NCBI GenBank assembly: GCA_044464765.1
Contig: JBIQKZ010000019.1
Coordinates: 4,759-68,758 of the forward strand
Length of the DNA: 64,000 nt
Reading direction: 5' to 3'
DNA from: Pusillimonas sp.
GTDB lineage: Bacteria > Pseudomonadota > Gammaproteobacteria > Burkholderiales > Burkholderiaceae_B
In this document: piece by piece, positions 1 through 64,000 of the stretch
How positions within the stretch are numbered: the stretch's first letter is position 1
How the letters are laid out: the number at the start of each line of letters is the position of its first letter
Translations under genes and position numbers: made by a program
Notes under the pieces: model-generated
The model's input: only the letters and a program-made list of their open reading frames with translations
Told to the model about the DNA's origin: nothing
The model's database searches: none

Positions 1-1
1 G

Positions 2-832
2 CGGGAAGCCGAAGCGAAGGCGCTGCGCACCTTGGAACGGCTGCGGCAGGGATTCAGCGGCGAGGACGATGCGCACGGAGACTACGAGGATGACGGCCAG
101 CTAAAAGCTGCCGTCATGTCCGACCGGCTGGCGCAACGCTTGAGCGCCCACCGCACCGCCGCGCTGCAAATCGAACTGGCGCAGAACCCGCACGCCGCCT
201 TGGCTGCGGTGGTGCATGGCATGGTGCAGACGGTCTTGAAAAAGGGTTATTACTATCGTGACAGTTTGCCGCTGGAAATACGGCTTACCGTGCAAGACCG
301 GCTGGAAAGCATGGCCCCGGACTGGCCGGAATCGCCCGCTGCGGTGGCCTTGCGTGAAATGCAACAGGCGATAGGAGCAGAGTTGCCACAGAACGGCACT
401 GACCTGTTTGCCGTCTTGTTGGCAAAACCGCAGGATGAACTGGTGCGGCTGATGGCGGTATGCGCGGCAGCGACCGTGGATGCGGTGATATCCCGCGCCA
501 ACGAGCACCAACCGGGAGCGGATCTGGCGCAGGCGGTGGGTTTGGATATGGCAGCATGGTGGCAGCCGACCGCCGAGGGTTATTTCCAGCACATTTCCAA
601 GGCCATGATTTTGGATGCAGTGGGCGAGTTCGCACCTGACTACGTTTCCCGGCTGGCGAAGCTCAAGAAAACGGACATTGCCAGCGAAGCGGAACGGCTG
701 GTGCAGGGTACGGGCTGGATGCCCGCCATCTTCCGGGGGGAAGAGCCGCAGGATACGGCGGCAGACGAAGGCGGCGCAACCGCCGAGGATGCCGACGCGC
801 CCACTGAACCGGCTGATGTAGTAGCGGCATAA
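2..832 (+). CDS. ParB/KorB-like ICE protein, C-terminal part only. The 5' end lies outside the window
   Basis: The frame is open from the window edge to TAA at 830-832, and the tail is acidic and Ala/Asp/Glu-rich. The sequence (SAHRTAALQIELAQNPHAALAAVVHGMV...) resembles the long ParB-like proteins encoded next to radC in this ICE family (from memory). Confidence 0.6.
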   Translation, partial: REAEAKALRTLERLRQGFSGEDDAHGDYEDDGQLKAAVMSDRLAQRLSAHRTAALQIELAQNPHAALAAVVHGMVQTVLKKGYYYRDSLPLEIRLTVQDRLESMAPDWPESPAAVALREMQQAIGAELPQNGTDLFAVLLAKPQDELVRLMAVCAAATVDAVISRANEHQPGADLAQAVGLDMAAWWQPTAEGYFQHISKAMILDAVGEFAPDYVSRLAKLKKTDIASEAERLVQGTGWMPAIFRGEEPQDTAADEGGATAEDADAPTEPADVVAA

Positions 833-845
833 CCTTGAAGATAAA

Positions 846-875
846 CCAGCGCCCCGGCTGGAACCGGGGCGCTGG
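846..875 (+). terminator. GC-rich hairpin directly after the ParB-like gene
   Basis: ccagcgccccgg / ctggaa / ccggggcgctgg gives a perfect 12-bp stem and 6-nt loop. It is followed by cggtttat, which is only a weak T tract. Confidence 0.45.
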
Positions 876-1169
876 CGGTTTATGAGCTCATTTAGCACCG
901 TCCCCCATGTCCTTCTGCCATGGGGGACGGTGAGCAAAATCCGGGCGCTGCATCGCCGCGCCCGGTGATAACAGCCAAAGCGAAAAGCCAAATCAGCCGT
1001 TCGCCGCCCACGGGGCCAGCGGCGACCGGAACCTATGAGACCAGCGCGCCTGGGGGCGGGTGGTCATCGCTGCGCTGAACAATTAGCAGCCCATCCAGGC
1101 GCAAGGCACGGAGTGACAAGGGCTGTCATAAAGTCTTCATCTCTTATACACAGGCTTGCTCACAGAATC

Positions 1170-1178
1170 TGTGGATAA
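1170..1178 (-). promoter_or_regulatory. Isolated perfect DnaA-box consensus (TTATCCACA on the minus strand)
   Basis: The plus strand reads tgtggataa. The same 11-mer gtggataagtc recurs at 6403-6413 downstream of repA. Confidence 0.3.
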
Positions 1179-1550
1179 GTCCGTGCGTGTCGGCGCGAGC
1201 GCCGCCAGGCTCTCGGGCTACGCCCCGTGCCGGCTTTGCCGTCACGGCCATTCGGCTTCCATCCCTCACGCCTTCGCGCCAGGGGCGCTGCGTGCTTCGC
1301 TTGCACGTTGCGCGATCTGCAACGATTACAGTCTGGCTGCGTTTCACGCAGAAGGTGTCAACGCAAACCCGAGTGACACGGTGGGGGCTGTTTTGCTTCC
1401 GGTCATTGTGTCATGCCGGTCTCGATTTCAAGGGCGGCGCGTCGCCGTGGACGCCGCTTGCGGCCGCTGGCCGTCTTCGACCCTTGAAATCTGCGCTGCG
1501 CCATGCCTTCCGGGTTCCGGGCAATCCCGCCCTGAACACTGGAGAGCATC

Positions 1551-2078
1551 ATGAATAACACCATCGCTGCGTTGAGCTATGACAATATGGATGAGACATG
1601 CGCCTTGTATGTACGCAGTCCCAGCGGCCGCTATAAGCTGGCCAGCGACGAGCAGATTCTGGCCGCTGGCCGTACGGCTGCGGAAAGCTTGGTTTCCCAA
1701 TCTTCGCCGGTCGATCAACCGACCAAGGTGAAGCAGTTTTTTCAGGCCAAGCTGGCTGGGTTGGGGCACGAATGCGCCGCCTTCCTTTATCTAGACTCAC
1801 GTTTCAAGCCAATTCGCTATATCGAGCAAGGGCCGGGCACGTTGAGTCAGGCCAGCGTCTATCCTCGCGAGATCGTGAAAACCGCCCTACGTTTGAACGC
1901 TGCCGCGCTCATCATGGCGCATAACCATCCGTCGGGTTCAACTGAACCAAGCATGGCTGACCTGAACCTGACCAAACATCTGAAAAATGCGCTGGCGCTG
2001 ATAGATGTACGGTTTCTCGATCATGTCATTGTGACGGCGGTAAGCACGGCCTCACTGGCAGAGCAGGGGCAGATGTAA
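1551..2078 (+). CDS. radC: RadC-like JAB/MPN domain protein
   Basis: 175-aa ORF with GGAG upstream. It carries the JAB signature AHNHPSGSTEPS and the C-terminal pattern LIDVRFLDHVIV typical of RadC. Confidence 0.9.
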   Translation: MNNTIAALSYDNMDETCALYVRSPSGRYKLASDEQILAAGRTAAESLVSQSSPVDQPTKVKQFFQAKLAGLGHECAAFLYLDSRFKPIRYIEQGPGTLSQASVYPREIVKTALRLNAAALIMAHNHPSGSTEPSMADLNLTKHLKNALALIDVRFLDHVIVTAVSTASLAEQGQM

Positions 2079-2086
2079 GCCCCAAA

Positions 2087-2117
2087 AACACTGCAGGGCC
2101 GGGCGCCCTGCAGTGTT
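2087..2117. terminator. Hairpin between radC and a 640-bp gap. The T-run lies on the minus-strand side
   Basis: aacactgcaggg / 7 nt / ccctgcagtgtt forms a 12-bp stem. The plus strand has AAAAA before the stem, so the hairpin is followed by TTTTT only when read on the minus strand. Confidence 0.5.
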
Positions 2118-2716
2118 GTCAGATCGGCAGGGTCAAGTGCTTTCGGTTTCTTTCTATATGGCGCCCCGCCAAAGGCGGCACGGGTAAGGCTACGCCTTGG
2201 CTTGCTGGCGCAGGTTGTGCGCAAGCGTGCTGTCCTCGATGCTGGCAATTCCTTGTCTGGACATCACGAGGGGCGGTTCACCGACACGTCGCCAAGCCTG
2301 GTTTATGAAATTTCCACACCGCGCTTTCAAAGACAGCGCCGCAGCGTGCGGCGGGGACATTTTCACCCAACATCGGCAGCCTGGTTCTTGCTCGCATCAG
2401 GGCGCTTGCCGGTCAAGCCTGTATGCGGAGAAGCCGCGTCCGCCATCTCTCTTTGCAGGACGGTCGGCCTGTACGTCCTTGTCTTGTCGTGAATCCTGGC
2501 GGGGGACGGCAAGCCTTGGGCTCATTGGCCGCAACCGTCCAGCACAAACAATTTCCCCGCCGCCGTGGGCGGCTTCCTCGCGGGACAAATTCTTTGTGCT
2601 TCCCGGCCCTTCACGTTGTTACGGCCGCTGGCGCGGTGCGGCCCGCCCACCCCCGCCGACCGGATCACAACAAGGACGCACTGGCGCGACCTTGAATTCA
2701 TGAAAGGAGTATCACC

Positions 2717-3031
2717 ATGGCTACCATCGGCACCTTCACCGCAGACAACAACGGCTACGCCGGCACCTTGCGCACCCTGACGCTTAACGTCAAGGTCAAG
2801 CTGGTACCTAACGATAAGGGCGAAAACGACAAAGCCCCCGACTTTCGCTTGCAGGCCGCCGGCAATGACATCGGCGCGGCGTGGAAGAAAACCAGCGAGG
2901 CCGGGCGGGAATACCTGTCGGTGACCCTGGATGACCCCTCGTTTCCGGCCACCGTCTATGCTCGCCTGATCGAAGGCGAGGACGGCACGCATGACCTGCT
3001 GTGGACGCGCAGCAAGCCGCAAGCGGCTTAA
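2717..3031 (+). CDS. DUF736-family protein (ICE/plasmid backbone)
   Basis: 104-aa ORF with RBS AAAGGAG. The pattern IGTFT..NGYAGTLRTLTLN...KAPDFRL...IGAAWKK is typical of DUF736. Confidence 0.85.
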   Translation: MATIGTFTADNNGYAGTLRTLTLNVKVKLVPNDKGENDKAPDFRLQAAGNDIGAAWKKTSEAGREYLSVTLDDPSFPATVYARLIEGEDGTHDLLWTRSKPQAA

Positions 3032-3038
3032 ACCACTA

Positions 3039-3060
3039 CGCCCCGCCTTTTGGCGGGGCG
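3039..3060. terminator. Hairpin between the convergent DUF736 and XRE genes
   Basis: cgccccgcc / tttt / ggcggggcg gives a 9-bp GC stem. No clear T tract is present on either side. Confidence 0.4.
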
Positions 3061-3101
3061 CATCCACTCAAAGGCCCATGGCGGCGCAGCCGCCACAGAC
3101 C

Positions 3102-3398
3102 TTACTCTGAGACCTTACCTTCGGTAAGCCGGGTTTCTGTTCGGCTCATGAGCACTGTCGTGCTGCATTCGAGTGCGCCGGCGATCTTGAAGATGATGGC
3201 AAGCGTGGGCATGTGCTCGCCGCGCTCGATCTTGCCCAGGTGGGAGCGCTCAATGTTGGCGAGATTCGCTAACATTTCCTGGGCGATGCCGCGCTCCGTT
3301 CGTAAGGCACGCACCGCCGCGCCGAAGGCTTGCGCCAGTTCGGCATCATACGTTGTGGTGCCGGTTGGCCGGCCGCGCTGTACAGGACGCTTTTTCAT
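3102..3398 (-). CDS. XRE-family helix-turn-helix transcriptional regulator
   Basis: HTH segment RGIAQEMLANLANIERSHLGKIERGEHMPTLAIIFKIAGAL. I placed the start at ATG 3398 (MKKRP) rather than at the ORF-track start 3425. Confidence 0.85.
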   Translation of the reverse strand: MKKRPVQRGRPTGTTTYDAELAQAFGAAVRALRTERGIAQEMLANLANIERSHLGKIERGEHMPTLAIIFKIAGALECSTTVLMSRTETRLTEGKVSE

Positions 3399-3662
3399 AG
3401 ACAAAAGCGTCGTTGATGGGCACAATTAAAACCACGTTATCTTTAACTCATTCATCTGGGTTTCATCTTTTTCTTGTGTAATGACAGAAAACCGTGAGAA
3501 CGGATTCCCTTAAAAGCGGAGAATCACAATGGTGCCTTTTAGGGTTTATGCACAAGCGGCATTACGATTGCCCGCTTTTACGGATTCGAGACAAACCGCT
3601 TCCGGGTCTCTGCACGAACGCACAAAGACAGATCAGGGGCTTTACGCTTTGGCAGAACACAC

Positions 3663-4013
3663 GTGACTTATCCACTTATTACCGACGACGAACACGCACA
3701 ACTGCTCGCCCACGGGCAGGCCCGCGCCGTAGGCCAGCGCATTGACCCGCTGCCTGTGGTGCGGATCTTTACACCGGACGCCCATGCGACCTGGCTACTG
3801 GTCAGTCTTGACCCGGTGGACGGCGATACGGCCTATGGCCTGATCGACCTGGGGATAGGCATGCCGGAACTGGGCACCGTGCAGCTTTCCGCCTTGGCCG
3901 CCATCGTCGGCCCACGCAAGCAACCCGTGATGCGCGACTGCTATTTCCAGGCTGTGCGCCCGCTCTCGGAATATGTCCGGCTGGCACAAGAAAACGGTTC
4001 GATCACGGATTGA
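3663..4013 (+). CDS. DUF2958-family protein (ICE backbone)
   Basis: 116-aa ORF with a GTG start. The sequence LITDDEHAQLLAHGQ...VRIFTPDAHATWLLVSLDP.DGDTAYGLIDLGIGMPELG is typical of DUF2958. Confidence 0.8.
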   Translation: MTYPLITDDEHAQLLAHGQARAVGQRIDPLPVVRIFTPDAHATWLLVSLDPVDGDTAYGLIDLGIGMPELGTVQLSALAAIVGPRKQPVMRDCYFQAVRPLSEYVRLAQENGSITD

Positions 4014-4372
4014 AACCGGTGGCTGCGATCAAAACGCATAGCCCATCCAATCAGGGCGCATTCAGACTATTTCAGTCATATTCAAGACCGGCACGGTCTG
4101 AATCCTCAGTCTGGCATAAATAGGCGACAGCCTAGACTTAAACAGTCATGATCTTTTGCGCGATATGCGGCAAGGTAAAGGATGCTGCTTACTGATTTTT
4201 CAGTGGCGCCGACATCGCATTCTGATTGCCAGCGCGAGGGTTAAGGCCCAATCGGACTTGATATTTTCAGTTTCATTTGATGCGATTGGTAGTTAAATAT
4301 TAACGCATTGAAACTGCGCTGTGTACGTTTTGCGATGAGGCGGCCCCGCTGAATGAAAAGGGGGTTTGCGTC

Positions 4373-5167
4373 ATGGCTGATTCGCACACCAGACACTGGC
4401 ATCCGACCGCTGCGTATCTCTACGTGCTGCATCTGGACGGCCCGGCACTCGCTTGGGAATACCTGCGCCGCCATCCCGAGTACCGGCAAGACTGGGTATG
4501 CCGTCGCCAACGGCCAGACGCTGCGCAGCGCTGGGGGCTGCGCTTGCTGGAAGACCCCGCCCTGGATGCGCGTGATGCGCATCCCATCTGGTTCCCCGAT
4601 GCTCAGGGCGTTCATCTTTACCCGGATGCCGACCCCATGCCGGAGGCTATGCTGTTCACGCTCTGGCGCATCCCGGGTGACAAATCCCTGATGCACGACG
4701 GCGTGCGCCTGGTGCTGCGGGCGCGCTGGCCGGGCGGCTGCCTGCGACTTGCGCTCGCCACTGGCCTGGCCGACGGCATGGCTTATGTCTATGCCGTGCG
4801 TGCCGGCGCCGACCTCCTGGCGCACGCGCAAGCGCTCACGCTGGAAATGAACAAGCTGGCCCTGGCGAGCGGCGTCATCCCCATTGCTGTCGTACGACCG
4901 CGGCCCGCCCTGTCGGCCTTGCAGGAGCTGCACACTTTGCAGGCGCTCGATGCCACCCTGGCAGGGGCATCCTTGCGCGAGATTGCCGAAGGGCTGTTTG
5001 GCCCCAAGACAGTGGCGCGCGACTGGCATGCCGACGGCGCGTTGCGCGCCCGCATGCGCCGCCTGGTGCGCCGGGGTGAAACGCTGATGCGCGGCGGCTA
5101 TCGCCGCCTGGCACAGCTTCCCGCGCCGGTACAGGGACGTTTTGCACCCCCTGCAAAACGTCCCTGA
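4373..5167 (+). CDS. DUF2285/DUF6499-type regulator-domain protein (ICE backbone)
   Basis: 264-aa ORF. N-terminal AAYLYVLHLDGPALAWEYLRRHPEYRQDW and C-terminal LQALDATLAGASLREIAEGLFG resemble the conserved ICE protein found upstream of the HTH and repA genes. Confidence 0.75.
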   Translation: MADSHTRHWHPTAAYLYVLHLDGPALAWEYLRRHPEYRQDWVCRRQRPDAAQRWGLRLLEDPALDARDAHPIWFPDAQGVHLYPDADPMPEAMLFTLWRIPGDKSLMHDGVRLVLRARWPGGCLRLALATGLADGMAYVYAVRAGADLLAHAQALTLEMNKLALASGVIPIAVVRPRPALSALQELHTLQALDATLAGASLREIAEGLFGPKTVARDWHADGALRARMRRLVRRGETLMRGGYRRLAQLPAPVQGRFAPPAKRP

Positions 5168-5235
5168 GCAGGTCGCCCGGCTTTGTTGAGACTGTCTGCA
5201 TCCGGCCCTGCTGTGTGGCCGTGCGCTCTTAACCG

Positions 5236-5535
5236 ATGGAGGCTCACCCCATGCGACCTGCACCTTTACGGCCTGCCGCCGTTCCCGCCACTGCGCCCGC
5301 GCAGCCCCAACGCTACCTCACCAACGATGAAGCCGCAGGCTACCTGCGTCTGTCGCCGCGCACGCTGGAAAAGCAGCGCGTGATCGGCGGTGGTCCGAAG
5401 TTTCGCAAATTCGGTCGGCGCGTCATGTACGCCGTGGCCGACCTGGATGCCTGGGCCGATGCGCGCAGCTATGAAGCCACCTCCGACCCAGAGTATGCCG
5501 AACGCCATGCGGGTGATTATCGTGACGGCCGCTGA
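5236..5535 (+). CDS. Excisionase-family (MerR/AlpA-like) helix-turn-helix protein. Candidate recombination directionality factor
   Basis: The core YLTNDEAAGYLRLSPRTLEKQRVIGGGPKFRKFGRRVMYAVADLDAWA has the excisionase-type HTH pattern. The start is uncertain (5236 or 5251). Confidence 0.7.
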   Translation: MEAHPMRPAPLRPAAVPATAPAQPQRYLTNDEAAGYLRLSPRTLEKQRVIGGGPKFRKFGRRVMYAVADLDAWADARSYEATSDPEYAERHAGDYRDGR

Positions 5536-5561
5536 TCGTCCGCGCGCTGCCGACCATCGCC

Positions 5562-6410
5562 ATGTCCCGTCCGTCCGCCGCGCCGCGACCGCCGCAGCAG
5601 GAACAGCTTGCCCTGTTCCGTGCCTTGCCCGGCGACATGGCGCCACGCGATGCGCAGGACTTGATGGCCTATCCCTTCTTCTCGCTGGCGAAGTCGCGGC
5701 GCCTCAAGCCCATCGACTTTCGCAATGCGAATATCACCATCCGCGTGGAAGGTACGCAGGAGCACGGCATTGCCACGATCTGGGATGCCGACATCCTGAT
5801 CTGGGCCGCATCGCAGATTGTTCAGGCACGCGATGCCGGCATTCCTCCTTCACGCTGGATACGCGCCACACCCTACGAAATCCTGCGCTTTATCGGGCGC
5901 GGTACCTCCTTGCGCGACTACCAGCGCCTGAAAGCGGCGCTCGACCGGCTGCAATCGACCAGCGTGGCAACGTCTATCCGCGAAACCACGGGGCGGCGGC
6001 TGCATCGTTTTTCGTGGATCAACGAGTGGAAGGAGCTGGCCGATGCTCACGGCAAGCCGCTGGGCATCGAACTCATCCTGCCGGACTGGTTCTACGCGGG
6101 CGTGCTCGACGCGGCCCTGGTGTTGACCATCGACCCGGCGTACTTCCGGCTGACGGGTGGTATCGAACGCTGGCTGTATCGCCTGGTGCGCAAGCACGGC
6201 GGCAAGCAGGCAGACGGCTGGCAATTCGATTTCCGCTACCTGCACCAGAAGTCCGGCAGTACGGCCAAGCCCGCCGACTTCGCCTGCGACCTGCGTGCGC
6301 TGGTCGCCACGCAATCGCTGCCCGGCTACGTATTGGGTATCGAGCTGCTGCCGGACGAAGGCCGCGAACGGCTGACCTTCCGACCAGTGCCGTCCACGGC
6401 ACGTGGATAA
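5562..6410 (+). CDS. repA: Replication initiator protein A (RepA)-like
   Basis: 282-aa ORF. The motifs MAYPFFSLAKSRR...IEY-type N-terminus, LILPDWFY and ERWLYRLVRKHGG are typical of the plasmid/ICE RepA family. Confidence 0.85.
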   Translation: MSRPSAAPRPPQQEQLALFRALPGDMAPRDAQDLMAYPFFSLAKSRRLKPIDFRNANITIRVEGTQEHGIATIWDADILIWAASQIVQARDAGIPPSRWIRATPYEILRFIGRGTSLRDYQRLKAALDRLQSTSVATSIRETTGRRLHRFSWINEWKELADAHGKPLGIELILPDWFYAGVLDAALVLTIDPAYFRLTGGIERWLYRLVRKHGGKQADGWQFDFRYLHQKSGSTAKPADFACDLRALVATQSLPGYVLGIELLPDEGRERLTFRPVPSTARG

Positions 6411-6444
6411 GTCTGTGGAAAGGCTGTGAATATGCTGTGGATAG
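6402..6444 (-). promoter_or_regulatory. Cluster of three DnaA-box-like 9-mers overlapping the repA stop
   Basis: The minus strand reads TTATCCACG (6402-6410, 8/9), CTTTCCACA (6414-6422, 7/9) and CTATCCACA (6436-6444, 8/9). All three share one orientation. Confidence 0.45.
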
Positions 6445-6510
6445 TATCGTGCTATCAGGCGTGTCCGGTATCGTGCTATCAGACGTGGGACTATCGTGCT
6501 ATCAGGCGTG
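6445..6510 (+). repeat. Three direct 19-bp repeats, tatcgtgctatcagRcgtg. They are iteron-like or a partition-site candidate
   Basis: Copies lie at 6445-6463, 6469-6487 and 6492-6510, so starts are spaced 24 and 23 nt apart. They sit between repA and parA. Confidence 0.7.
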
Positions 6511-6553
6511 CCAACCGGCTGCAAATCCGCGCCAGTATTGGGTTTGCAGGCCC

Positions 6554-6592
6554 CTTAACTTATCTAACTTAACTACTCTAACTATTGATAAA
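6554..6592. other. AT-rich tract with four TAACT pentamers (candidate DNA-unwinding element)
   Basis: The sequence cttaacttatctaacttaactactctaactattgataa lies in otherwise GC-rich DNA. TAACT starts at 6556, 6565, 6570 and 6579. Confidence 0.4.
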
Positions 6593-6723
6593 CGCTCGCC
6601 ACCACGATGGATAGGTCCTGAAAAGGGAAACACGCGGCAGCTTGAAGGACGTAATCAGCCGAAAAACCAAACCCGTTTGGCAAGGCAAAAACAGCCCGGT
6701 TGTACAGGCAGGAGGGCTGCGCC

Positions 6724-7362
6724 ATGATCATTGCTTTGCTCAATCAGAAAGGTGGGGTGGGTAAGACCACGCTGGCCACCCACATCGCCGGAGAACTCGC
6801 GCTGCGCGGTCAGCAGGTCGTCCTGCTGGATGCCGACCCGCAGGGCTCATCACTGGACTGGACACAGCGTAGAAGCCAGCAAGGGCTGCTACGGTTGTTC
6901 AGCGCCGTGGGCCTGGCACGCGAAACACTGCATCAGGAAGCACCGGAACTCGCCAGGCAGGCCGATCATGTGCTCATTGATGGCCCGCCACGCATCGCCG
7001 CCTTGGCGCGCTCCGCGCTGCTGGCGGCCGATTACGTGCTGATTCCCGTGCAGCCCAGCCCCTACGACCTGTGGGCCAGCGCTGAGATGGTGGCGCTGGT
7101 CCGCGAGGCACAGGTGTTCCGGCCCACCTTGCAAGCTGCCTTTGTCATCAACCGGCGGGTCAGTACCACGGTGATCGGACGTGAAGCCCGTCGAGCGCTG
7201 GCTGAGCAGTCATTGCCGGCGCTGCGCGCCGAGGTTCGCCAGCGAATCGTCTTTGCCGACAGCGTGGCCGCCGGGCGGCTGGCACGCGAAACGGCGCCTG
7301 ATAGCGCGGCGGCGCGTGAGATCACCGCGCTGGTCGATGAACTGCTGCAGTGGCCGATATGA
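6724..7362 (+). CDS. parA: ParA-family partition ATPase
   Basis: Deviant Walker A motif LNQKGGVGKTT, with RBS GGAGGG 7 nt upstream of ATG 6724. Confidence 0.92.
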   Translation: MIIALLNQKGGVGKTTLATHIAGELALRGQQVVLLDADPQGSSLDWTQRRSQQGLLRLFSAVGLARETLHQEAPELARQADHVLIDGPPRIAALARSALLAADYVLIPVQPSPYDLWASAEMVALVREAQVFRPTLQAAFVINRRVSTTVIGREARRALAEQSLPALRAEVRQRIVFADSVAAGRLARETAPDSAAAREITALVDELLQWPI

Positions 7363-7643
7363 CAGCCAAGTCGCCACTGAACAGCAAACGTCCAGCCAAG
7401 CGCGTGGGTATTGGTGCGCGTCCGCCGGTGAATCCGCACGCTGAAGCGTGGATTCGCCAGGGCGATGCCGACGCGCTGAACAAGGGCGATCTCTACACCG
7501 CTCGCCTGACGCTGGACATTACCCCCGCTCTGCGGGCGCGCATTAAGGTGTCGGCCTTCACGCAAGGCCTGACCGTGGCCGACCTGCTGCGCGGTCTGCT
7601 GGAGCGCGAGTTTCCAGAGCATCGCAACGAGGACACGCCATGA
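7359..7643 (+). CDS. Small ribbon-helix-helix (ParG/CopG-like) protein, probable ParA partner
   Basis: ATGA overlap with the parA stop. The basic N-terminus is followed by TARLTLDITPALRARIKVSAFTQGLTVADLLRGLLE, which fits an RHH pattern. Confidence 0.65.
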   Translation: MTAKSPLNSKRPAKRVGIGARPPVNPHAEAWIRQGDADALNKGDLYTARLTLDITPALRARIKVSAFTQGLTVADLLRGLLEREFPEHRNEDTP

Positions 7644-8185
7644 ATACCTGCGTTTCGCGTACCGCTGGCGCAGCCACGGCGACATCGCTGCCGCCATCTG
7701 CCGCGCTAGCCCTGCATGCTAACCGCGCACCGCTGACGCGCGTGGCGCTGGCAACAATCGAACCCCACTTCAATCTTTATCTGCGTTTTGGTGAACCGGC
7801 GCATATGCTGAGACTGGACCGCTGGCGGCGCTGGGCGGTGTTTCTGCCGGGCGCGGTGCTCTGCCGCATCCGCTGGCAGGCCAATGACTACGGCACGGTG
7901 CGCTGGCAACTCATGGTGATGCAGGCCTTCACGCCGCTGGACGCGACGCAGCGTATCTCCGGCGTGCAGCCTGGTGCGCGCCTGCTGTTGCACGTTGAAG
8001 GCCATCATCCCGTCCGTTCGGTGCTGGAACGCATTGATGCCATTGAGTCACTGGGCATCGCGCCCGCCGCTGCCTCGCCTGCGTACTGGCGCACGCTCGC
8101 CAATCGGCTGGCGGCGCGTCAGCCCTTGCCCGACTACACCGTCGAGCGGCATGCCGCCTGGCTGGCTGGGAGGATGCTGCCATGA
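7640..8185 (+). CDS. DUF2840-family protein (ICE backbone)
   Basis: 181-aa ORF overlapping both neighbours by 4 nt. Its position upstream of traF matches related ICEs (from memory). Confidence 0.65.
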   Translation: MNTCVSRTAGAATATSLPPSAALALHANRAPLTRVALATIEPHFNLYLRFGEPAHMLRLDRWRRWAVFLPGAVLCRIRWQANDYGTVRWQLMVMQAFTPLDATQRISGVQPGARLLLHVEGHHPVRSVLERIDAIESLGIAPAAASPAYWRTLANRLAARQPLPDYTVERHAAWLAGRMLP

Positions 8186-8769
8186 CCAGGATTTTCACTG
8201 CCGGCCCTGTGCTGCAACCTCGGTCACGCTGGCGCTTGCGCATCGTGCTGGCGGGCTTCGTTGCTGTCGGCCTCGCTGCGCTGGCCTGGGCGGCATTCAC
8301 GCCGCCGCTGCCGCGCCTTATCTACAACCCGTCCGACAGCGTAGCGGTCGGTTGGTATCGCGTCGAACCGCTCCAACGTCGGCCTGACTCGCTACCTCGT
8401 CGGCTACGAGTGGGCAGCATCGTTCTGACCCGATTACCTGCCGACGCGGCGGCACTGGCCTCGCAGCGCGGCTACCTGCCGGCCCACATTCCGCTACTCA
8501 AACGTGTGGGCGCGGTCGCGCCGCAACACGTCTGCATCGTGGCTGGTCAGATACGCATCGACGGCGTGCCGGTGGCCGCCGTGCTGCCTGCTGATCGGCT
8601 GGGGCGGCCGCTGCCATCCTGGCCGCATTGCCGGCCACTGGTGGAGGACGAACTGTTCCTGTTGAGCGCCACGAATCCGGCCTCGTTCGACAGCCGCTAC
8701 TTCGGCCCGGTCAGCGCAGCCGCCGTGATCGGTATCGCGCATCCGATCTGGCACAAGGCGCAGCCATGA
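8182..8769 (+). CDS. traF: Conjugal transfer peptidase TraF (S26 signal-peptidase family)
   Basis: N-terminal TM segment, then NPSDSVAVGWY (a Ser-containing S26 motif) and NPASFDSRYFGPV near the C-terminus. Confidence 0.85.
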   Translation: MTRIFTAGPVLQPRSRWRLRIVLAGFVAVGLAALAWAAFTPPLPRLIYNPSDSVAVGWYRVEPLQRRPDSLPRRLRVGSIVLTRLPADAAALASQRGYLPAHIPLLKRVGAVAPQHVCIVAGQIRIDGVPVAAVLPADRLGRPLPSWPHCRPLVEDELFLLSATNPASFDSRYFGPVSAAAVIGIAHPIWHKAQP

Positions 8770-8804
8770 GGATCGCCGATTCATTGCACGTTGCTGTGCA
8801 TGTC

Positions 8805-8822
8805 ATCGTGCTATCGGGCGTG
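8805..8822 (+). repeat. Fourth, isolated copy of the repA-parA repeat (atcgtgctatcgggcgtg)
   Basis: 17 of 18 positions match the 6446-6463 copy, in the same orientation. It lies in the non-coding traF-relaxase gap. Confidence 0.55.
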
Positions 8823-9252
8823 TCATGGTCGCTGCCGTCGTCGTGTTGCGGCGCATGCCTGCTGGTGCCGATCCTGTGTATTGCGCATTGCATGCCGCGC
8901 AACCTCTGGCGCAGCCGTCCCACGTGCAGCCGTCTTGCCTCGAACGCGCCTGTCCTGCGGCCTCTGGCACATCCATCAGCGCGTGCGCCGGTGCGCTGGC
9001 TGCACATGCAGCAGCGCCATCGGGCCGCCGACGCCGGGAGCGAAAGCGACAGGCAAAGGCGGAAGGCAAGACAAAAGGGGTCGGCACCCAACCGCCCGCA
9101 AAGCCAGTCTGCACATGGGGGTGGCGCGGCACGATGCGGCGTTGCCGTCGTGCCGCTGGGGGCACGATTCCCGCGCCAAGACGGAGCTGGCCGCGTGCTT
9201 CACACGACCGGCTACGCCACAACTGCATTCAGAACTTACAGGGAGCGTAGCC

Positions 9253-11256
9253 ATGAGCGACCGCCGCGATGATGATTTCCGGGTGCGTCCCAGCGCCCCG
9301 AAGAGCCGGGGCAAGGGTCAAGGCCAAGGTTTTATTTCCAAGGTGCTCAAGCAGACCGGCAAGGCCAGCGGGGGCAAGTCCTCGATGCGCCATTCCGCAG
9401 CCGGTAGCCGTGGCGCACGCACCGGTCAGCGTCCCGGCGCACGCCTGGGTCGCGGCCATACGGCGGCGCGCTTCGCAGGCGCCAATCTCACGCCATTCTC
9501 GCGACGTGTGACTATCAAGACGCTGCTGGTGAATCAGCAACGTGCCAGCTCCCAGTCGCTCGCCAAGCACCTGCGCTACATCGAGCGTGACGGCGCGGGC
9601 CGCGATGGCGAGCCGGGCCAAGCCTATGGGCCACAGACGGACGTCGCCGATCTGGATGCCTTCAAGGAACGCTGCGCCGAGGATCGGCACCATTTCCGCT
9701 TCATTGTCTCGCCCGAAGATGGCGCGGAGCTGGATAACCTAAGGACCTACACCCGGCATCTGGTGAGCCGCATGGAAGCCGACCTGGGTACGCGCCTGGA
9801 TTGGGTGGCGGTGGATCACTGGAATACCGATAATCCGCACACCCACCTGATCGTGCGCGGGCGCGACGATACCGGCCAAGACCTCATCGTTGCGGGCGAC
9901 TATATCGCCCAGGGCTTGCGTCATCGTGCTTCAGAACTGGCGACCGAATGGCTGGGGCCGCGCACCGAACGGGAGATCCAGCAGACCATGCAGCGCGAAG
10001 TGGAACAGGAGCGATGGACGAGCCTGGACCGCACTCTGCAAAGTGAGATCGGCGAGGATGGCCGGGTGCAGATCCAACGCTTCAATGAGCCGAACTTGCA
10101 ACGCCAGCGCCTGCTGCTGATCGGTCGCCTGCAACGCTTGCAGCGCCTGGGGCTGGCCGATGAAATACAGCCCGGCACCTGGGCCATGCACACCGACGCT
10201 GAAAAAACCTTGCGCGCCCTGGGCGAGCGGGGCGACATTATCCGCACCATGCAGCGGGCCATGAGCGGAAAACAACGCGAACTTGCCGTATTCGAGCCGG
10301 GCCAAGATGACGATGGAGGTGGACGCGCCATCGTTGGGCGCGTGGCGGCCAAGGGGCTGGATGATGAGCTGCGCGACCGGGGCTATCTGGTGATCGACGG
10401 CGTGGACGGCAAGGCCCATTACGTTGCACTCAATGCTCGCGACGAACCGGCCAACTATCCGACTGGCGCGGTGGTGGAAGTGAAGGGTTTCGCCGACATC
10501 CGGGGGGCTGACCGCAACATCGTGGAGCTGGCCAGCGACGGTCTGTATCGGACCGATCATCATCTTGCCATTGAGCAAGGCCGGGTCAAGGCTGGGCGCG
10601 ACCCGCAGGAAGTGGTCGCGTCGCACGTTCGTCGGTTGGAAGCCTTGCGCCGCGCCGGCATCGTGGAACGCCTTGCCGAAGGACTATGGAAAGTACCGGG
10701 CGATCTGCCCGAACAAGGCCGTCAGTATGATGCGCAGCGCCTGGGCGGTGTGGCGGTGGAACTGAAATCGCCCTTGCAGATTGAACGGCAAGCCCGCGTG
10801 ATCGGGGCTACCTGGCTCGATCAGCAACTGATCAGGGGTGGCAAGGGGTTGGGGGATGTGGGCTTTGGGGGCGAGGCCAAGCAAGCCATGCAGCAGCGCG
10901 CCGATTTCCTTGAGGAACAGGGGCTGGCTCAGCGGCGTGGACAGCGCGTGCTCCTTGCCCGAAATCTGCTGGGCACACTACGTAACCGGGAACTGACCCA
11001 GGTGGCTAGGGACATTGTCACAGAAACAGGCCTGGAGCATCGACCTATCACAGATGGGCAGCGCGTGGCCGGTATCTACAGGCGTAATGTCATGCTTGCC
11101 AGTGGGCGCTACGCGATGCTGGACGACGGCATGGGCTTCTCCCTGGTGCCGTGGCGACCGGTGATCGAGCAGCGGCTGGGCCAGCAGGTCGCTGCAACAG
11201 TGCATGGCGGTAGGGTGTCGTGGGAGATTGGGCGACAGCGAAGCCCTTCCGTTTGA
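9253..11256 (+). CDS. traI: Conjugative relaxase (VirD2-like, DUF3363-containing; TraI/RlxS type)
   Basis: ATG at 9253 is preceded by GGGAG. The histidine triad region is VDHWNTDNPHTHLIVRGRD. The 154 upstream codons of the ORF-track entry look non-coding. Confidence 0.88.
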   Translation: MSDRRDDDFRVRPSAPKSRGKGQGQGFISKVLKQTGKASGGKSSMRHSAAGSRGARTGQRPGARLGRGHTAARFAGANLTPFSRRVTIKTLLVNQQRASSQSLAKHLRYIERDGAGRDGEPGQAYGPQTDVADLDAFKERCAEDRHHFRFIVSPEDGAELDNLRTYTRHLVSRMEADLGTRLDWVAVDHWNTDNPHTHLIVRGRDDTGQDLIVAGDYIAQGLRHRASELATEWLGPRTEREIQQTMQREVEQERWTSLDRTLQSEIGEDGRVQIQRFNEPNLQRQRLLLIGRLQRLQRLGLADEIQPGTWAMHTDAEKTLRALGERGDIIRTMQRAMSGKQRELAVFEPGQDDDGGGRAIVGRVAAKGLDDELRDRGYLVIDGVDGKAHYVALNARDEPANYPTGAVVEVKGFADIRGADRNIVELASDGLYRTDHHLAIEQGRVKAGRDPQEVVASHVRRLEALRRAGIVERLAEGLWKVPGDLPEQGRQYDAQRLGGVAVELKSPLQIERQARVIGATWLDQQLIRGGKGLGDVGFGGEAKQAMQQRADFLEEQGLAQRRGQRVLLARNLLGTLRNRELTQVARDIVTETGLEHRPITDGQRVAGIYRRNVMLASGRYAMLDDGMGFSLVPWRPVIEQRLGQQVAATVHGGRVSWEIGRQRSPSV

Positions 11257-11270
11257 AGTTTACTTTGTGA

Positions 11271-12185
11271 TTAATCATCCGCCTCAGTGATTAACCACTC
11301 CCTGAATGCCGCTAATCTGGGCAGATTGGCGCATTCGGGCCTGTAAACGATGTAATAAGACACATTCAACGCAAAGCTGATGTCAGGGAATAGCCTCACC
11401 AGGCGCCCGCTCGACAGATCGTCGCGGGCCATGATACTGCGTGCCAGCGCGATGCCATGCCCCTCAATAGCTGCCTGCAGCACGGCTGCAGAATTATTGA
11501 TCTGCATGCCGCGACGGATCGTCGCTGTGTCACTAACTCCGGCTTTCTTCATCCACTCCTCCCAGGTCGGGAAGCCCGAATGGCCGGGCATCGTCAAGTC
11601 ATGGATAAGTGTTTCGCGGATTAGATCACCTGGCTTTCGTAGTTGCCTGCGCTGACGCAGCAGTTCAGGAGAGCATACGGGAAAAGCTTCTTCATCCATG
11701 AGCTTGTCGGCCTTCATGCCTGGCCAGTTTCCCATCCCGTAGCGCACACCGATATCGATGCGCTGGGCTGCGAAGTCCACCGATTTGTGATTGGTGTCCA
11801 AGCGTACATCAATGTCTGGACAAGCGGTCTGGAATCGATCTATGCGCGGCAGTAGCCACTTGGCGGCAAATGCCGGGCTTACCGTCACGGTGAGTATCCC
11901 GCTGGTTGATCCCTCTTGTAGCTGTTCCATGCCCAACCTCAACCGGTCGAAACCGACCCGTATGTCTGGCAGCGCACGTTCAGCCACCTCGGTCGGGCTC
12001 AGCCGCGCCTTCCCGCTGTTGACCCGCACGAACAGCGGCGTACCGAGCCAGTCTTCCAGTGTGCGCACGAGTTGGCCCACGGCTGCTGGCGTGACGTTCA
12101 GCTCGGTCGCGGCTGCGGAAAAGCTCTGGTGGCGAGCACTGGCTTCAAACGCTCGCAAGGCGTTCAGATGGACAGGCGACTTCAT
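11271..12185 (-). CDS. LysR-family regulator (GcvA-like)
   Basis: N-terminal HTH LNALRAFEASARHQSFSAAATELNVTPAAVGQLVRTLE, followed by a typical LysR substrate-binding domain. Confidence 0.9.
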   Translation of the reverse strand: MKSPVHLNALRAFEASARHQSFSAAATELNVTPAAVGQLVRTLEDWLGTPLFVRVNSGKARLSPTEVAERALPDIRVGFDRLRLGMEQLQEGSTSGILTVTVSPAFAAKWLLPRIDRFQTACPDIDVRLDTNHKSVDFAAQRIDIGVRYGMGNWPGMKADKLMDEEAFPVCSPELLRQRRQLRKPGDLIRETLIHDLTMPGHSGFPTWEEWMKKAGVSDTATIRRGMQINNSAAVLQAAIEGHGIALARSIMARDDLSSGRLVRLFPDISFALNVSYYIVYRPECANLPRLAAFREWLITEADD

Positions 12186-12314
12186 AGCGATAAATATTTT
12201 CTTTCAGTGGCTGATACTTTATCTCATTTGTCACCATAGCGGATCAAGGGAAGAATGATATCTGCCAATGACAGGTATCGACCGAAGGTTACGCAGCAAA
12301 CAAACATCGAAAAG

Positions 12315-12348
12315 CTTTCAGAAATAATAGTTTTTCTTTGTCTGAAAG
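12315..12348. promoter_or_regulatory. Inverted repeat in the divergent LysR/SDR promoter region
   Basis: ctttcaga - 18 nt - tctgaaag gives perfect 8-bp arms in AT-rich intergenic DNA. Confidence 0.35.
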
Positions 12349-12476
12349 TGTGTATTCAACAGCATAGTTTTGTCGTCTGATCAGGGGTCTTACCCATTGT
12401 CGGTTGTCGATACCGAACGTCAATGCAGCGCGTTTCATTTTTTTTGCAAATTTACAGACCAATAGAGGTTATTCAG

Positions 12477-13250
12477 ATGAGTAATCAATTCAAGGATAAG
12501 AAGTTATTGGTCGTCGGCGGCACCAGCGGGATGGGCCTGGAGACCGCACGCATGGTCCTTGCCGACGGAGGTAGCGCAGTCATCGTGGGTAGCCGTCCGG
12601 AGAAGATCGAGGACGCGCGTAAGGAAGTGGCCGCGTTGGGCGAGGTCGGGGCATTGACGGCCGACCTGGCCAGTGATGAGGGCGTGGCTGAACTGCTCAA
12701 GGCCATCGACGAGCAGCACTCCGATATCGATCTGCTGGTGAATGCTGCGGGCGTGTTTGTGCCCAAGCCTTTCCTGGAGCATTCGGAAGCCGACTACGAC
12801 AGCTATATGAGGCTGAACAAGGCGCTCTTCTTCATTACCCAGAAGGTCGCTGGCAATTTGGTTGCCAAGGAAAAACCTGGCGCGATTGTCAATATCGGTT
12901 CAATGTGGGCCAAACAAGCCATTGCGGCCACGCCATCTTCGGCCTATTCGATGGCCAAGGCCGGCTTGCATTCGCTAACGCAGCACCTCGCAATGGAATT
13001 GGCATCGAAGCGCATTCGAGTCAATGCCGTGTCACCGGCCGTGGTAGAGACTCCCATCTACGAAGGTTTCATTCCCAAGGAAGAAGTGCACGGCGCGTTG
13101 CAAGGTTTTAACGCGTTTCATCCCATCGGCCGTATCGGTACTCCCCGGGACATTGCTGAAGCTGTCACTTTCCTGCTTTCCGACAAGGCGGGCTGGGTCA
13201 CGGGCGCCATCTGGGACGTGGACGGCGGCGTGATGGCCGGCCGCAACTAA
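12477..13250 (+). CDS. Short-chain dehydrogenase/reductase (SDR)
   Basis: Cofactor motif VVGGTSGMG and catalytic YSMAK. RBS AGAGG lies upstream of ATG 12477. Confidence 0.9.
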
Positions 13251-13327
13251 CGCATGGGGGGCAAGGGCTTGGCGCTTTCCCCTTCCTGCCTCTATTTCAT
13301 CAACCGACCTTGCAAGGAGAAATTCAC

Positions 13328-13609
13328 ATGGTCTATCTACAGATAACCCTCAAGATTACTGAAGAAAACCGCGCGGCTGCCGCCGGCGTCTACCAGCAGT
13401 ACAAGGCTCCGTTTCTTGATTCCATTGCAGGCGCCAGATCGAAAGAACTGTTGGTGCGTGACGAAGACGTACAGGTGCTGCACGGCTTCGATACTAAAGA
13501 GCATGCGAGCGCCTATCTACAAAGCGATATGTTCACTGCTGACGTGGTTGCCGGTTTGAAGCCGCTGCTCGATGCTGACCCCGACGTGCGCATCTACCAA
13601 GTTGCATGA
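13328..13609 (+). CDS. Small conserved-looking protein of unknown function (93 aa)
   Basis: Strong RBS AAGGAGA 6 nt before the ATG, and tight operon context. I recognise no motif. Confidence 0.55.
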   Translation: MVYLQITLKITEENRAAAAGVYQQYKAPFLDSIAGARSKELLVRDEDVQVLHGFDTKEHASAYLQSDMFTADVVAGLKPLLDADPDVRIYQVA

Positions 13610-13677
13610 TATTCATCATTGCCAGGTGTACAAACCGTTCACCTGGCATTTTCTTTACACTGCAAGGTTGTGATCTT

Positions 13678-14023
13678 ATGATGCAAGACTGGAATGCCTA
13701 TCGCGACTCACTGGTGGCGCGCATTGGTGACTATGCTCAGCAAAGCCCGACGGTGATGCAGGCGCTATCGACTCTTAGCGGAGTCGTTGAACAGGGCGGT
13801 CACCTGACGCCCAAGATGCACGAGTTGATCGCGCTGGCTGTGGCGGTGACCACCCGTTGTGACGGCTGCATTGCCGTGCATACAAAAAAAAGCGGCGGAA
13901 TTCGGTGCCACCTTGGAGGAGATTTCCGAGGCGTTGGGTGTTGCCATCGCACTGAATGCGGGCGCGGCGCTGACCTATTCGGCTCGTGTGCTTGACGCTC
14001 ACGCACAACTACCCAACAGATGA
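13678..14023 (+). pseudogene. Carboxymuconolactone decarboxylase (AhpD-like) family gene interrupted by a frameshift in an A8 run
   Basis: N-terminal frame reads ...ELIALAVAVTTRCDGCIAVHTKK. After A8 (13884-13891) the shifted downstream frame (one A fewer would join it to the N-terminal frame) reads AAEFGATLEEISEALGVAIALNAGAALTYSARVLDAHAQLPNR and stops at 14021-14023. That is the expected family C-terminus. Confidence 0.75.
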
Positions 14024-14090
14024 GTTACGCGACGACTGGCGGAATATCCCTTGATCCGGAACACTCTCTGTTACTGCCGCGATAGGAATA

Positions 14091-14768
14091 ATGCCCATGC
14101 TTATCAACGCAGATTTTTCGCAGCGCGCTAGCGTAACGCCGCAGCAATATGAATGGGTGCCTTCGCCACAAGAGGGCGTCGAGCGGGTGATGCTCGACCG
14201 GGTGGGCGGGGAGCAAGCTCGCGCAACCAGTATTGTGCGATATGCCCCCGAGTCCTATTTCCCGCGTCATCAGCATCCGGGCGGTGAAGAGATCTTGGTG
14301 CTGTCCGGCACCTTCTCTGAGGACGGCATGCATTACCCGGCGGGTTGGTACCTGCGCAGTCCCCCAGGCTCGGGCCACCAGCCCTCCAGCCGAGAAGGGT
14401 GCACCATTTTCGTCAAACTGCAGCAGATGCAAGCAAACGAACAGCGCGTGGTGCGGATTGACACACAGTCGGCATCGGCCTGGCACCGTCAGGGCAATCG
14501 TGAAGTCTGTCCTCTGTTTTCCGATGAAATCGAGCAGGTCAGCCTGCAACGGCTGGTGCCCGGTGAAGCCCTTTTTATCGACCCGCTAAAAGGCGGCGAG
14601 TTTTTGGTGCTGGCTGGCGTCGTGGTGATGGACGGCCAACGCTATGAACGCGGCAGTTGGATGCGTGTGCCGCTGGGCCAGTGCCTGGAAATCGCTGCAG
14701 AAGAGGCACACGGCGCTACCTTCTATCTCAAAACCGGCCATTTGGCCGGCATAATGGCAGGGGAATGA
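14091..14768 (+). CDS. Cupin-domain protein (ChrR-C-terminal-like cupin, no anti-sigma domain)
   Basis: Cupin metal motif FPRHQHPGGEEILVLSG...H, followed by a second cupin-like half. Confidence 0.7.
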   Translation: MPMLINADFSQRASVTPQQYEWVPSPQEGVERVMLDRVGGEQARATSIVRYAPESYFPRHQHPGGEEILVLSGTFSEDGMHYPAGWYLRSPPGSGHQPSSREGCTIFVKLQQMQANEQRVVRIDTQSASAWHRQGNREVCPLFSDEIEQVSLQRLVPGEALFIDPLKGGEFLVLAGVVVMDGQRYERGSWMRVPLGQCLEIAAEEAHGATFYLKTGHLAGIMAGE

Positions 14769-15886
14769 ATGTGCGGACGGTACGCATCGCTATCATAGGC
14801 GGCGGTCTGGCCGGACTGTATGCGGCGCGGCTGCTTGAGCAACAAGGCATCCATGACTATGTGGTGCTTGAGGCGCGCCCTACCTGGGGCGGCCGAATTG
14901 CTTCCATCTCTCCGACCGCAGGCAGCCTGCTGCTTGACCGTTTCGATCTGGGGCCAACATGGTTCTGGCCCGTCTATCAGCGGGACCTCGAGCGCCTTAT
15001 CGACAGCCTTGGACTCAATTGCTTCGCGCAACACGAAGAGGGCGATATGGTCGTCGAGTATGCGGACGCAAGGCCCAAGCGCGTGCGGGGTTATGGTTCT
15101 GAACCGCCATCCGTGCGGCTGGCGGGTGGCATGGGCGCGCTGATCGATGCCATAGTTGCCCGCCTGGACTCGAGCAACTTGATCTCTGGCCTGTCTGTGC
15201 GACGGCTGCGGTGCAATGGCCCGCATATGGAGCTGGATGCTGAAGATGATCAAGGCCACTCCACCTCCTATCGTGCAGACCATGTGCTTCTGGCTGTTCC
15301 GCCACGCCTTGCCGCCGCCACCATCGATTTTTCTCCTGCGTTGCCTGAGGTGGTGGCGCACGCTTGGCGCGACACCGCGACATGGATGGCGTCGCACGCC
15401 AAGTACATCGCCATCTATGACGAACCGTTCTGGCGCGGCCAAGGCCTGTCCGGAGAGGCTCGCAGTGCCAAGGGCCCGTTGGGCGAGATTCATGACGCCT
15501 CGATGCCTGGCGGCAGCGCCGCATTATTCGGCTTCTTCGGCGTACCGGCGGGCGTACGTCGCGGTGTTCCCGAGGAAGTGCTGCACGCGCATTGCCGCGT
15601 CCAATTTGCGCGCCTGTTCGGGGCGGAAGCGTCGACGCCCAAAGCGGATTTCATTAAGGACTGGGCCGTGGACCCTTGCACAGCGACGCCGCTCGACACC
15701 GAGGCGGCGACCCATCACGCTAATGTGCCTATCGCCACCGTGCAGGAAGGTGCATGGCGTAATCGAATCGTGGGCATTGCCAGCGAATGGTCAACACAGT
15801 TTCCGGGTTATGTCGCAGGGGCTATTGATGCGGCGGAGCGTGGGGTGCAGGCGTTGTTGCCAAAACTGACGGAGGTAAAGACATGA
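14765..15886 (+). CDS. FAD-dependent amine-oxidase-family oxidoreductase
   Basis: ATGA overlap with the cupin stop. Dinucleotide fold VRIAIIGGGLAGLYAARLL. Confidence 0.85.
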   Translation: MNVRTVRIAIIGGGLAGLYAARLLEQQGIHDYVVLEARPTWGGRIASISPTAGSLLLDRFDLGPTWFWPVYQRDLERLIDSLGLNCFAQHEEGDMVVEYADARPKRVRGYGSEPPSVRLAGGMGALIDAIVARLDSSNLISGLSVRRLRCNGPHMELDAEDDQGHSTSYRADHVLLAVPPRLAAATIDFSPALPEVVAHAWRDTATWMASHAKYIAIYDEPFWRGQGLSGEARSAKGPLGEIHDASMPGGSAALFGFFGVPAGVRRGVPEEVLHAHCRVQFARLFGAEASTPKADFIKDWAVDPCTATPLDTEAATHHANVPIATVQEGAWRNRIVGIASEWSTQFPGYVAGAIDAAERGVQALLPKLTEVKT

Positions 15887-16917
15887 GTGCTGCTGATCGC
15901 ACAATCTATCGAGCCATGCAGGTTGGCCGCTCGGGCGAGCTGGAGCTGGTGGAGCGTCCAACCCCCGTACCGGGCTTGGGGCAGGCCGTGATTGCAATAG
16001 AAGCTTGCGGCATTTGTGGGGCGGATATCTCCGACATTGATAAGGCCGATCGCGCCATGCAACCACCTCGGGTGCCTGGCCATGAGGTGGTCGGGCGCAT
16101 TGCGGCGCTGGGTGCTGGCGTGCCTTCAACCTGGAGGCTCGGTCAACGCGTAGGGGTGGGCTGCCTTGGCGGCCACTGCAATGAGTGTATTCAATGTCGG
16201 CAAGGCCATTTCCAGCTTTGCCTGAACCAGCCGGTCGTTGGTAGCACTTGCGACGGCGGCTACGCTGAAATGATGTTGGTGCGCCATACAGGCTTGGTGG
16301 CCATTCCCGATGAACTGAGTTCAGAGGAGGCTGCGCCGATCCTCTGTGCGGGCATCGCCACCTTTAACGCACTCAGAAAGTGCGGTGCACAGCCCGGTGA
16401 TCTGGTCGCCATTTTGGGGATCGGTGGACTGGGACACATGGCGCTGCAGTATGCACGCAAGATGGGGTTCAAAGTTGTGGCTGTGGGGCGCGGGGAAGAC
16501 ATTGCTGAGGATGCCTTGAACCTGGGGGCGCATGTCTATATCGACGTGAACCGGGATGATGCCGGTGAAGCGCTCAAAGGTCTCGGGGGCGCTGCCGCTA
16601 TCGTGACAACCATCAGCAACGCCGCAGCGGTGTCCAGTGCCCTGGCAGGCCTCGCCCCGCAGGGGCGCCTGGTGGTGCTCGGCGCAGGCAAGGATTCATT
16701 ATCCATGCCTACTGGTTTTGTCGTGGGTGGGGAGCGCGGACTACTGGGTTCGATCACCGGCACGCCCTACGAAAATGAGCGGGCGCTGCAGTTCAGCGTG
16801 CTGACCGATGTGCGTCCGCAGATCGAGCTCATGCCGCTGGAACGCGCCAATGACGCTTACCAACGCATGAAGGCCGGTGACGTCAAGTTTCGCATAGTGT
16901 TAACAATGAAACACTGA
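15883..16917 (+). CDS. Zinc-dependent alcohol dehydrogenase family protein
   Basis: Motifs GHEVVGRI, a structural-Zn Cys cluster CNECIQCRQGHFQLC and NAD fold GIGGLGH. It overlaps the upstream gene by 4 nt. Confidence 0.9.
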   Translation: MSAADRTIYRAMQVGRSGELELVERPTPVPGLGQAVIAIEACGICGADISDIDKADRAMQPPRVPGHEVVGRIAALGAGVPSTWRLGQRVGVGCLGGHCNECIQCRQGHFQLCLNQPVVGSTCDGGYAEMMLVRHTGLVAIPDELSSEEAAPILCAGIATFNALRKCGAQPGDLVAILGIGGLGHMALQYARKMGFKVVAVGRGEDIAEDALNLGAHVYIDVNRDDAGEALKGLGGAAAIVTTISNAAAVSSALAGLAPQGRLVVLGAGKDSLSMPTGFVVGGERGLLGSITGTPYENERALQFSVLTDVRPQIELMPLERANDAYQRMKAGDVKFRIVLTMKH

Positions 16918-16929
16918 CACGGACCGAGT

Positions 16930-17427
16930 ATGACAAGTTCAACGCAAGCCATTATTACCGCCGCCATGATCGGGATCGGGGGCACAATCGTTCTTGATAT
17001 CTACGCGTTCATCCTGCAGCGGGTCTTTGGTGTGCCAGCGACCAACTGGAAAATGGTTGGCCGCTGGGTCGGACATATGTCTGCCGGCCAGTTCATTCAA
17101 CGTAATATGGAGCAGACGAAGCCTGTAACTGGGGAACATGCGCTTGGCTGGTTTATCCACTATGCCATTGGCATTGCTTACGGTCTGCTGCTCGTGGTGA
17201 TCTGGGGGCCAGGCTGGCTACAGAAACCTGGCATTGCGGAACCACTGACCCTGGCACTGCTATTACTCGTTTTACCCTATTTTTTCATGATGCCTGGCAT
17301 GGGTATGGGGATGGCAGGATCACGCACGCCCAAACCCAATGTGACTCGGATGAAGAGTGTTATCGGCCACTCGATATTCGGTGGTGGCATGTATCTGACC
17401 GCGTGGCTGATGAAAGCTATCGTCTGA
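16930..17427 (+). CDS. DUF2938-type small membrane protein
   Basis: 165 aa with about 4 TM segments. The pattern NWKMVGRWVGHM resembles DUF2938. Confidence 0.6.
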   Translation: MTSSTQAIITAAMIGIGGTIVLDIYAFILQRVFGVPATNWKMVGRWVGHMSAGQFIQRNMEQTKPVTGEHALGWFIHYAIGIAYGLLLVVIWGPGWLQKPGIAEPLTLALLLLVLPYFFMMPGMGMGMAGSRTPKPNVTRMKSVIGHSIFGGGMYLTAWLMKAIV

Positions 17428-17504
17428 CGAAGGTGAGACGGCGTCGCCACAGCATCCATGATTCGCGCGGCCGTAGAAGATCCAATAAATTGGTGGGTCA
17501 TCCT

Positions 17505-19091
17505 CTACTCCGAAGCAATTGGTGGGATAGAAGAGGAACCCCGCAACGTAATGTTCGGCATGCGCAGTGTGACCAGGAACGCGAGCGCGCAGATGAGCGC
17601 CGCCGTAGCAAACGTGAATCCGAAATTCGATGTCAGTGTTGCTGTGTTTTGTGCTAATTCGCTACCGGAGTACGAGAGCCTGCCATCATGCTGCATGGAA
17701 TCCCGAGATATAGCCAAGCCGGACGCTATTAAGGCACCCGCTAACGTCGATCCACCAGCTCCTCCGATTGAACGTAGAACGAGCAACGCGCCGGTTCCCG
17801 CGCCGACGTCTTTTGCGGACACTGCATTCTGCGCGCTGATGATAGTGCCGAGGAGGCATACACCTATCCCCGGCGCGGTCACGATCATGGCGGCAATCAA
17901 TACCCATAGCGGCGCATTGAGCGGCAGGGCCGCCAGCAGAACTAGCCCTGTGAAGGTAAGGGCGGTAGCGGCGCGCAACACGCCACGTATCGTGCCGTAG
18001 CGTCGTACGTATATGCTTCCAAGGACGTTGCCGCCGACGTTTGCTAACAAGAAAGGAGCAACGTACAGGCCGGATTGAGCAGCCGTCGCGCCGCGAACCA
18101 GTTGGAAATACAGCGGGATAGAGAAAAGGCACAGGAAAAGCAATATCGCCGCGAGTGTGGATACCAAGACGCTGGAAACATAGCTGGAGTTTGCGAAAAC
18201 GGGTGGTGGCAGTACGGGATCATGCGCTCGCTTCTCCTGCGCCACCAGGAGGAGCGTTAGCACGCAGCCTAGTCCGAACAGGCCTAAGATATGAAAGGAT
18301 AGCCATTCATACTCATGCCCGCCCCATCCCAGTGCCAGCAGAAGACAAGAGATGGCTCCAGTCAGTATCAACATTCCCAGAAGGTCTATGCGGGCGGCGT
18401 CCGTTTTTCCAGAAGGATTCAAACGTTTTAAACCCTTATTGCAGGCCCACATGGCCACGGCGCCAAGAGGCAGGTTTATCCAGAAGATCCATTGCCAAGA
18501 CCAGTGTTCCGCGACCAAACCGCCAATGACGGGGCCGCTGACTGACGCGATGGCCCACACGGCAGATAGATATCCCTGGTATCGGCCTCGCTCACGAGGC
18601 GGCACCACGTCTGCAATGGCTGACTGCGCCAGGGCCATCAGGCCGCCGCCTCCCAGGCCTTGCAGGGCCCGGAACCAGATCAATTGGGGGAGTGTCTGGG
18701 CGAGTGCACACAATATCGACGTTGCAATGAAGATACTGATGCAAGTCAGAAGCAGACGCCGACGGCCATAGGTATCGGAGAGCTTTCCATAGATAGGCGT
18801 GCTGATGGTCGACGTTAAAAGATAAGCGGCAATGACCCAGGAAAGTTGTTCATAGGTACCGAAATCACTCGCAATCGCGGGCAGGGCGGGGATGACCACC
18901 GTTTGATCGAGCGCCGCCAAGAGTATGCAAAGAATGACTCCGGCGATCACGCGCATTGCATCGGAGTGCCTAAAAGCACTCTCCGAGTGATCGCCGGCCT
19001 TGCCTTGGATCTGGTGAATGGATCCAGATGACAAAATGGCTCTCCGATGTAGCGAACTGGCCGACGGTCTTTGGTCGGTTCGTGGCTTCAT
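17505..19091 (-). CDS. MFS transporter, DHA2 (EmrB/QacA-like, about 14 TMS)
   Basis: 528 aa. The motifs [17 protein letters not shown] and [11 protein letters not shown] are typical of DHA2. ATGA overlap with the upstream MFS gene. Confidence 0.88.
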
Positions 19092-20302
19092 TTAGCCAAA
19101 GCGGGCGTTTTCTTGCGGATGGCTAACCCAAGTGCGACAACCGACAGGACAAGGGGAACGAAGGACACCCAGAGGACTGTATCCCAGCCGTAGGCGGACA
19201 GCAGCCCGCCGGACAGGAATGATCCAATTGCCATCAGGCCGAAGACAATGAAGTCGTTGAGTGATTGGACACGCGTTTTCTCCTCAGGCCGATGACACTC
19301 CAGCACCAGAGCAGATGCCCCCAGGAAGCCGAAGTTCCATCCGACGCCAAGCAGGATCAGCGACCACCAGAAGTGCATTATCTCGATGCCGCCTAGTCCA
19401 ACGGCGGCAGACAGGCCAATCAAGCCCAGGCCAACAGCCGCGATTCGCCCTGCGCCAAAGCGTGAAATCAGGTTGCCCGTGAAGAAGCTCGGGGCGTACA
19501 TGGCAATCACATGCCATTGCAGGCCCAGATTTGCCGATTCCTGCGAATGGCCGCACATATGCATGGCCAATGGCGCCGCTGTCATCAGGAAGTTCATCAG
19601 CATGTAGGAGACAGCGCCGGCGATCACCGCCGCAATAAAGCGCGGCTGCAGCGCAATCACCTTGAGCGGCCGCCCACCGGCGATTTCCGCCGCTGTCGGA
19701 GCGGGCAGTTGGACGCCGAGCAGGATGAGTGCCGAGATTGCCGCCACGGCCGCCTGCGCCAGATAGGTGGCCGCGAACATGTGGGGCGGCCAGAGATCCA
19801 TCGTCCCGCTGACGAGTTGCGGGCCCACGACCCCGGCGGCGACTCCGCCGGCCATCACCAGCGATAGCGCACGGGCCCGTCGCTCAGGCGCTACGCCGTC
19901 GGCCGCGGCGAAGCGAAAGGACAGCACGACGGCGGCATAGACGCCGCCAAAGAACGTGGCCAGGCAGAAAAGCCAGAATCCTTGGATGATGACGGCGATC
20001 ATGGCCAGCAAACCGGTGAGCACGCCCGCCCCCGTCCCCAGCAGGAAAGCCGCCCGACGGCCATGGCGTCGCGCGAAAGCGCCCACAGGCAGGGTGCAGG
20101 CGGCCATGCCCACCACAAAAATGGAAATGGGTAGTGTCGCCAGCATCGCTGTGGGGGCGAGCATGTTGCCCACAATGGACCCAGTGGCATAGACCACTAC
20201 CGAATTTGCGCCTGCCAACGCCTGGGCGACGGAGAGCCGCCATATGTTTGCCCGCTGGGTTTTCTCGGGCAGAACGAAAGAAGGATTGCTTATTGAAGTC
20301 AT
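19088..20302 (-). CDS. MFS transporter (about 12 TMS)
   Basis: 404 aa, uniformly hydrophobic, with an FARRHGRR-type loop between TM2 and TM3. Confidence 0.85.
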
Positions 20303-20384
20303 ATGTTATTTCAGCGTATAAACATCATGTTGTCTGTCGATAAAATACTCATTACCATAGAATAAATGACAGAAAGTTAAGCCT

Positions 20385-21167
20385 ATGCAATGGATATCTC
20401 TTGCCACCCCTTCGAATGTGCTGCCTCCGAACCCGATGACGATGCGGGTGCAGTCCATTCCGCCCCGCCATCAATTTGCTGACCATTTTCATCATTGGAA
20501 TCAGATGGTCTACGCGATTTCCGGTGTCCTCACCGTTGTTGCGGAAGGGCGTTCTTTTTTGATTTCACCGAATCAGGCTGCGTGGCTGCCAACGGGCAAC
20601 GTGCACAGGGTCGGATCGCTTCTTGGTGCGGAGTTCCGAAGCGTATGGGTGCGTGACGACCTTGGCGACAGCCTTTTTTCAGGTGGAGTGGCAGTTTTTG
20701 CGGTTTCTCCGCTGTTGAAGGCACTCATTATTGAAGCGGCAGGGTTTGACGGAAAGCAGGATGCCGACGGTTATGGCGAGCGGGTTTTCCGATTGATTAT
20801 CGATCAGTTATGCAGGGCGGATTCCGTTGCCAGTGCGCTTCCATGGCCGGTAAGCGAAGGGCTGGCGAAACTGTGTCAAGAACTCTTTGAAAATCCGGCA
20901 GATCCGCGAGGCATCGAAGAGTGGGGCGCGGCTTTGGGCATGTCGGGCCGCACGCTTGCACGCCGTTTCCATGCCGAAACAGGAAGCTCCCTGCGTTCCT
21001 GGCGCCGCCGCCTCAGGCTGTTCAGGGCTATCGAGCTTCTGGAGAGCGGCATGGGGGTCACCAGAACGGCAATGGAGCTCGGATACCGTTCTGTATCGGC
21101 TTTCACGTATGCGTTCAGAACCGAGATGAAGTGCAGCCCCCGGGTTTATATGCGAGTAACCGATTAG
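20385..21167 (+). CDS. AraC-family regulator with an N-terminal cupin
   Basis: C-terminal HTH_AraC region (SGRTLARRFHAETGSSLRSWRRRLRL...ELGYRSVSAFTYAFRTEM). It is divergent from the MFS pair. Confidence 0.88.
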   Translation: MQWISLATPSNVLPPNPMTMRVQSIPPRHQFADHFHHWNQMVYAISGVLTVVAEGRSFLISPNQAAWLPTGNVHRVGSLLGAEFRSVWVRDDLGDSLFSGGVAVFAVSPLLKALIIEAAGFDGKQDADGYGERVFRLIIDQLCRADSVASALPWPVSEGLAKLCQELFENPADPRGIEEWGAALGMSGRTLARRFHAETGSSLRSWRRRLRLFRAIELLESGMGVTRTAMELGYRSVSAFTYAFRTEMKCSPRVYMRVTD

Positions 21168-21213
21168 TTGGGTTGAAAGCGATTTTCAAGCGAGTTCGAA
21201 GTATGCTGAGAGA

Positions 21214-22062
21214 TTATGGAGAGGCGTCATCAATACTCCGACGAGCCATATCAATGCCAGTCAGTACCGCCTGGGCCGCTTCCGAATTAGCCGGGAGCTG
21301 TTCCAGTAATTGTTGCCAGTAGTCAATGGCCGCCTGATAATCGCCACGCTCGAATGCAGCCCTTCCTGCCAAGGTGAGAGCGAATGGTTCGCCGGGGTCG
21401 AGGGTAAGGGCGCGATTGAGTAGTCGCGTGGCTTCCTGGGTAAATCCGCTTGCGCTGCTGCGTGCGATTACTTCGGCATATTCCGCCAGGGAAAGCGGGT
21501 CCGTCTGGATGATGGGAGCAGCGTTGGAAAAAGCATGGGCTGCATCTGCATATCTTCCAAAGTATCGATAAGAGCGGCCCAACATCAGCCAGCCCTCGGG
21601 ATTGTCCGGGTTTTCTGTCAGGCGCGCCTCTAGAGACTCCACCATATTCTGCACATCAGCCTGAGTCATTGTGGCAGCATCGGGGGGTGGGGCGGGCAGC
21701 GTTGCGGCCGGGCTGCCAAGGTATGCGTACACCAGCAGGGCGGCCACAGGCAAGACGATGCACACTACCGCAGCTGTTCGTCGGCTGTTATGCGTGTCGA
21801 TAGGGGGAGCCGAGCCAGGTATCGCCTCATCCAGAGCGCGGCGCTGCAACTCTTGCTTGGCCACGGCAAAATCGTGACCGGATAGTGTACGGTTTGCGAC
21901 GTCTTCTTCCAATTCAGCCAGCTGATCGCGCAAAACCGTTGCGTTGACCGAGTGATGCCCGATCTCATCACCTTGGCCTGGGCCGCGCCAAAGGACGCGG
22001 CCGAGCCACAATGCCACCGTTGCGCAGAGCAACGACACAATGCCGGCGAAGAGCAAACTCAT
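21214..22062 (-). CDS. ccmI: Cytochrome c-type biogenesis protein CcmI (TPR)
   Basis: N-terminal TM segment plus a TPR-like C-terminus. It is the last gene of the ccm operon and overlaps ccmH by 4 nt. Confidence 0.8.
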   Translation of the reverse strand: MSLLFAGIVSLLCATVALWLGRVLWRGPGQGDEIGHHSVNATVLRDQLAELEEDVANRTLSGHDFAVAKQELQRRALDEAIPGSAPPIDTHNSRRTAAVVCIVLPVAALLVYAYLGSPAATLPAPPPDAATMTQADVQNMVESLEARLTENPDNPEGWLMLGRSYRYFGRYADAAHAFSNAAPIIQTDPLSLAEYAEVIARSSASGFTQEATRLLNRALTLDPGEPFALTLAGRAAFERGDYQAAIDYWQQLLEQLPANSEAAQAVLTGIDMARRSIDDASP

Positions 22063-22526
22063 GATGAATTACCTTTTGAATTAGCTTCGCTGGTGCTGCG
22101 CTGTAAAAGGGCGTCTGCCATGTTTTGTTCGTCATCGTCAAGCGGGTTAGGCGCGGCGTTTCTATTTCGGCGCCGCAGTGTCATAGCGAGCACCAGGAGT
22201 CCGCCCACCATAAGCAGCATGGGCCCTAGCCACAGAAAAAGCGTGGTAGCTTTCAGTGGTGGCCGATAAAGTATGAAGTCGCCATACCTTGCCACTAGGA
22301 AGTCCTGAATCTGAGCGTCTGATCGTCCCGCCTTGATCTGATTACGAATCAGTTCCCGTATGTCCACCGCAAAGTCGGCGCGCGAGGCGGCAACCGATTC
22401 GTTCTGGCACACCAGGCAGCGCAACTCGGTGGCGATATCCAGCATGCGCGCCTCAACCGCGCTGTCGTTGCCCCAGGCGGGCTGGCAAACCAGTGCGCAA
22501 AGCAGCAACAGCCATATACGCCTCAT
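22059..22526 (-). CDS. ccmH: Cytochrome c-type biogenesis protein CcmH
   Basis: Signal peptide and the LRCLVCQNES motif. Confidence 0.9.
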   Translation of the reverse strand: MRRIWLLLLCALVCQPAWGNDSAVEARMLDIATELRCLVCQNESVAASRADFAVDIRELIRNQIKAGRSDAQIQDFLVARYGDFILYRPPLKATTLFLWLGPMLLMVGGLLVLAMTLRRRNRNAAPNPLDDDEQNMADALLQRSTSEANSKGNSS

Positions 22527-23047
22527 TTCTGCAGCTCCCGAACCAGGGGCAGGATGGTGTCGCGTGCATCGCCGAAGCTGACCGCCCCGATATGCTTGTA
22601 GCGGATGACACCCTGTTTATCGATGACATACGTTTCCGGCACGCCATAAACGCCATAGTCGATACCGACGACGCCTTCGGAATCTGTGATCACTGCTTCA
22701 TAGGCATTGCCATGGCGCTGTAGCCAGGCGATTGCATCATCGGCTATATCCTTGTAGTTCAGGCCGACAATCGACAATCCGTGGGTGGTGGACAAATCGG
22801 TAATGACGGGGTGCTCTTCAAGGCAGGGCGGGCACCACGATGCCCAGACATTCAGCAGCCACACCTTGCCGTCCATGGATTGCGGCGAGAATGTTTCGTC
22901 CGGGGCTGCCAACTTGGGCAAACTAAAGACGGGCGCCGGTTTGCCGATAAGCGGAGAAGGCACTTCGCTGGGCTTCAACGTCAAGCCGATGGCCAATAAG
23001 CCTATCAGCAACAGTAGTCCGGTCAAAGGCCATAAAAAACGATTCAT
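22523..23047 (-). CDS. ccmG: Thiol:disulfide oxidoreductase CcmG/DsbE
   Basis: WASWCPPC active site and GVYGVPETYVID. Confidence 0.92.
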   Translation of the reverse strand: MNRFLWPLTGLLLLIGLLAIGLTLKPSEVPSPLIGKPAPVFSLPKLAAPDETFSPQSMDGKVWLLNVWASWCPPCLEEHPVITDLSTTHGLSIVGLNYKDIADDAIAWLQRHGNAYEAVITDSEGVVGIDYGVYGVPETYVIDKQGVIRYKHIGAVSFGDARDTILPLVRELQK

Positions 23048-25014
23048 GCGCCGGCTCCATGGGCCGCCGTGTCTGTTTGGCGCCGGCGGCGTTTAAGCCG
23101 GTAGCGGCGATCACTGATGGCCAGCAGCCCGCCAAGCGCCATCAAGATACAGCCGATCCAGATCCAGTCGACAAACGGCTTGTAGTAGACCCGCACGCTC
23201 CATGACCCATCGCCCAGAGGTTCGCCCAGGGACACGTACACGTGCCGCAGGCCGTTGGCGTCAATGGCCGCTTCTGTCATCGGCATGTCCGACGAAAAGT
23301 AATCGCGTTTCTCGGGGTGGAGTGTGCGCAGGGTTTTGCCGTTCTTTGAAAGCAGCACGTCACCGATTTCCGCCGCGTAGTTGGGGCCTGTTGCCTTGGC
23401 GACCCCGCGGAACGTCAAGTCATAGCTTCCCGCCTGCACCGTAGCGCCGGGTTCCATGCGCAGGTCTTGTTCGGTTTCATAACCCATGACCAGCGTGACG
23501 CCCGTGACGAACACGGCGATGCCCATATGGGCCAGATGCATTCCCAGCCAACTGCGCGGCTGCTTCAGCGGACCGCTGCGGGTGGCGCGCACACGTTGCA
23601 TCACGCCGATGGCCACCGACGCCGCGATCCAGGCCGCCAGGCCCAGTCCCAGCGCTATCAGCACAGACCACCGCCCCAGCAAGAGCGGTGCGCCGATGCC
23701 GACAAAAAGCGCTATCCACGCGGGATGCAGAAGCTGCTTCGTCAAGGCTGCGAACTTTGCCGATTTCCAGTTGGCTGCGGGCCCTATGGCCATGAGCAGC
23801 AGGGCGGGAACCATCAGCGGCACAAAAATGGCATTGAAGTACGGGGGGCCGACCGAAATCTTGCCCAGGTTGAAGGCGTCGAGCAGCAGCGGATACAGGG
23901 TTCCGAGGGTCACGGCGCCGGCCGCCGCGGCCAGCAGCACATTGTTCACCAGTAAGAGAGACTCGCGCGACACCAATGAGAATTGGCCCCCTGTGCTTAC
24001 CTTGGGGGCTCGCAAGGCAAAGAGCATTAATGATGCGCCCACCACGACAGCGAAAAGGATGAGCAGGAACACGCCTCGCCGGGGATCGGTGGCAAAAGCA
24101 TGCACGGACGTCAGCACACCCGAGCGCACCAGAAAGGCCCCCAACAGGGAAAACGAGAACGTGCTGATCGCAAGGAGCACCGTCCAGTTCTTGAAACTGC
24201 CGCGTTTTTCCGTCACGGCCAAGGAGTGAATCAGGGCAGTGCCTACGAGCCAGGGGATGAAGGATGAGTTTTCCACCGGATCCCAGAACCACCATCCGCC
24301 CCATCCGAGCTCGTAATAGGCCCACCAGCTACCCAAGGCGATGCCCAGTGTCAGGAACAGCCAGGCGGCCGTGGCCCAGGGTCGGGACCATCGCGCCCAG
24401 GCAGAATCCAGCTGCCCGGCCAGCAAGGCGGCCACGGCAAATGCGAAAGCCACCGAGAACCCGACATACCCCATATACAGCAGTGGTGGATGAAGTATCA
24501 GGCCGATATCCTGCAGTAGCGGATTCAAGTCCATCCCCTCCATGGCGGGAGGCATAAGCCGCTCGAACGGATTGGAGGTTGCCAGTACAAACAGCAGGAA
24601 CCCGGCGGTGACCAAGCCCAGCACGCCCAGTACGCGCGCCACCATGGCCTCGGGCAGTTGCCTTGAAAAAAAGCTTACAGCACAGGCCCATCCGGTTTGC
24701 ATCAGCAGCCACAACAGCAGCGAGCCTTCGTGGCCGCCCCATGTCGCGGCGATTCGATAGAACCAGGGCAGTTGGGAGTTGGAGTTCTGCGCCACGTAGA
24801 GAACTGAAAAGTCGTTGGCGAAGAACGACCCGCCGAGCGCAATGAAGCTGATGGCCACCAATAGAAGCTGAGCGCGCGTGGCGGGACGCGCGAAGGCGAT
24901 CCAGGCGGCATTGCCACGCGAGGCGCCCGCAAGGGCCAGGCTGGCCTGCGCCAGCGCCACGAATAGTGCAAGGATTAGTGAGAAATGTCCGATCTCGGGA
25001 AGCATGGCGATCAT
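23044..25014 (-). CDS. ccmF: Cytochrome c haem lyase subunit CcmF
   Basis: 656 aa, polytopic, with the WWD motif [12 protein letters not shown]. Confidence 0.93.
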
Positions 25015-25451
25015 AGCCTCCCTGCATTGGTGGCTTTCTCGGCTTCGTTCAAGGCGTGCTGGGCTTCGGGAGGCATGTAGTTTTCATCGTGCTTTGCCAG
25101 TACCTCCTGGGCCAGAAACCGGCCGCCTGACTCAAGCCTGCCTTGTGCCACTACGCCCTTGCCTTCGCTGAATAGGTCAGGGAGTATGCCCGTGTAGCTG
25201 ACGGGTACCGTCTTGGCGTTGTCGGTCACGACGAACTGCACTGTCAGGCCGTCACGTCGTACGCTGCCCGCTTGCACGATCCCCCCGACGCGGAAGAGGC
25301 GTTCCTGAGGAGCCTCGCCCGCATTGACCTGCGTAGGAGTAAAGAAGAACACAAGATTATTCTGGAATGCATTGAGGACGAGCGCCGTCGCAATGGCGAT
25401 GGCGGCCAGCCCGCCTCCAATAAGTAGGATGCGTTGATGGCGCTTCTTCAT
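25011..25451 (-). CDS. ccmE: Haem chaperone CcmE
   Basis: N-terminal anchor and the haem-binding region [12 protein letters not shown]. Confidence 0.93.
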
Positions 25452-25630
25452 TGGACTGTCTCTTTTCGCATGCGCTGCTCGCGAACTGCTTGCAGCAGCG
25501 CTGATCTACGGCGCCGTCCAAGAAGCATCTGTTCGACGCACACAGCGATGATGGACATTCCCATGGCACCCCATACGTATGCACCATAGCCGCCCATGGC
25601 CAGGAATTCAGTTGGACTTGACCATGTCAT
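25448..25630 (-). CDS. ccmD: Haem exporter protein CcmD
   Basis: 60-aa single-TM peptide [21 protein letters not shown]... It is bounded by ATGA overlaps with ccmC and ccmE, and it is only the 3' end of the 283-aa track ORF. Confidence 0.8.
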
Positions 25631-26364
25631 TCTTTCATCTCCTTCAATTCGTTCAGCCACCCGGCATGGCGCTCGCGCTCCAGAATGATGCAGCGCATAC
25701 GTCTTAGTGCGGCGGCGATGGTATACGCCCATGCGGCCAGGGCCATGAGCAGCATGCCGGCCAGCATGAGCGTTGCCATGGACGGGGCGCGTGTCAGCGA
25801 GACTGAGGCCCCCTGATGCAAGGTGCTCCACCACTGGACCGAGAAATAGATAATCGGAATGTTCACTACGCCGACGAGAGCCAGCACGGCAGCGGCCTTG
25901 TCGCCGCGCCGAGGGTCGTCCACGGCCGACTGGAGCGCAATGAAGGCCATGTACAAGAAGAACAGAATCAGCTCTGAGGTCAGGCGCGCATCCCACACCC
26001 ACCAGGCTCCCCACATTGGCTTGCCCCACAAGGCGCCGGTCCATAGGGAGAGAAAGGTGAACATGGCGCCGGTGGGCGCCAGGGCCGATGCCATCATGGC
26101 CGAGAGGCGGCTGTTGAAAACCAGCCCCACTGCGGCCCAGAAAGCCATCACCAAATAGATGAACATCGACATCCATGAGGCGGGCACATGCACGAAGATA
26201 ATGCGGTATCCCTCGCCTTGCTGGGCGTCGGTGGGCGCCATGAAGAAACCTGCGTATAACCCCGCCGCTGTCAACAGGACGGCGGCTGTGCCAAACCACG
26301 GGATCAGGCGTCCGGCAAGCGGATAAAACGTTCTTGGCGATGCATATTTGAACCAGTTGATCAT
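25627..26364 (-). CDS. ccmC: Haem exporter protein CcmC
   Basis: WWD motif WGAWWVWDARLTSE. I placed the start at MINWFKY (26364), although the track start 26388 is possible. Confidence 0.9.
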   Translation of the reverse strand: MINWFKYASPRTFYPLAGRLIPWFGTAAVLLTAAGLYAGFFMAPTDAQQGEGYRIIFVHVPASWMSMFIYLVMAFWAAVGLVFNSRLSAMMASALAPTGAMFTFLSLWTGALWGKPMWGAWWVWDARLTSELILFFLYMAFIALQSAVDDPRRGDKAAAVLALVGVVNIPIIYFSVQWWSTLHQGASVSLTRAPSMATLMLAGMLLMALAAWAYTIAAALRRMRCIILERERHAGWLNELKEMKE

Positions 26365-26374
26365 CTGCTTTTCA

Positions 26375-27058
26375 TTACTCCAGCGCAATCTTCAGCGCGG
26401 CAGCCGTCGCCCAAGGGGCAAAAAACGCGGCCAGCACCAACATCGCTCCCAGCAGCGAAATATTCGCGCCTGTGCGTGCCCCGCCGGTGGCGACGTCAAC
26501 AGCGGCCGTGCCAAAAATCAACACAGGTACGTAAAGCGGCAAAATCAGCAGTGTCAGCAGCACGCTGTTGCTGCGCAAGCCCAATGTCAGGCTGGCTCCA
26601 ATCGCTCCAAGCAGGCTCAGCACCGGGGTGCCGAGCAATAACGAGGCTGTCAGCGCATATAGAGATGAAGGCGGCAGGCCGAATTGCAGTGCCAAAAATG
26701 GCGCCAGCAATGTCAGCGGCAGGCCGGTCAATAGCCAGTACGCGATGACTTTGCCCAATATCAATACGCCTAACGGAGCGGAGGACAGGAGCAGTTGCTC
26801 CAGGGTCCCGTCCAGATAATCCCGTTCAAACAGGCGATTCAACGAGATCAAGGTGGCCAGCAATGCGGCAATCCACAAAATGCCGGGTGCAATCTGTCTG
26901 AGCATGTCTCGTTCTGCGCCAACGCCCAATGGAATCAAGCTAACCACGATGACAAAGAATGAAAGCGAAGTCAGGACTTCGGACTTGCAACGCATGGCGA
27001 CTTTTAAATCATGTTTGATCACTCCATGGAAAGAAGCCAGCCCGAGGGGTGCACTCAT
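26375..27058 (-). CDS. ccmB: Haem exporter permease CcmB
   Basis: 227 aa with six hydrophobic segments, positioned between ccmA and ccmC. Confidence 0.9.
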   Translation of the reverse strand: MSAPLGLASFHGVIKHDLKVAMRCKSEVLTSLSFFVIVVSLIPLGVGAERDMLRQIAPGILWIAALLATLISLNRLFERDYLDGTLEQLLLSSAPLGVLILGKVIAYWLLTGLPLTLLAPFLALQFGLPPSSLYALTASLLLGTPVLSLLGAIGASLTLGLRSNSVLLTLLILPLYVPVLIFGTAAVDVATGGARTGANISLLGAMLVLAAFFAPWATAAALKIALE

Positions 27059-27675
27059 GTGCTTATCCGCATGTGATGCGTTGCATGCTTCAGTTTCATC
27101 TCATGATGCGTTGTGACGGCGGCTATGCCACCACGGCACAGGTGCCGATCTATCGTTTCCGTCACCCATTGGGTGGCTTTGCTGTCCAAGGCGGTCAAAG
27201 GTTCGTCCAATACCCACAAAGGGCGTTTTTGCAGTATTAATCTGGCCAGGTTCACTCGACGCTTCTGTCCTTGAGACAAGAGCCGCGTTGGGAGATTTTC
27301 CTTGCCTTGCAATCCCACCTGATGTAATGCCGTTTGTATCGCACTTGCGCTGGACGTTTCATTCGCCAGGGTCAAGGCAAACTTCAGATTTTCCTCTGCA
27401 TTAAGCTCTTCCTTCAATCCTGATAGGTGGCCCGCGTAAATGAGCCGACATCGGTATTCTTCATCCAAAGGCTTGATCTTGCGCCCATGCCAGTACAGTG
27501 CGCCGGCAGCGGGGGCTGCCAGCCCCACAAGCACGCGGAGCAAACTCGTTTTTCCACTACCGTTGTCGCCATGAATCACCAGGCATTCGCCGGCCTTGAG
27601 ATGAAAGTTCAGGCCATTGAACAAACTGCGATCACCGCGTACACATTCTAGGTTGAGAGCTTTGAGCAACTTCAC
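27055..27675 (-). CDS. ccmA: Haem exporter ATPase CcmA
   Basis: Walker A GDNGSGKTS, ABC signature LSQGQKRR and Walker B LWVLDEP. Confidence 0.92.
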   Translation of the reverse strand: MKLLKALNLECVRGDRSLFNGLNFHLKAGECLVIHGDNGSGKTSLLRVLVGLAAPAAGALYWHGRKIKPLDEEYRCRLIYAGHLSGLKEELNAEENLKFALTLANETSSASAIQTALHQVGLQGKENLPTRLLSQGQKRRVNLARLILQKRPLWVLDEPLTALDSKATQWVTETIDRHLCRGGIAAVTTHHEMKLKHATHHMRIST

Positions 27676-27809
27676 CTCTATTTAAGGAACTACTGCCAAT
27701 CGAGAGAAGCGCAGATTGCATGGGTTGATTCACTCACGCTGCTGGGCGCATTCGTATGGGCAATGACGTGCCCGATTGGGCCAATCATTACGCACGATAC
27801 GTCAGTGCG

Positions 27810-27826
27810 ATTAAGCCAGCGTTAAG
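27810..27826 (-). promoter_or_regulatory. Direct repeat CTTAAC-N5-CTTAAT (minus-strand reading) 135 nt upstream of ccmA
   Basis: The plus strand reads attaag ccagc gttaag. It lies in the 238-nt trxB-ccmA gap and has the same architecture as the boxes at 35816 and 37978. Confidence 0.55.
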
Positions 27827-27913
27827 GGCGCAGTGGCCGTATCTAATTCGGGTTTTAGCTTTTGGGCCGCTTCGAATTGACAGAGGCTGTCTGGCGGGCT
27901 TTTATTCGCGGAG

Positions 27914-29189
<1,276 letters not shown>

Positions 29190-29244
29190 GAATAAGTTTC
29201 CAAGCGAGAGGGATAAAGGTTTGGCGGTGCGGTTCAATGAGCGG

Positions 29245-31491
29245 CTAGGCCAGACCGTTGGACCGAAATGGACGAGCAGAATTGCCGAGGACCGTCATGC
29301 TGCTCAGAAGCATGGCGACGGCGGCTGCACCGGGGGCGACGCCGATATGCAAGAACAACGCAACGATTGCAACGTTGTAGATGATTGAGAAAAAGAGGTT
29401 TTGATGGATTCGCCGCATGATTTGGCGGGCCATTCGACGTGCCAGGACCACTTGACTCAAGCCGCCTTGCGTGATCACCACACCTGACGCTGAGACGGCG
29501 ATAGCATTTGCGCCATTAATGGCCACGCCACAGTCGGCCGCAGCCAGGACGAGCGAGTCGTTGATGCCGTCACCGACAAAAACAGTGTTACGTCCATGTT
29601 CCTGAAGGATTCGCACTTTGTCGTCCGGCTTGCTGGCTGCGTGAACGTGTTGCGGCGCAAAGCCGAGTTTTCCACCCACCCAGTTTGCTGCCATGGCGTG
29701 ATCGCCTGTTACCAGCAGAGTTCGACAGCCTTCTTTACGCAGGAAGTCCAAGGACACCAGCGAATCGGCTCGAATGCTGTCTTGCAGGTCGATTTGCCCT
29801 TCCCATCGCCCGTTACGGGAAATGTGCACTGTGGCGCTTGGTGCTGGGCCTGTTGCTGGATTAGCGGCTGCTTCCCCCTTCTCGGTGCAGCGCACACCCT
29901 GCCGCTCCAGCCATTTGGCGGCTCCGATCAGCCATGTCGCCCCATCGGGCGCGATATAACGCACGCCGGCCGGATGCCGCTCCACAAGGGGCGTCAGGGG
30001 CAGATCTTCGATTCCACGAGAACGGGCATGCTGGACGATGGCGTTGGCCACGGGATGGGCAACGCCTGTTTCCGCATTCGCGACGACTCGTAGGAGATCG
30101 TCGGGCGCCAGGTGCTCGCTTGTCAGGCGCGCCACTGTCAATTGTCCCGTCGTGAGCGTTCCCGTCTTATCAAAGGCAAATGTGCGGCCTCGCGCCAGGG
30201 CTTCGACACTGGCGGGATCCCTGAACAGGATGCCGGTGCGCGAAGCGCGAGCACTGCCTGCCGAGAATGCCAGCGGCAGGGCAAGCCCGACGGCGCAGGG
30301 GCAAGCTGCGACGAGTACCGAGAGCGAGGCTAGTAATGCGTGGTCGACGGCCATACCCATCCACAGGTGGCGCGTCAGCGCAAGCAGCGATATAGCGCCA
30401 GCCACTGGAAGTAGCCATCGGGCAAATTGTTCGGCGAGTTTTGACGTCGAGGACTTCGCGCCGAACAGCTCAAGCATGCGCAGACCCAGTTTATCGGCAT
30501 ATCTTTCGCCTTGAGCCTTTTCCACCCGCAGCACTAACGGGGCCTGCAGATTCACCATGCCGGCATGCAGGTAGTCGCCGGCGCTGCGCTCCAGCGGCAG
30601 AGATTCTCCCGTCAGCAAAGACGCGTCTACCTGCGACGCGCCTTTTTCTATGAACCCATCGACAGGTATGCGTTCTCCAGCGAGCACGTAGACTAGAGAG
30701 CTCGTCTGAACCGACTCTAGCGCAACGATTTTTTTGTTTCCATCAGGTTGGATGATGCGTGCCGTTTCCGGCATGAGCTGACGCAACGCATTGATCGCGA
30801 CCATGTTGTGCTTGCGTGCCTGGATTTCGATCAACCGCCCCACCAACAGGAAGGTAATGAGCATCGTGGCGGCATCGACGTATACGGCGGGCGAATTTCG
30901 AGAGAGGTTCCACAGCGACAGCAATAAGGAGCCCCAGACGCCGAGCGATATGAGGGCATCCATGCCGGGAACGCCGGCTCGCACGGTTTTCCAGCCCGCC
31001 CGATAAAAATCGAGGCCGCTGTATAGAACCACCGGCAGGCTGAAAATGGTTGCGGTCCAGCCTACCAGCAAGGCATCGATGCCGGCCACGGCCTCGATGC
31101 CAAAGTAAAGCATCCAGGACCCCAGCATGCTCCACATGCCGAAGAAGGCGGCAACGATCAACTGCAGCCGTATCCGCGATGCTTGTTTTTCCAGAGACAG
31201 GTTCACCTCGTTGTCGTCCAGCAGCGGCGACATTTCGTAGCCTAGGCCCTGCACCCGATCGAAAAGCTTTTGAAAGTCGAAGCGCGCCGGTTCCCACCGA
31301 ACTAAGGCGGAGCCGGAGGTGAAGTTTACGTTGCTGTCCAGCACTCCCGGCGCTTTGTCGATGACGCGCTGCACCGCCATGGCGCAACTGGCGCAGAACA
31401 TGCCGCGGACGGAAAAAATCATGCGCCCGGCGGGGCGTAGGGACTCCAGGTCCAATGTGTTGGCAGCAGTGGCCGTTGTCGTCGACTGCAT
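29245..31491 (-). CDS. Heavy-metal (Cu+-type) P1B ATPase. A CcoI/CopA2-like role is suggested by context
   Basis: N-terminal HMA domain with CASC, TM CPC motif (VAACPCAVGLALP), DKTGTLT phosphorylation site and GDGINDS. ATG 31491 follows RBS GGAGGG. Confidence 0.88.
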   Translation of the reverse strand: MQSTTTATAANTLDLESLRPAGRMIFSVRGMFCASCAMAVQRVIDKAPGVLDSNVNFTSGSALVRWEPARFDFQKLFDRVQGLGYEMSPLLDDNEVNLSLEKQASRIRLQLIVAAFFGMWSMLGSWMLYFGIEAVAGIDALLVGWTATIFSLPVVLYSGLDFYRAGWKTVRAGVPGMDALISLGVWGSLLLSLWNLSRNSPAVYVDAATMLITFLLVGRLIEIQARKHNMVAINALRQLMPETARIIQPDGNKKIVALESVQTSSLVYVLAGERIPVDGFIEKGASQVDASLLTGESLPLERSAGDYLHAGMVNLQAPLVLRVEKAQGERYADKLGLRMLELFGAKSSTSKLAEQFARWLLPVAGAISLLALTRHLWMGMAVDHALLASLSVLVAACPCAVGLALPLAFSAGSARASRTGILFRDPASVEALARGRTFAFDKTGTLTTGQLTVARLTSEHLAPDDLLRVVANAETGVAHPVANAIVQHARSRGIEDLPLTPLVERHPAGVRYIAPDGATWLIGAAKWLERQGVRCTEKGEAAANPATGPAPSATVHISRNGRWEGQIDLQDSIRADSLVSLDFLRKEGCRTLLVTGDHAMAANWVGGKLGFAPQHVHAASKPDDKVRILQEHGRNTVFVGDGINDSLVLAAADCGVAINGANAIAVSASGVVITQGGLSQVVLARRMARQIMRRIHQNLFFSIIYNVAIVALFLHIGVAPGAAAVAMLLSSMTVLGNSARPFRSNGLA

Positions 31492-31507
31492 GGCGTGATC
31501 AGCCCTC

Positions 31508-32605
31508 CTATTCCGTGCCCCCGCCGACGATCTTCCCATTCACTTCTTTGCCATAGAAGCTTTCCTCTCCATCGTGGAATTCGACGCGCGCCTCTTCGAG
31601 GGTTCCGGTCTGACGGGGATCCTTGGGGCGTTCGTGGCTGTCGACGAAAGCAGCAACGTCCCAAGCTTCCTGGTCGGTCAGCGAGAATGGCTTGCCTAGC
31701 GGCATATTCGCCTTGATGAAGCCGGCAGCCGTATCGATGCGCGCCATGCCCGCGCCCCAGTTGTAGGAGTTCGGACCCCAGAGCGGCGGAAACACCACAC
31801 CGCTGTCGGGATCTCGTTGGCCCTGGCCATCCGCGCCATGGCACAGGGCGCAGTTCTGCGCGTAGACCGTCTGTCCGCGCATCACGTCGTAGTCTTCTTG
31901 GGGCTTTTTGAGCTTGGGATAGCCTGAACCGGGTAATTTCTCTCCCGTGGACGCACCATCGGCCATCCAATAGAAGTAGGTCGTCAGGTCGCGGTAGATG
32001 TCGCTCCCGGCTGGTGGAGGCTGGCCCGACGGCGAGCCCTGTGCATTCATTGAATACGTGAAGCAGCCCTTAATGCGGTCCTCAAGAGTGCTGATTGACT
32101 TTGTCTTGCTTCGGTACGCTGGATAACGCACATAGGCGCCCCACATAGGAGCTGAGTTTTCTCGGCGTCCGGCATCAAGGTGACAATTGACGCAAGCGAG
32201 CGTATTGCCGACGTGGTCAGACACCATGGTCGACGGTTCCATGAAGATGGCGCGGCCTCGCTTGATGGCGTCGCCGTAGGGACCGTCAGGAATGCTGTCC
32301 TCCAATGGGGGAGAGTAATAGCCATCGGCACCGACCGGCATGCCGGCTGTGGGTGCAGCCCTGTCTGCATTGTGTGTCTTGCGGTCGGACTCCATGGCTT
32401 CACGTGTGTAGACCTGGCTGCCGATCTGGGTAATGCCGCCTTTCTCGGAAGTGAAAGAGAGCGACATCAGGCCGCTGTCATGAATCAGGTAGCCGGCGCC
32501 GAACAACAGGATACCCAACCCCGCGCTCCAGGCTAGCCGTCGGGTGCCGGACAACCGCTTGGGAGTGCCGGATTCGTGTCGGTCCGAGGAATGGTTTTTT
32601 GTCAT
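31508..32605 (-). CDS. tsdA: Dihaem cytochrome c, TsdA-like (thiosulfate dehydrogenase / tetrathionate reductase family), with an N-terminal membrane anchor
   Basis: Motifs CVNCH and CALCH, EDRIKGCFTYSMN (candidate Cys axial ligand region) and FIKANMPLG (Lys/Asn/Met region). The hydrophobic stretch LAWSAGLGILLFGAGYLI lies near the N-terminus. Confidence 0.65.
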   Translation of the reverse strand: MTKNHSSDRHESGTPKRLSGTRRLAWSAGLGILLFGAGYLIHDSGLMSLSFTSEKGGITQIGSQVYTREAMESDRKTHNADRAAPTAGMPVGADGYYSPPLEDSIPDGPYGDAIKRGRAIFMEPSTMVSDHVGNTLACVNCHLDAGRRENSAPMWGAYVRYPAYRSKTKSISTLEDRIKGCFTYSMNAQGSPSGQPPPAGSDIYRDLTTYFYWMADGASTGEKLPGSGYPKLKKPQEDYDVMRGQTVYAQNCALCHGADGQGQRDPDSGVVFPPLWGPNSYNWGAGMARIDTAAGFIKANMPLGKPFSLTDQEAWDVAAFVDSHERPKDPRQTGTLEEARVEFHDGEESFYGKEVNGKIVGGGTE

Positions 32606-32620
32606 CTTGGCTCTCTATGC

Positions 32621-33439
32621 TTAATTAGCGGCGCCGGTGCCCTGTCCCGGCAAGGACGCCGCGTAATTGGATACCGCATACAGATCCTGGTAGGACAGTC
32701 GGCTTGCGATGTCGTCCATCAAGGATTGCGGTGAGTTGTGCCGGTGACCGCCCTTCCATGCCGCCAACTGGCTGAACAGGTACTCGGGTTGTTGCGCAGC
32801 CAGGGGCGGGAAGGCTACGCCCACGCCTTGTCCCTGGTCCCCGTGACAGCTGACGCAGGCGGGCACGTCCAGTTTCCAATCGCCTTTTTCGAACAGCATG
32901 TGGCCTCTCTCCATGTCGGCATCGGAGTGCGGCAGCATCAACTGGGGGGCAGGCAGACTCGCGTAGTAGGCAGTCACTTCAGCAATATCTTGAGCCGTTA
33001 GTTCGCGCGCCACGTAGTGCATGGATTCGTTGATGCGGTCTTCGGAAGCGAAGTCGCGTAACTGCTTGGCGAGGTAAGCTTCGTTCAGGCCGGCAAGGCG
33101 GGGAGTGTTGCCAGCACCTTCTCCTTGATCGCCATGGCACGATGCACAGCTCCACACGCTTCCTCGGCCGGCATGGACCAGCTCGGGCGCATCCTGCGTC
33201 ACTACGGGGGTAGGTACTGCGGGCGTTACCGGCGCGACTGGACCGCTGGCGACCGTGTCGGGCGAGCCGGAGTCCGTCCATGGAGCCAGGTCGCTCAGAT
33301 ACATGCCGACGCCAGCGAGCGCCAAAGCAATCAGAACCGCAAGCAGGAAGATGGGAATCGGGCGGGGCGGCTCCCAGGGTTCGAACGTGGGGTCGATGTC
33401 GTCGACTCGGGGCATTGTCGAGTGGTGATTGGTTTTCAT
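32621..33439 (-). CDS. Membrane-anchored dihaem c4-type cytochrome (CcoP position; TsdB-like)
   Basis: One TM segment (IPIFLLAVLIALALAGVGMYL), a Pro/Thr/Val linker, and CASCHGDQGEG plus CVSCHGDQGQG. ATG 33439 follows AGGA. Confidence 0.7.
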   Translation of the reverse strand: MKTNHHSTMPRVDDIDPTFEPWEPPRPIPIFLLAVLIALALAGVGMYLSDLAPWTDSGSPDTVASGPVAPVTPAVPTPVVTQDAPELVHAGRGSVWSCASCHGDQGEGAGNTPRLAGLNEAYLAKQLRDFASEDRINESMHYVARELTAQDIAEVTAYYASLPAPQLMLPHSDADMERGHMLFEKGDWKLDVPACVSCHGDQGQGVGVAFPPLAAQQPEYLFSQLAAWKGGHRHNSPQSLMDDIASRLSYQDLYAVSNYAASLPGQGTGAAN

Positions 33440-33446
33440 GGCGTTC

Positions 33447-34100
33447 CTAACCCGAATGTCCGTCCGCTGCCGCCGTTTCCGGACGGCGGTCATATCCGCG
33501 GTCTCTTTTCTGCAATTCCTCATGGCTGGCCGGATAGGTGCGATCCAGGCTCAGCAGGTATTCGACGAGATCCAACGCTTCTTTGCGAGCCACGACCACC
33601 CGCCCGTCTGGCGGCTGGAACTGCGCGGGTAGACGCACCACGACGTCGTCCCGCGCAGCTTCATCCTTCACTTCGAACATATAGGGGTACGAAGGCATGA
33701 TGCTCCAGTCGAAGATGACGCGCGGCTGGTACAGGTGCGTCAGATGCCAGTCGCGGCTTTTCAGGCGTGCGCCGACATTGAGCAGGTCGGGGCCGGTACG
33801 CATGGTGCCCAGCAGGTGGGGCGTGTCGTAGAAATAGTCTCCCGGCGTCGAGGCGCGGCCCCAGCCGCGGGCGCCATCGAACAGTGTTTGACCCGTGGAA
33901 CGGGGCTGCTGGCTGTGGCAATAGATACAGCCGTTGGCGACGTACTGTTGGCGCCCCAACAGCTGCTGCTCGGTGTAGGGCTGGAGCTGCGCTGGCGGTT
34001 GCGATGTGCGAAGCTGCCAAGCGGGCAGAATCACCAGCATTAGTGTGGCGAGCAGCAAGACGCCAATTGCGCCAATGAGAAGTGGCAAAAGTTTGTTCAT
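33447..34100 (-). CDS. ccoO: cbb3-type cytochrome c oxidase subunit II (CcoO/FixO-like, monohaem)
   Basis: N-terminal anchor, GCIYCHSQ haem site and the GPDLLNVGAR motif. It overlaps ccoN by 4 nt. Confidence 0.8.
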   Translation of the reverse strand: MNKLLPLLIGAIGVLLLATLMLVILPAWQLRTSQPPAQLQPYTEQQLLGRQQYVANGCIYCHSQQPRSTGQTLFDGARGWGRASTPGDYFYDTPHLLGTMRTGPDLLNVGARLKSRDWHLTHLYQPRVIFDWSIMPSYPYMFEVKDEAARDDVVVRLPAQFQPPDGRVVVARKEALDLVEYLLSLDRTYPASHEELQKRDRGYDRRPETAAADGHSG

Positions 34101-35692
34101 GACGCTTTCACAGGAGCGAACGTATCGACGGACTTGGTGCTCGATTCTTTTTTCAGTAGCAGCAAGGCGAAATGTGCGGCAAAGACGAAGTGGCCCAAGG
34201 TCATCAACGTGCCGCCGATGGAGCGGCCTTCAAGATAAGGAATCATCGACCGGGTGATTTCGGCAAAGCTAGATCCTGGGTCCATCAACCCCATGCCTTG
34301 CAGGACGCCAGCGACGGTCAGTGAGACGAAGTAGATCGTGAATCCGATCACCACCAGCCAGAAATGCGTTTGCACCAGCTTCGGGTAGGGCCAGCGCCGG
34401 CCAAGGATGTGCGGCATCATGTAATAGAGAGTGCCAAATAGCACAAGCGAGACGAAGCCATAGGCGCCCAGGTGCGCGTGTCCGACGGTGTAATGGGTGA
34501 AGTGAGTGATCGAGTTGACCGAACGTATCGCCTCGATTGAGCCCTGGAAGGAAGAGAGGGTGTACATCAGCGCGCCGATCCATACGAACCGGAGCGACAT
34601 TGACTGCTTGAACGCCCATATGTTGGTGGCGACAGTGACGTGCTGGTTGATCGCCACCGCGATCACCGGCACAAACATCATGATGCTGTGGACGACGGAA
34701 AGGGTTACAGCCCAGGTCGGGATCGGTCCGCCCATCAGGTGGTGGATACCGACCTGGCTGTAGAACAACGCCAGGCTCCAAAAACCGAGGAGCGAGACGT
34801 TGTATGAATACACCGGTTTGCCGATGATCTTGGGAATAATGTAGTAGGCCATTCCAACGCCCATTGGCGTCAGCCACAATCCCAGCACATTATGCGCGAA
34901 CCACCAGTTCACCGTCGCCTGCTGGGCCCCGATGTGTAGGCCAGGAATGTTCGCCACCAGAAAGAGGAAAGGGAACCACACCATGCCGGCTAAGAAATAC
35001 CAGCCGGATACATAGATGTGGCGTGATTTCCGACGAGCAGCGGTCTCAATCGCAGGCCAGGCAAGGAAGAAGCCCCCCAATGCAAGCACCAAGTCGATTT
35101 GCCAAGGGAACTCCAGCCACTCAATGCCATCCGACCAGCCGTTAGCGACGGCGATTGTTCCACCCAAAACACCCAGCGTCCAAAGAAAGGCCCCAAGATA
35201 GGCCATGTTGGGCCGTCGCAGCGGCGTGTGAAAGATTCGTGGCAACAGCCATAAAGCCACGCCGATGCCCGTGACCGAAAGCCAGCCATAGGCAACGATA
35301 TTCAGATGTAGTGTGCGTGCACGGCCAAAAGTGATCTGTGCAACATCTGAGAGCCAATCTGGCCAGTGCAGTTTCAAAGATGCAATGACGCCGAACGTCG
35401 AGCCTATCAGTAGCCAGAGAATGCCAGCTGTGATTAGAACCAGAACTGGGCCCTTCCCGGCGTGATCGATGCCAGCTCGCAATACGTCGAACCGATGTGA
35501 TTCGGCCTCGTTCTTTTTACCAAAAGAGGCGCTGTCATCGGGATGGCCGAGCTCTCCTTCCATGAAAATCGTGGAGGCTTCGGCTTTACCCACGAATATC
35601 AACTTATTGGCAACAGCCCAGACGAGAATGCCCAGCGCCACCAATGAAGCGACAAAGCTTGTCGCTAACAAAGTTCCCAGTATAGGTGTCAT
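34097..35692 (-). CDS. ccoN: cbb3-type (C-family) haem-copper oxidase subunit I (CcoN-like) with an extra N-terminal helix
   Basis: Histidine motifs WWFAHNVLGLW, GIHHLMGG and HYTVGHAHLGAYGF, with 12+ TM segments. I chose ATG 35692 over the TTG at 35770. Confidence 0.82.
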   Translation of the reverse strand: MTPILGTLLATSFVASLVALGILVWAVANKLIFVGKAEASTIFMEGELGHPDDSASFGKKNEAESHRFDVLRAGIDHAGKGPVLVLITAGILWLLIGSTFGVIASLKLHWPDWLSDVAQITFGRARTLHLNIVAYGWLSVTGIGVALWLLPRIFHTPLRRPNMAYLGAFLWTLGVLGGTIAVANGWSDGIEWLEFPWQIDLVLALGGFFLAWPAIETAARRKSRHIYVSGWYFLAGMVWFPFLFLVANIPGLHIGAQQATVNWWFAHNVLGLWLTPMGVGMAYYIIPKIIGKPVYSYNVSLLGFWSLALFYSQVGIHHLMGGPIPTWAVTLSVVHSIMMFVPVIAVAINQHVTVATNIWAFKQSMSLRFVWIGALMYTLSSFQGSIEAIRSVNSITHFTHYTVGHAHLGAYGFVSLVLFGTLYYMMPHILGRRWPYPKLVQTHFWLVVIGFTIYFVSLTVAGVLQGMGLMDPGSSFAEITRSMIPYLEGRSIGGTLMTLGHFVFAAHFALLLLKKESSTKSVDTFAPVKAS

Positions 35693-35815
35693 AGCATACG
35701 TGTCCGCTTCCAGTGGCAGCTGCGTTTGGTAGATTCGTAATCCGATGCCGCCACAGGAGGTACGCGGCAATCCAGATTAAAAGCAGCGAAATTGACGACA
35801 CAATAAGTTGCCAGA

Positions 35816-35832
35816 ATTAAGGCAGTATTAAG
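35816..35832 (-). promoter_or_regulatory. Perfect direct repeat CTTAAT-N5-CTTAAT (minus-strand reading) in the divergent ccoN / response-regulator promoter region
   Basis: The plus strand reads attaag gcagt attaag. It lies 124 nt upstream of the ccoN ATG and 99 nt upstream of the regulator ATG. Confidence 0.6.
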
Positions 35833-35930
35833 AGGTGAGGAACGGGTGAGCAAAGCCCGAAAGACTGTTAAGATTTTTGCTTGATAGAGAGTTCAGAGAA
35901 TGTTTAGCGCCGGTACGCAAGGAGAATGAA

Positions 35931-36608
35931 ATGCATATTTTGCTCGTCGAAGACGATCTCCTCGTCGCGAGCGGTATCGTGGCGGGATTGAGATTGCATG
36001 GTCTGACGATCGACCATGTGAGCACGGCTAACTTGGCGGATGCTGCATTGGCGACGTCATACTTTGATGTATGCATCCTTGACCTTGGGTTGCCGGACGA
36101 AGACGGAATGGTGTTACTGCGCCGCTGGCGCGAAGAAGGTCGTGATCTTCCCGTTCTCGTGTTGACGGCACGTGACGCACTCAGTCACCGTGTGGAGGGG
36201 TTACTTGGAGGGGCCGACGATTACCTGGTTAAACCTTTCGACTTGGATGAGTTGCAGGCTCGATTGCACGTACTGACGCGCCGGGTCGCAGGTCGTGTCA
36301 CCGACTGCATGAATCACGGGGAACTGAAGTTCTGTTCGTCAACAGGCCGAGTATGGCTAGCCGATAAGCCGGTTACGCTGGCACGCCGTGAGCTGTCATT
36401 GCTGCGCGCGTTGTTGCAGAATCCTCAGGCCATCCTTAGCACAGAACAGCTTTGTGATAGCGTCTATGGTTACGAGCAGAACGTGGAAAGCAATGCGATC
36501 AACGTCCATATTTATCATTTGCGCCGCAAGCTTGGAAACAATATTGTCGAAACAGTGCGTGGACTCGGTTATAGGCTTGGCTCAACCGAGAAGGTAGCGG
36601 AAACATGA
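35931..36608 (+). CDS. OmpR-family response regulator (PmrA/QseB/BasR-like)
   Basis: Receiver domain (LLVEDD, ILDLGLPDEDG, LVKPF) plus a winged helix (NAINVHIYHLRRKLG...VRGLGYRL). RBS AAGGAGA precedes the start. Confidence 0.92.
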   Translation: MHILLVEDDLLVASGIVAGLRLHGLTIDHVSTANLADAALATSYFDVCILDLGLPDEDGMVLLRRWREEGRDLPVLVLTARDALSHRVEGLLGGADDYLVKPFDLDELQARLHVLTRRVAGRVTDCMNHGELKFCSSTGRVWLADKPVTLARRELSLLRALLQNPQAILSTEQLCDSVYGYEQNVESNAINVHIYHLRRKLGNNIVETVRGLGYRLGSTEKVAET

Positions 36609-37963
36609 GTCTGCGGCTGCGCCTTCTGCTGTATATCGGTATTTCGCTGACTGCGCTTTGGACTTTGGTGGCGACCTGGATGTTCATTGACGCCCGTCAG
36701 TCGTTAGGCCAGGCATTGGACAACCGTCTGGCGGCGTCGGCACGAATGGTTGCCGGGCTGGTTTCTCAATTTCCCGAACCTCAAGATATTGCCGCAATGG
36801 GTGATAAGCCATTGGACGTCGTCGCCCGAGATGGGGTGGCGTGCGAAGTAAGCCTTGTGCGCAGCGAAGTCGTGATTGAAACCGTGGCACGTACGGCAGG
36901 CAGCCCTGAACTGATGCACGCTGATCCAGGCTTCAGCACCTATACATACGGTAATAAGCGATGGCGCACTTATGTACTGCGGCAGGGCGATGTTCAGATC
37001 GCCACCGCCGACAGCATCGAGGTCAGAGAGGCATTGGTCAAAGAGTTGATCCTTTCGGCGGGGGTGCCGTTCGTTGTCGCCTTGTTTGGCACCCTGATCG
37101 TGCTGTGGTTGGGCATCACCCGTGGACTGGCGCCTGTAGAGCGTATCCGCAGCCTTCTGGCACGGCGCCGACCCGGCGACGATAGCCCGTTGCCGGAAGT
37201 GAAGGCCCCGATAGAGTTACAGCCGCTCTTGCATACGATTGAGCAACTTTTGGAAAGGCTGCAGGATGCAATCGTGCGAGAACGCCGATTCACCGATAGC
37301 GCTGCGCACGAATTGCGTACGCCACTTACCGGTGTGAAAACACACATTCAAGTAGCGAAGCTTGCACTGCAACGGCGAGAGGAAAGAGCCACGATGGAAG
37401 CTGCGCTGACCAACGCAGACCAAGGGGTACAGCAGCTGCAAAATATCCTTCAGCGTTTGCTTGATCTGGCGCGGTTAGAAGGCCATTCCATCGCGAAGGA
37501 AGCTAGCGACCCGATTGAGGCGGCATCCATTGCAATTGAGGCATTGAAGCCAATGTACGGTGACTCTGTGGCTAGAATATCGGTACAAGGGGTTGACAGC
37601 TCGCGGTCGGTACGCGCTGCGCGGCCACTTCTAGTTGGGGCCATCCAAAACCTAATTGATAATGCAATACGCTACGCACCCCCCGACACTCCCATTACAA
37701 TTCGCCTGGAGCCGCAAAGCAATGGCACCATGCAAATTAGTGTGCTGGACGAAGGCGCTGGCCTGAATGCGCAAGAGCGGGTTCAAGCAGTTAATCGGTT
37801 TTGGCGTGGAGACCCCAAAATACCCGGCTACGGACTAGGCCTATCTATTGTGAACGCGATTGCATGCCGACATGCGGGTGCATTCGAGCTTCTGGAACGC
37901 GATGGCGGCGGGCTGGAAGCGCGACTTACGCTTCCAATAGCGGACGATACTACGCTTTCTTGA
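36605..37963 (+). CDS. Sensor histidine kinase (PmrB/QseC-like architecture)
   Basis: Two TM segments flank a periplasmic domain of about 130 aa. H-box SAAHELRTPLT, N-box NLIDNAIRYA and G-box GYGLGLSIV are present. It overlaps the regulator by 4 nt. Confidence 0.92.
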   Translation: MSLRLRLLLYIGISLTALWTLVATWMFIDARQSLGQALDNRLAASARMVAGLVSQFPEPQDIAAMGDKPLDVVARDGVACEVSLVRSEVVIETVARTAGSPELMHADPGFSTYTYGNKRWRTYVLRQGDVQIATADSIEVREALVKELILSAGVPFVVALFGTLIVLWLGITRGLAPVERIRSLLARRRPGDDSPLPEVKAPIELQPLLHTIEQLLERLQDAIVRERRFTDSAAHELRTPLTGVKTHIQVAKLALQRREERATMEAALTNADQGVQQLQNILQRLLDLARLEGHSIAKEASDPIEAASIAIEALKPMYGDSVARISVQGVDSSRSVRAARPLLVGAIQNLIDNAIRYAPPDTPITIRLEPQSNGTMQISVLDEGAGLNAQERVQAVNRFWRGDPKIPGYGLGLSIVNAIACRHAGAFELLERDGGGLEARLTLPIADDTTLS

Positions 37964-37977
37964 GTTTCCTGCGAAGC

Positions 37978-37994
37978 CTTAAGCTTCCCTTAAT
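37978..37994 (+). promoter_or_regulatory. Direct repeat CTTAAG-N5-CTTAAT 46 nt upstream of the dsbD start
   Basis: The sequence cttaag cttcc cttaat lies in the 76-nt kinase-dsbD gap. A possible -10 (catgat) sits 11 nt downstream. Confidence 0.6.
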
Positions 37995-38039
37995 CCTGCA
38001 GGTGCATGATCCACCTAAGTTTATCTGCAGGAGTTCAGC

Positions 38040-39890
38040 TTGTCTGTCTACCGGATTGCCCGTGCGGCTCTCGTACTGTTTTGTTTTGCCGTCGGAAACG
38101 CCTGGGCCAGTAACGGTCTATTCTCGTCGGCCACGGAACCCGAATTTCTTGAAGCCTCGGATGTATTCAAGGTAGAGGAGGTGAAGCAGCAAGGCCGAGA
38201 GTATATAGTCGAAGGGCATATTGCCGACGGCTATTATGTCTACCGCCACTCGTTGAAGCTGGTCGACGACAAAGAGAATGCTGTTGATCTGGCTCTGCCT
38301 TCTGGAACGCCCCGGCACGACGAGTTTTTTGGCGATACCGTCATCTACACCGGCGATACGGCCCGTCTGCGCTTCCCGACGGCTGTAACTGGCCCACTGA
38401 CACTGCATTGGCAAGGCTGTGCAGAAGACGGTATCTGCTATCCACCGCAGACGATACAGATCAGCGCGCCAGTAGCAACAGCGGTAGCTGACGGTCAGGC
38501 TGTCGAGCAGCCGCCTCAGGCATCGGAACCTGAATCAGCCTCGGAGCGCGGGCCTGATTCGGCCGGCATGCCTTCGGGCGCCAGCGTTGGCGAGGATCAG
38601 GCGGCTGCTCAGCGGCTTGCTGCGCTGGGGCCTATCGCCGGCACGCTGCTGTTTTTCGGATTCGGCCTATTGTTGGCTTTTACGCCCTGCACTTTGCCGA
38701 TGATTCCCATCGTTTCCAGTATGGTCGTTGGTAGCCAGGCCAAGCCGCGTCGGGCTTTCGTCTTGTCGTCGTCATACGTCCTGGCGATGGCGGGTACCTA
38801 CGCCGCAGTGGGGGTGGCGGCCGGACTGGCGGGCGCCAATTTACAAGCCACGCTGCAGTCGCCTTGGTTGCTCGGCGCCTTCGCAGCACTCTTTCTCATC
38901 CTGGCCAGTTCGCTATTCGGTCTGTTCGAGTTGCGCTTGCCATCCGCTGTGATGAATCGCCTCCAGGCAGCGGGGCCTGCTCGTTCGGGGGGGAGTATCA
39001 CCGGTGCGGCGGTGCTGGGTTTTCTGTCGGCGCTTTTGGTTGGTCCATGCATGACGGCTCCCTTGGCGGGTGCGCTGTTGTACATCGGGCAGACGGGCAG
39101 TGCGATCCAAGGGGGACTGGCTTTGTTTGCGCTGGGTCTGGGTATGGGCCTGCCATTGTTGGCCATTGCAGTGTTCGGCGCCCGTGTGCTGCCCAAGCCC
39201 GGTGCGTGGATGGATCGGGTGCGCGTCGCCTTCGGCTATGTCATGGTTGGCATGGCAGTGATGATGCTGACACGTTTCCTGACCGGCACGATGAGCCTGT
39301 TGCTCTGGGGGGCCTGGATACTGCTGGTGGCGGTGGGGCTCGTCGCTTGGGCGCAAGCCGTTGCGAACAGGCAGCGGTTGGCGTGGAGCTTGCGTTCGGC
39401 GGCGGCATTCATCGGTCTGTGGTCTGTCCTGATGCTTGTGGGCGCCGCTTCAGGGGGCGACGCCATCTTGCAGCCTCTGGCGCATTTGCGTGGCGCGCCC
39501 GCTGCGGTTGAGGCATCCGCCCAGGTCAGCTATGTCCAGGCGAAATCAGTGGCCGATGTAGATGCTCGCCTCGCGGAAGGCGCCGCGCGCGGTCAGTGGA
39601 CCTTGATTGATTTCTACGCCGACTGGTGCGTCAGCTGCCATGTAATCGAGCGCAATGTATTCGGCGATCCAGCGGTTGCGGCGCGACTGGCGCGCATGCA
39701 GATCGTGCGGCCCGACGTGACGCGTAATGACGCTACGGACAAGGAACTGCTCAAGCACTGGGGCGTCATGGGGCCGCCCACGCTCATACTGGTGGGGCCG
39801 GATGGTACGGAGCGACGGGATCTGCGCGTGGTGGGTGAGATCGGCGCGCGCGAGTTTCAGGACCGCCTGGACGCGGCGGGGGTGTCATGA
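38040..39890 (+). CDS. dsbD: Thiol:disulfide interchange protein DsbD
   Basis: TTG start after AGGAG. It has a periplasmic N-domain, a TM core with FTPCTLPMIP and GPCMTAPL, and a C-terminal thioredoxin fold DFYADWCVSCH. Confidence 0.9.
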   Translation: MSVYRIARAALVLFCFAVGNAWASNGLFSSATEPEFLEASDVFKVEEVKQQGREYIVEGHIADGYYVYRHSLKLVDDKENAVDLALPSGTPRHDEFFGDTVIYTGDTARLRFPTAVTGPLTLHWQGCAEDGICYPPQTIQISAPVATAVADGQAVEQPPQASEPESASERGPDSAGMPSGASVGEDQAAAQRLAALGPIAGTLLFFGFGLLLAFTPCTLPMIPIVSSMVVGSQAKPRRAFVLSSSYVLAMAGTYAAVGVAAGLAGANLQATLQSPWLLGAFAALFLILASSLFGLFELRLPSAVMNRLQAAGPARSGGSITGAAVLGFLSALLVGPCMTAPLAGALLYIGQTGSAIQGGLALFALGLGMGLPLLAIAVFGARVLPKPGAWMDRVRVAFGYVMVGMAVMMLTRFLTGTMSLLLWGAWILLVAVGLVAWAQAVANRQRLAWSLRSAAAFIGLWSVLMLVGAASGGDAILQPLAHLRGAPAAVEASAQVSYVQAKSVADVDARLAEGAARGQWTLIDFYADWCVSCHVIERNVFGDPAVAARLARMQIVRPDVTRNDATDKELLKHWGVMGPPTLILVGPDGTERRDLRVVGEIGAREFQDRLDAAGVS

Positions 39891-40720
39891 GCGGCATTGG
39901 TCCATTTCCTATACAGGTCGTCACGGTTATTGCCGCCGTACTGCTGGCTTGGTTGACAGCACGAATTGTCGGTCGGCGGACGCCCGATGTGCCTTACAAA
40001 GCCGCCGGATCAATGATTCTTGACGCCGTGGTTTGGGGGCTCTTGACTGCACGCTTGGCATACATTGCGCAGTGGTGGGAGGAGTACTCGGCCGCACCCA
40101 GATCCATGATCGCCATCGGCGATGGTGGATTTGTCTGGTGGGTCGGCGTGTTGGTGGTCGTTGCTTACATCTGGCAGCGAACCCGGTCCGCTCAGATCTT
40201 GCGCGTCCCCGTGCTGGCGGGCGTCATGGTCGGCGTCGTCGCATGGGCCCTCGCGGGCGGGGTGCTCGCTTTATTGCTGCGCTCCGCGCCGCCTTTGCCG
40301 GACCTGCAGCTGGCGACGCTGGACGAACACCCGGTTTCACTGAGCGAGTATGCGGGGCGCCCCATCGTACTCAATCTTTGGGCGAGTTGGTGCCCGCCAT
40401 GCCGACGCGAGATGCCGGTGTTTGAGCAGGCTCAGACCGATTTTCCGGATGTGGCCTTCGTGTTGGTTAACCAAGGGGAAAGCGCGCAGCAGGCGCAGGC
40501 TTTTCTTGAAAGCGAGGGTTTGAGTTTGACGGATGTTTTACTTGACCCCGCTTCCGAAGCCATGCGCACAATGAACTCGCGCGGCTTGCCCACCACCTTG
40601 TTTTTCGATGCGCAAGGGCGCCAAGTGGACATGCATTTGGGCGAGATCACCATGCCCAGTCTCAAGGACAAGATGCTGCGTCGTTTCGACCTATCTTCCG
40701 GCTCGGGGGCCGAAAAATGA
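39887..40720 (+). CDS. TlpA/ResA-like thioredoxin domain fused to an N-terminal 4-TM domain
   Basis: Residues 1-130 are hydrophobic (four helices, AIGDGGFVWWVG). The C-terminal domain carries WASWCPPC. It overlaps dsbD by 4 nt. Confidence 0.82.
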   Translation: MSGIGPFPIQVVTVIAAVLLAWLTARIVGRRTPDVPYKAAGSMILDAVVWGLLTARLAYIAQWWEEYSAAPRSMIAIGDGGFVWWVGVLVVVAYIWQRTRSAQILRVPVLAGVMVGVVAWALAGGVLALLLRSAPPLPDLQLATLDEHPVSLSEYAGRPIVLNLWASWCPPCRREMPVFEQAQTDFPDVAFVLVNQGESAQQAQAFLESEGLSLTDVLLDPASEAMRTMNSRGLPTTLFFDAQGRQVDMHLGEITMPSLKDKMLRRFDLSSGSGAEK

Positions 40721-41268
40721 TAACCAAGCTTACACCGGCTTTACGCCTACCCATTCTTATTGTCGTCACCCTCGTGCTGATGGCGGGCTGCAATCAGACA
40801 GACAACGCAGAAAACTCCTCAACAGCACGGGGATTGGAAGCCGACAAGCTGGCGCAGCAGGCCGCGCTGCGTTTGCCGGACTTGCAGCTAATGACGCTGG
40901 AGGAGCGTCCCGCCCACTTGAGTTCGTATGTGGGGGTGCCGGTCGTGCTCAATCTTTGGGCGACTTGGTGCCCACCATGCCGGCGCGAGATGCCGGTGCT
41001 CGAGCAGGCCCAGACGGCATTTCCCGACATTGCCTTCGTCTTGATCAATCAGGGGGAAAGCGCGCAACAGGCTAAAGCGTTTCTTCATAGCGAAGGTCTG
41101 AATTTGAAGGATGTTCTGCTCGATCCACCGTCCAAGGCGATGCAGGAAATGCGAACGGGAGGCTTGCCTACTACCTTCTTTTTCGATGCACAAGGGCGCA
41201 TGGTGGACTTGCATTTAGGCGAGATCACGATGAGCGATCTCAAAGACAAGATATCACGCCATTTTTGA
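40717..41268 (+). CDS. TlpA-family thiol-disulfide oxidoreductase lipoprotein (paralogue of the preceding domain)
   Basis: Lipobox LMAGC and WATWCPPC. 98 of 131 aligned residues are identical to the upstream gene's C-terminal domain (manual count). Confidence 0.85.
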   Translation: MITKLTPALRLPILIVVTLVLMAGCNQTDNAENSSTARGLEADKLAQQAALRLPDLQLMTLEERPAHLSSYVGVPVVLNLWATWCPPCRREMPVLEQAQTAFPDIAFVLINQGESAQQAKAFLHSEGLNLKDVLLDPPSKAMQEMRTGGLPTTFFFDAQGRMVDLHLGEITMSDLKDKISRHF

Positions 41269-41303
41269 CCATTCATCGAACCCAGTACGGATAAGGAACG
41301 ACT

Positions 41304-42077
41304 ATGTTTGCACAGCGTGTGCTTTTCGCTTTCATGACTGCGGCGCCTCTCATTCTGATGCCCAGCGGAGGCCAGGCCCAGGTCACGGATAAACCGCCGG
41401 TTATCGACGCGTTGGAAGACCAAGGTGTCATCTTCAAGCAGGAGTTCGAGGCCGGTAAAGGCGTACGCGCCTTCGCCGGTGTCCTGGGCGACAACCCCGT
41501 CGCGGTCTACGTTCTGGCTGATGGCAATGCCGTTGCGGGCACGCGCCTGAATGCCAAGGGCGAGCCGATTGACCAAGCGACACTGCAGAGCCTGGTTGCC
41601 AAGCCCATCAGCGACCAGGCTTGGGCGCAGCTGGAGTCGGCCACGTGGGTGCTGGATGGCAAGGCCGACGCGCCGCGTATTGTCTATGCCTTCACCGATG
41701 CAAATTGTCCCTATTGCCATTTGTTCTGGGAGGCCGCGCGCCCGTGGGTGGATGCTGGAAAGGTCCAATTGCGCCACCTGTTGGTCGGCGTCATCAAAGA
41801 GGACAGCCCGGCCAAAGCGGCGGCGATTCTTGGCGCAGCCGACCCTTCGGCTGCGTTGCGCGAGAATGAAGTCAAGTTCGATCAGGGCGGCATTACGCCC
41901 GCCAAGAGCGTACCGGACGATGTACAGCGGACGCTCGAAGATAATCAAATGCTCATGCTTTCGATGGGATTTCGAGGCACACCTGGCATCATCGTTCAGG
42001 ACGACAAGGGGTTGATCCAGAAGTACAACGGCATGCCGCAACAGGGCGCGTTGACCGAAGTGTTAGGTCCGCGCTGA
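41304..42077 (+). CDS. dsbG: Periplasmic disulfide isomerase/reductase DsbG/DsbC family
   Basis: Signal peptide, an N-terminal dimerisation-type domain, a CPYC active site (FTDANCPYCH) and a GTPGIIV cis-Pro loop. Confidence 0.82.
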   Translation: MFAQRVLFAFMTAAPLILMPSGGQAQVTDKPPVIDALEDQGVIFKQEFEAGKGVRAFAGVLGDNPVAVYVLADGNAVAGTRLNAKGEPIDQATLQSLVAKPISDQAWAQLESATWVLDGKADAPRIVYAFTDANCPYCHLFWEAARPWVDAGKVQLRHLLVGVIKEDSPAKAAAILGAADPSAALRENEVKFDQGGITPAKSVPDDVQRTLEDNQMLMLSMGFRGTPGIIVQDDKGLIQKYNGMPQQGALTEVLGPR

Positions 42078-42125
42078 TGGATCATCTGAGTACAGACGTA
42101 CGGAATTATGTGTCAGGCAGAGGGC

Positions 42126-42929
42126 ATGATGCTTAGTGGCGGGCTGCTTGGGCTTGTAATCGGCGCTGTCTTAGGACTCACTGGGGCTGGAGGCGGTATT
42201 TTTGCCGTCCCGGCACTGGTGTTTGGCCTGGGTATGGATATGCGTGCGGCTGCTCCTATGGCACTCATGGCCGTTGGCTCCGCAGCAATGCTTGGCGCAT
42301 TGCAAGGGCTGCGCCAAGGCCTTGTCCGATACAAAGCCGCGATCGTCTTGGCGACAGCGGGTGCCATTACTGCGCCACTCGGCATCAGGCTGGCTCACTG
42401 GCTTCCTTCCCGGTGGCTGAGCTTGATCTTTGTCGCCGTCATGCTTGTGGTCGCCTACCGCATGTTCATGTCTTCGCGCGGTGCTCAAAACGATGGCGAG
42501 TTGCCCATGGTGCAATCTGGGGTTTGCAAAGTATCCAAGGAGACCGGACGCTTCATCTGGAACCCACGCACCGTCACAACGCTGGGTGGTATCGGAGTGG
42601 TCTCGGGTCTTTTTACCGGCATGTTGGGCGTCGGCGGTGGATTCATCATCGTCCCCGCGCTGGGGTACTTCAGCGAACTTCGCATGCACAGTATCGTCGC
42701 AACATCTCTGCTGGTGATTGCACTGCTATCTGTAGTCACCGTCTTCATTGCGTCGGAACAAGGTCTTTTACTTACTGCTGGGACCTGGGCATTCTCGGCC
42801 GCCACACTCGCAGGCATGGCGAGCGCTCGTTTGCTGGTGCCGAAGATTTCCTCAACGGTATTGCAACGAGTTTTTGCGATCGCCTGCGTTGTGGTGGCGG
42901 CCATGATGCTCATGCGCAATATCGGATAG
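42126..42929 (+). CDS. TauE/SafE (DUF81) family anion exporter-like membrane protein
   Basis: Polytopic, with the repeated Gly-rich motifs LTGAGGGIFAVP and LGVGGGFIIVP. Confidence 0.8.
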   Translation: MMLSGGLLGLVIGAVLGLTGAGGGIFAVPALVFGLGMDMRAAAPMALMAVGSAAMLGALQGLRQGLVRYKAAIVLATAGAITAPLGIRLAHWLPSRWLSLIFVAVMLVVAYRMFMSSRGAQNDGELPMVQSGVCKVSKETGRFIWNPRTVTTLGGIGVVSGLFTGMLGVGGGFIIVPALGYFSELRMHSIVATSLLVIALLSVVTVFIASEQGLLLTAGTWAFSAATLAGMASARLLVPKISSTVLQRVFAIACVVVAAMMLMRNIG

Positions 42930-43003
42930 CCGTTCGTAGACTGGTGTGCTGTTGCGAACGTGCTTCAGCGCCCATTTCTTTAATTATGGATAAAGGGAGT
43001 TCA

Positions 43004-44371
43004 ATGCCCAACCGGAAAATTGATGTCGCCATTATTGGCGCAGGCACCGCAGGAATCGCTGCATTCCATGCGATAAAGGCTGCAGGCAAGAAAGTGGTAC
43101 TCATTGATCGAGGGCCGCTGGGCACGACGTGTGCCCGCGTCGGATGTATGCCGTCGAAAGCTGCTTTGCATGCGGGTATGCGTTGGGAGACCGCAAAGCA
43201 ATTGCCAGACGGAGCTGTCCTCTTCCCGCGGGGACGACAGGCTTTGTGGAAACATGCTCGCGAGACACGGGACATGTTGGCGAACGGAGCAGCAGAGCGT
43301 ACGCGCAATGCGGCAAAGGATAGCTTGATTTTGGCCGAAGCAAGCTTCATTGAACCCGGCGTTTTGCAGGTAGGATCGGAGCGTCTCGAAGCCGACGCCA
43401 TCATTGTAGCGACCGGTTCTAGCCCCGTTGTGCCGAAAGCACTTGAAGGTGTAGCGACTAGAATCCTGACAACCGATACGCTTTTCGACCAGGATTCACT
43501 GCCGAAACGATTGGGAATTCTTGGCATGGGAGCGGTTGGACTTGAGCTGGGTTTGGCGCTCGCTCGTCTAGACGTAGAAGTAATAGGAGCCGATCAGCGC
43601 CATACTATCGGTGGCATTCAAGATCCCATGGTCCAGGAGCGGGCCATTTCTGCATTCATAAGCGAGTTGCCGATGTGGCTGGGAGACTCGGTGGAAATCA
43701 ACCCGGCTGGCGACGGTGTGCTCATGCGTACGAGTGAGCATAGTGCCGTTGTGGACCGCCTTCTGGTCGTCACAGGGCGGACTCCCAATACTGATGCACT
43801 GAATCTGGCGGCTGCGGGAATTTCGCTGGATGATCAAGGTAGACCCTCTATTGACCCCGTTACCATGCAGGCATCAGATGTGCCGATTTTCTTTGCTGGT
43901 GACGTGCAGCCCGACCGGGCTCTGATGCACGAAGCAGCGGATGAAGGGCTAATGGCGGCGCACGCCGCGTTGTCCTACTTGCGCGATGAGCAGTGGCCAA
44001 GTGCATCACGCCGGGTACCGATGTCGATCTTGTTTACGGACCCGGATGTTTGCACAGTAGGGGTGTCCTACGATGCCGCGATGCAGGAGGGTGCGATCAT
44101 AGGGTTGGCCGAAGGCAGTGGCAACGGTCGCTCCAAGATATTGGGTGCAAAAGATAACCTGCTGCGAGTTTATGCCGAGCCGGATACGGGCATCCTGCTT
44201 GGCGCCAGCATGCTGCTGACTCAAGGTGAACATATAGCGCACCTGCTCGCCTGGGCGATTCAGGCGAAGCAAACCGTCGATGAGCTACTGACCATGCCGT
44301 ACTACCATCCCTCCATCGAGGAGATGTTGCAGAGTGCATTGAAATCGGCGTCCCAGCAAATCGGTACTTAA
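43004..44371 (+). CDS. Class I pyridine-nucleotide disulfide oxidoreductase (dihydrolipoamide-dehydrogenase-like)
   Basis: ATG 43004 follows AGGGAG. Motifs are FAD fold IIGAGTAGIAA, redox-active CARVGCMPSK, NAD fold GMGAVGLELG and C-terminal YYHPSIEE. The upstream 197 codons of the track ORF overlap tauE and are rejected. Confidence 0.85.
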   Translation: MPNRKIDVAIIGAGTAGIAAFHAIKAAGKKVVLIDRGPLGTTCARVGCMPSKAALHAGMRWETAKQLPDGAVLFPRGRQALWKHARETRDMLANGAAERTRNAAKDSLILAEASFIEPGVLQVGSERLEADAIIVATGSSPVVPKALEGVATRILTTDTLFDQDSLPKRLGILGMGAVGLELGLALARLDVEVIGADQRHTIGGIQDPMVQERAISAFISELPMWLGDSVEINPAGDGVLMRTSEHSAVVDRLLVVTGRTPNTDALNLAAAGISLDDQGRPSIDPVTMQASDVPIFFAGDVQPDRALMHEAADEGLMAAHAALSYLRDEQWPSASRRVPMSILFTDPDVCTVGVSYDAAMQEGAIIGLAEGSGNGRSKILGAKDNLLRVYAEPDTGILLGASMLLTQGEHIAHLLAWAIQAKQTVDELLTMPYYHPSIEEMLQSALKSASQQIGT

Positions 44372-44398
44372 AGTGACCCACATTCATAGGAGCCGCTT

Positions 44399-44905
44399 AT
44401 GACTGTCCATGCCCGTTCGATTCTTAGCTTTGTTCTCGCATTGTCGAGCTTAATGGTTGCGGTGCAAGTCCCCGCAGCTACTCCCTCTGAGGGATGGAAA
44501 GTGATAGATACCAGCCAAAGCTATTCGGAGTTGCTAAGCCATCTAAAAGAAGCTGTTTCCGAGAGTGACCTGCAAGTGGTATTTGATGTTGGCCCCACCG
44601 AGGCTGCAGCAAAGCGAGGTATCGACATTCCAGGAAACCGAGTGATTGGTGTGTTCAATAACGAATTTGCCGTCGATATTCTGAGTTTGAGTGTGCCGGC
44701 GATGATCGAAGCGCCGATCCGGTTCTATGTGACCGAAGGTGAACATGGCCAAGCTACGCTTTCATGGATTCAGCCTAGTCATATATATGCCCCGTATGCC
44801 GATTCTGCTGACACTGCAACAAGTGCTAAAAAACTTCGTGAAAAATCAAAGGAGCTTGATCTTCTCTTTTCGGAGATTGCAATAAACGCCACGCAAGTGA
44901 AATAG
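44399..44905 (+). CDS. DUF302-domain protein with a signal peptide
   Basis: The signal-like N-terminus ends in VPAAT. The core GIDIPGNRVIGVFNNEFAV...PAMIEAPIRFYV is typical of DUF302. Confidence 0.7.
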   Translation: MTVHARSILSFVLALSSLMVAVQVPAATPSEGWKVIDTSQSYSELLSHLKEAVSESDLQVVFDVGPTEAAAKRGIDIPGNRVIGVFNNEFAVDILSLSVPAMIEAPIRFYVTEGEHGQATLSWIQPSHIYAPYADSADTATSAKKLREKSKELDLLFSEIAINATQVK

Positions 44906-45056
44906 AAGAAATGTGTGCTCGCACGGGTTGCCATGGCTATTAGTCAAGAATGGCAAGCTTGAGGCCTCCTAACGAAGTAACACGATGCTCTAGCTTTCGC
45001 GTTCCCTATATAGCGTGGCCTTCGATTCGCAAACTGCTTGATTTAACTTCCTAATT

Positions 45057-45383
45057 ATGATGACAGGTATGCAGCAAGATAATGAACTGAAAGTTGTGTT
45101 TCACGCCCCGACGCCGGAGGCGCTTCAGCGAGCGCGTAACAACGCGATGAACTTGAGACGGGAGGATCCTGGAGCATATGTGTGTATCGTCATTAACGCT
45201 GAGGCGGTCGCCGGAGCCTTGGATGAGGCGCATCCAGATGCAGATGAATTCACTTGGGTGTGTCCGAATACTCTTGCTCGAATCAATAGGGAGAATCGAC
45301 AGCCACTTCGTTTACTGGATAGAGCCGCAGTCCTTGAGCTTGTTCGCCTACAACAAAGCGGTTGGGCATACATTCGTTCGTAG
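45057..45383 (+). CDS. DsrE/DsrF-like family protein (COG1416-type)
   Basis: 108 aa. The pattern KVVFHAP...[12 protein letters not shown]...IVINAEAV...CPNTL...[14 protein letters not shown] matches small DsrE-like proteins. Confidence 0.6.
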
Positions 45384-45402
45384 CTGTGTGTCCATCCGGC
45401 AT

Positions 45403-47091
45403 ATGGTGTTCCCAAGCGCACAGGCAGCTTCTTTCCCGGCCGGATATTTGCGTTCCGCTACGGTGTTGACCCTGTCTGGTGGCGTACACGCAATGACGTT
45501 CGCGACAGGCCCGCTGCCTTCCTGGTCATTGGCGATTGTACAGATCGCATCTTTGGCGGTGCTTGTGCGTGTCGTTGGCGATGCCAAGTCGCTTAAACAA
45601 GCTGCCATACGGGGCTGGTGGTTCGGCGCGGTGAGCTTTGGAGTCGGTTTGTACTGGCTCTTTATTAGCATGAATCACTATGGAGGTCTTTCCGCTACGC
45701 TGGCTGCTGCTGGTGTAATTGCGTTATCGGCCTTTCTGGCTTTATTTACCGGTATAGCATGTGCAATTTTTTCTTGGTTGCGGCCATCGTCTTTGCGCAC
45801 AGCGCCACTAATGAGTGCTTTGGCTTGGTCGGGAGCATGGGCAAGTATGGAGTGGCTGCGCGCTGTGGCCTTTTCCGGGTTCCCATGGCTGAATATCGGC
45901 TACGCTCATGTTGATAGCCCGCTGGCAGGATGGGCGACAGTCCTGGGCGTGCATGGTACCGCGCTGTCAGCTGCGTTCGTAGCGGCTGCACTGGCTACTC
46001 TTTGTTCGTTTCCTGCTTCTTTGCGCCGGCCTACCATTTTCACGCTATCCGGGCTGCTAGTTGCAGTTGGCGTGGGCGAGCTTTTGACTCATGTCGAATG
46101 GTCTTCGGCCGAAGGTAAACCATTGAATATTCGGCTAGTTCAAGGCAATATTGAGCAGTCTCAGAAGTTTGATCCGGCATTGCTTGAACTGGGCGTTGCC
46201 AGACACTTGCAGCTTGCGGCGAAACCGCCTCTTCCTGACGAACCAGCTCCCGATCTAATCGTGCTGCCTGAGACCGTACTGCCAGTATTCCAGGATGAAC
46301 TCGAAACCCATGTCTGGGAAGCGTGGCGCGACATTGCCGAGCGTCAGCACAGTACGATTGCTATGGGGGCGCCTCTTCGAATCGCACAACCGAGCGGAGA
46401 GTTTCGGTATACCAATAGTGCAATCGGTTTTGACGCTAGTACGCCGGTGCAGCAGTTGATAGAAGGCACGATGCCGCAGCGTTATGATAAGCGCCACTTA
46501 GTGCCATGGGGCGAATATGTGCCACCGGGCTTTGAGTGGTTCGTGCAGATGCTCGACATGCCCATGGGCGAGTTCGACCGTGGTCCCATCCGACAGACTC
46601 CGTTCACGGTAGGCGAGCAGCAACTGGCTTTCAACATTTGCTATGAGGACGTGTTCGGGCCGGAAATTCTACCGGCGTTACTCACAAGCTCCGGCAGCGA
46701 CGAAGGCGCGAGCGTTATCGTCAACATAAGCAATCTCGGCTGGTTCGGTGATACGTGGGCACTTCGCCAGCATCTACAAATTGGCCGGTTGCGCAGCATT
46801 GAGACTGCTCGACCTATGGTTACTTCCACCAACACCGGCATTACGGCAGCTATTGATCCGCATGGCCGTGTTCTAGCCGCATTGCCCCCGCACCGCTCTG
46901 GTGTGCTGCCGGTCACTGTGCAAGGTATGACGGGCCTGACTCCGTATACCCGCTTCGGCGATATCCCCGCGCTGATATTGGTGGCGGTCTTTCTGACGAT
47001 TGCTGCCCGATGTCGTTATAGCCGTCGCTTGTCGAACAGGAGGCACTCGAACGCGCCGGAGTCCTGCTACAGAAGTAATGGAGGCATTTGA
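45403..47091 (+). CDS. lnt: Apolipoprotein N-acyltransferase (Lnt/CutE)
   Basis: Polytopic N-terminus plus a CN-hydrolase domain with the E-K-C triad contexts [19 protein letters not shown] and NICYEDVF. I placed the start at ATG 45403. Confidence 0.88.
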
Positions 47092-47176
47092 GAGTCGGGA
47101 CATCGATATTGGGGAAAACGCCTTTAACGGACTACGACACTTGCTAAGTGCTCGTGGGATCTGGTCAAGCTAATTA

Positions 47177-48094
47177 ATGGAGAGTACGGTGGAACTGCGT
47201 CATCTGCGTTGCTTTCTAGCGGTTGCTGAAGAGCTCCATTTTGCCCGCGCCGCGGAGCGGCTCCACATCGAGCAGTCACCCCTGTCGCGTGCTATCAAAG
47301 AGCTAGAAGATGAGTTGGGTGTGGTGTTATTCGCTCGAACTACACGAAGCACTCGGCTAACCCGAGCGGGGCTACTGTTCTTGGAGCATGCACAACGAGT
47401 CTTCGTCTCCTTAGAGCAAGCCAGAGACAGTGTCAAAGCGGCGGCCAATGGCTTCTACGGTCAATTGCGCTTCGCGTTGTCCGATAGCATTACTCCATCA
47501 CGCTTACCGGCCTTGTTAGCGCTCTGCCGCCAGGAGGAACCTCAGATTGAGATCCGCCTATTCGAGGTGCCTGTGTCGCAGCAGCTCAAAGGGCTGCAAG
47601 AAGACTTGTACGATGTGGGGCTTGCACAATCCAATGAGGTTGGGGACGGCATAGTTGCCGAGCCGGTATGGAGCGACCCGCTGATGGTAGCCGTGCCGGC
47701 GAGACATCCGTTGCTGAGTTATAAGCGAATTCCTCTGAGTGAAGTCTTACGGTATCCACTTGTGCTGTGTGATCCTTTGGCGTGTGAAGGGTTCTCTCGT
47801 CAAATAGACCGGGTGTTGCGGCAGGCCGAAGTAGAGCCTCTAATCGCAGAGCGAGTTGCATCTTACGACCTGATGATGGCATTGGTGTCGGCGGGTTTTG
47901 CACTCAGCCTAGCTAGCGCCCCACATATTGCAGCAAGTCGGGAGCCAGGTATAGTGGCACGGCCGCTTGCGGGCCGCTCGCCGGTGTTAATGACGTATCT
48001 GCTGCGTCGGGATGACGAAGTTTCTGATGAGTTGGCCCGCTTTATCAAGCGCGTGCAGGCTATTGACATACTCCGTCAGCTCAAGCCGATGTAA
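47177..48094 (+). CDS. LysR-family regulator, in the position held by traR upstream of traG in Tn4371-type ICEs (from memory)
   Basis: HTH LRHLRCFLAVAEELHFARAAERLHIEQSPLSRAIKELE, followed by a LysR effector domain. Confidence 0.88.
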   Translation: MESTVELRHLRCFLAVAEELHFARAAERLHIEQSPLSRAIKELEDELGVVLFARTTRSTRLTRAGLLFLEHAQRVFVSLEQARDSVKAAANGFYGQLRFALSDSITPSRLPALLALCRQEEPQIEIRLFEVPVSQQLKGLQEDLYDVGLAQSNEVGDGIVAEPVWSDPLMVAVPARHPLLSYKRIPLSEVLRYPLVLCDPLACEGFSRQIDRVLRQAEVEPLIAERVASYDLMMALVSAGFALSLASAPHIAASREPGIVARPLAGRSPVLMTYLLRRDDEVSDELARFIKRVQAIDILRQLKPM

Positions 48095-48126
48095 TCTGAG
48101 GTCGACTCTAAGGAGCAAATAGAGCC

Positions 48127-48393
48127 ATGAAACGAGTCATCTTTATTTTTCTGGTAATCATACTGAGCGGTTGCGGCCAGTCAGAAACGACTGAACAGAA
48201 GCCGGATGTCCCGACCGTAGAAGAGTTGGCTGCCGATCCTACGATGTTAAAAGAGCTACGCGGGCAGTGCAAGACGGATCGTACCAATATGGAAGATCTA
48301 CTGTGTGACCGGGTGGCCCAAGCAACGCGCCAGCGCTTTTACGGGGACGGCACCGTACCTTACTCCCCACCGGATACGCCACCTAAGTTCTGA
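48127..48393 (+). CDS. Small lipoprotein, EexN/TrbK-like entry-exclusion candidate
   Basis: Lipobox ILSGC. The two-Cys core ELAADPTMLKELRGQCKTDRTNMEDLLCDRV resembles EexN-family lipoproteins. RBS AAGGAG precedes the start. Confidence 0.55.
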   Translation: MKRVIFIFLVIILSGCGQSETTEQKPDVPTVEELAADPTMLKELRGQCKTDRTNMEDLLCDRVAQATRQRFYGDGTVPYSPPDTPPKF

Positions 48394-48626
48394 GTCGTCG
48401 GCATTTCCCTACGAACCCCATTTTTCTTTATCAACACGCCGTAACGCGCCCGCGCCTGCGGCGTTTTCTTTGTATTCGCCCCTCCATGAATTGATGCTTT
48501 TTTTATCAGCATTGTCCCGATAACAGTCTTTGACCAGCACTGATCTGGCACCGATCCTCATAGGCAGGCACATTCGTGTGCCGCTGTTGAGCGAGAAAGT
48601 CAGGCAAGAAAGTCGGAGGCTGGGTC

Positions 48627-50642
48627 ATGCAAGGGACGAACGTACTGTTCGGGCAGATCGCCGTCGTATTCGGCATCGTGATCGCCGGAGTGTGGAGCGC
48701 CACACAATGGACAGCTGCCGCCCTGGGTTATCAGCTACGCCTGGGCTCGCCGTGGTTTGATTTCTACGGTACGCCGATCTATCACCCCTGGCGCCTGTTC
48801 GAGTGGTGGTTCTTCTTCGACGCCTACGCGTCGGAGGTCTTCAATACCGGCGGTGTGATCGCAGGCGGCAGCGGCCTGGTTGCCGTGGTGGTCGCCATCG
48901 GCATGTCGATCTGGCGTTCGCGCCAGGCGCGGCTGGTCACCACCTACGGTTCGGCACGCTGGGCCGAGACTCGCGACATCCGCGAAGCCAGATTGACCCA
49001 ACCTGTCGGCGTCTTCCTGGGTCAGCATGAGGGGCAGTATCTGCGTCACGAAGGGCCGGAGCATGTGCTGGCCTTTGCACCCACGCGTTCGGGCAAAGGC
49101 GTGGGCCTGGTAGTGCCTACCTTACTGTCCTGGCCGGCGTCGACCGTCATTCACGACATCAAGGGCGAGAACTGGCAGATCACCGCCGGCTGGCGTGCGC
49201 GCTTCTCGCACTGCTTGCTGTTCAACCCCACAGATAGCCAATCCGCAGGCTACAACCCGCTGCTGGAAGTCCGGCGCGGCGCGCATGAAGTGCGCGATGT
49301 GCAGAACATCGCCGACATTCTGGTTGACCCCGAAGGTGCATTGGAGCGTCGCAACCATTGGGAAAAGACCAGTCACGCGTTGTTGGTGGGCGCCATCCTG
49401 CATGTGCTCTATGCCGGTGAAGACAAGACGCTGCGCGGCGTTGCCAATTTTCTCAGTGACCCAGCGTGTCCGTTCGAGCTGACCTTGCACCGGATGATGA
49501 CGACCCCGCACCTGGGCCCGGAGGGGGGGGAAGGCAGACCGCATCCTGTGGTGGCCTCCGCCGCCCGTGAGGTGCTCAACAAATCGGATAACGAGCGTTC
49601 GGGTGTGCTGTCCACCGCCATGTCGTTCCTTGGCCTGTACCGCGACCCGACGGTAGCCGAAGTCACCTCGCGCTGCGATTGGCGCATCGCCGACCTGATT
49701 GCCTCTGCCCATCCGGTATCACTGTATCTGGTGGTGCCGCCCTCGGACATTTCACGAACCAAGCCGTTGATCCGCCTGATTCTCAATCAGATCGGACGCC
49801 GGTTGACGGAGTCGCTCGACGGCTCCGACGGCATCGAACGTCGCCACAAGCTACTGCTGATGCTCGATGAGTTTCCGGCGCTGGGCCGCCTGGACTTCTT
49901 CGAGACGGCGCTGGCCTTCATGGCGGGCTACGGCATTCGCAGTTTTTTGATCTCGCAGTCGTTGAATCAAATCGACAAAGCCTACGGCCAGAACCATTCG
50001 ATTCTGGATAACTGCCATGTGCGCGTGACGTTTGCCACCAACGACGAACGCACCGCCAAGCGGATTTCCGAAACCCTGGGCACCGCTACCGAACTACGCG
50101 CCCAGCGCAACTATGCGGGACATCGGCTTGCGCCCTGGCTGGGACACCTTATGGTGTCGCGCCAGGAAACAGCGCGGCCACTCTTGACTCCTGGCGAAGT
50201 CATGCAGCTTCCGCCGGACGAGGCCGTGGTGATGGTCTCCAGCGTGGCGCCGATCAAAGCCAAGAAGCTGCGCTACTACCGGGATGCCAACTTCAAACAC
50301 CGCCTGTTGCCGCCGCCCGTGCTCGCCGCCGGTCGCTATGCGGACGCGCCGCCAGCCCGTTCCGATGATTGGAGTGGTCTGTCGATTCCGACCATTCCCG
50401 TTGCGCCCGCCCCAACGGACAGCGATGGGACGACGGGCACGGCTGACGATGGTGGTCCACGCCATCAGCTTGAGCTGTCCGAGGCCGTCGCCTACAGCCC
50501 GCAGCCGGACTACCCGGCCAGCGACTTGTCGCTGCTCGATGACGACGACCTGCCGCTCGTTCTTCCCCGCCAGCTTGATCCCGCGATGCAGCGCGTGGCA
50601 CGCATGGCCGCCCTCGACCCTGATGACGGAATCCAATTATGA
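48627..50642 (+). CDS. traG: Type IV coupling protein TraG (VirD4 family)
   Basis: Two N-terminal TM segments, Walker A APTRSGKGVGLVVPT and LLMLDEF Walker B. Confidence 0.93.
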   Translation: MQGTNVLFGQIAVVFGIVIAGVWSATQWTAAALGYQLRLGSPWFDFYGTPIYHPWRLFEWWFFFDAYASEVFNTGGVIAGGSGLVAVVVAIGMSIWRSRQARLVTTYGSARWAETRDIREARLTQPVGVFLGQHEGQYLRHEGPEHVLAFAPTRSGKGVGLVVPTLLSWPASTVIHDIKGENWQITAGWRARFSHCLLFNPTDSQSAGYNPLLEVRRGAHEVRDVQNIADILVDPEGALERRNHWEKTSHALLVGAILHVLYAGEDKTLRGVANFLSDPACPFELTLHRMMTTPHLGPEGGEGRPHPVVASAAREVLNKSDNERSGVLSTAMSFLGLYRDPTVAEVTSRCDWRIADLIASAHPVSLYLVVPPSDISRTKPLIRLILNQIGRRLTESLDGSDGIERRHKLLLMLDEFPALGRLDFFETALAFMAGYGIRSFLISQSLNQIDKAYGQNHSILDNCHVRVTFATNDERTAKRISETLGTATELRAQRNYAGHRLAPWLGHLMVSRQETARPLLTPGEVMQLPPDEAVVMVSSVAPIKAKKLRYYRDANFKHRLLPPPVLAAGRYADAPPARSDDWSGLSIPTIPVAPAPTDSDGTTGTADDGGPRHQLELSEAVAYSPQPDYPASDLSLLDDDDLPLVLPRQLDPAMQRVARMAALDPDDGIQL

Positions 50643-51103
50643 GCCGATATCGCCTGAATCTCTTTATTCAACCAGAACATGCCAAGCGCCTGGATGAGGT
50701 GGCCGCCAAGAAAGGTGTCTCCAAGTCGTCCATCGTGGCCGCCGCCTTGGCCTCCTGGCTCTCGCCGGACGCAGGCGATCAGCGCGAAGCGGTGATGGCC
50801 AAGCGTCTGGATCGGTTATCACGCCAGTTCGAGCGCCTGGAGCGTGACCAGAATATCCAGATCGAGACGCTGGCGCTGTTCGTGCGCTATTACCTGACGG
50901 TGAGTACGCCGGTACCTGAAGCCCATCAGGATGCCGCCCGCGCCCAGGGCAAGGCGCGCTTTGAGCAATTCATCGAACAGCTTGGCCGCCACCTGCTGCG
51001 CGGTCGCAGCCTGGTGCGCGACGTGGTGGAGGAACTGCATCCCGAGCCGATACGGATGGACGACGCGCCAGTGCATTTCGAAGCACAGGAGCGTGTCTCA
51101 TGA
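50639..51103 (+). CDS. CopG-family ribbon-helix-helix protein
   Basis: N-terminal RHH RLNLFIQPEHAKRLDEVAAKKGVSKSSIVAAALASWL. It overlaps both traG and trbB by 4 nt. Confidence 0.8.
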   Translation: MSRYRLNLFIQPEHAKRLDEVAAKKGVSKSSIVAAALASWLSPDAGDQREAVMAKRLDRLSRQFERLERDQNIQIETLALFVRYYLTVSTPVPEAHQDAARAQGKARFEQFIEQLGRHLLRGRSLVRDVVEELHPEPIRMDDAPVHFEAQERVS

Positions 51104-52152
51104 GTGCTGTCCCGCAGTCTTCTTTGTCCACTTCGCTGGATCGCCGTATCCAGATGCTGCGCACGGCGATGGGGCCGGTGATCGCCGCCGCACTGGAAGA
51201 CCCGGACGTTGTGGAAATCATGCTCAACCCCGACCGCAGCCTGTGGGTGGATCGGCTCTCGTCGGGGCGTACCCCCTTGGGCGTCGAACTGTCCGAAGCC
51301 GATGGTGAACGCATCATTCGTCTGGTTGCCGCCCACGTCGGTGCGGAAGTGCATCGCGGCCAGCCCTTGTTGACCGCCGAACTCCCCGAAACCGGCGAAC
51401 GCTTCGAGGGCATCTTGCCGCCCGCCGCACCTGGCCCGGCTTTCGCGCTGCGCAAGCGGGCAGTGAGCATCCTTAGCCTGGATCGCTATGTGGCCGACGG
51501 CATCCTCACTGCCGAACAAGCCGAGTTTCTGCGGCGTGCGGTACGTGAGCGCCAGAACATCCTGATTGCCGGCGGCACCAGTACCGGCAAGACGACGCTG
51601 GCCAATGCCTTGCTGGCCGAGATCGCCGCCACAGGTGACCGCGTACTGGTGCTGGAAGACACCATCGAACTGCAATGTGCCGCCCGTGACCACGTGCCGC
51701 TGCGTACCCGTGCCGGGGTCGTGTCGATGCAGGAGCTGGTGCGCGCCACCATGCGCCTGCGCCCCGACCGCGTGGTGGTCGGCGAGGTGCGCGGCGGCGA
51801 AGCCCTGGATCTCATCAAGGTCTGGGGCACCGGCCACCCCGGTGGCATCGCCACCATTCACGCGGGCTCCGCCTTGGGCGCGCTGCTGCGCCTGGAGCAA
51901 CTGATTCTCGAAGTCGCGGTGAACCCGCCTCGGGCGCTGATTGCCGAGGCGGTCAACGTCGTGATTCACATCGCCGGACGGGGCCGCAAGCGCCGCGTGG
52001 ACAGTATTGCCCGCGTCATCGGTTTCGATGCGGCGGGCTATCACTTGGCAAATGTGCTGGAAGCATCGCTTTCTGCACTGTCACCTGTTTCCGATGCCGC
52101 GCCCGATGCGGCGATTTCCCCATCCCTCGATCCTGCTGGAGAACTGTCATGA
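51100..52152 (+). CDS. trbB: P-type conjugative transfer ATPase TrbB (VirB11 family)
   Basis: Walker A GGTSTGKTTL, LVLEDTIEL, and RLRPDRVVVGEVRG. Confidence 0.93.
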   Translation: MSAVPQSSLSTSLDRRIQMLRTAMGPVIAAALEDPDVVEIMLNPDRSLWVDRLSSGRTPLGVELSEADGERIIRLVAAHVGAEVHRGQPLLTAELPETGERFEGILPPAAPGPAFALRKRAVSILSLDRYVADGILTAEQAEFLRRAVRERQNILIAGGTSTGKTTLANALLAEIAATGDRVLVLEDTIELQCAARDHVPLRTRAGVVSMQELVRATMRLRPDRVVVGEVRGGEALDLIKVWGTGHPGGIATIHAGSALGALLRLEQLILEVAVNPPRALIAEAVNVVIHIAGRGRKRRVDSIARVIGFDAAGYHLANVLEASLSALSPVSDAAPDAAISPSLDPAGELS

Positions 52153-52526
52153 CGTCTATTGATGCTTTACGTGTTTCTGTAAACCCGCCTTTGCGCCTCG
52201 CACGGCTGCGCCGCTTGGCCCGGCCTGCCGGGCAGGGGCTGCTGTTTGCCGCGTTGATGCTGCTGGCAGCCGGTGCGGTGCAGGCCGCCGGCTCCTCCAT
52301 GCCCTGGGAAGGCCCGCTGCAATCCATTCTGGAGTCGATTCAAGGGCCGGTGGCACGCATCGTGGCAGTCATCATCATTATCGCCACGGGGCTGGCGCTG
52401 GCCTTTGGCGATACTAGCGGCGGCTTTCGCAAGCTGATTCAGATCGTCTTTGGCCTGTCCATTGCCTTTGCCGCATCTTCGTTCTTTCTCTCGTTCTTTT
52501 CATTCTCCGGCGGGGCCGTCGTATGA
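52149..52526 (+). CDS. trbC: TrbC (VirB2-like pilin precursor)
   Basis: 125 aa with a signal/anchor segment plus two hydrophobic helices. It sits between trbB and trbD. Confidence 0.85.
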   Translation: MTSIDALRVSVNPPLRLARLRRLARPAGQGLLFAALMLLAAGAVQAAGSSMPWEGPLQSILESIQGPVARIVAVIIIIATGLALAFGDTSGGFRKLIQIVFGLSIAFAASSFFLSFFSFSGGAVV

Positions 52527-52807
52527 ATACCGGCACCGAAGGCCCATCCAGCTTCGCCCCTGGCTTTGAGATTCCGCTGCACCGTTCGCTCACCGAGCCG
52601 ATTTTGATGGGTGGGGCACCGCGCACTGTGGCCATTGCCAACGGCACGCTGGCCGCCGCCGTGGGGCTGGGCCTGCAATTGTGGATTCCTGGCGTGGTGC
52701 TCTGGATCGTCGGCCATTCTCTAGCGGTATGGGGTGCGCGGGTGGATCCGCAGTTCATGCAGGTGTTCGCGCGCCACATCAAGCACAAACCGCTGCTGGA
52801 CGTGTAG
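52523..52807 (+). CDS. trbD: TrbD (VirB3-like)
   Basis: 94 aa with the pattern IPLHRSLTEPILMGGAPR plus hydrophobic helices. Confidence 0.85.
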   Translation: MNTGTEGPSSFAPGFEIPLHRSLTEPILMGGAPRTVAIANGTLAAAVGLGLQLWIPGVVLWIVGHSLAVWGARVDPQFMQVFARHIKHKPLLDV

Positions 52808-52818
52808 AGGATGACGCC

Positions 52819-55278
52819 ATGCTGAACCTTGCCGAATACCGTCAGCGTCCCGCCTTATTGGCAGATTGGCTGCCCTGGGCGGGACTGATTGCGCCGGGCG
52901 TGGTGCTGAACAAGGATGGTTCCTTTCAGCGCACGGCACGCTTTCGCGGGCCGGACTTGGATAGCGCGACGCAAGGCGAACTGATCGCCACGTCGGCCCG
53001 CTTGAACAATGCACTGCGCCGCCTGGGGTCGGGCTGGGCGTTGTTCATTGAAGCCGAACGCCGTGCAGCGGCGGATTATCCCCATTCGGACTTCCCTGAA
53101 GCCCTGTCCTGGCTGGTCGATCAGGAGCGCCGCGCCGCCTTCGAAGAGGCCGGGCATCACTTCGAGAGTACCTATCATCTGACGTTCGTGTTTCTGCCGC
53201 CCGAGGAATCCCGTGCTCGCGCGGCGGGGCTGCTGTACGAGAACCGTCCCTCCGAAGGTGTGGACTGGCGTGAGCGCCTGGCCGCATTCGTATCGGAAAC
53301 GGATCGCGTCTTTGACCTGCTCGATGGCGTCATGCCGGAAATTTCCTGGCTGGACGATAGTCAGACGCTGACCTACCTGCATTCCACCATCTCAACACGG
53401 CGTTACTGCATCGGTGTGCCGGAAGTCCCGTTTCACCTTGATGCGCTACTGACCGACTCCGCGTTGGTGGGTGGGCTGGCACCGACGTTGGGCGATGCGC
53501 ATCTGCGCGTGGTATCGGTGCGAGGTTTTCCGACTTCCACCTGGCCGGGCATTTTGGATGACCTGAACCGGCTTGGCTTTGCTTATCGCTGGAGCACGCG
53601 CTTTCTGTGCATGGACAAAGCCGAGGCGGAAAAGGAGCTGCGCCGCCTGCGCCGACAATGGTTCGCCAAGCGCAAGAACGTCGTGGCGCTGCTACGGGAA
53701 ACGATTTTCCAACAGGAGTCGCCGCTGGTCGATACCGATGCCAGCAACAAGGCCGCCGATGCGGATGCCGCTCTGCAGGCGTTGGGCAGCGACCAAGTTG
53801 CCTTTGGCTATGTCACCACTACCGTGACGGTGCTGGATGCCGACCCTGCCGTAGCCGATGAAAAACTGCGGCTGGTCGAGCGCGTCATTCAGGGCCGAGG
53901 CTTCGTGACCATTCCCGAGACGCTGAACGCCGTGGATGCCTGGCTGTCATCCATTCCCGGCAATGCCTATGCCAACGTGCGCCAGCCCATTGTGTCTACA
54001 TTGAATCTGGCCCATATGATGCCAGTGTCGGCGGTGTGGGCCGGGCCACAGAAGAACGAGCATCTGGATGGGCCGCCGCTCATTGTCACGCGTACCGAAG
54101 GCGCGACGCCATTCCGGCTGGTGACGCACATCGGTGATGTCGGCCACACCCTGGTCGCCGGACCGACCGGCATGGGCAAGTCGGTATTGCTGGCCGTTCT
54201 GGCTAAGCAATTTCGCCGGTATCCCGGTTCACGCATCTTCGCTTTTGACATGGGCCGCTCGATCCGCGCCACCATTTTGGGTCTGGCTGGCGAGCACTAT
54301 GACCTTGGCAATGATGGCGAGATCGCCTTTCAGCCGTTGGCACGCATCGACCACGAAGGTTATCGCACCTGGGCGGCGGAATGGATCGAAGGGCGTTTGC
54401 TGCACGAAGGCATGGGCGTCAGTCCCGATGACAAGACTGCCATTTGGTCGGCGCTGGGGAGCTTGGCGGGTGCGCCGGTGGAGCAGCGCACGCTGACGGG
54501 CTTTTCCGTACTGCTGCAATCGAACACGCTGCGTCAGGCGCTGGCGCCCTATGTGCTGGGCGGCGCGCACGGCAAGCTGCTGGACGCTGACCATGACCGG
54601 CTAGGCATGGCCGACGTGCAGGGCTTTGAGATGGAAGAACTGATGCACAGTCCCGCCGCTGTGCAGGCGGTGCTGCGCTATTTGTTCGTCCGCTTCGATG
54701 AACGCTTTGATGGTGCGCCCACGCTCTTGATTCTGGATGAGGCGTGGTTGTTTTTGGATGAACCCTCATTCGCCGCTCGCATCCGGCAATGGTTGAAGAC
54801 CCTACGCAAGAAGAATGTCAGCGTTATCTTTGCCACGCAGTCACTGGCCGACATCAAAGGTTCGAGCATTGCGCCCGCGATTATCGAAAGCTGCGCCAGC
54901 CGCATTTTCTTGCCCAACCCGCAGGCAACCGAGCCGCAGATTCGTACGATCTATGAAGGCTTCGGCCTGAACAGCCGACAGATCGAGATTGTGGCAACTG
55001 CTCAACCCAAGCGCGATTACTACTACCAGTCGCGTCTGGGCAACCGTCTGTTCGACCTTGATCTGGGGCCGGCCACGCTGGCCTTTGCGGGAGCGTCCAC
55101 CACACAGGACCAGCGCGACATCGACCGCATCCTGCCGGACGCCGGCGTACCCGGCTTTGCGGATGCCTGGTTGCGCCATCGCGGCCTGGATTGGGCCGCC
55201 GACCTGTTGCCCGAGTTTCCCGGCTTCGCACCTTCAGTCACTGCCGTTCCTCCCCACCTACAGGAGAATCTGCCATGA
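52819..55278 (+). CDS. trbE: TrbE (VirB4-family ATPase)
   Basis: Start at MLNLAEYRQRP (ATG 52819). Walker A GPTGMGKSVLL and Walker B LLILDEAW. Confidence 0.93.
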   Translation: MLNLAEYRQRPALLADWLPWAGLIAPGVVLNKDGSFQRTARFRGPDLDSATQGELIATSARLNNALRRLGSGWALFIEAERRAAADYPHSDFPEALSWLVDQERRAAFEEAGHHFESTYHLTFVFLPPEESRARAAGLLYENRPSEGVDWRERLAAFVSETDRVFDLLDGVMPEISWLDDSQTLTYLHSTISTRRYCIGVPEVPFHLDALLTDSALVGGLAPTLGDAHLRVVSVRGFPTSTWPGILDDLNRLGFAYRWSTRFLCMDKAEAEKELRRLRRQWFAKRKNVVALLRETIFQQESPLVDTDASNKAADADAALQALGSDQVAFGYVTTTVTVLDADPAVADEKLRLVERVIQGRGFVTIPETLNAVDAWLSSIPGNAYANVRQPIVSTLNLAHMMPVSAVWAGPQKNEHLDGPPLIVTRTEGATPFRLVTHIGDVGHTLVAGPTGMGKSVLLAVLAKQFRRYPGSRIFAFDMGRSIRATILGLAGEHYDLGNDGEIAFQPLARIDHEGYRTWAAEWIEGRLLHEGMGVSPDDKTAIWSALGSLAGAPVEQRTLTGFSVLLQSNTLRQALAPYVLGGAHGKLLDADHDRLGMADVQGFEMEELMHSPAAVQAVLRYLFVRFDERFDGAPTLLILDEAWLFLDEPSFAARIRQWLKTLRKKNVSVIFATQSLADIKGSSIAPAIIESCASRIFLPNPQATEPQIRTIYEGFGLNSRQIEIVATAQPKRDYYYQSRLGNRLFDLDLGPATLAFAGASTTQDQRDIDRILPDAGVPGFADAWLRHRGLDWAADLLPEFPGFAPSVTAVPPHLQENLP

Positions 55279-56015
55279 AAACCCGAACGCTATCTGTATC
55301 GCTTGCTGCCGTGCTTTCGGCGTCGTTACTCGCCGCCTCGCCCTCGTGGGCCTGGAGAACGGTATTTGACCCATCCAACTATACGCAGAACACGCTGACT
55401 GCCGTTCGCACACTGCAGCAGATCAACAACCAGATCAACCAGCTTCAGAACGAGGCACAGATGTTGATGAATCAGGCTCGCAATCTGGCGAGTCTGGATT
55501 TCAATGTCGTCAACCGCCTGCGCACCACGCTGGCCGCCACCGAGCGCCTGATCGGCGAGGCGCATGGGCTCAGTTACGAGGTGGCGAACATGGACCAGGA
55601 GTTTGCGCGCCTGTATCCCGACCAGTATGCCGCCACCGTGAGTGGTGACAGCATGGCCCAGGATGCCCGTGAGCGCTGGAAGAATACGTTGAATGGTCTG
55701 CATACTGCTATGCGGGTGCAGGCGCAAGCCTCGCAGAACCTGCGCGATGATGAAAGCACGCTGGCCGATCTGATGAACCAAAGCCAGTCGGTGCAAGGCG
55801 CGTTGCAGGCCATGCAAGCGACCAACCAGCTTCTGGCCTTGCAGGCCAAGCAGGGCATTCAGGCGCAACAGCTTCAGATCACTCAGGACCGTGCCGCCTC
55901 ATTGGAGCTGGCACGTCAGGCAGCGGCCACCGAGCGCGCCCGTGAAGTGCGCCAGCGCTTTCAGGGCAGGGGCACGCCGTATACGCCGCAAGCCGTGAAT
56001 TTCTACGGCAATTGA
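55275..56015 (+). CDS. trbJ: TrbJ (VirB5-like)
   Basis: ATGA overlap with trbE. It has a signal peptide ending in SPSWA and a Gln-rich coiled coil. Confidence 0.88.
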   Translation: MKTRTLSVSLAAVLSASLLAASPSWAWRTVFDPSNYTQNTLTAVRTLQQINNQINQLQNEAQMLMNQARNLASLDFNVVNRLRTTLAATERLIGEAHGLSYEVANMDQEFARLYPDQYAATVSGDSMAQDARERWKNTLNGLHTAMRVQAQASQNLRDDESTLADLMNQSQSVQGALQAMQATNQLLALQAKQGIQAQQLQITQDRAASLELARQAAATERAREVRQRFQGRGTPYTPQAVNFYGN

Positions 56016-56031
56016 TCGGAGCGCTTGAGCC

Positions 56032-57279
56032 ATGAATGACGTGGCGGTGATCGACCGTTTTCTCGCTACCTTTGCGCAGTACATCGACTCGGGGTTTGGG
56101 TTGCTGCAAGGCGATGTGGCGTTTCTCACCGCTACGCTCATCGTGATCGACATGACACTGGCCGGCCTGTTCTGGGCGATGAATCATGCCAGTGGCCAGG
56201 GCGATGACGTGATCGCCAAGCTGCTGCGCAAGGTGCTTTATGTCGGGACGTTTGCCTACATCATCGGCAACTTCAATGTGCTGGCTGGCATCCTGTTCCG
56301 CTCTTTCGCCGGGCTGGGCCTGATCGCTTCAGGTTCGTCGCTCACACTGGGCAACTTCTTGCAGCCCGGACGGCTGGCGAAGACTGGTATTGATGCCGCC
56401 GCGCCCATTCTTGAACAGATCGGCGACATGGCGGGCTTTCCCGAGGTGTTCACCAATATCGACCCGATCGTGGTGATGTTCCTCGCCTGGATGGTGGTGG
56501 TGTTGAGTTTCTTCGTGCTGGCGATTCAGCTTTTCGTGACCTTAATCGAGTTCAAGCTGACCACGCTTGCCGGCTTTGTTCTGGTGCCTTTTGCGCTCTG
56601 GAACAAGACTTCATTCCTTGCCGAGAAGGTACTGGGCAATGTGGTGTACTCTGGCGTCAAGGTGCTGGTGCTGGCCGTGATCGTCGGCATTGGCAGCGGC
56701 TTGTTTTCTGAGTTCCAGGTTCATCCCGACGAGCCGTCCGTCGACTATGCGCTGGTCATTATGCTGGCGTCGCTCTCTTTGCTGGCGTTGGGGATCTTCG
56801 GGCCGGGCATTGCGACAGGGCTCGTCTCCGGCGGGCCGCAATTGGGCGCAGGCTCCATGGCCGGTGCCGCCGTGGGCGCTGTCGGGACTGCTGTTGCCAT
56901 CGGTGCAGCCGCCACGGGAGTGGGTGGGGCAGTGGCAGCAGGCGCGCGCATGGTTCCGGGCGCCGCCCGCATGGCTTCCGGCGCGGCACGCTCCATCGGT
57001 TCAAGCGCGGGCAGCATTCGGTCGGCCTTCCAGACAGGTGCGGCGAGTGGTGGCCTTAAAGGAGCGGCGGGGGAGGCTCCTGCCTCCGGTGCCGGGCAAG
57101 GCGTATCCAGTGGGGCGTCAACGGAGGCAGCCAACCCTACCGCACAACCGGCCTGGGCTAAGCGCCTGCAACGCCGCCAGCAGATGACTCAGGCCGCCAC
57201 GACAGCCGCCCATACGCTGCGCGGCGGGGACGGCGGCGGAGCCGGCCAAGGCCCGAGTCTTCGTGATGCCGATTCATAA
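56032..57279 (+). CDS. trbL: TrbL (VirB6-like) with an Ala/Gly-rich C-terminal tail
   Basis: 415 aa, polytopic, with the low-complexity tail GAGSMAGAAVGAVGTAVAIGAAATGVGGAVAAG. Confidence 0.9.
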   Translation: MNDVAVIDRFLATFAQYIDSGFGLLQGDVAFLTATLIVIDMTLAGLFWAMNHASGQGDDVIAKLLRKVLYVGTFAYIIGNFNVLAGILFRSFAGLGLIASGSSLTLGNFLQPGRLAKTGIDAAAPILEQIGDMAGFPEVFTNIDPIVVMFLAWMVVVLSFFVLAIQLFVTLIEFKLTTLAGFVLVPFALWNKTSFLAEKVLGNVVYSGVKVLVLAVIVGIGSGLFSEFQVHPDEPSVDYALVIMLASLSLLALGIFGPGIATGLVSGGPQLGAGSMAGAAVGAVGTAVAIGAAATGVGGAVAAGARMVPGAARMASGAARSIGSSAGSIRSAFQTGAASGGLKGAAGEAPASGAGQGVSSGASTEAANPTAQPAWAKRLQRRQQMTQAATTAAHTLRGGDGGGAGQGPSLRDADS

Positions 57280-57290
57280 GGAGAACAACC

Positions 57291-57995
57291 ATGCGTTTCA
57301 AACGACCGCAGGTGCGCTATGCCGAATCGCCGCAACCTGCGACCCCTTATCAGTCCGCCGTCCAGGTCTGGGATGAGCGCATTGGGTCGGCGCGGGTGCA
57401 GGCCAGAAACTGGCGGCTGATGGCCTTTGGCTGCCTGTTGCTTGCGCTATTAATGGCCGGTGGCCTGGTGTGGCGCTCAATGCAGTCCACGATCGTTCCT
57501 TATGTCGTGGAGGTCGATAGCTTGGGGAATACGCGGGCGGTCGGCAAAGCGACAGAACCCTACAGCCCGAAGGAGGCTGAGATCGTTACGCATCTTGAAC
57601 GCTTCATCAAGCTTGTTCGCTCGCTGTCTATTGACCCCGTGGTCGTGAGGGAAAACTGGCTTGAGGCCTACCGCTACACGACGGATCGCGGAGCCGCCGT
57701 GCTGAATGAATACGCGCAGCAATCCAGTCCTTTTACGAGGGTGGGTAAGGAGTCTGTATCTGTTGAGGTTTATAGCGTGGTTCGAGCCAGTGACATGACC
57801 TTCAACATTCGCTGGATTGAACGGCACTACGCCAACGGCGCTCTTTCGTCTACGCAGCGCTGGTCTGCCGTCATCACGCTTGTCCATAAGGCGCCGAAAA
57901 CAGAGGACGAACTGAGAAAGAATTCCTCGGGCCTGTATGTCCACGGATTGTCCTGGAGTCGGGATTTGAACGTGTCGGAAGGAGCACAGCCATGA
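57291..57995 (+). CDS. trbF: TrbF (VirB8-like)
   Basis: 234 aa with a single TM segment after about 40 aa and an NTF2-like C-terminal region. Operon position supports the call. Confidence 0.88.
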   Translation: MRFKRPQVRYAESPQPATPYQSAVQVWDERIGSARVQARNWRLMAFGCLLLALLMAGGLVWRSMQSTIVPYVVEVDSLGNTRAVGKATEPYSPKEAEIVTHLERFIKLVRSLSIDPVVVRENWLEAYRYTTDRGAAVLNEYAQQSSPFTRVGKESVSVEVYSVVRASDMTFNIRWIERHYANGALSSTQRWSAVITLVHKAPKTEDELRKNSSGLYVHGLSWSRDLNVSEGAQP

Positions 57996-58984
57996 TTGAT
58001 GTTGCCCGCATTTGGGTTGCACCCTTAACCCTGATCGTCCTCGCTGGGTGCGCTACGCACGGCAAGCCACCCCCGGCCATTTCGCTCGACGAGCCGGTAG
58101 CCGCCGAGCTGCTGCCCGAACCGCCCAGCCCGGTCGAAGTGATTGCCGTGCCCGAACCCTTGGCATTGCCAGCGCAACTGAAACCCTTGCCGGGCACGGA
58201 TGCCGGTAAACCCACGCCTGAACCCGCCGATGAAACCGTGCGGGTGTCCCGCGCCAATGCCGAAGCCCGCGTTGCGCCCACCCGCGAGGGCTACGTCAAT
58301 GCCATTCAGGTCTGGCCCTATAGCGATGGAGCACTCTATCAGGTCTATACCGGCGTGGGCCGCGTGACGGTGATCGCGTTGCAGCCCGGCGAAGAGTTGG
58401 TCACAGTCGCCGCCGGCGACACCGTGCGCTGGATCGTGGGCGATACCTCCAGCGGCAGCGGCGCGGACTTGCGCGTGAACGTGCTGGTCAAGCCCATCCG
58501 CTCCGGCCTGAAGACGAATCTGGTCATCACTACCAGCCGTCGCACCTATCTGCTGGAGCTGACTTCCACCGAAAAGACATGGATGGCGTCGGTGTCCTGG
58601 GAGTATCCGAAGGATCGGATGCTGGCCTTGCAGCGTCAGAATCAAGCGGCGCAAGCCGGTGCGCCTGTCGATACCGGACTGGCCCTGGAAAACCTGCGCT
58701 TTCGGTATGCCATCAGCGGGAGCAATCCACCTTGGAAGCCGCTGCACGCCTTTGATGATGGGCAGAAGGTCTATATCCAGTTTCCGGCTGGCATTGCGCA
58801 AGGAGAATTGCCGCCGCTCTTTGTGATCGGCGCTGAAGGTGACGGCCAATTGGTCAATTATCGCTTCCGCTCGCCGTACTACATCGTGGATCGGCTGTTT
58901 GGCGCGGCTGAACTGCGCCTGGGCGGTGATCGGGGTGACGTGGTGCGCATTGAGCGTACTGATGGTGTGCCGCGGAGGAACTGA
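57992..58984 (+). CDS. trbG: TrbG (VirB9-like)
   Basis: Lipoprotein-like signal (LAGC). The C-terminal beta-rich domain includes the motif YIVDRLF. Confidence 0.88.
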   Translation: MIDVARIWVAPLTLIVLAGCATHGKPPPAISLDEPVAAELLPEPPSPVEVIAVPEPLALPAQLKPLPGTDAGKPTPEPADETVRVSRANAEARVAPTREGYVNAIQVWPYSDGALYQVYTGVGRVTVIALQPGEELVTVAAGDTVRWIVGDTSSGSGADLRVNVLVKPIRSGLKTNLVITTSRRTYLLELTSTEKTWMASVSWEYPKDRMLALQRQNQAAQAGAPVDTGLALENLRFRYAISGSNPPWKPLHAFDDGQKVYIQFPAGIAQGELPPLFVIGAEGDGQLVNYRFRSPYYIVDRLFGAAELRLGGDRGDVVRIERTDGVPRRN

Positions 58985-58986
58985 AC

Positions 58987-60297
58987 ATGAGTGAGGAACG
59001 CGCACCCGATCCAGCCACGCCACAAGCGGCCGATAAAGTGGCACCTGAAGCCGTGGCGCTGCGCGCCCAGCCCCGGTCTGTGACGCGATTGAACCGGCGC
59101 ACCTTGGCCCTGCTGGTGGGCGGGCTGTCGGTGGCGGTGCTGGGCGCTACGATCTGGTCGCTGCAACCCCAGCGACGCGGTGCCGGCACACAGACCGAGC
59201 TCTACAACGTGGACAGGGTGTCAAAATCGGAAGGGCTTGATGCCTTGCCTGCGGACTACTCTATGCTGCCGACACCAGAGGTGCCACCCGACGTGCCGGA
59301 ACTTGGCCCGCCGCTGCCGGGCGACTTGGGACCGGCCATCGTGAATAGTCAGCAGCCAGTCGTCGCCACTTACGCGCAGCCGGGCGTTGATGCCGAAGCT
59401 GCTGAACGGGAAGCGCGGCGCAAAGAGGCAGAAGCGGCGGCTGCTTCGTCGGTGTTCTTCCGCACCGGCCAAGGGCAAACCGGCCAACCTTCGGCGACGG
59501 CTGCGCAAGCGATGCCTGTCGCGCCAGTGATGGACAACGCCTTGGCCGCCTTCGACCCACTGGCAGCAGGCCCAGCTTCTACGGCAGCACAGTCCTCTGA
59601 CCCTACTGCTGCACAGAACCGGCAAGACCAGAAAGAAGCCTTCCTGCAATCCGGCGCTACACAAACCCGTAATTCCGGCGATCTGCAAATGCCGACCTCG
59701 CCGTATCAGGTCATGGCCGGCACGGTCATCGCCGCCGCGCTGGTCACAGGCATCAAGTCCGATCTCCCGGGCGACGTGATCGGCACCGTCACCGAACCTG
59801 TCTATGACTCAGCGACCGGCGCGCATCTGCTGATTCCCCAAGGCTCGCGCATTCTGGGCCGCTACAACAGCCAGGTGAGTTATGGGCAAAGCCGGGTGCA
59901 GGTCGTGTGGAACCGCATCATCCTGCCTGATACGTCCTCGCTCACGCTGGACAATCTGGCGGGCAGCGACCCGGCGGGCTATGCCGGCCTGGAAGATGAC
60001 GTGAATTGGCATTGGGGCCGCATCGTTGGCGGTGCGGTACTGACAACGCTCCTGGGAGTTGGCGCCGAGCTGGCCGCCCCGGAAAACCGCCAGGACGGCG
60101 ACCGTATCGTCATCGCCGGACGCGACAGCGCCCAGGACAGCATCAATCAAGTCGGCCAGGAAATGACCCGGCGCAACATGAATATACAGCCCACGTTGGC
60201 CAGCCGCCCCGGTCTGCCGGTGCGCATCATCGTCAACCGTGATCTGGTGTTGCGGCCATACCAGCCGCTGTTCTTCAACAAGGGAGCATCACAATGA
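58987..60297 (+). CDS. trbI: TrbI (VirB10-like)
   Basis: One TM segment, a Pro-rich linker, and a conserved C-terminal domain (AGTVIAAALVTGIKSDLPG...RVQVVWNRIILPD). Confidence 0.9.
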   Translation: MSEERAPDPATPQAADKVAPEAVALRAQPRSVTRLNRRTLALLVGGLSVAVLGATIWSLQPQRRGAGTQTELYNVDRVSKSEGLDALPADYSMLPTPEVPPDVPELGPPLPGDLGPAIVNSQQPVVATYAQPGVDAEAAEREARRKEAEAAAASSVFFRTGQGQTGQPSATAAQAMPVAPVMDNALAAFDPLAAGPASTAAQSSDPTAAQNRQDQKEAFLQSGATQTRNSGDLQMPTSPYQVMAGTVIAAALVTGIKSDLPGDVIGTVTEPVYDSATGAHLLIPQGSRILGRYNSQVSYGQSRVQVVWNRIILPDTSSLTLDNLAGSDPAGYAGLEDDVNWHWGRIVGGAVLTTLLGVGAELAAPENRQDGDRIVIAGRDSAQDSINQVGQEMTRRNMNIQPTLASRPGLPVRIIVNRDLVLRPYQPLFFNKGASQ

Positions 60298-60536
60298 GCA
60301 CTGTACGAAAGCTGCGGCTTGGGCCGCTACCCAAGACCAAAACCGTCAAGGTGACCTTCATATGTCCGGCCAGCCTGAAAGCCGACCTCGACCGCTATGC
60401 AGCGTTACACGCGCAGACTTACGGGGAAACCGTGAGTACAGTGACGCTGATCCCGCACATGCTGGGGGCGTTTATGGCGGGGGATCGTGGGTTTAGAAGA
60501 GGTGGTGAATGGAGTAACAGGTTAAAAAATGGCTGA
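60294..60536 (+). CDS. DUF2274-family protein (terminal gene of the trb operon)
   Basis: 80 aa reading LRLGPLPKTKTVKVTFICPASLKADLDRYAALHAQTYGE. ATGA overlap with trbI. Confidence 0.8.
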   Translation: MSTVRKLRLGPLPKTKTVKVTFICPASLKADLDRYAALHAQTYGETVSTVTLIPHMLGAFMAGDRGFRRGGEWSNRLKNG

Positions 60537-60632
60537 TTTCAAGCCTTTTGCGAGAGCAGTGCGCCAGTCACATAGAAACTTCCGAAAGCTAGGAGCGCGG
60601 TAGCAAGATGCCTGGAGGCGACCGTATCCAGC

Positions 60633-61157
60633 TTAACCGGCCACAACCTTACGATTCCATGGCATACGCATTAACAGGCGGGCCATTCCGCAGAAACCAG
60701 ATACGCCTGCAAACACGAGGCCTGCGCCGATGGCTGCAGACAGCGCATGAAACCAGGGCGAGACGGTGGCGCCCAGCCCGGCACCCAACAGGATCAACGA
60801 GCCTGCTGCAATCTGCACCTGGCGCTGCAGCTCCATCGGCTGGGAAGCATCTGTCACCACGGGAAGCCCGGCCTTCTTCCAGGCATCGAGTCCTCCGTCC
60901 AGCACATAAGCCTCGCAGGCCGCGCAGGCGCTGAGTGCTTGGGCATTGACTCGCGTACGATTGCCGGATCGGCAGTGGAAAATGACGCCTGCGGTGGCAT
61001 CAAGCGGCGCCGCACTTTTCAGGTGATCCATGGGGACATGGCGTGCGGCGGCGATGTGCTCGCGCGTGTGCTCGTCTGCTGCGCGGATGTCGACCAGGAT
61101 TGCACCTTGATTCACAAGTTCACGCGCTGCTTGAGGGGAAATGGGTTTTAAGGACAT
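60633..61157 (-). CDS. YgaP-like membrane rhodanese (rhodanese domain plus a C-terminal DUF2892-type two-helix anchor)
   Basis: Active-site loop HCRSGNRT. The C-terminal hydrophobic pair is IAAGSLILLGAGLG / AAIGAGLVFAGVSGFCGMARLL. I placed the start at MSLKPISPQ. Confidence 0.8.
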   Translation of the reverse strand: MSLKPISPQAARELVNQGAILVDIRAADEHTREHIAAARHVPMDHLKSAAPLDATAGVIFHCRSGNRTRVNAQALSACAACEAYVLDGGLDAWKKAGLPVVTDASQPMELQRQVQIAAGSLILLGAGLGATVSPWFHALSAAIGAGLVFAGVSGFCGMARLLMRMPWNRKVVAG

Positions 61158-61182
61158 AACGATTGACTCCGAGCGGGCGGGT

Positions 61183-61482
61183 TTAGGGACAGAAAATAGT
61201 CTTGAGTGTGGCAATGAGGGTGGCGACGTCCGGGTTGTCGATCTGGTAATGCAGTGTCTGTGCCTCTCGGCGGAACGTCACCAAGCCTTCCTCGCGCATC
61301 TTGGCCAAATGCTGGGACAGCGCGGATTGGCTCAAGGGTACATATTCATGCAGCGCTCCTACCGTCATTTCCCCATGCTCGATCAGTAGGCAGAGAATCA
61401 ACAAGCGGTGCTCATTGCCGACGGTTCGCAACATGGCAGCCGCCTGGGCTGCTCCCTCCTGCAGGAACTGCTTGTCTTTCAT
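61183..61482 (-). CDS. ArsR/SmtB-family regulator (YgaV/BigR-like)
   Basis: Winged HTH LRTVGNEHRLLILCLLIEHGEMTVGALHEYVPLSQSALSQHLAKMREEGLV, with Cys residues at LILCLL and the C-terminal FCP. Confidence 0.85.
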   Translation of the reverse strand: MKDKQFLQEGAAQAAAMLRTVGNEHRLLILCLLIEHGEMTVGALHEYVPLSQSALSQHLAKMREEGLVTFRREAQTLHYQIDNPDVATLIATLKTIFCP

Positions 61483-61510
61483 TGTCACAATCACAATTTA
61501 TTTCGTATTT

Positions 61511-61523
61511 TGCTAATTTAGCA
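61511..61523. promoter_or_regulatory. Palindrome TGCTAA-T-TTAGCA in the divergent arsR-like / MBL promoter region (operator candidate)
   Basis: Perfect 6-bp arms with AT-rich flanks (attt / taaa) that partly extend the symmetry. A second palindrome, ATTGT-N7-ACAAT, lies at 61481-61497 and overlaps the regulator start. Confidence 0.45.
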
Positions 61524-61569
61524 TAAACTAATTTACATTCAAGACTCTGCACCCCTGCACGGACAAACT

Positions 61570-62442
61570 ATGCCTCTCGCCGCTGATATTCACTCCTTCT
61601 TCGATGAAATTACCAACACGGTGAGCTATCTCGTTTCCGACCCATCCACCCGCCAAGCCGCCATCATTGATCCGGTGCTGGATTACGACCACCGCAGTGG
61701 CAAGGCTTCCACCACCTCGGCTGATCGCATACTAGCCGCCGCCCATGTGCGTGAACTGCAGATTGCATGGATTCTTGAGACCCATGCGCATGCGGATCAT
61801 CTGAGCGCAGCGCCTTACCTCAAAACTCGCACAGGTGCACCTGTCGCTATTGGTGAGCACATTCGCGACGTGCAGCAGATTTTCCGTCCAGTGTTTAATT
61901 TAGACGATGTTTCCGGCGATGGCAGCGAGTTCGACCGACTGTTTCGCGATGGCGAAACCTTTCATATCGGTGCACTGACCGTAGAGGTTATGCACACGCC
62001 AGGCCATACGCCTGCCTGCGTGTCCTACCGTATCGGCGACGCCGTGTTCGTGGGGGATACCTTGTTCATGCCGGATTACGGCACGGCTCGCACCGACTTT
62101 CCAGGCGGTAGCGCATACATGCTGTACCTGTCGATTCGTCGGCTTCTGACGTTGCCGCCAGAAACGCGTCTGTTCATGTGCCACGACTACAGGGCTCTGG
62201 GGCGCACCGAGTATGCGTGGGAGTCGACCGTTGCCGAGCAGTGTCAGAGCAATGTGCATGTGCACGATGGCGTGGGCGCCGAGGCATTCACCGAGATGCG
62301 CCAGTCTCGCGATGCTACACTTCCGGCCCCCACGTTGCTGCTGCCTTCCATTCAGGTCAACATTCGTGCGGGCCGCTTGCCGGAGTCTGAATCCAACGGT
62401 GTGCGCTATCTCAAGATTCCCGTCAGTTTGGCCGAGGGATAG
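61570..62442 (+). CDS. MBL-fold hydrolase, persulfide-dioxygenase-like (Blh/ETHE1 type)
   Basis: Metal motif ETHAHADH, then HTPGHTP and a C-terminal extension. It is divergent from an ArsR/rhodanese pair, as in the bigR-blh and ygaVP contexts. Confidence 0.78.
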   Translation: MPLAADIHSFFDEITNTVSYLVSDPSTRQAAIIDPVLDYDHRSGKASTTSADRILAAAHVRELQIAWILETHAHADHLSAAPYLKTRTGAPVAIGEHIRDVQQIFRPVFNLDDVSGDGSEFDRLFRDGETFHIGALTVEVMHTPGHTPACVSYRIGDAVFVGDTLFMPDYGTARTDFPGGSAYMLYLSIRRLLTLPPETRLFMCHDYRALGRTEYAWESTVAEQCQSNVHVHDGVGAEAFTEMRQSRDATLPAPTLLLPSIQVNIRAGRLPESESNGVRYLKIPVSLAEG

Positions 62443-62623
62443 GCCAGCTTCCTATTTTGGCTGTGATCGAGCGATAGGGTAAAGCGGCGAGAGACGGTGC
62501 GGCTGAGGTGGCAAGTATCAGCCTCCCAGCTGGGAATGCCACCTGCTTCTATTGCGACCGAGTACGTTACAGAAGATGTACGTTCAAATAATATAGAGGG
62601 CAATTGGCACTGAGCGACACATT

Positions 62624-62731
62624 AGGAGAAACGACGAAAAGGTGGATGTGGCGACGCTGATTCCACACATGCTGGAGCGGTTCATGGCGGGGGACAGGGG
62701 TTTTAGGAGGGTTGTTTCAAGCTATCCATAA
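62624..62731 (+). pseudogene. Remnant 3' end of a second, diverged DUF2274 gene
   Basis: It translates to ...EKVDVATLIPHMLERFMAGDRGFRRVVSSYP*, against ...GETVSTVTLIPHMLGAFMAGDRGFRRGGEW... in the intact gene. There is no start codon or N-terminal part. 47 of 59 aligned nt are identical (manual count). Confidence 0.7.
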
Positions 62732-64000
62732 ATCGTCTGGGCCGAGATAGCTAAGATCGACATCTCCAGGTGAGTAACGCGTTAGGGAGGCTCGGATGAC
62801 GCCTCTGTGGTTAGGGTTGAGCGGATGCTGAAGAACCCCCAATTGTGAGCCGTTTTCGGACAATACGACTGGTTGACCTTCCCAATGGCCGAGTGCCACC
62901 GGAGTTTGAGGTGGCGGGGGCGCATCATACCAACGGACGTGGGCTTGATAGCGTCGCTCAGTCCACACGTGGTGTTTGTCGGGCAAAAAATTCTGCGTAA
63001 AGTCTAGCCATAGCGTCCTTGTTTCAGCGTTAGGCCAGTCGGCCTGTGCAGTGAAAGCCGCTACGATTGGTCCTTGTAGCCAAGCGCGGAATTGTAGGCC
63101 GGTTGTGAAGTTTGCATTGGTATCAGACACCACCTTGATAGCGGCGAGCCGAGAACTGAAGCCGGCCTGCATCAGGATGGAAGCGGAACGACTCATTGTT
63201 CCCGTTTCCACTGCGGGCACAGCCAAGCCAAGTTCATAGTCATCTAATTTTGATCCGTCCTCGCCTACCACGTCCCCATTCGCAATGGCACGGACCCGCA
63301 ACGCTTCCAGTGCCCATGGCAAGTGGTAGACCAGGCCATTTTCAATGAACCGCAGCGTACTGGCTTCGTGCCCTGCAACAAGTTCTATGAGTGATTGGCC
63401 CGACAGCCAGCAACGTAGAACATCTCTCCAGTTATCTGGTAACGGATCTGGTATGAAGGGGTGGAAGGTGAAAACACGCTCTGCGATGGCGGTGATCGCC
63501 TGAATGGCGCTTTCGGTGTTAGACGCGAGGAGCGCGCTATTAGCCTGAATTAGCAAGAGGTTCGCTTCGGGTGCCACAGCATCGAGGGCATGGCCCGCTT
63601 CAAGCCCCAAGCCAGCCAAGAAATAGCCTCGACGAGTAGCCGATGTGGAACGCGCCCAGATGTAGCGGCTACGAGTTAGCAGCGTGGTTTTAAGGCTTTG
63701 CTGAGAAGCAGTGTCCATCCGCAAGAGGCGCCTTTGCCACAAAGACGACTGCAAAATCGAATCAAGTGCCATCTCGATCCCTTCATCGGGGACATCTCCT
63801 TCCCCGATCAAGCTGAGGATTGCTGTATCGAGGGTCGCGATATTGCGTTGCCATTCCTTCAACGCGCGTTCACGCTTGTCAGGTTTTTCGTCGGTGACTT
63901 CGGGGAAGGTCCATGCATCGGCATTGTTGACAACATAGTCGAGCAGATGATTGAGGTCGCCGCCGACGCTGGCATGCATGCGCAAAAGCAAGGATCCAAT
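62717..64000 (-). CDS. C-terminal 427+ codons of a large protein, possibly a Ski2/Hel308-like SF2 helicase tail. The 5' part lies outside the window
   Basis: The frame stays open to the window edge. Segments RCWLSGQSLIELVAGHEASTLRFIENGLVYHLPWALEALRV and GTMSRSASILMQAGFSSRLAAIKVV resemble ratchet and helix-hairpin-helix regions of Hel308-type helicases. That resemblance is a weak, by-eye judgement. Confidence 0.4.
   Translation of the reverse strand: MGSLLLRMHASVGGDLNHLLDYVVNNADAWTFPEVTDEKPDKRERALKEWQRNIATLDTAILSLIGEGDVPDEGIEMALDSILQSSLWQRRLLRMDTASQQSLKTTLLTRSRYIWARSTSATRRGYFLAGLGLEAGHALDAVAPEANLLLIQANSALLASNTESAIQAITAIAERVFTFHPFIPDPLPDNWRDVLRCWLSGQSLIELVAGHEASTLRFIENGLVYHLPWALEALRVRAIANGDVVGEDGSKLDDYELGLAVPAVETGTMSRSASILMQAGFSSRLAAIKVVSDTNANFTTGLQFRAWLQGPIVAAFTAQADWPNAETRTLWLDFTQNFLPDKHHVWTERRYQAHVRWYDAPPPPQTPVALGHWEGQPVVLSENGSQLGVLQHPLNPNHRGVIRASLTRYSPGDVDLSYLGPDDLWIA

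Follow-up and report, generated by a model that had tools for sequence, protein, structure and literature searches.

Gene layout of the locus and its mobile setting

The DNA analysed here is a 64-kb window of Pusillimonas sp. (GCA_044464765.1, contig JBIQKZ010000019.1, positions 4,759-68,758), whose minus strand carries five tightly packed genes encoding CcoN, CcoO, a membrane-anchored dihaem cytochrome, TsdA, and a Cu-type P1B ATPase (Table 1). The ccoO and ccoN genes overlap by 4 nt, and the gaps from ccoO to the dihaem gene, from the dihaem gene to tsdA, and from tsdA to the ATPase gene are 7, 15, and 16 nt, respectively. The ATG start of the ccoN-like ORF fits the N-termini of its orthologues, and a longer TTG ORF extends to 35770; longer ATG ORFs of the dihaem and ATPase genes extend to 33523 and 31539. 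Genes for thioredoxin (trx) and thioredoxin reductase (trxB), both also found in loci L001 and L020, prolong the same tight string past the ATPase gene, and the ccm genes start 238 nt downstream of trxB. A promoter and terminator scan of the operon was uninformative.

Table 1. Features of the 64-kb window, in window coordinates
Feature	Position	Strand	Evidence
Left ICE backbone: parA, DUF2840, traF-like S26 peptidase, DUF3363 relaxase	6700..11256	+	Pfam
Cytochrome c maturation system I, ccmA-I	21214..27675	-	CcmH, CcmI-TPR, CcmG-like redoxin Pfam; ccmA, ccmB, ccmC ORFs
Thioredoxin reductase, trxB	27914-28867	-	Translation reading and spacing, without Pfam scan
Thioredoxin, trx	28872-29189/29237	-	Translation reading and spacing, without Pfam scan
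Cu(I)-type P1B ATPase	29245..31491	-	TIGR01525 428 bits; HMA, E1-E2, HAD domains
TsdA-family thiosulfate dehydrogenase with N-terminal hydrophobic anchor or signal	31508..32605	-	
Membrane-anchored dihaem cytochrome: TsdB-type dihaem domain and CcoP-like N-terminal anchor	32621..33439	-	
CcoO-like monohaem subunit II	33447..34100	-	FixO 1.8e-31
Divergent C-family haem-copper oxidase subunit I (CcoN-like)	34097..35692	-	COX1 2e-79
OmpR-type response regulator and sensor kinase (2CSK_N sensor domain)	35877..37963	+	Pfam
DsbD, two TlpA/redoxin-like proteins, DsbC/G-like protein	38040..42077	+	Pfam
Right ICE backbone: traG coupling protein, trbB, trbE, trbL, trbG (CagX), trbI	48627..60297	+	Pfam

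The surrounding layout fits an integrative conjugative element (ICE): the cargo is flanked by the DUF3363 relaxase, traF, and parA at one end and by traG-trbBEJLFGI at the other. From this backbone layout, we take it to be a Tn4371 family ICE, whose integrase and attachment sites probably fall outside the window. Besides the operon, the cargo includes ccmABCDEFGHI, dsbD, trx, and trxB, with ccmF and ccmE assigned by size and position only. The divergently transcribed OmpR-type two-component pair is a possible regulator of the operon, and homologues lie within 10 kb of the module in about 40 of the 80 related loci described below, and in L081. The first TlpA/redoxin-like protein carries an LGT-like membrane domain. 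Genes for DsbD, the TlpA-like proteins, and the DsbC/G-like protein accompany the module at many loci, and their products are inferred to channel reductant into the periplasm for the maturation of cytochrome c and of copper sites.

An initial annotation, made from the sequence alone, had described an ICE-borne operon of five minus-strand genes without ccoP or ccoQ. All five ORFs are present, as are all the motifs it quoted from the translations (WWFAHN, IHHLMGG, GHAHLGAYG, CIYCH, CASCH, CVSCH, CVNCH, RIKGCFTYSMN, CALCH, KANMPLG, CPC, and CASC), but the tight gene string runs on through trx and trxB. The claim of ICE carriage held, conjugation backbone genes lying on both sides of the cargo. 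The absence of ccoP and ccoQ likewise held for the 64-kb window, in which all CxxCH-bearing ORFs were checked, because its only c-type cytochrome ORFs are the three encoding CcoO, the TsdB-like protein, and TsdA; the remaining CxxCH ORFs are out of frame or encode thiol-redox proteins such as DsbD. Neither ccoG nor ccoH was found among the scanned window ORFs.

Properties of the encoded proteins

The ccoN product is a divergent C-family haem-copper oxidase subunit I in which every haem and CuB ligand is kept. It shares 33% identity with P. stutzeri CcoN1 and scores 255 bits against TIGR00780, missing the curated equivalog threshold of 583, and it matches CcoN (2.6e-64) far better than NorB (7.8e-7). 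Across 73 loci (P. stutzeri CcoN numbering), the equivalents of H60, H207, H257, H258, H345, and H347, which ligate haem b, haem b3, and CuB, are invariant, as are the cross-link Tyr (Y251, helix VII) and the K-channel-analogue residues T215, Y223, S240, N289, and Y317; H243 is Gly in 73/73, and E323, near the haem b3 ligand, is Gln in 69/73. An N-terminal extension of ~80 aa may be FixS/CcoS-like: the FixS family (PF03597) is matched by 6 of 18 CcoN orthologues (best 7e-4), with 24.4 bits against a cut-off of 23.1 for orthologue P0110, and only weakly by the N-terminus from the window alone (E=0.25). CcoO matches solved CcoO chains at ~5e-25 and carries a CIYCH haem motif and an MPSYP Met ligand.

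The operon shares several features with canonical cbb3 oxidases (CcoNOQP; P. stutzeri 3MK7 and 5DJQ). Its CcoN carries their ligands for CuB and for haems b and b3, their cross-link Tyr, and most of their K-channel-analogue residues; its CcoO has the CxxCH motif and Met ligand; ccoO follows ccoN; a third, membrane-anchored subunit is dihaem; and there is a Cu ATPase and, more tentatively, a FixS-like element that would serve assembly. However, the operon differs from these oxidases in its low CcoN identity and sub-threshold TIGR00780 score, in the E323 to Q and H243 to G replacements, in lacking CcoQ, ccoG, and ccoH, in the putative fusion of the FixS-like element to CcoN, in a third subunit whose dihaem domain is of TsdB type rather than CcoP type, and in including a gene for a substrate dehydrogenase.

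The dihaem domain of this third protein finds its best solved match in the TsdB domain of M. purpuratum TsdBA (3e-35), compared with 3e-25 for cytochrome c4 and 8e-5 for CcoP; the protein scores 38.8 bits against TIGR00782 (cut-off 180) and has no Pfam match to the FixP_N domain. Its c4-like gene lies directly upstream of tsdA, as is the case for TsdB. The N-terminus consists of a cytoplasmic stretch of ~25 aa with a FEPWE..RPIP motif and one membrane helix, an arrangement seen in 75 of 79 dihaem orthologues. This anchor resembles CcoP N-termini weakly (70.7% hhalign probability, partly from the membrane helix), and its invariant Glu aligns with CcoP E49; an anchor profile search of the PDB did not recover CcoP. 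The protein thus reads as a CcoP/TsdB hybrid, since the dihaem domain is TsdB-like and the anchor weakly CcoP-like. In Betaproteobacteria, the anchor is fused straight onto TsdB; a Halomonas/Spiribacter split variant has an anchor gene with one haem and TsdB as a separate gene, and in Alphaproteobacteria a monohaem anchor and TsdB are fused into a trihaem protein. The protein does not fit the soluble periplasmic form of TsdB with a cleavable signal peptide, and a signal-like N-terminus occurs only in the split variants L069, L076, and L081.

The TsdA-like protein is a member of the TsdA family, scoring 37 bits against the SoxA/TsdA domain PF21342 (cut-off 27) and matching the structures of the 5LO9 TsdA domain (2.9e-90) and A. 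vinosum TsdA (~1e-54). It has two CxxCH motifs, with Cys as the sixth ligand of haem 1 and Met as a ligand of haem 2. Alignments to 4WQ7, 4V2K, and 5LO9 show equivalents of Cys96, His53, His164, and Met209, with Asn at the Lys208 position; all TsdA copies long enough to span this region contain the motif R[IVL]xGCFxYSMN. The membrane segment and the first haem motif are 97 aa apart, but the true linker is only ~45-55 aa because the TsdA fold already begins at around residue 87-100. The protein is probably tethered by an N-terminal signal-anchor, although its uncleaved state is inferred. Known TsdBA systems (A. vinosum TsdA; the M. purpuratum fusion 5LO9; tsdBA of T. intermedia, P. stutzeri, Halomonas, and Vibrio) share with the operon a tsdB immediately upstream of tsdA, His/Cys ligation of haem 1, His/Met ligation of haem 2, and the thiosulfate-to-tetrathionate reaction, which for the operon is inferred; the M. 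purpuratum and C. jejuni enzymes also have Asn at the Lys208 position. In contrast, the operon encodes a TsdB with a cytoplasmic motif and membrane helix instead of a signal peptide and a TsdA with a long polar N-terminus and hydrophobic anchor, and its tsdB and tsdA lie inside an oxidase operon rather than alone or beside ttr genes.

Knockouts described in preprints support the inferred catalysis. In Pusillimonas ginsengisoli SBSA, disruption of tsdA abolished thiosulfate oxidation; in Paracoccus thiocyanatus SST, it abolished tetrathionate formation and cut thiosulfate-dependent O2 uptake by 40-50%. The neighbouring oxidase goes unmentioned in both preprints. The module of the P. ginsengisoli reference strain (L003) encodes CcoN, CcoO, TsdB, TsdA, and ATPase proteins 94-98% identical to those of the window. 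Going by its description, the targeted gene is likely the tsdA of the present locus type, for which the knockouts show TsdA function; its identity as the L003/L059 orthologue is inferred from species, gene order, and a 321-aa annotation, which fits an internal Met47 start.

The ATPase carries the P1B-1 signature (CPC, YN, and MxxSS, here MLLSS) and an N-terminal HMA domain, and passes generic P1B thresholds only. Its gene immediately follows tsdA in about 60 of the 80 loci and is missing from those of Alcaligenes and Thioclava, and the protein co-diverges with CcoN (r=0.905). It may supply copper to the oxidase in the manner of CcoI/FixI, a role that is inferred, with membership of the CcoI/CopA2 clade unestablished.

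Every checkable element of the initial annotation's reading of these proteins was borne out. TsdA-family membership with a Cys ligand held, the alignment also giving the His/Met ligands of haem 2; CcoN passed the ligand check; and the dihaem protein does occupy the ccoP/tsdB slot, as a TsdB-type protein and not an ordinary CcoP, yet with a CcoP-like anchor. The P1B identity of the proposed CcoI-like copper supplier held, and its role remains an inference. The ~100-aa TsdA linker was overstated, and of the proposed uncleaved anchor the sequence shows only a hydrophobic anchor or signal.

Conservation and horizontal mobility of the module

Search patterns matched at least 580 genomic stretches encoding a relative, and synteny was sampled in 80 related loci from Alpha-, Beta-, and Gammaproteobacteria. 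Linkage of tsdA to ccoNO is strongly conserved: the order ccoN-ccoO-tsdB-tsdA held in 76 of the 80 loci, mostly with 4-nt overlaps, and the four exceptions include two contig ends. Pairwise distances between module proteins correlate (r 0.79-0.92), and the four-gene core is constant across classes while its surroundings vary. In L040 (Marinospirillum) and L074, ccoN, ccoO, and the gene for the anchored dihaem protein are retained but tsdA is missing, so the oxidase can occur without a TsdA encoded alongside it. The tsdBA pair has been reported without a neighbouring oxidase in Halomonas titanicae and Vibrio parahaemolyticus, and an orphan tsdA of the same clade is present in Pandoraea sputorum. 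The tsdA-tsdB-ccoNO arrangement recurs in many proteobacteria and has apparently not been described before; no paper describing a tsdA-ccoNO module was found in the literature searched. The initial annotation knew of no characterised oxidase with an operon-encoded TsdA donor; tsdA itself has already been characterised genetically, in work on this locus type that overlooks the oxidase.

The module is horizontally mobile. Copies 95-100% identical are found in different genera, and a related module (CcoN 70% protein identity) shows 100% nucleotide identity between P. paraeruginosa ATCC 9027 and Pigmentiphaga kullae. The reported cargo of PAGI-2 includes dsb genes, genes for cytochrome c biogenesis, and 'oxidase' genes; reviews of PAGI-2/Tn4371-type ICEs give the cargo generically without mention of a thiosulfate link, and L015 was not confirmed as PAGI-2.

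A putative portable thiosulfate:oxygen respiratory chain

The operon likely encodes a self-contained, portable thiosulfate:oxygen respiratory chain running from TsdA through TsdB and CcoNO to O2, the entry of electrons into the oxidase being an inference from architecture and synteny. Periplasm-facing TsdA would convert two thiosulfate into tetrathionate at its His/Cys-ligated haem and pass the electrons to the TsdB-type dihaem domain, whose fusion to a CcoP-like membrane anchor would let it serve as the third oxidase subunit, replacing CcoP. Electrons would then move through the CcoO haem c and CcoN haem b to the b3-CuB site, where O2 would be reduced and proton-motive force made. The P1B ATPase would deliver Cu(I) for CuB like CcoI, the FixS/CcoS-like N-terminus of CcoN may help cofactor insertion, and the adjoining ccm, dsbD, TlpA-like, trx, and trxB genes would mature the three c-type cytochromes. 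Earlier work described TsdB as the natural acceptor of TsdA and proposed a TsdB-to-cbb3 route. Tethering of a donating cytochrome c to a terminal oxidase is also a feature of caa3-type and similar oxidases; the caa3-type enzymes belong to the A family, have a monohaem domain fused to subunit II, and are not known to have a co-encoded substrate dehydrogenase. The dedicated chain suggested by the initial annotation is thus supported, but electron transfer from TsdB to CcoO and physical assembly of the components are still inferred, and no experiment connects the present oxidase with thiosulfate oxidation.

Three alternatives were considered. The first, which is unlikely, is a general-purpose cytochrome c oxidase whose c4/TsdB-type third subunit is fed by bc1 or a soluble cytochrome pool, with TsdA as one donor of several that shares the operon for convenience. 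The loci with oxidase and anchored dihaem protein but no tsdA favour it, as do reports of cytochromes c4 as donors to cbb3 oxidases. However, tsdA is translationally coupled right after the dihaem gene in 76/80 loci and co-diverges with CcoN, and the dihaem domain is most similar to the TsdB part of a naturally fused TsdBA. A second and very unlikely alternative is a periplasmic redox/metal-homeostasis island (Trx, DsbD, TlpA, Cu ATPase, and Ccm) without a direct electron-transfer link, in which the ATPase is a copper-efflux resistance pump. The surrounding cargo is indeed rich in thiol-redox and maturation genes, and the ATPase meets only generic thresholds, but the four-gene core, typically with 4-nt overlaps, is kept across classes despite its varying neighbourhood, and the ATPase co-diverges with CcoN. 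That the CcoNO-like enzyme performs NO reduction or other chemistry, or that the system runs toward tetrathionate reduction, is equally improbable: the altered active-site surroundings (E323 to Q, H243 to G) and the reported bifunctionality of some TsdA enzymes speak for it, but the three CuB histidines, cross-link Tyr, and K-channel-analogue residues are invariant, CcoN is matched far better than NorB, an oxidase cannot donate electrons to TsdA, and the knockouts show thiosulfate oxidation in vivo.

Returning to the preferred thiosulfate:oxygen chain, a bolder reading, which we hold only tentatively and consider slightly less probable than its negation, is that TsdA, the CcoP/TsdB hybrid, CcoO, and CcoN form one membrane-bound thiosulfate oxidase with remodelled active-site surroundings, bypassing the quinone pool, bc1, and soluble carriers and spreading from genus to genus as a plug-in module that brings along genes for maturing its own cofactors. 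For the chain itself, the entire set is carried on a Tn4371-type ICE, so that a single transfer would equip a recipient for thiosulfate-driven respiration.

Oxidase subunits and the thiosulfate dehydrogenase

The five minus-strand genes of the module (table) are tightly packed, with a 4-nt overlap between ccoN and ccoO and other intergenic gaps of 7, 15, and 16 nt. Downstream of the ATPase gene, the gene string runs on through thioredoxin and then thioredoxin reductase (trxB), ending at 27914, and a complete ccmA-I set lies past trxB, separated by a 238-nt gap. A CxxCH scan of every ORF in the 64-kb window identified only three c-type cytochromes, and therefore neither ccoP nor ccoQ is present in it. 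The five ORFs and their coordinates, the quoted sequence motifs, and the absence of ccoP and ccoQ, all claimed in the initial annotation, thus held. A promoter and terminator scan gave signal no greater than the shuffled expectation and left the operon boundaries undefined, and a megablast search of the operon against plasmids returned only weak Paracoccus matches, with no annotated near-identical record.

Features of the module, its relatives, and the surrounding element (window positions unless a locus is named)
Feature	Position	Strand	Remark
ccoN-like	34097-35692	-	ORF
CcoN N-terminal ~80 residues	35450-35692	-	FixS/CcoS-like
ccoO-like	33447-34100	-	ORF
Dihaem cytochrome (TsdB-like)	32621-33439	-	ORF
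TsdA-like	31508-32605	-	ORF
P1B ATPase	29245-31491	-	ORF
Split third subunit (anchor-monohaem gene and separate TsdB)	L081 4530-6004; L069 4699-6101		Halomonas korlensis (L081) and Spiribacter (L069) loci
Redoxin/TlpA-like	39887-40720	+	N-terminal membrane domain weakly matching prolipoprotein diacylglyceryl transferase (LGT)
TauE/SafE sulfite-exporter-family gene, pyridine nucleotide-disulphide oxidoreductase, DUF302, Lnt	42108-47091	+	after thiol-redox genes
Left cargo	11271-21167		LysR, SDR, ChrR-like cupin, flavin amine oxidase, Zn-ADH, DUF2938, two MFS transporters, AraC
Backbone ORF without Pfam match	4241-5263	-	340 aa
Backbone ORF without Pfam match	5390-6727	+	445 aa
Backbone ORF without Pfam match	62717-63991	-	424 aa

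The window CcoN is a divergent CcoN, matching the Pfam COX1 profile at 2e-79, solved CcoN chains at 2.6e-64, and NorB at 7.8e-7, sharing 33% identity with P. stutzeri CcoN1, and scoring 255 bits against the ccoN equivalog profile, below its 583-bit cut-off. Residues were read off the alignment to the solved chain in P. stutzeri numbering, and their conservation was assessed over 73 orthologous loci. The equivalents of H60, H207, H257, H258, H345, and H347 are invariant, so the loss of CuB or haem ligands that would have refuted the initial annotation is not seen. The cross-link Tyr251, the Ca-site Glu122, and the K-channel-analogue residues T215, Y223, S240, N289, and Y317 are likewise invariant, whereas, compared with the canonical enzyme, H243 is replaced by Gly in 73/73 loci and E323 by Gln in 69/73. 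CcoO retains CIYCH and the methionine of MPSYP. The oxidase represents a distinct C-family clade, without CcoP and CcoQ and with changed residues near haem b3. Unlike in canonical cbb3 enzymes, its third subunit is of the TsdB type, and a substrate dehydrogenase is encoded along with it.

For the TsdA-like protein, matches are at 2.9e-90 to the TsdA domain of the M. purpuratum TsdBA structure and at about 1e-54 to A. vinosum TsdA, and the Cys ligand (RIKGCF), the histidines of both CxxCH motifs, and the Met of haem 2 all align. The proposed TsdA identity and Cys ligand were thus upheld against characterised enzymes; Lys208 is replaced by Asn, a substitution shared with the M. purpuratum enzyme. 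Every orthologue long enough to judge begins with 17-40 polar residues followed by a hydrophobic stretch, which confirms the proposed hydrophobic segment; its uncleaved state remains inferred. The suggested linker of ~100 aa failed, as only ~45-55 aa separate the membrane segment from the TsdA fold. A Tat signal ('TRRLAW') was considered and rejected, since alphaproteobacterial orthologues do not conserve the twin arginine; in addition, c-type cytochromes are exported by Sec. A preprint on P. ginsengisoli SBSA annotates tsdA as 321 aa, corresponding to a start at the internal Met47. Such a start would leave a periplasmic cytochrome without an export signal, making the longer ORF the plausible one.

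A proposed anchored TsdB third subunit, and cofactor maturation

Among solved structures, the dihaem protein is closest to the TsdB domain from the same TsdBA structure (3e-35), ahead of cytochrome c4 (3e-25) and CcoP (8e-5), supporting the earlier view that it occupies the ccoP/tsdB slot without being an ordinary CcoP. In 75 of 79 orthologues, the cytoplasmic motif [FY][ED]P[WYF]E..(R)xIP opens the protein and a single membrane helix comes next. Three architectures were found. Halomonas korlensis and Spiribacter carry a separate ~220-aa gene after ccoO, encoding the anchor plus one haem, with TsdB encoded next and bearing its own signal-like N-terminus; the Marinobacter third subunit is probably split as well. 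In Alphaproteobacteria (loci L059, L021, L034, and others), the anchor-monohaem unit and TsdB make up a single trihaem fusion protein of ~410 aa, and the betaproteobacterial form, that of the window included, has the anchor joined straight to the TsdB dihaem. These forms may represent a series of domain fusion and loss. From the three architectures we infer that the anchor behaves as an oxidase-associated module, to which TsdB is tethered in most lineages.

The CcoP N-termini from solved structures consist of GHAFDGIEEYDNPLPRWW plus a helix. Profile-profile comparison (hhalign) of the anchor motif with these termini gave a modest probability of 70.7% and placed the anchor's invariant Glu opposite CcoP Glu49, the proposed entrance of a proton channel. 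However, a PDB search with an anchor-motif profile returned no CcoP, and Pfam detected no FixP_N domain in the third subunit, so the likeness is no more than suggestive.

The N-terminal ~80 residues of CcoN, comprising one membrane helix and an acidic tail, resemble FixS/CcoS and are missing from the aligned part of P. stutzeri CcoN1. Alone, the window N-terminus matches PF03597 only weakly (E=0.25); 6 of 18 orthologue N-termini match it, at best 7e-4, with one above the gathering score. On this weak similarity, a CcoS-CcoN fusion may be typical of the clade. The ATPase contains HMA, E1-E2, and HAD domains, and its CPC, YN, and MLLSS motifs form the signature of a Cu(I) pump. The module may thus bring its own putative CcoS and CcoI equivalents in the CcoN N-terminus and the ATPase.

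Distribution and mobility of the module

CcoN homologues with 57-90% identity were found in many genera. When one genome per species was scanned with the clade-specific peptides NWWFAHN and FYSQVG[IM]H, at least 580 stretches encoding relatives emerged, of which the best 80 were fetched and form the basis of the locus counts. The order ccoN-ccoO-tsdB-tsdA, usually with 4-nt overlaps, occurs in 76/80, and the proposed linkage of tsdA to ccoNO accordingly held in these sampled loci. The four exceptions are two contig-end truncations and two loci that encode the oxidase and the anchored dihaem protein without tsdA: Marinospirillum insulare (L040), which retains the ATPase with a rhodanese-like gene and ferrochelatase downstream, and an alphaproteobacterial MAG (L074), in which an RND efflux pair follows. 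The ATPase gene directly follows tsdA in about 60 of the 80. The loci span Alcaligenaceae, Oxalobacteraceae, Pseudomonas, Halomonadaceae, Marinobacter, Xanthomonadales, Spiribacter, Caulobacterales, Sphingomonadales, Hyphomicrobiales, and Rhodobacterales. Pairwise distances correlate with those of CcoN for CcoO (0.92), TsdB (0.90), TsdA (0.83), and the ATPase (0.905), indicating that the module diverged as a unit. Searches starting from tsdA led to homologues in the same cluster in Halomonas korlensis (51% identity) and Ramlibacter (54%). Pandoraea sputorum (L084, L085) carries an orphan tsdA of this clade adjoining a transposase fragment, apparently what is left of a disrupted module. Massilia sp. 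X63 has two whole-module copies on different contigs.

The left side of the window encodes parA, DUF2840, a traF-like peptidase, and a DUF3363 relaxase, and the right side traG, trbB, trbE, trbL, trbG, and trbI. With both sides found, the proposed location on an ICE held, and the backbone follows the Tn4371-type layout, in which the cargo is enclosed by the relaxase gene and traG. Modules are 100% identical at the nucleotide level between Pseudomonas paraeruginosa ATCC 9027 and Pigmentiphaga kullae (over 6.35 kb) and between Pusillimonas caeni and Allopusillimonas ginsengisoli, and five genomes from different alphaproteobacterial genera or families (L034 versus L035, L042, L043, and L045) have modules that are 95-96% identical, which points to recent horizontal transfer. 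According to a review, PAGI-2 bears dsb, cytochrome c biogenesis, and oxidase genes, and the Pseudomonas and Pigmentiphaga loci (L015 and L016) could be PAGI-2-type islands.

Among neighbouring genes, the LGT-redoxin combination also adjoins the Halomonas korlensis module, and homologues lie near the module in many other loci. The ORF called for the oxidoreductase runs too far, into TauE, its true start probably lying near 42930-43020, and a second Lnt (apolipoprotein N-acyltransferase) is unusual on an ICE. The left cargo has no tie to respiration.

A putative thiosulfate-to-oxygen chain

Published work touches the module at several points. P. ginsengisoli SBSA no longer oxidised thiosulfate once its single tsdA was disrupted; for this strain a 'cytC' gene upstream of tsdA is described and the oxidase goes unmentioned; the five core proteins of the reference strain of this species (L003) are 94-98% identical to those of the window. 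P. thiocyanatus SST with tsdA deleted formed no tetrathionate, and its thiosulfate-dependent O2 uptake fell by 40-50%; the gene upstream was called 'cbb3 subunit III-like', which fits locus L059. TsdB is the described natural acceptor of TsdA, and its direct donation to cbb3 oxidases has been proposed; in Halomonas titanicae, tsdBA also occurs with no oxidase next to it, and in Vibrio it lies beside ttr genes. One study of Spiribacter reports the absence of any TsdB homologue; one does adjoin tsdA in Spiribacter locus L069. Published annotations, including the internal-Met tsdA call, have thus missed parts of the module. No description of a ccoNO-tsdBA operon was found in the full-text literature searched, which largely excludes subscription journals, and within that scope the initial claim that no characterised oxidase has a TsdA donor in its operon stands.

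The best-supported model, and a likely one, remains the chain originally proposed, in which electrons from thiosulfate would enter at TsdA, pass to the third subunit's TsdB domain, and then move through CcoO and CcoN to O2, with copper and haem maturation provided in cis; electron transfer into the oxidase is inferred. The tetrathionate/thiosulfate couple lies near +200 mV, and electrons can therefore enter only at the level of cytochrome c, making a dedicated proton-translocating oxidase the sole coupling site. The main rival is a general-purpose oxidase for which TsdA is merely one donor among several; the two tsdA-less loci favour it, and we consider it unlikely. A NO reductase was rejected on the conserved ligands and the closer similarity to CcoN than to NorB, and this reading, a tetrathionate reductase, and mere co-location of the genes are all weakly supported and very improbable.

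Collectively, the module is widespread, mobile, and apparently overlooked. Oxidation of thiosulfate to tetrathionate is common among heterotrophs and pathogens, and the electron route to oxygen, from TsdB to cbb3, has so far been a hypothesis. Since genetic systems exist for two species with this locus type, the proposal is directly testable. For many proteobacteria, the thiosulfate-to-oxygen chain would offer a genetically defined answer, a dedicated oxidase with TsdB itself as third subunit and an inferred electron link, and an entire respiratory chain with its maturation machinery can travel on ICEs.
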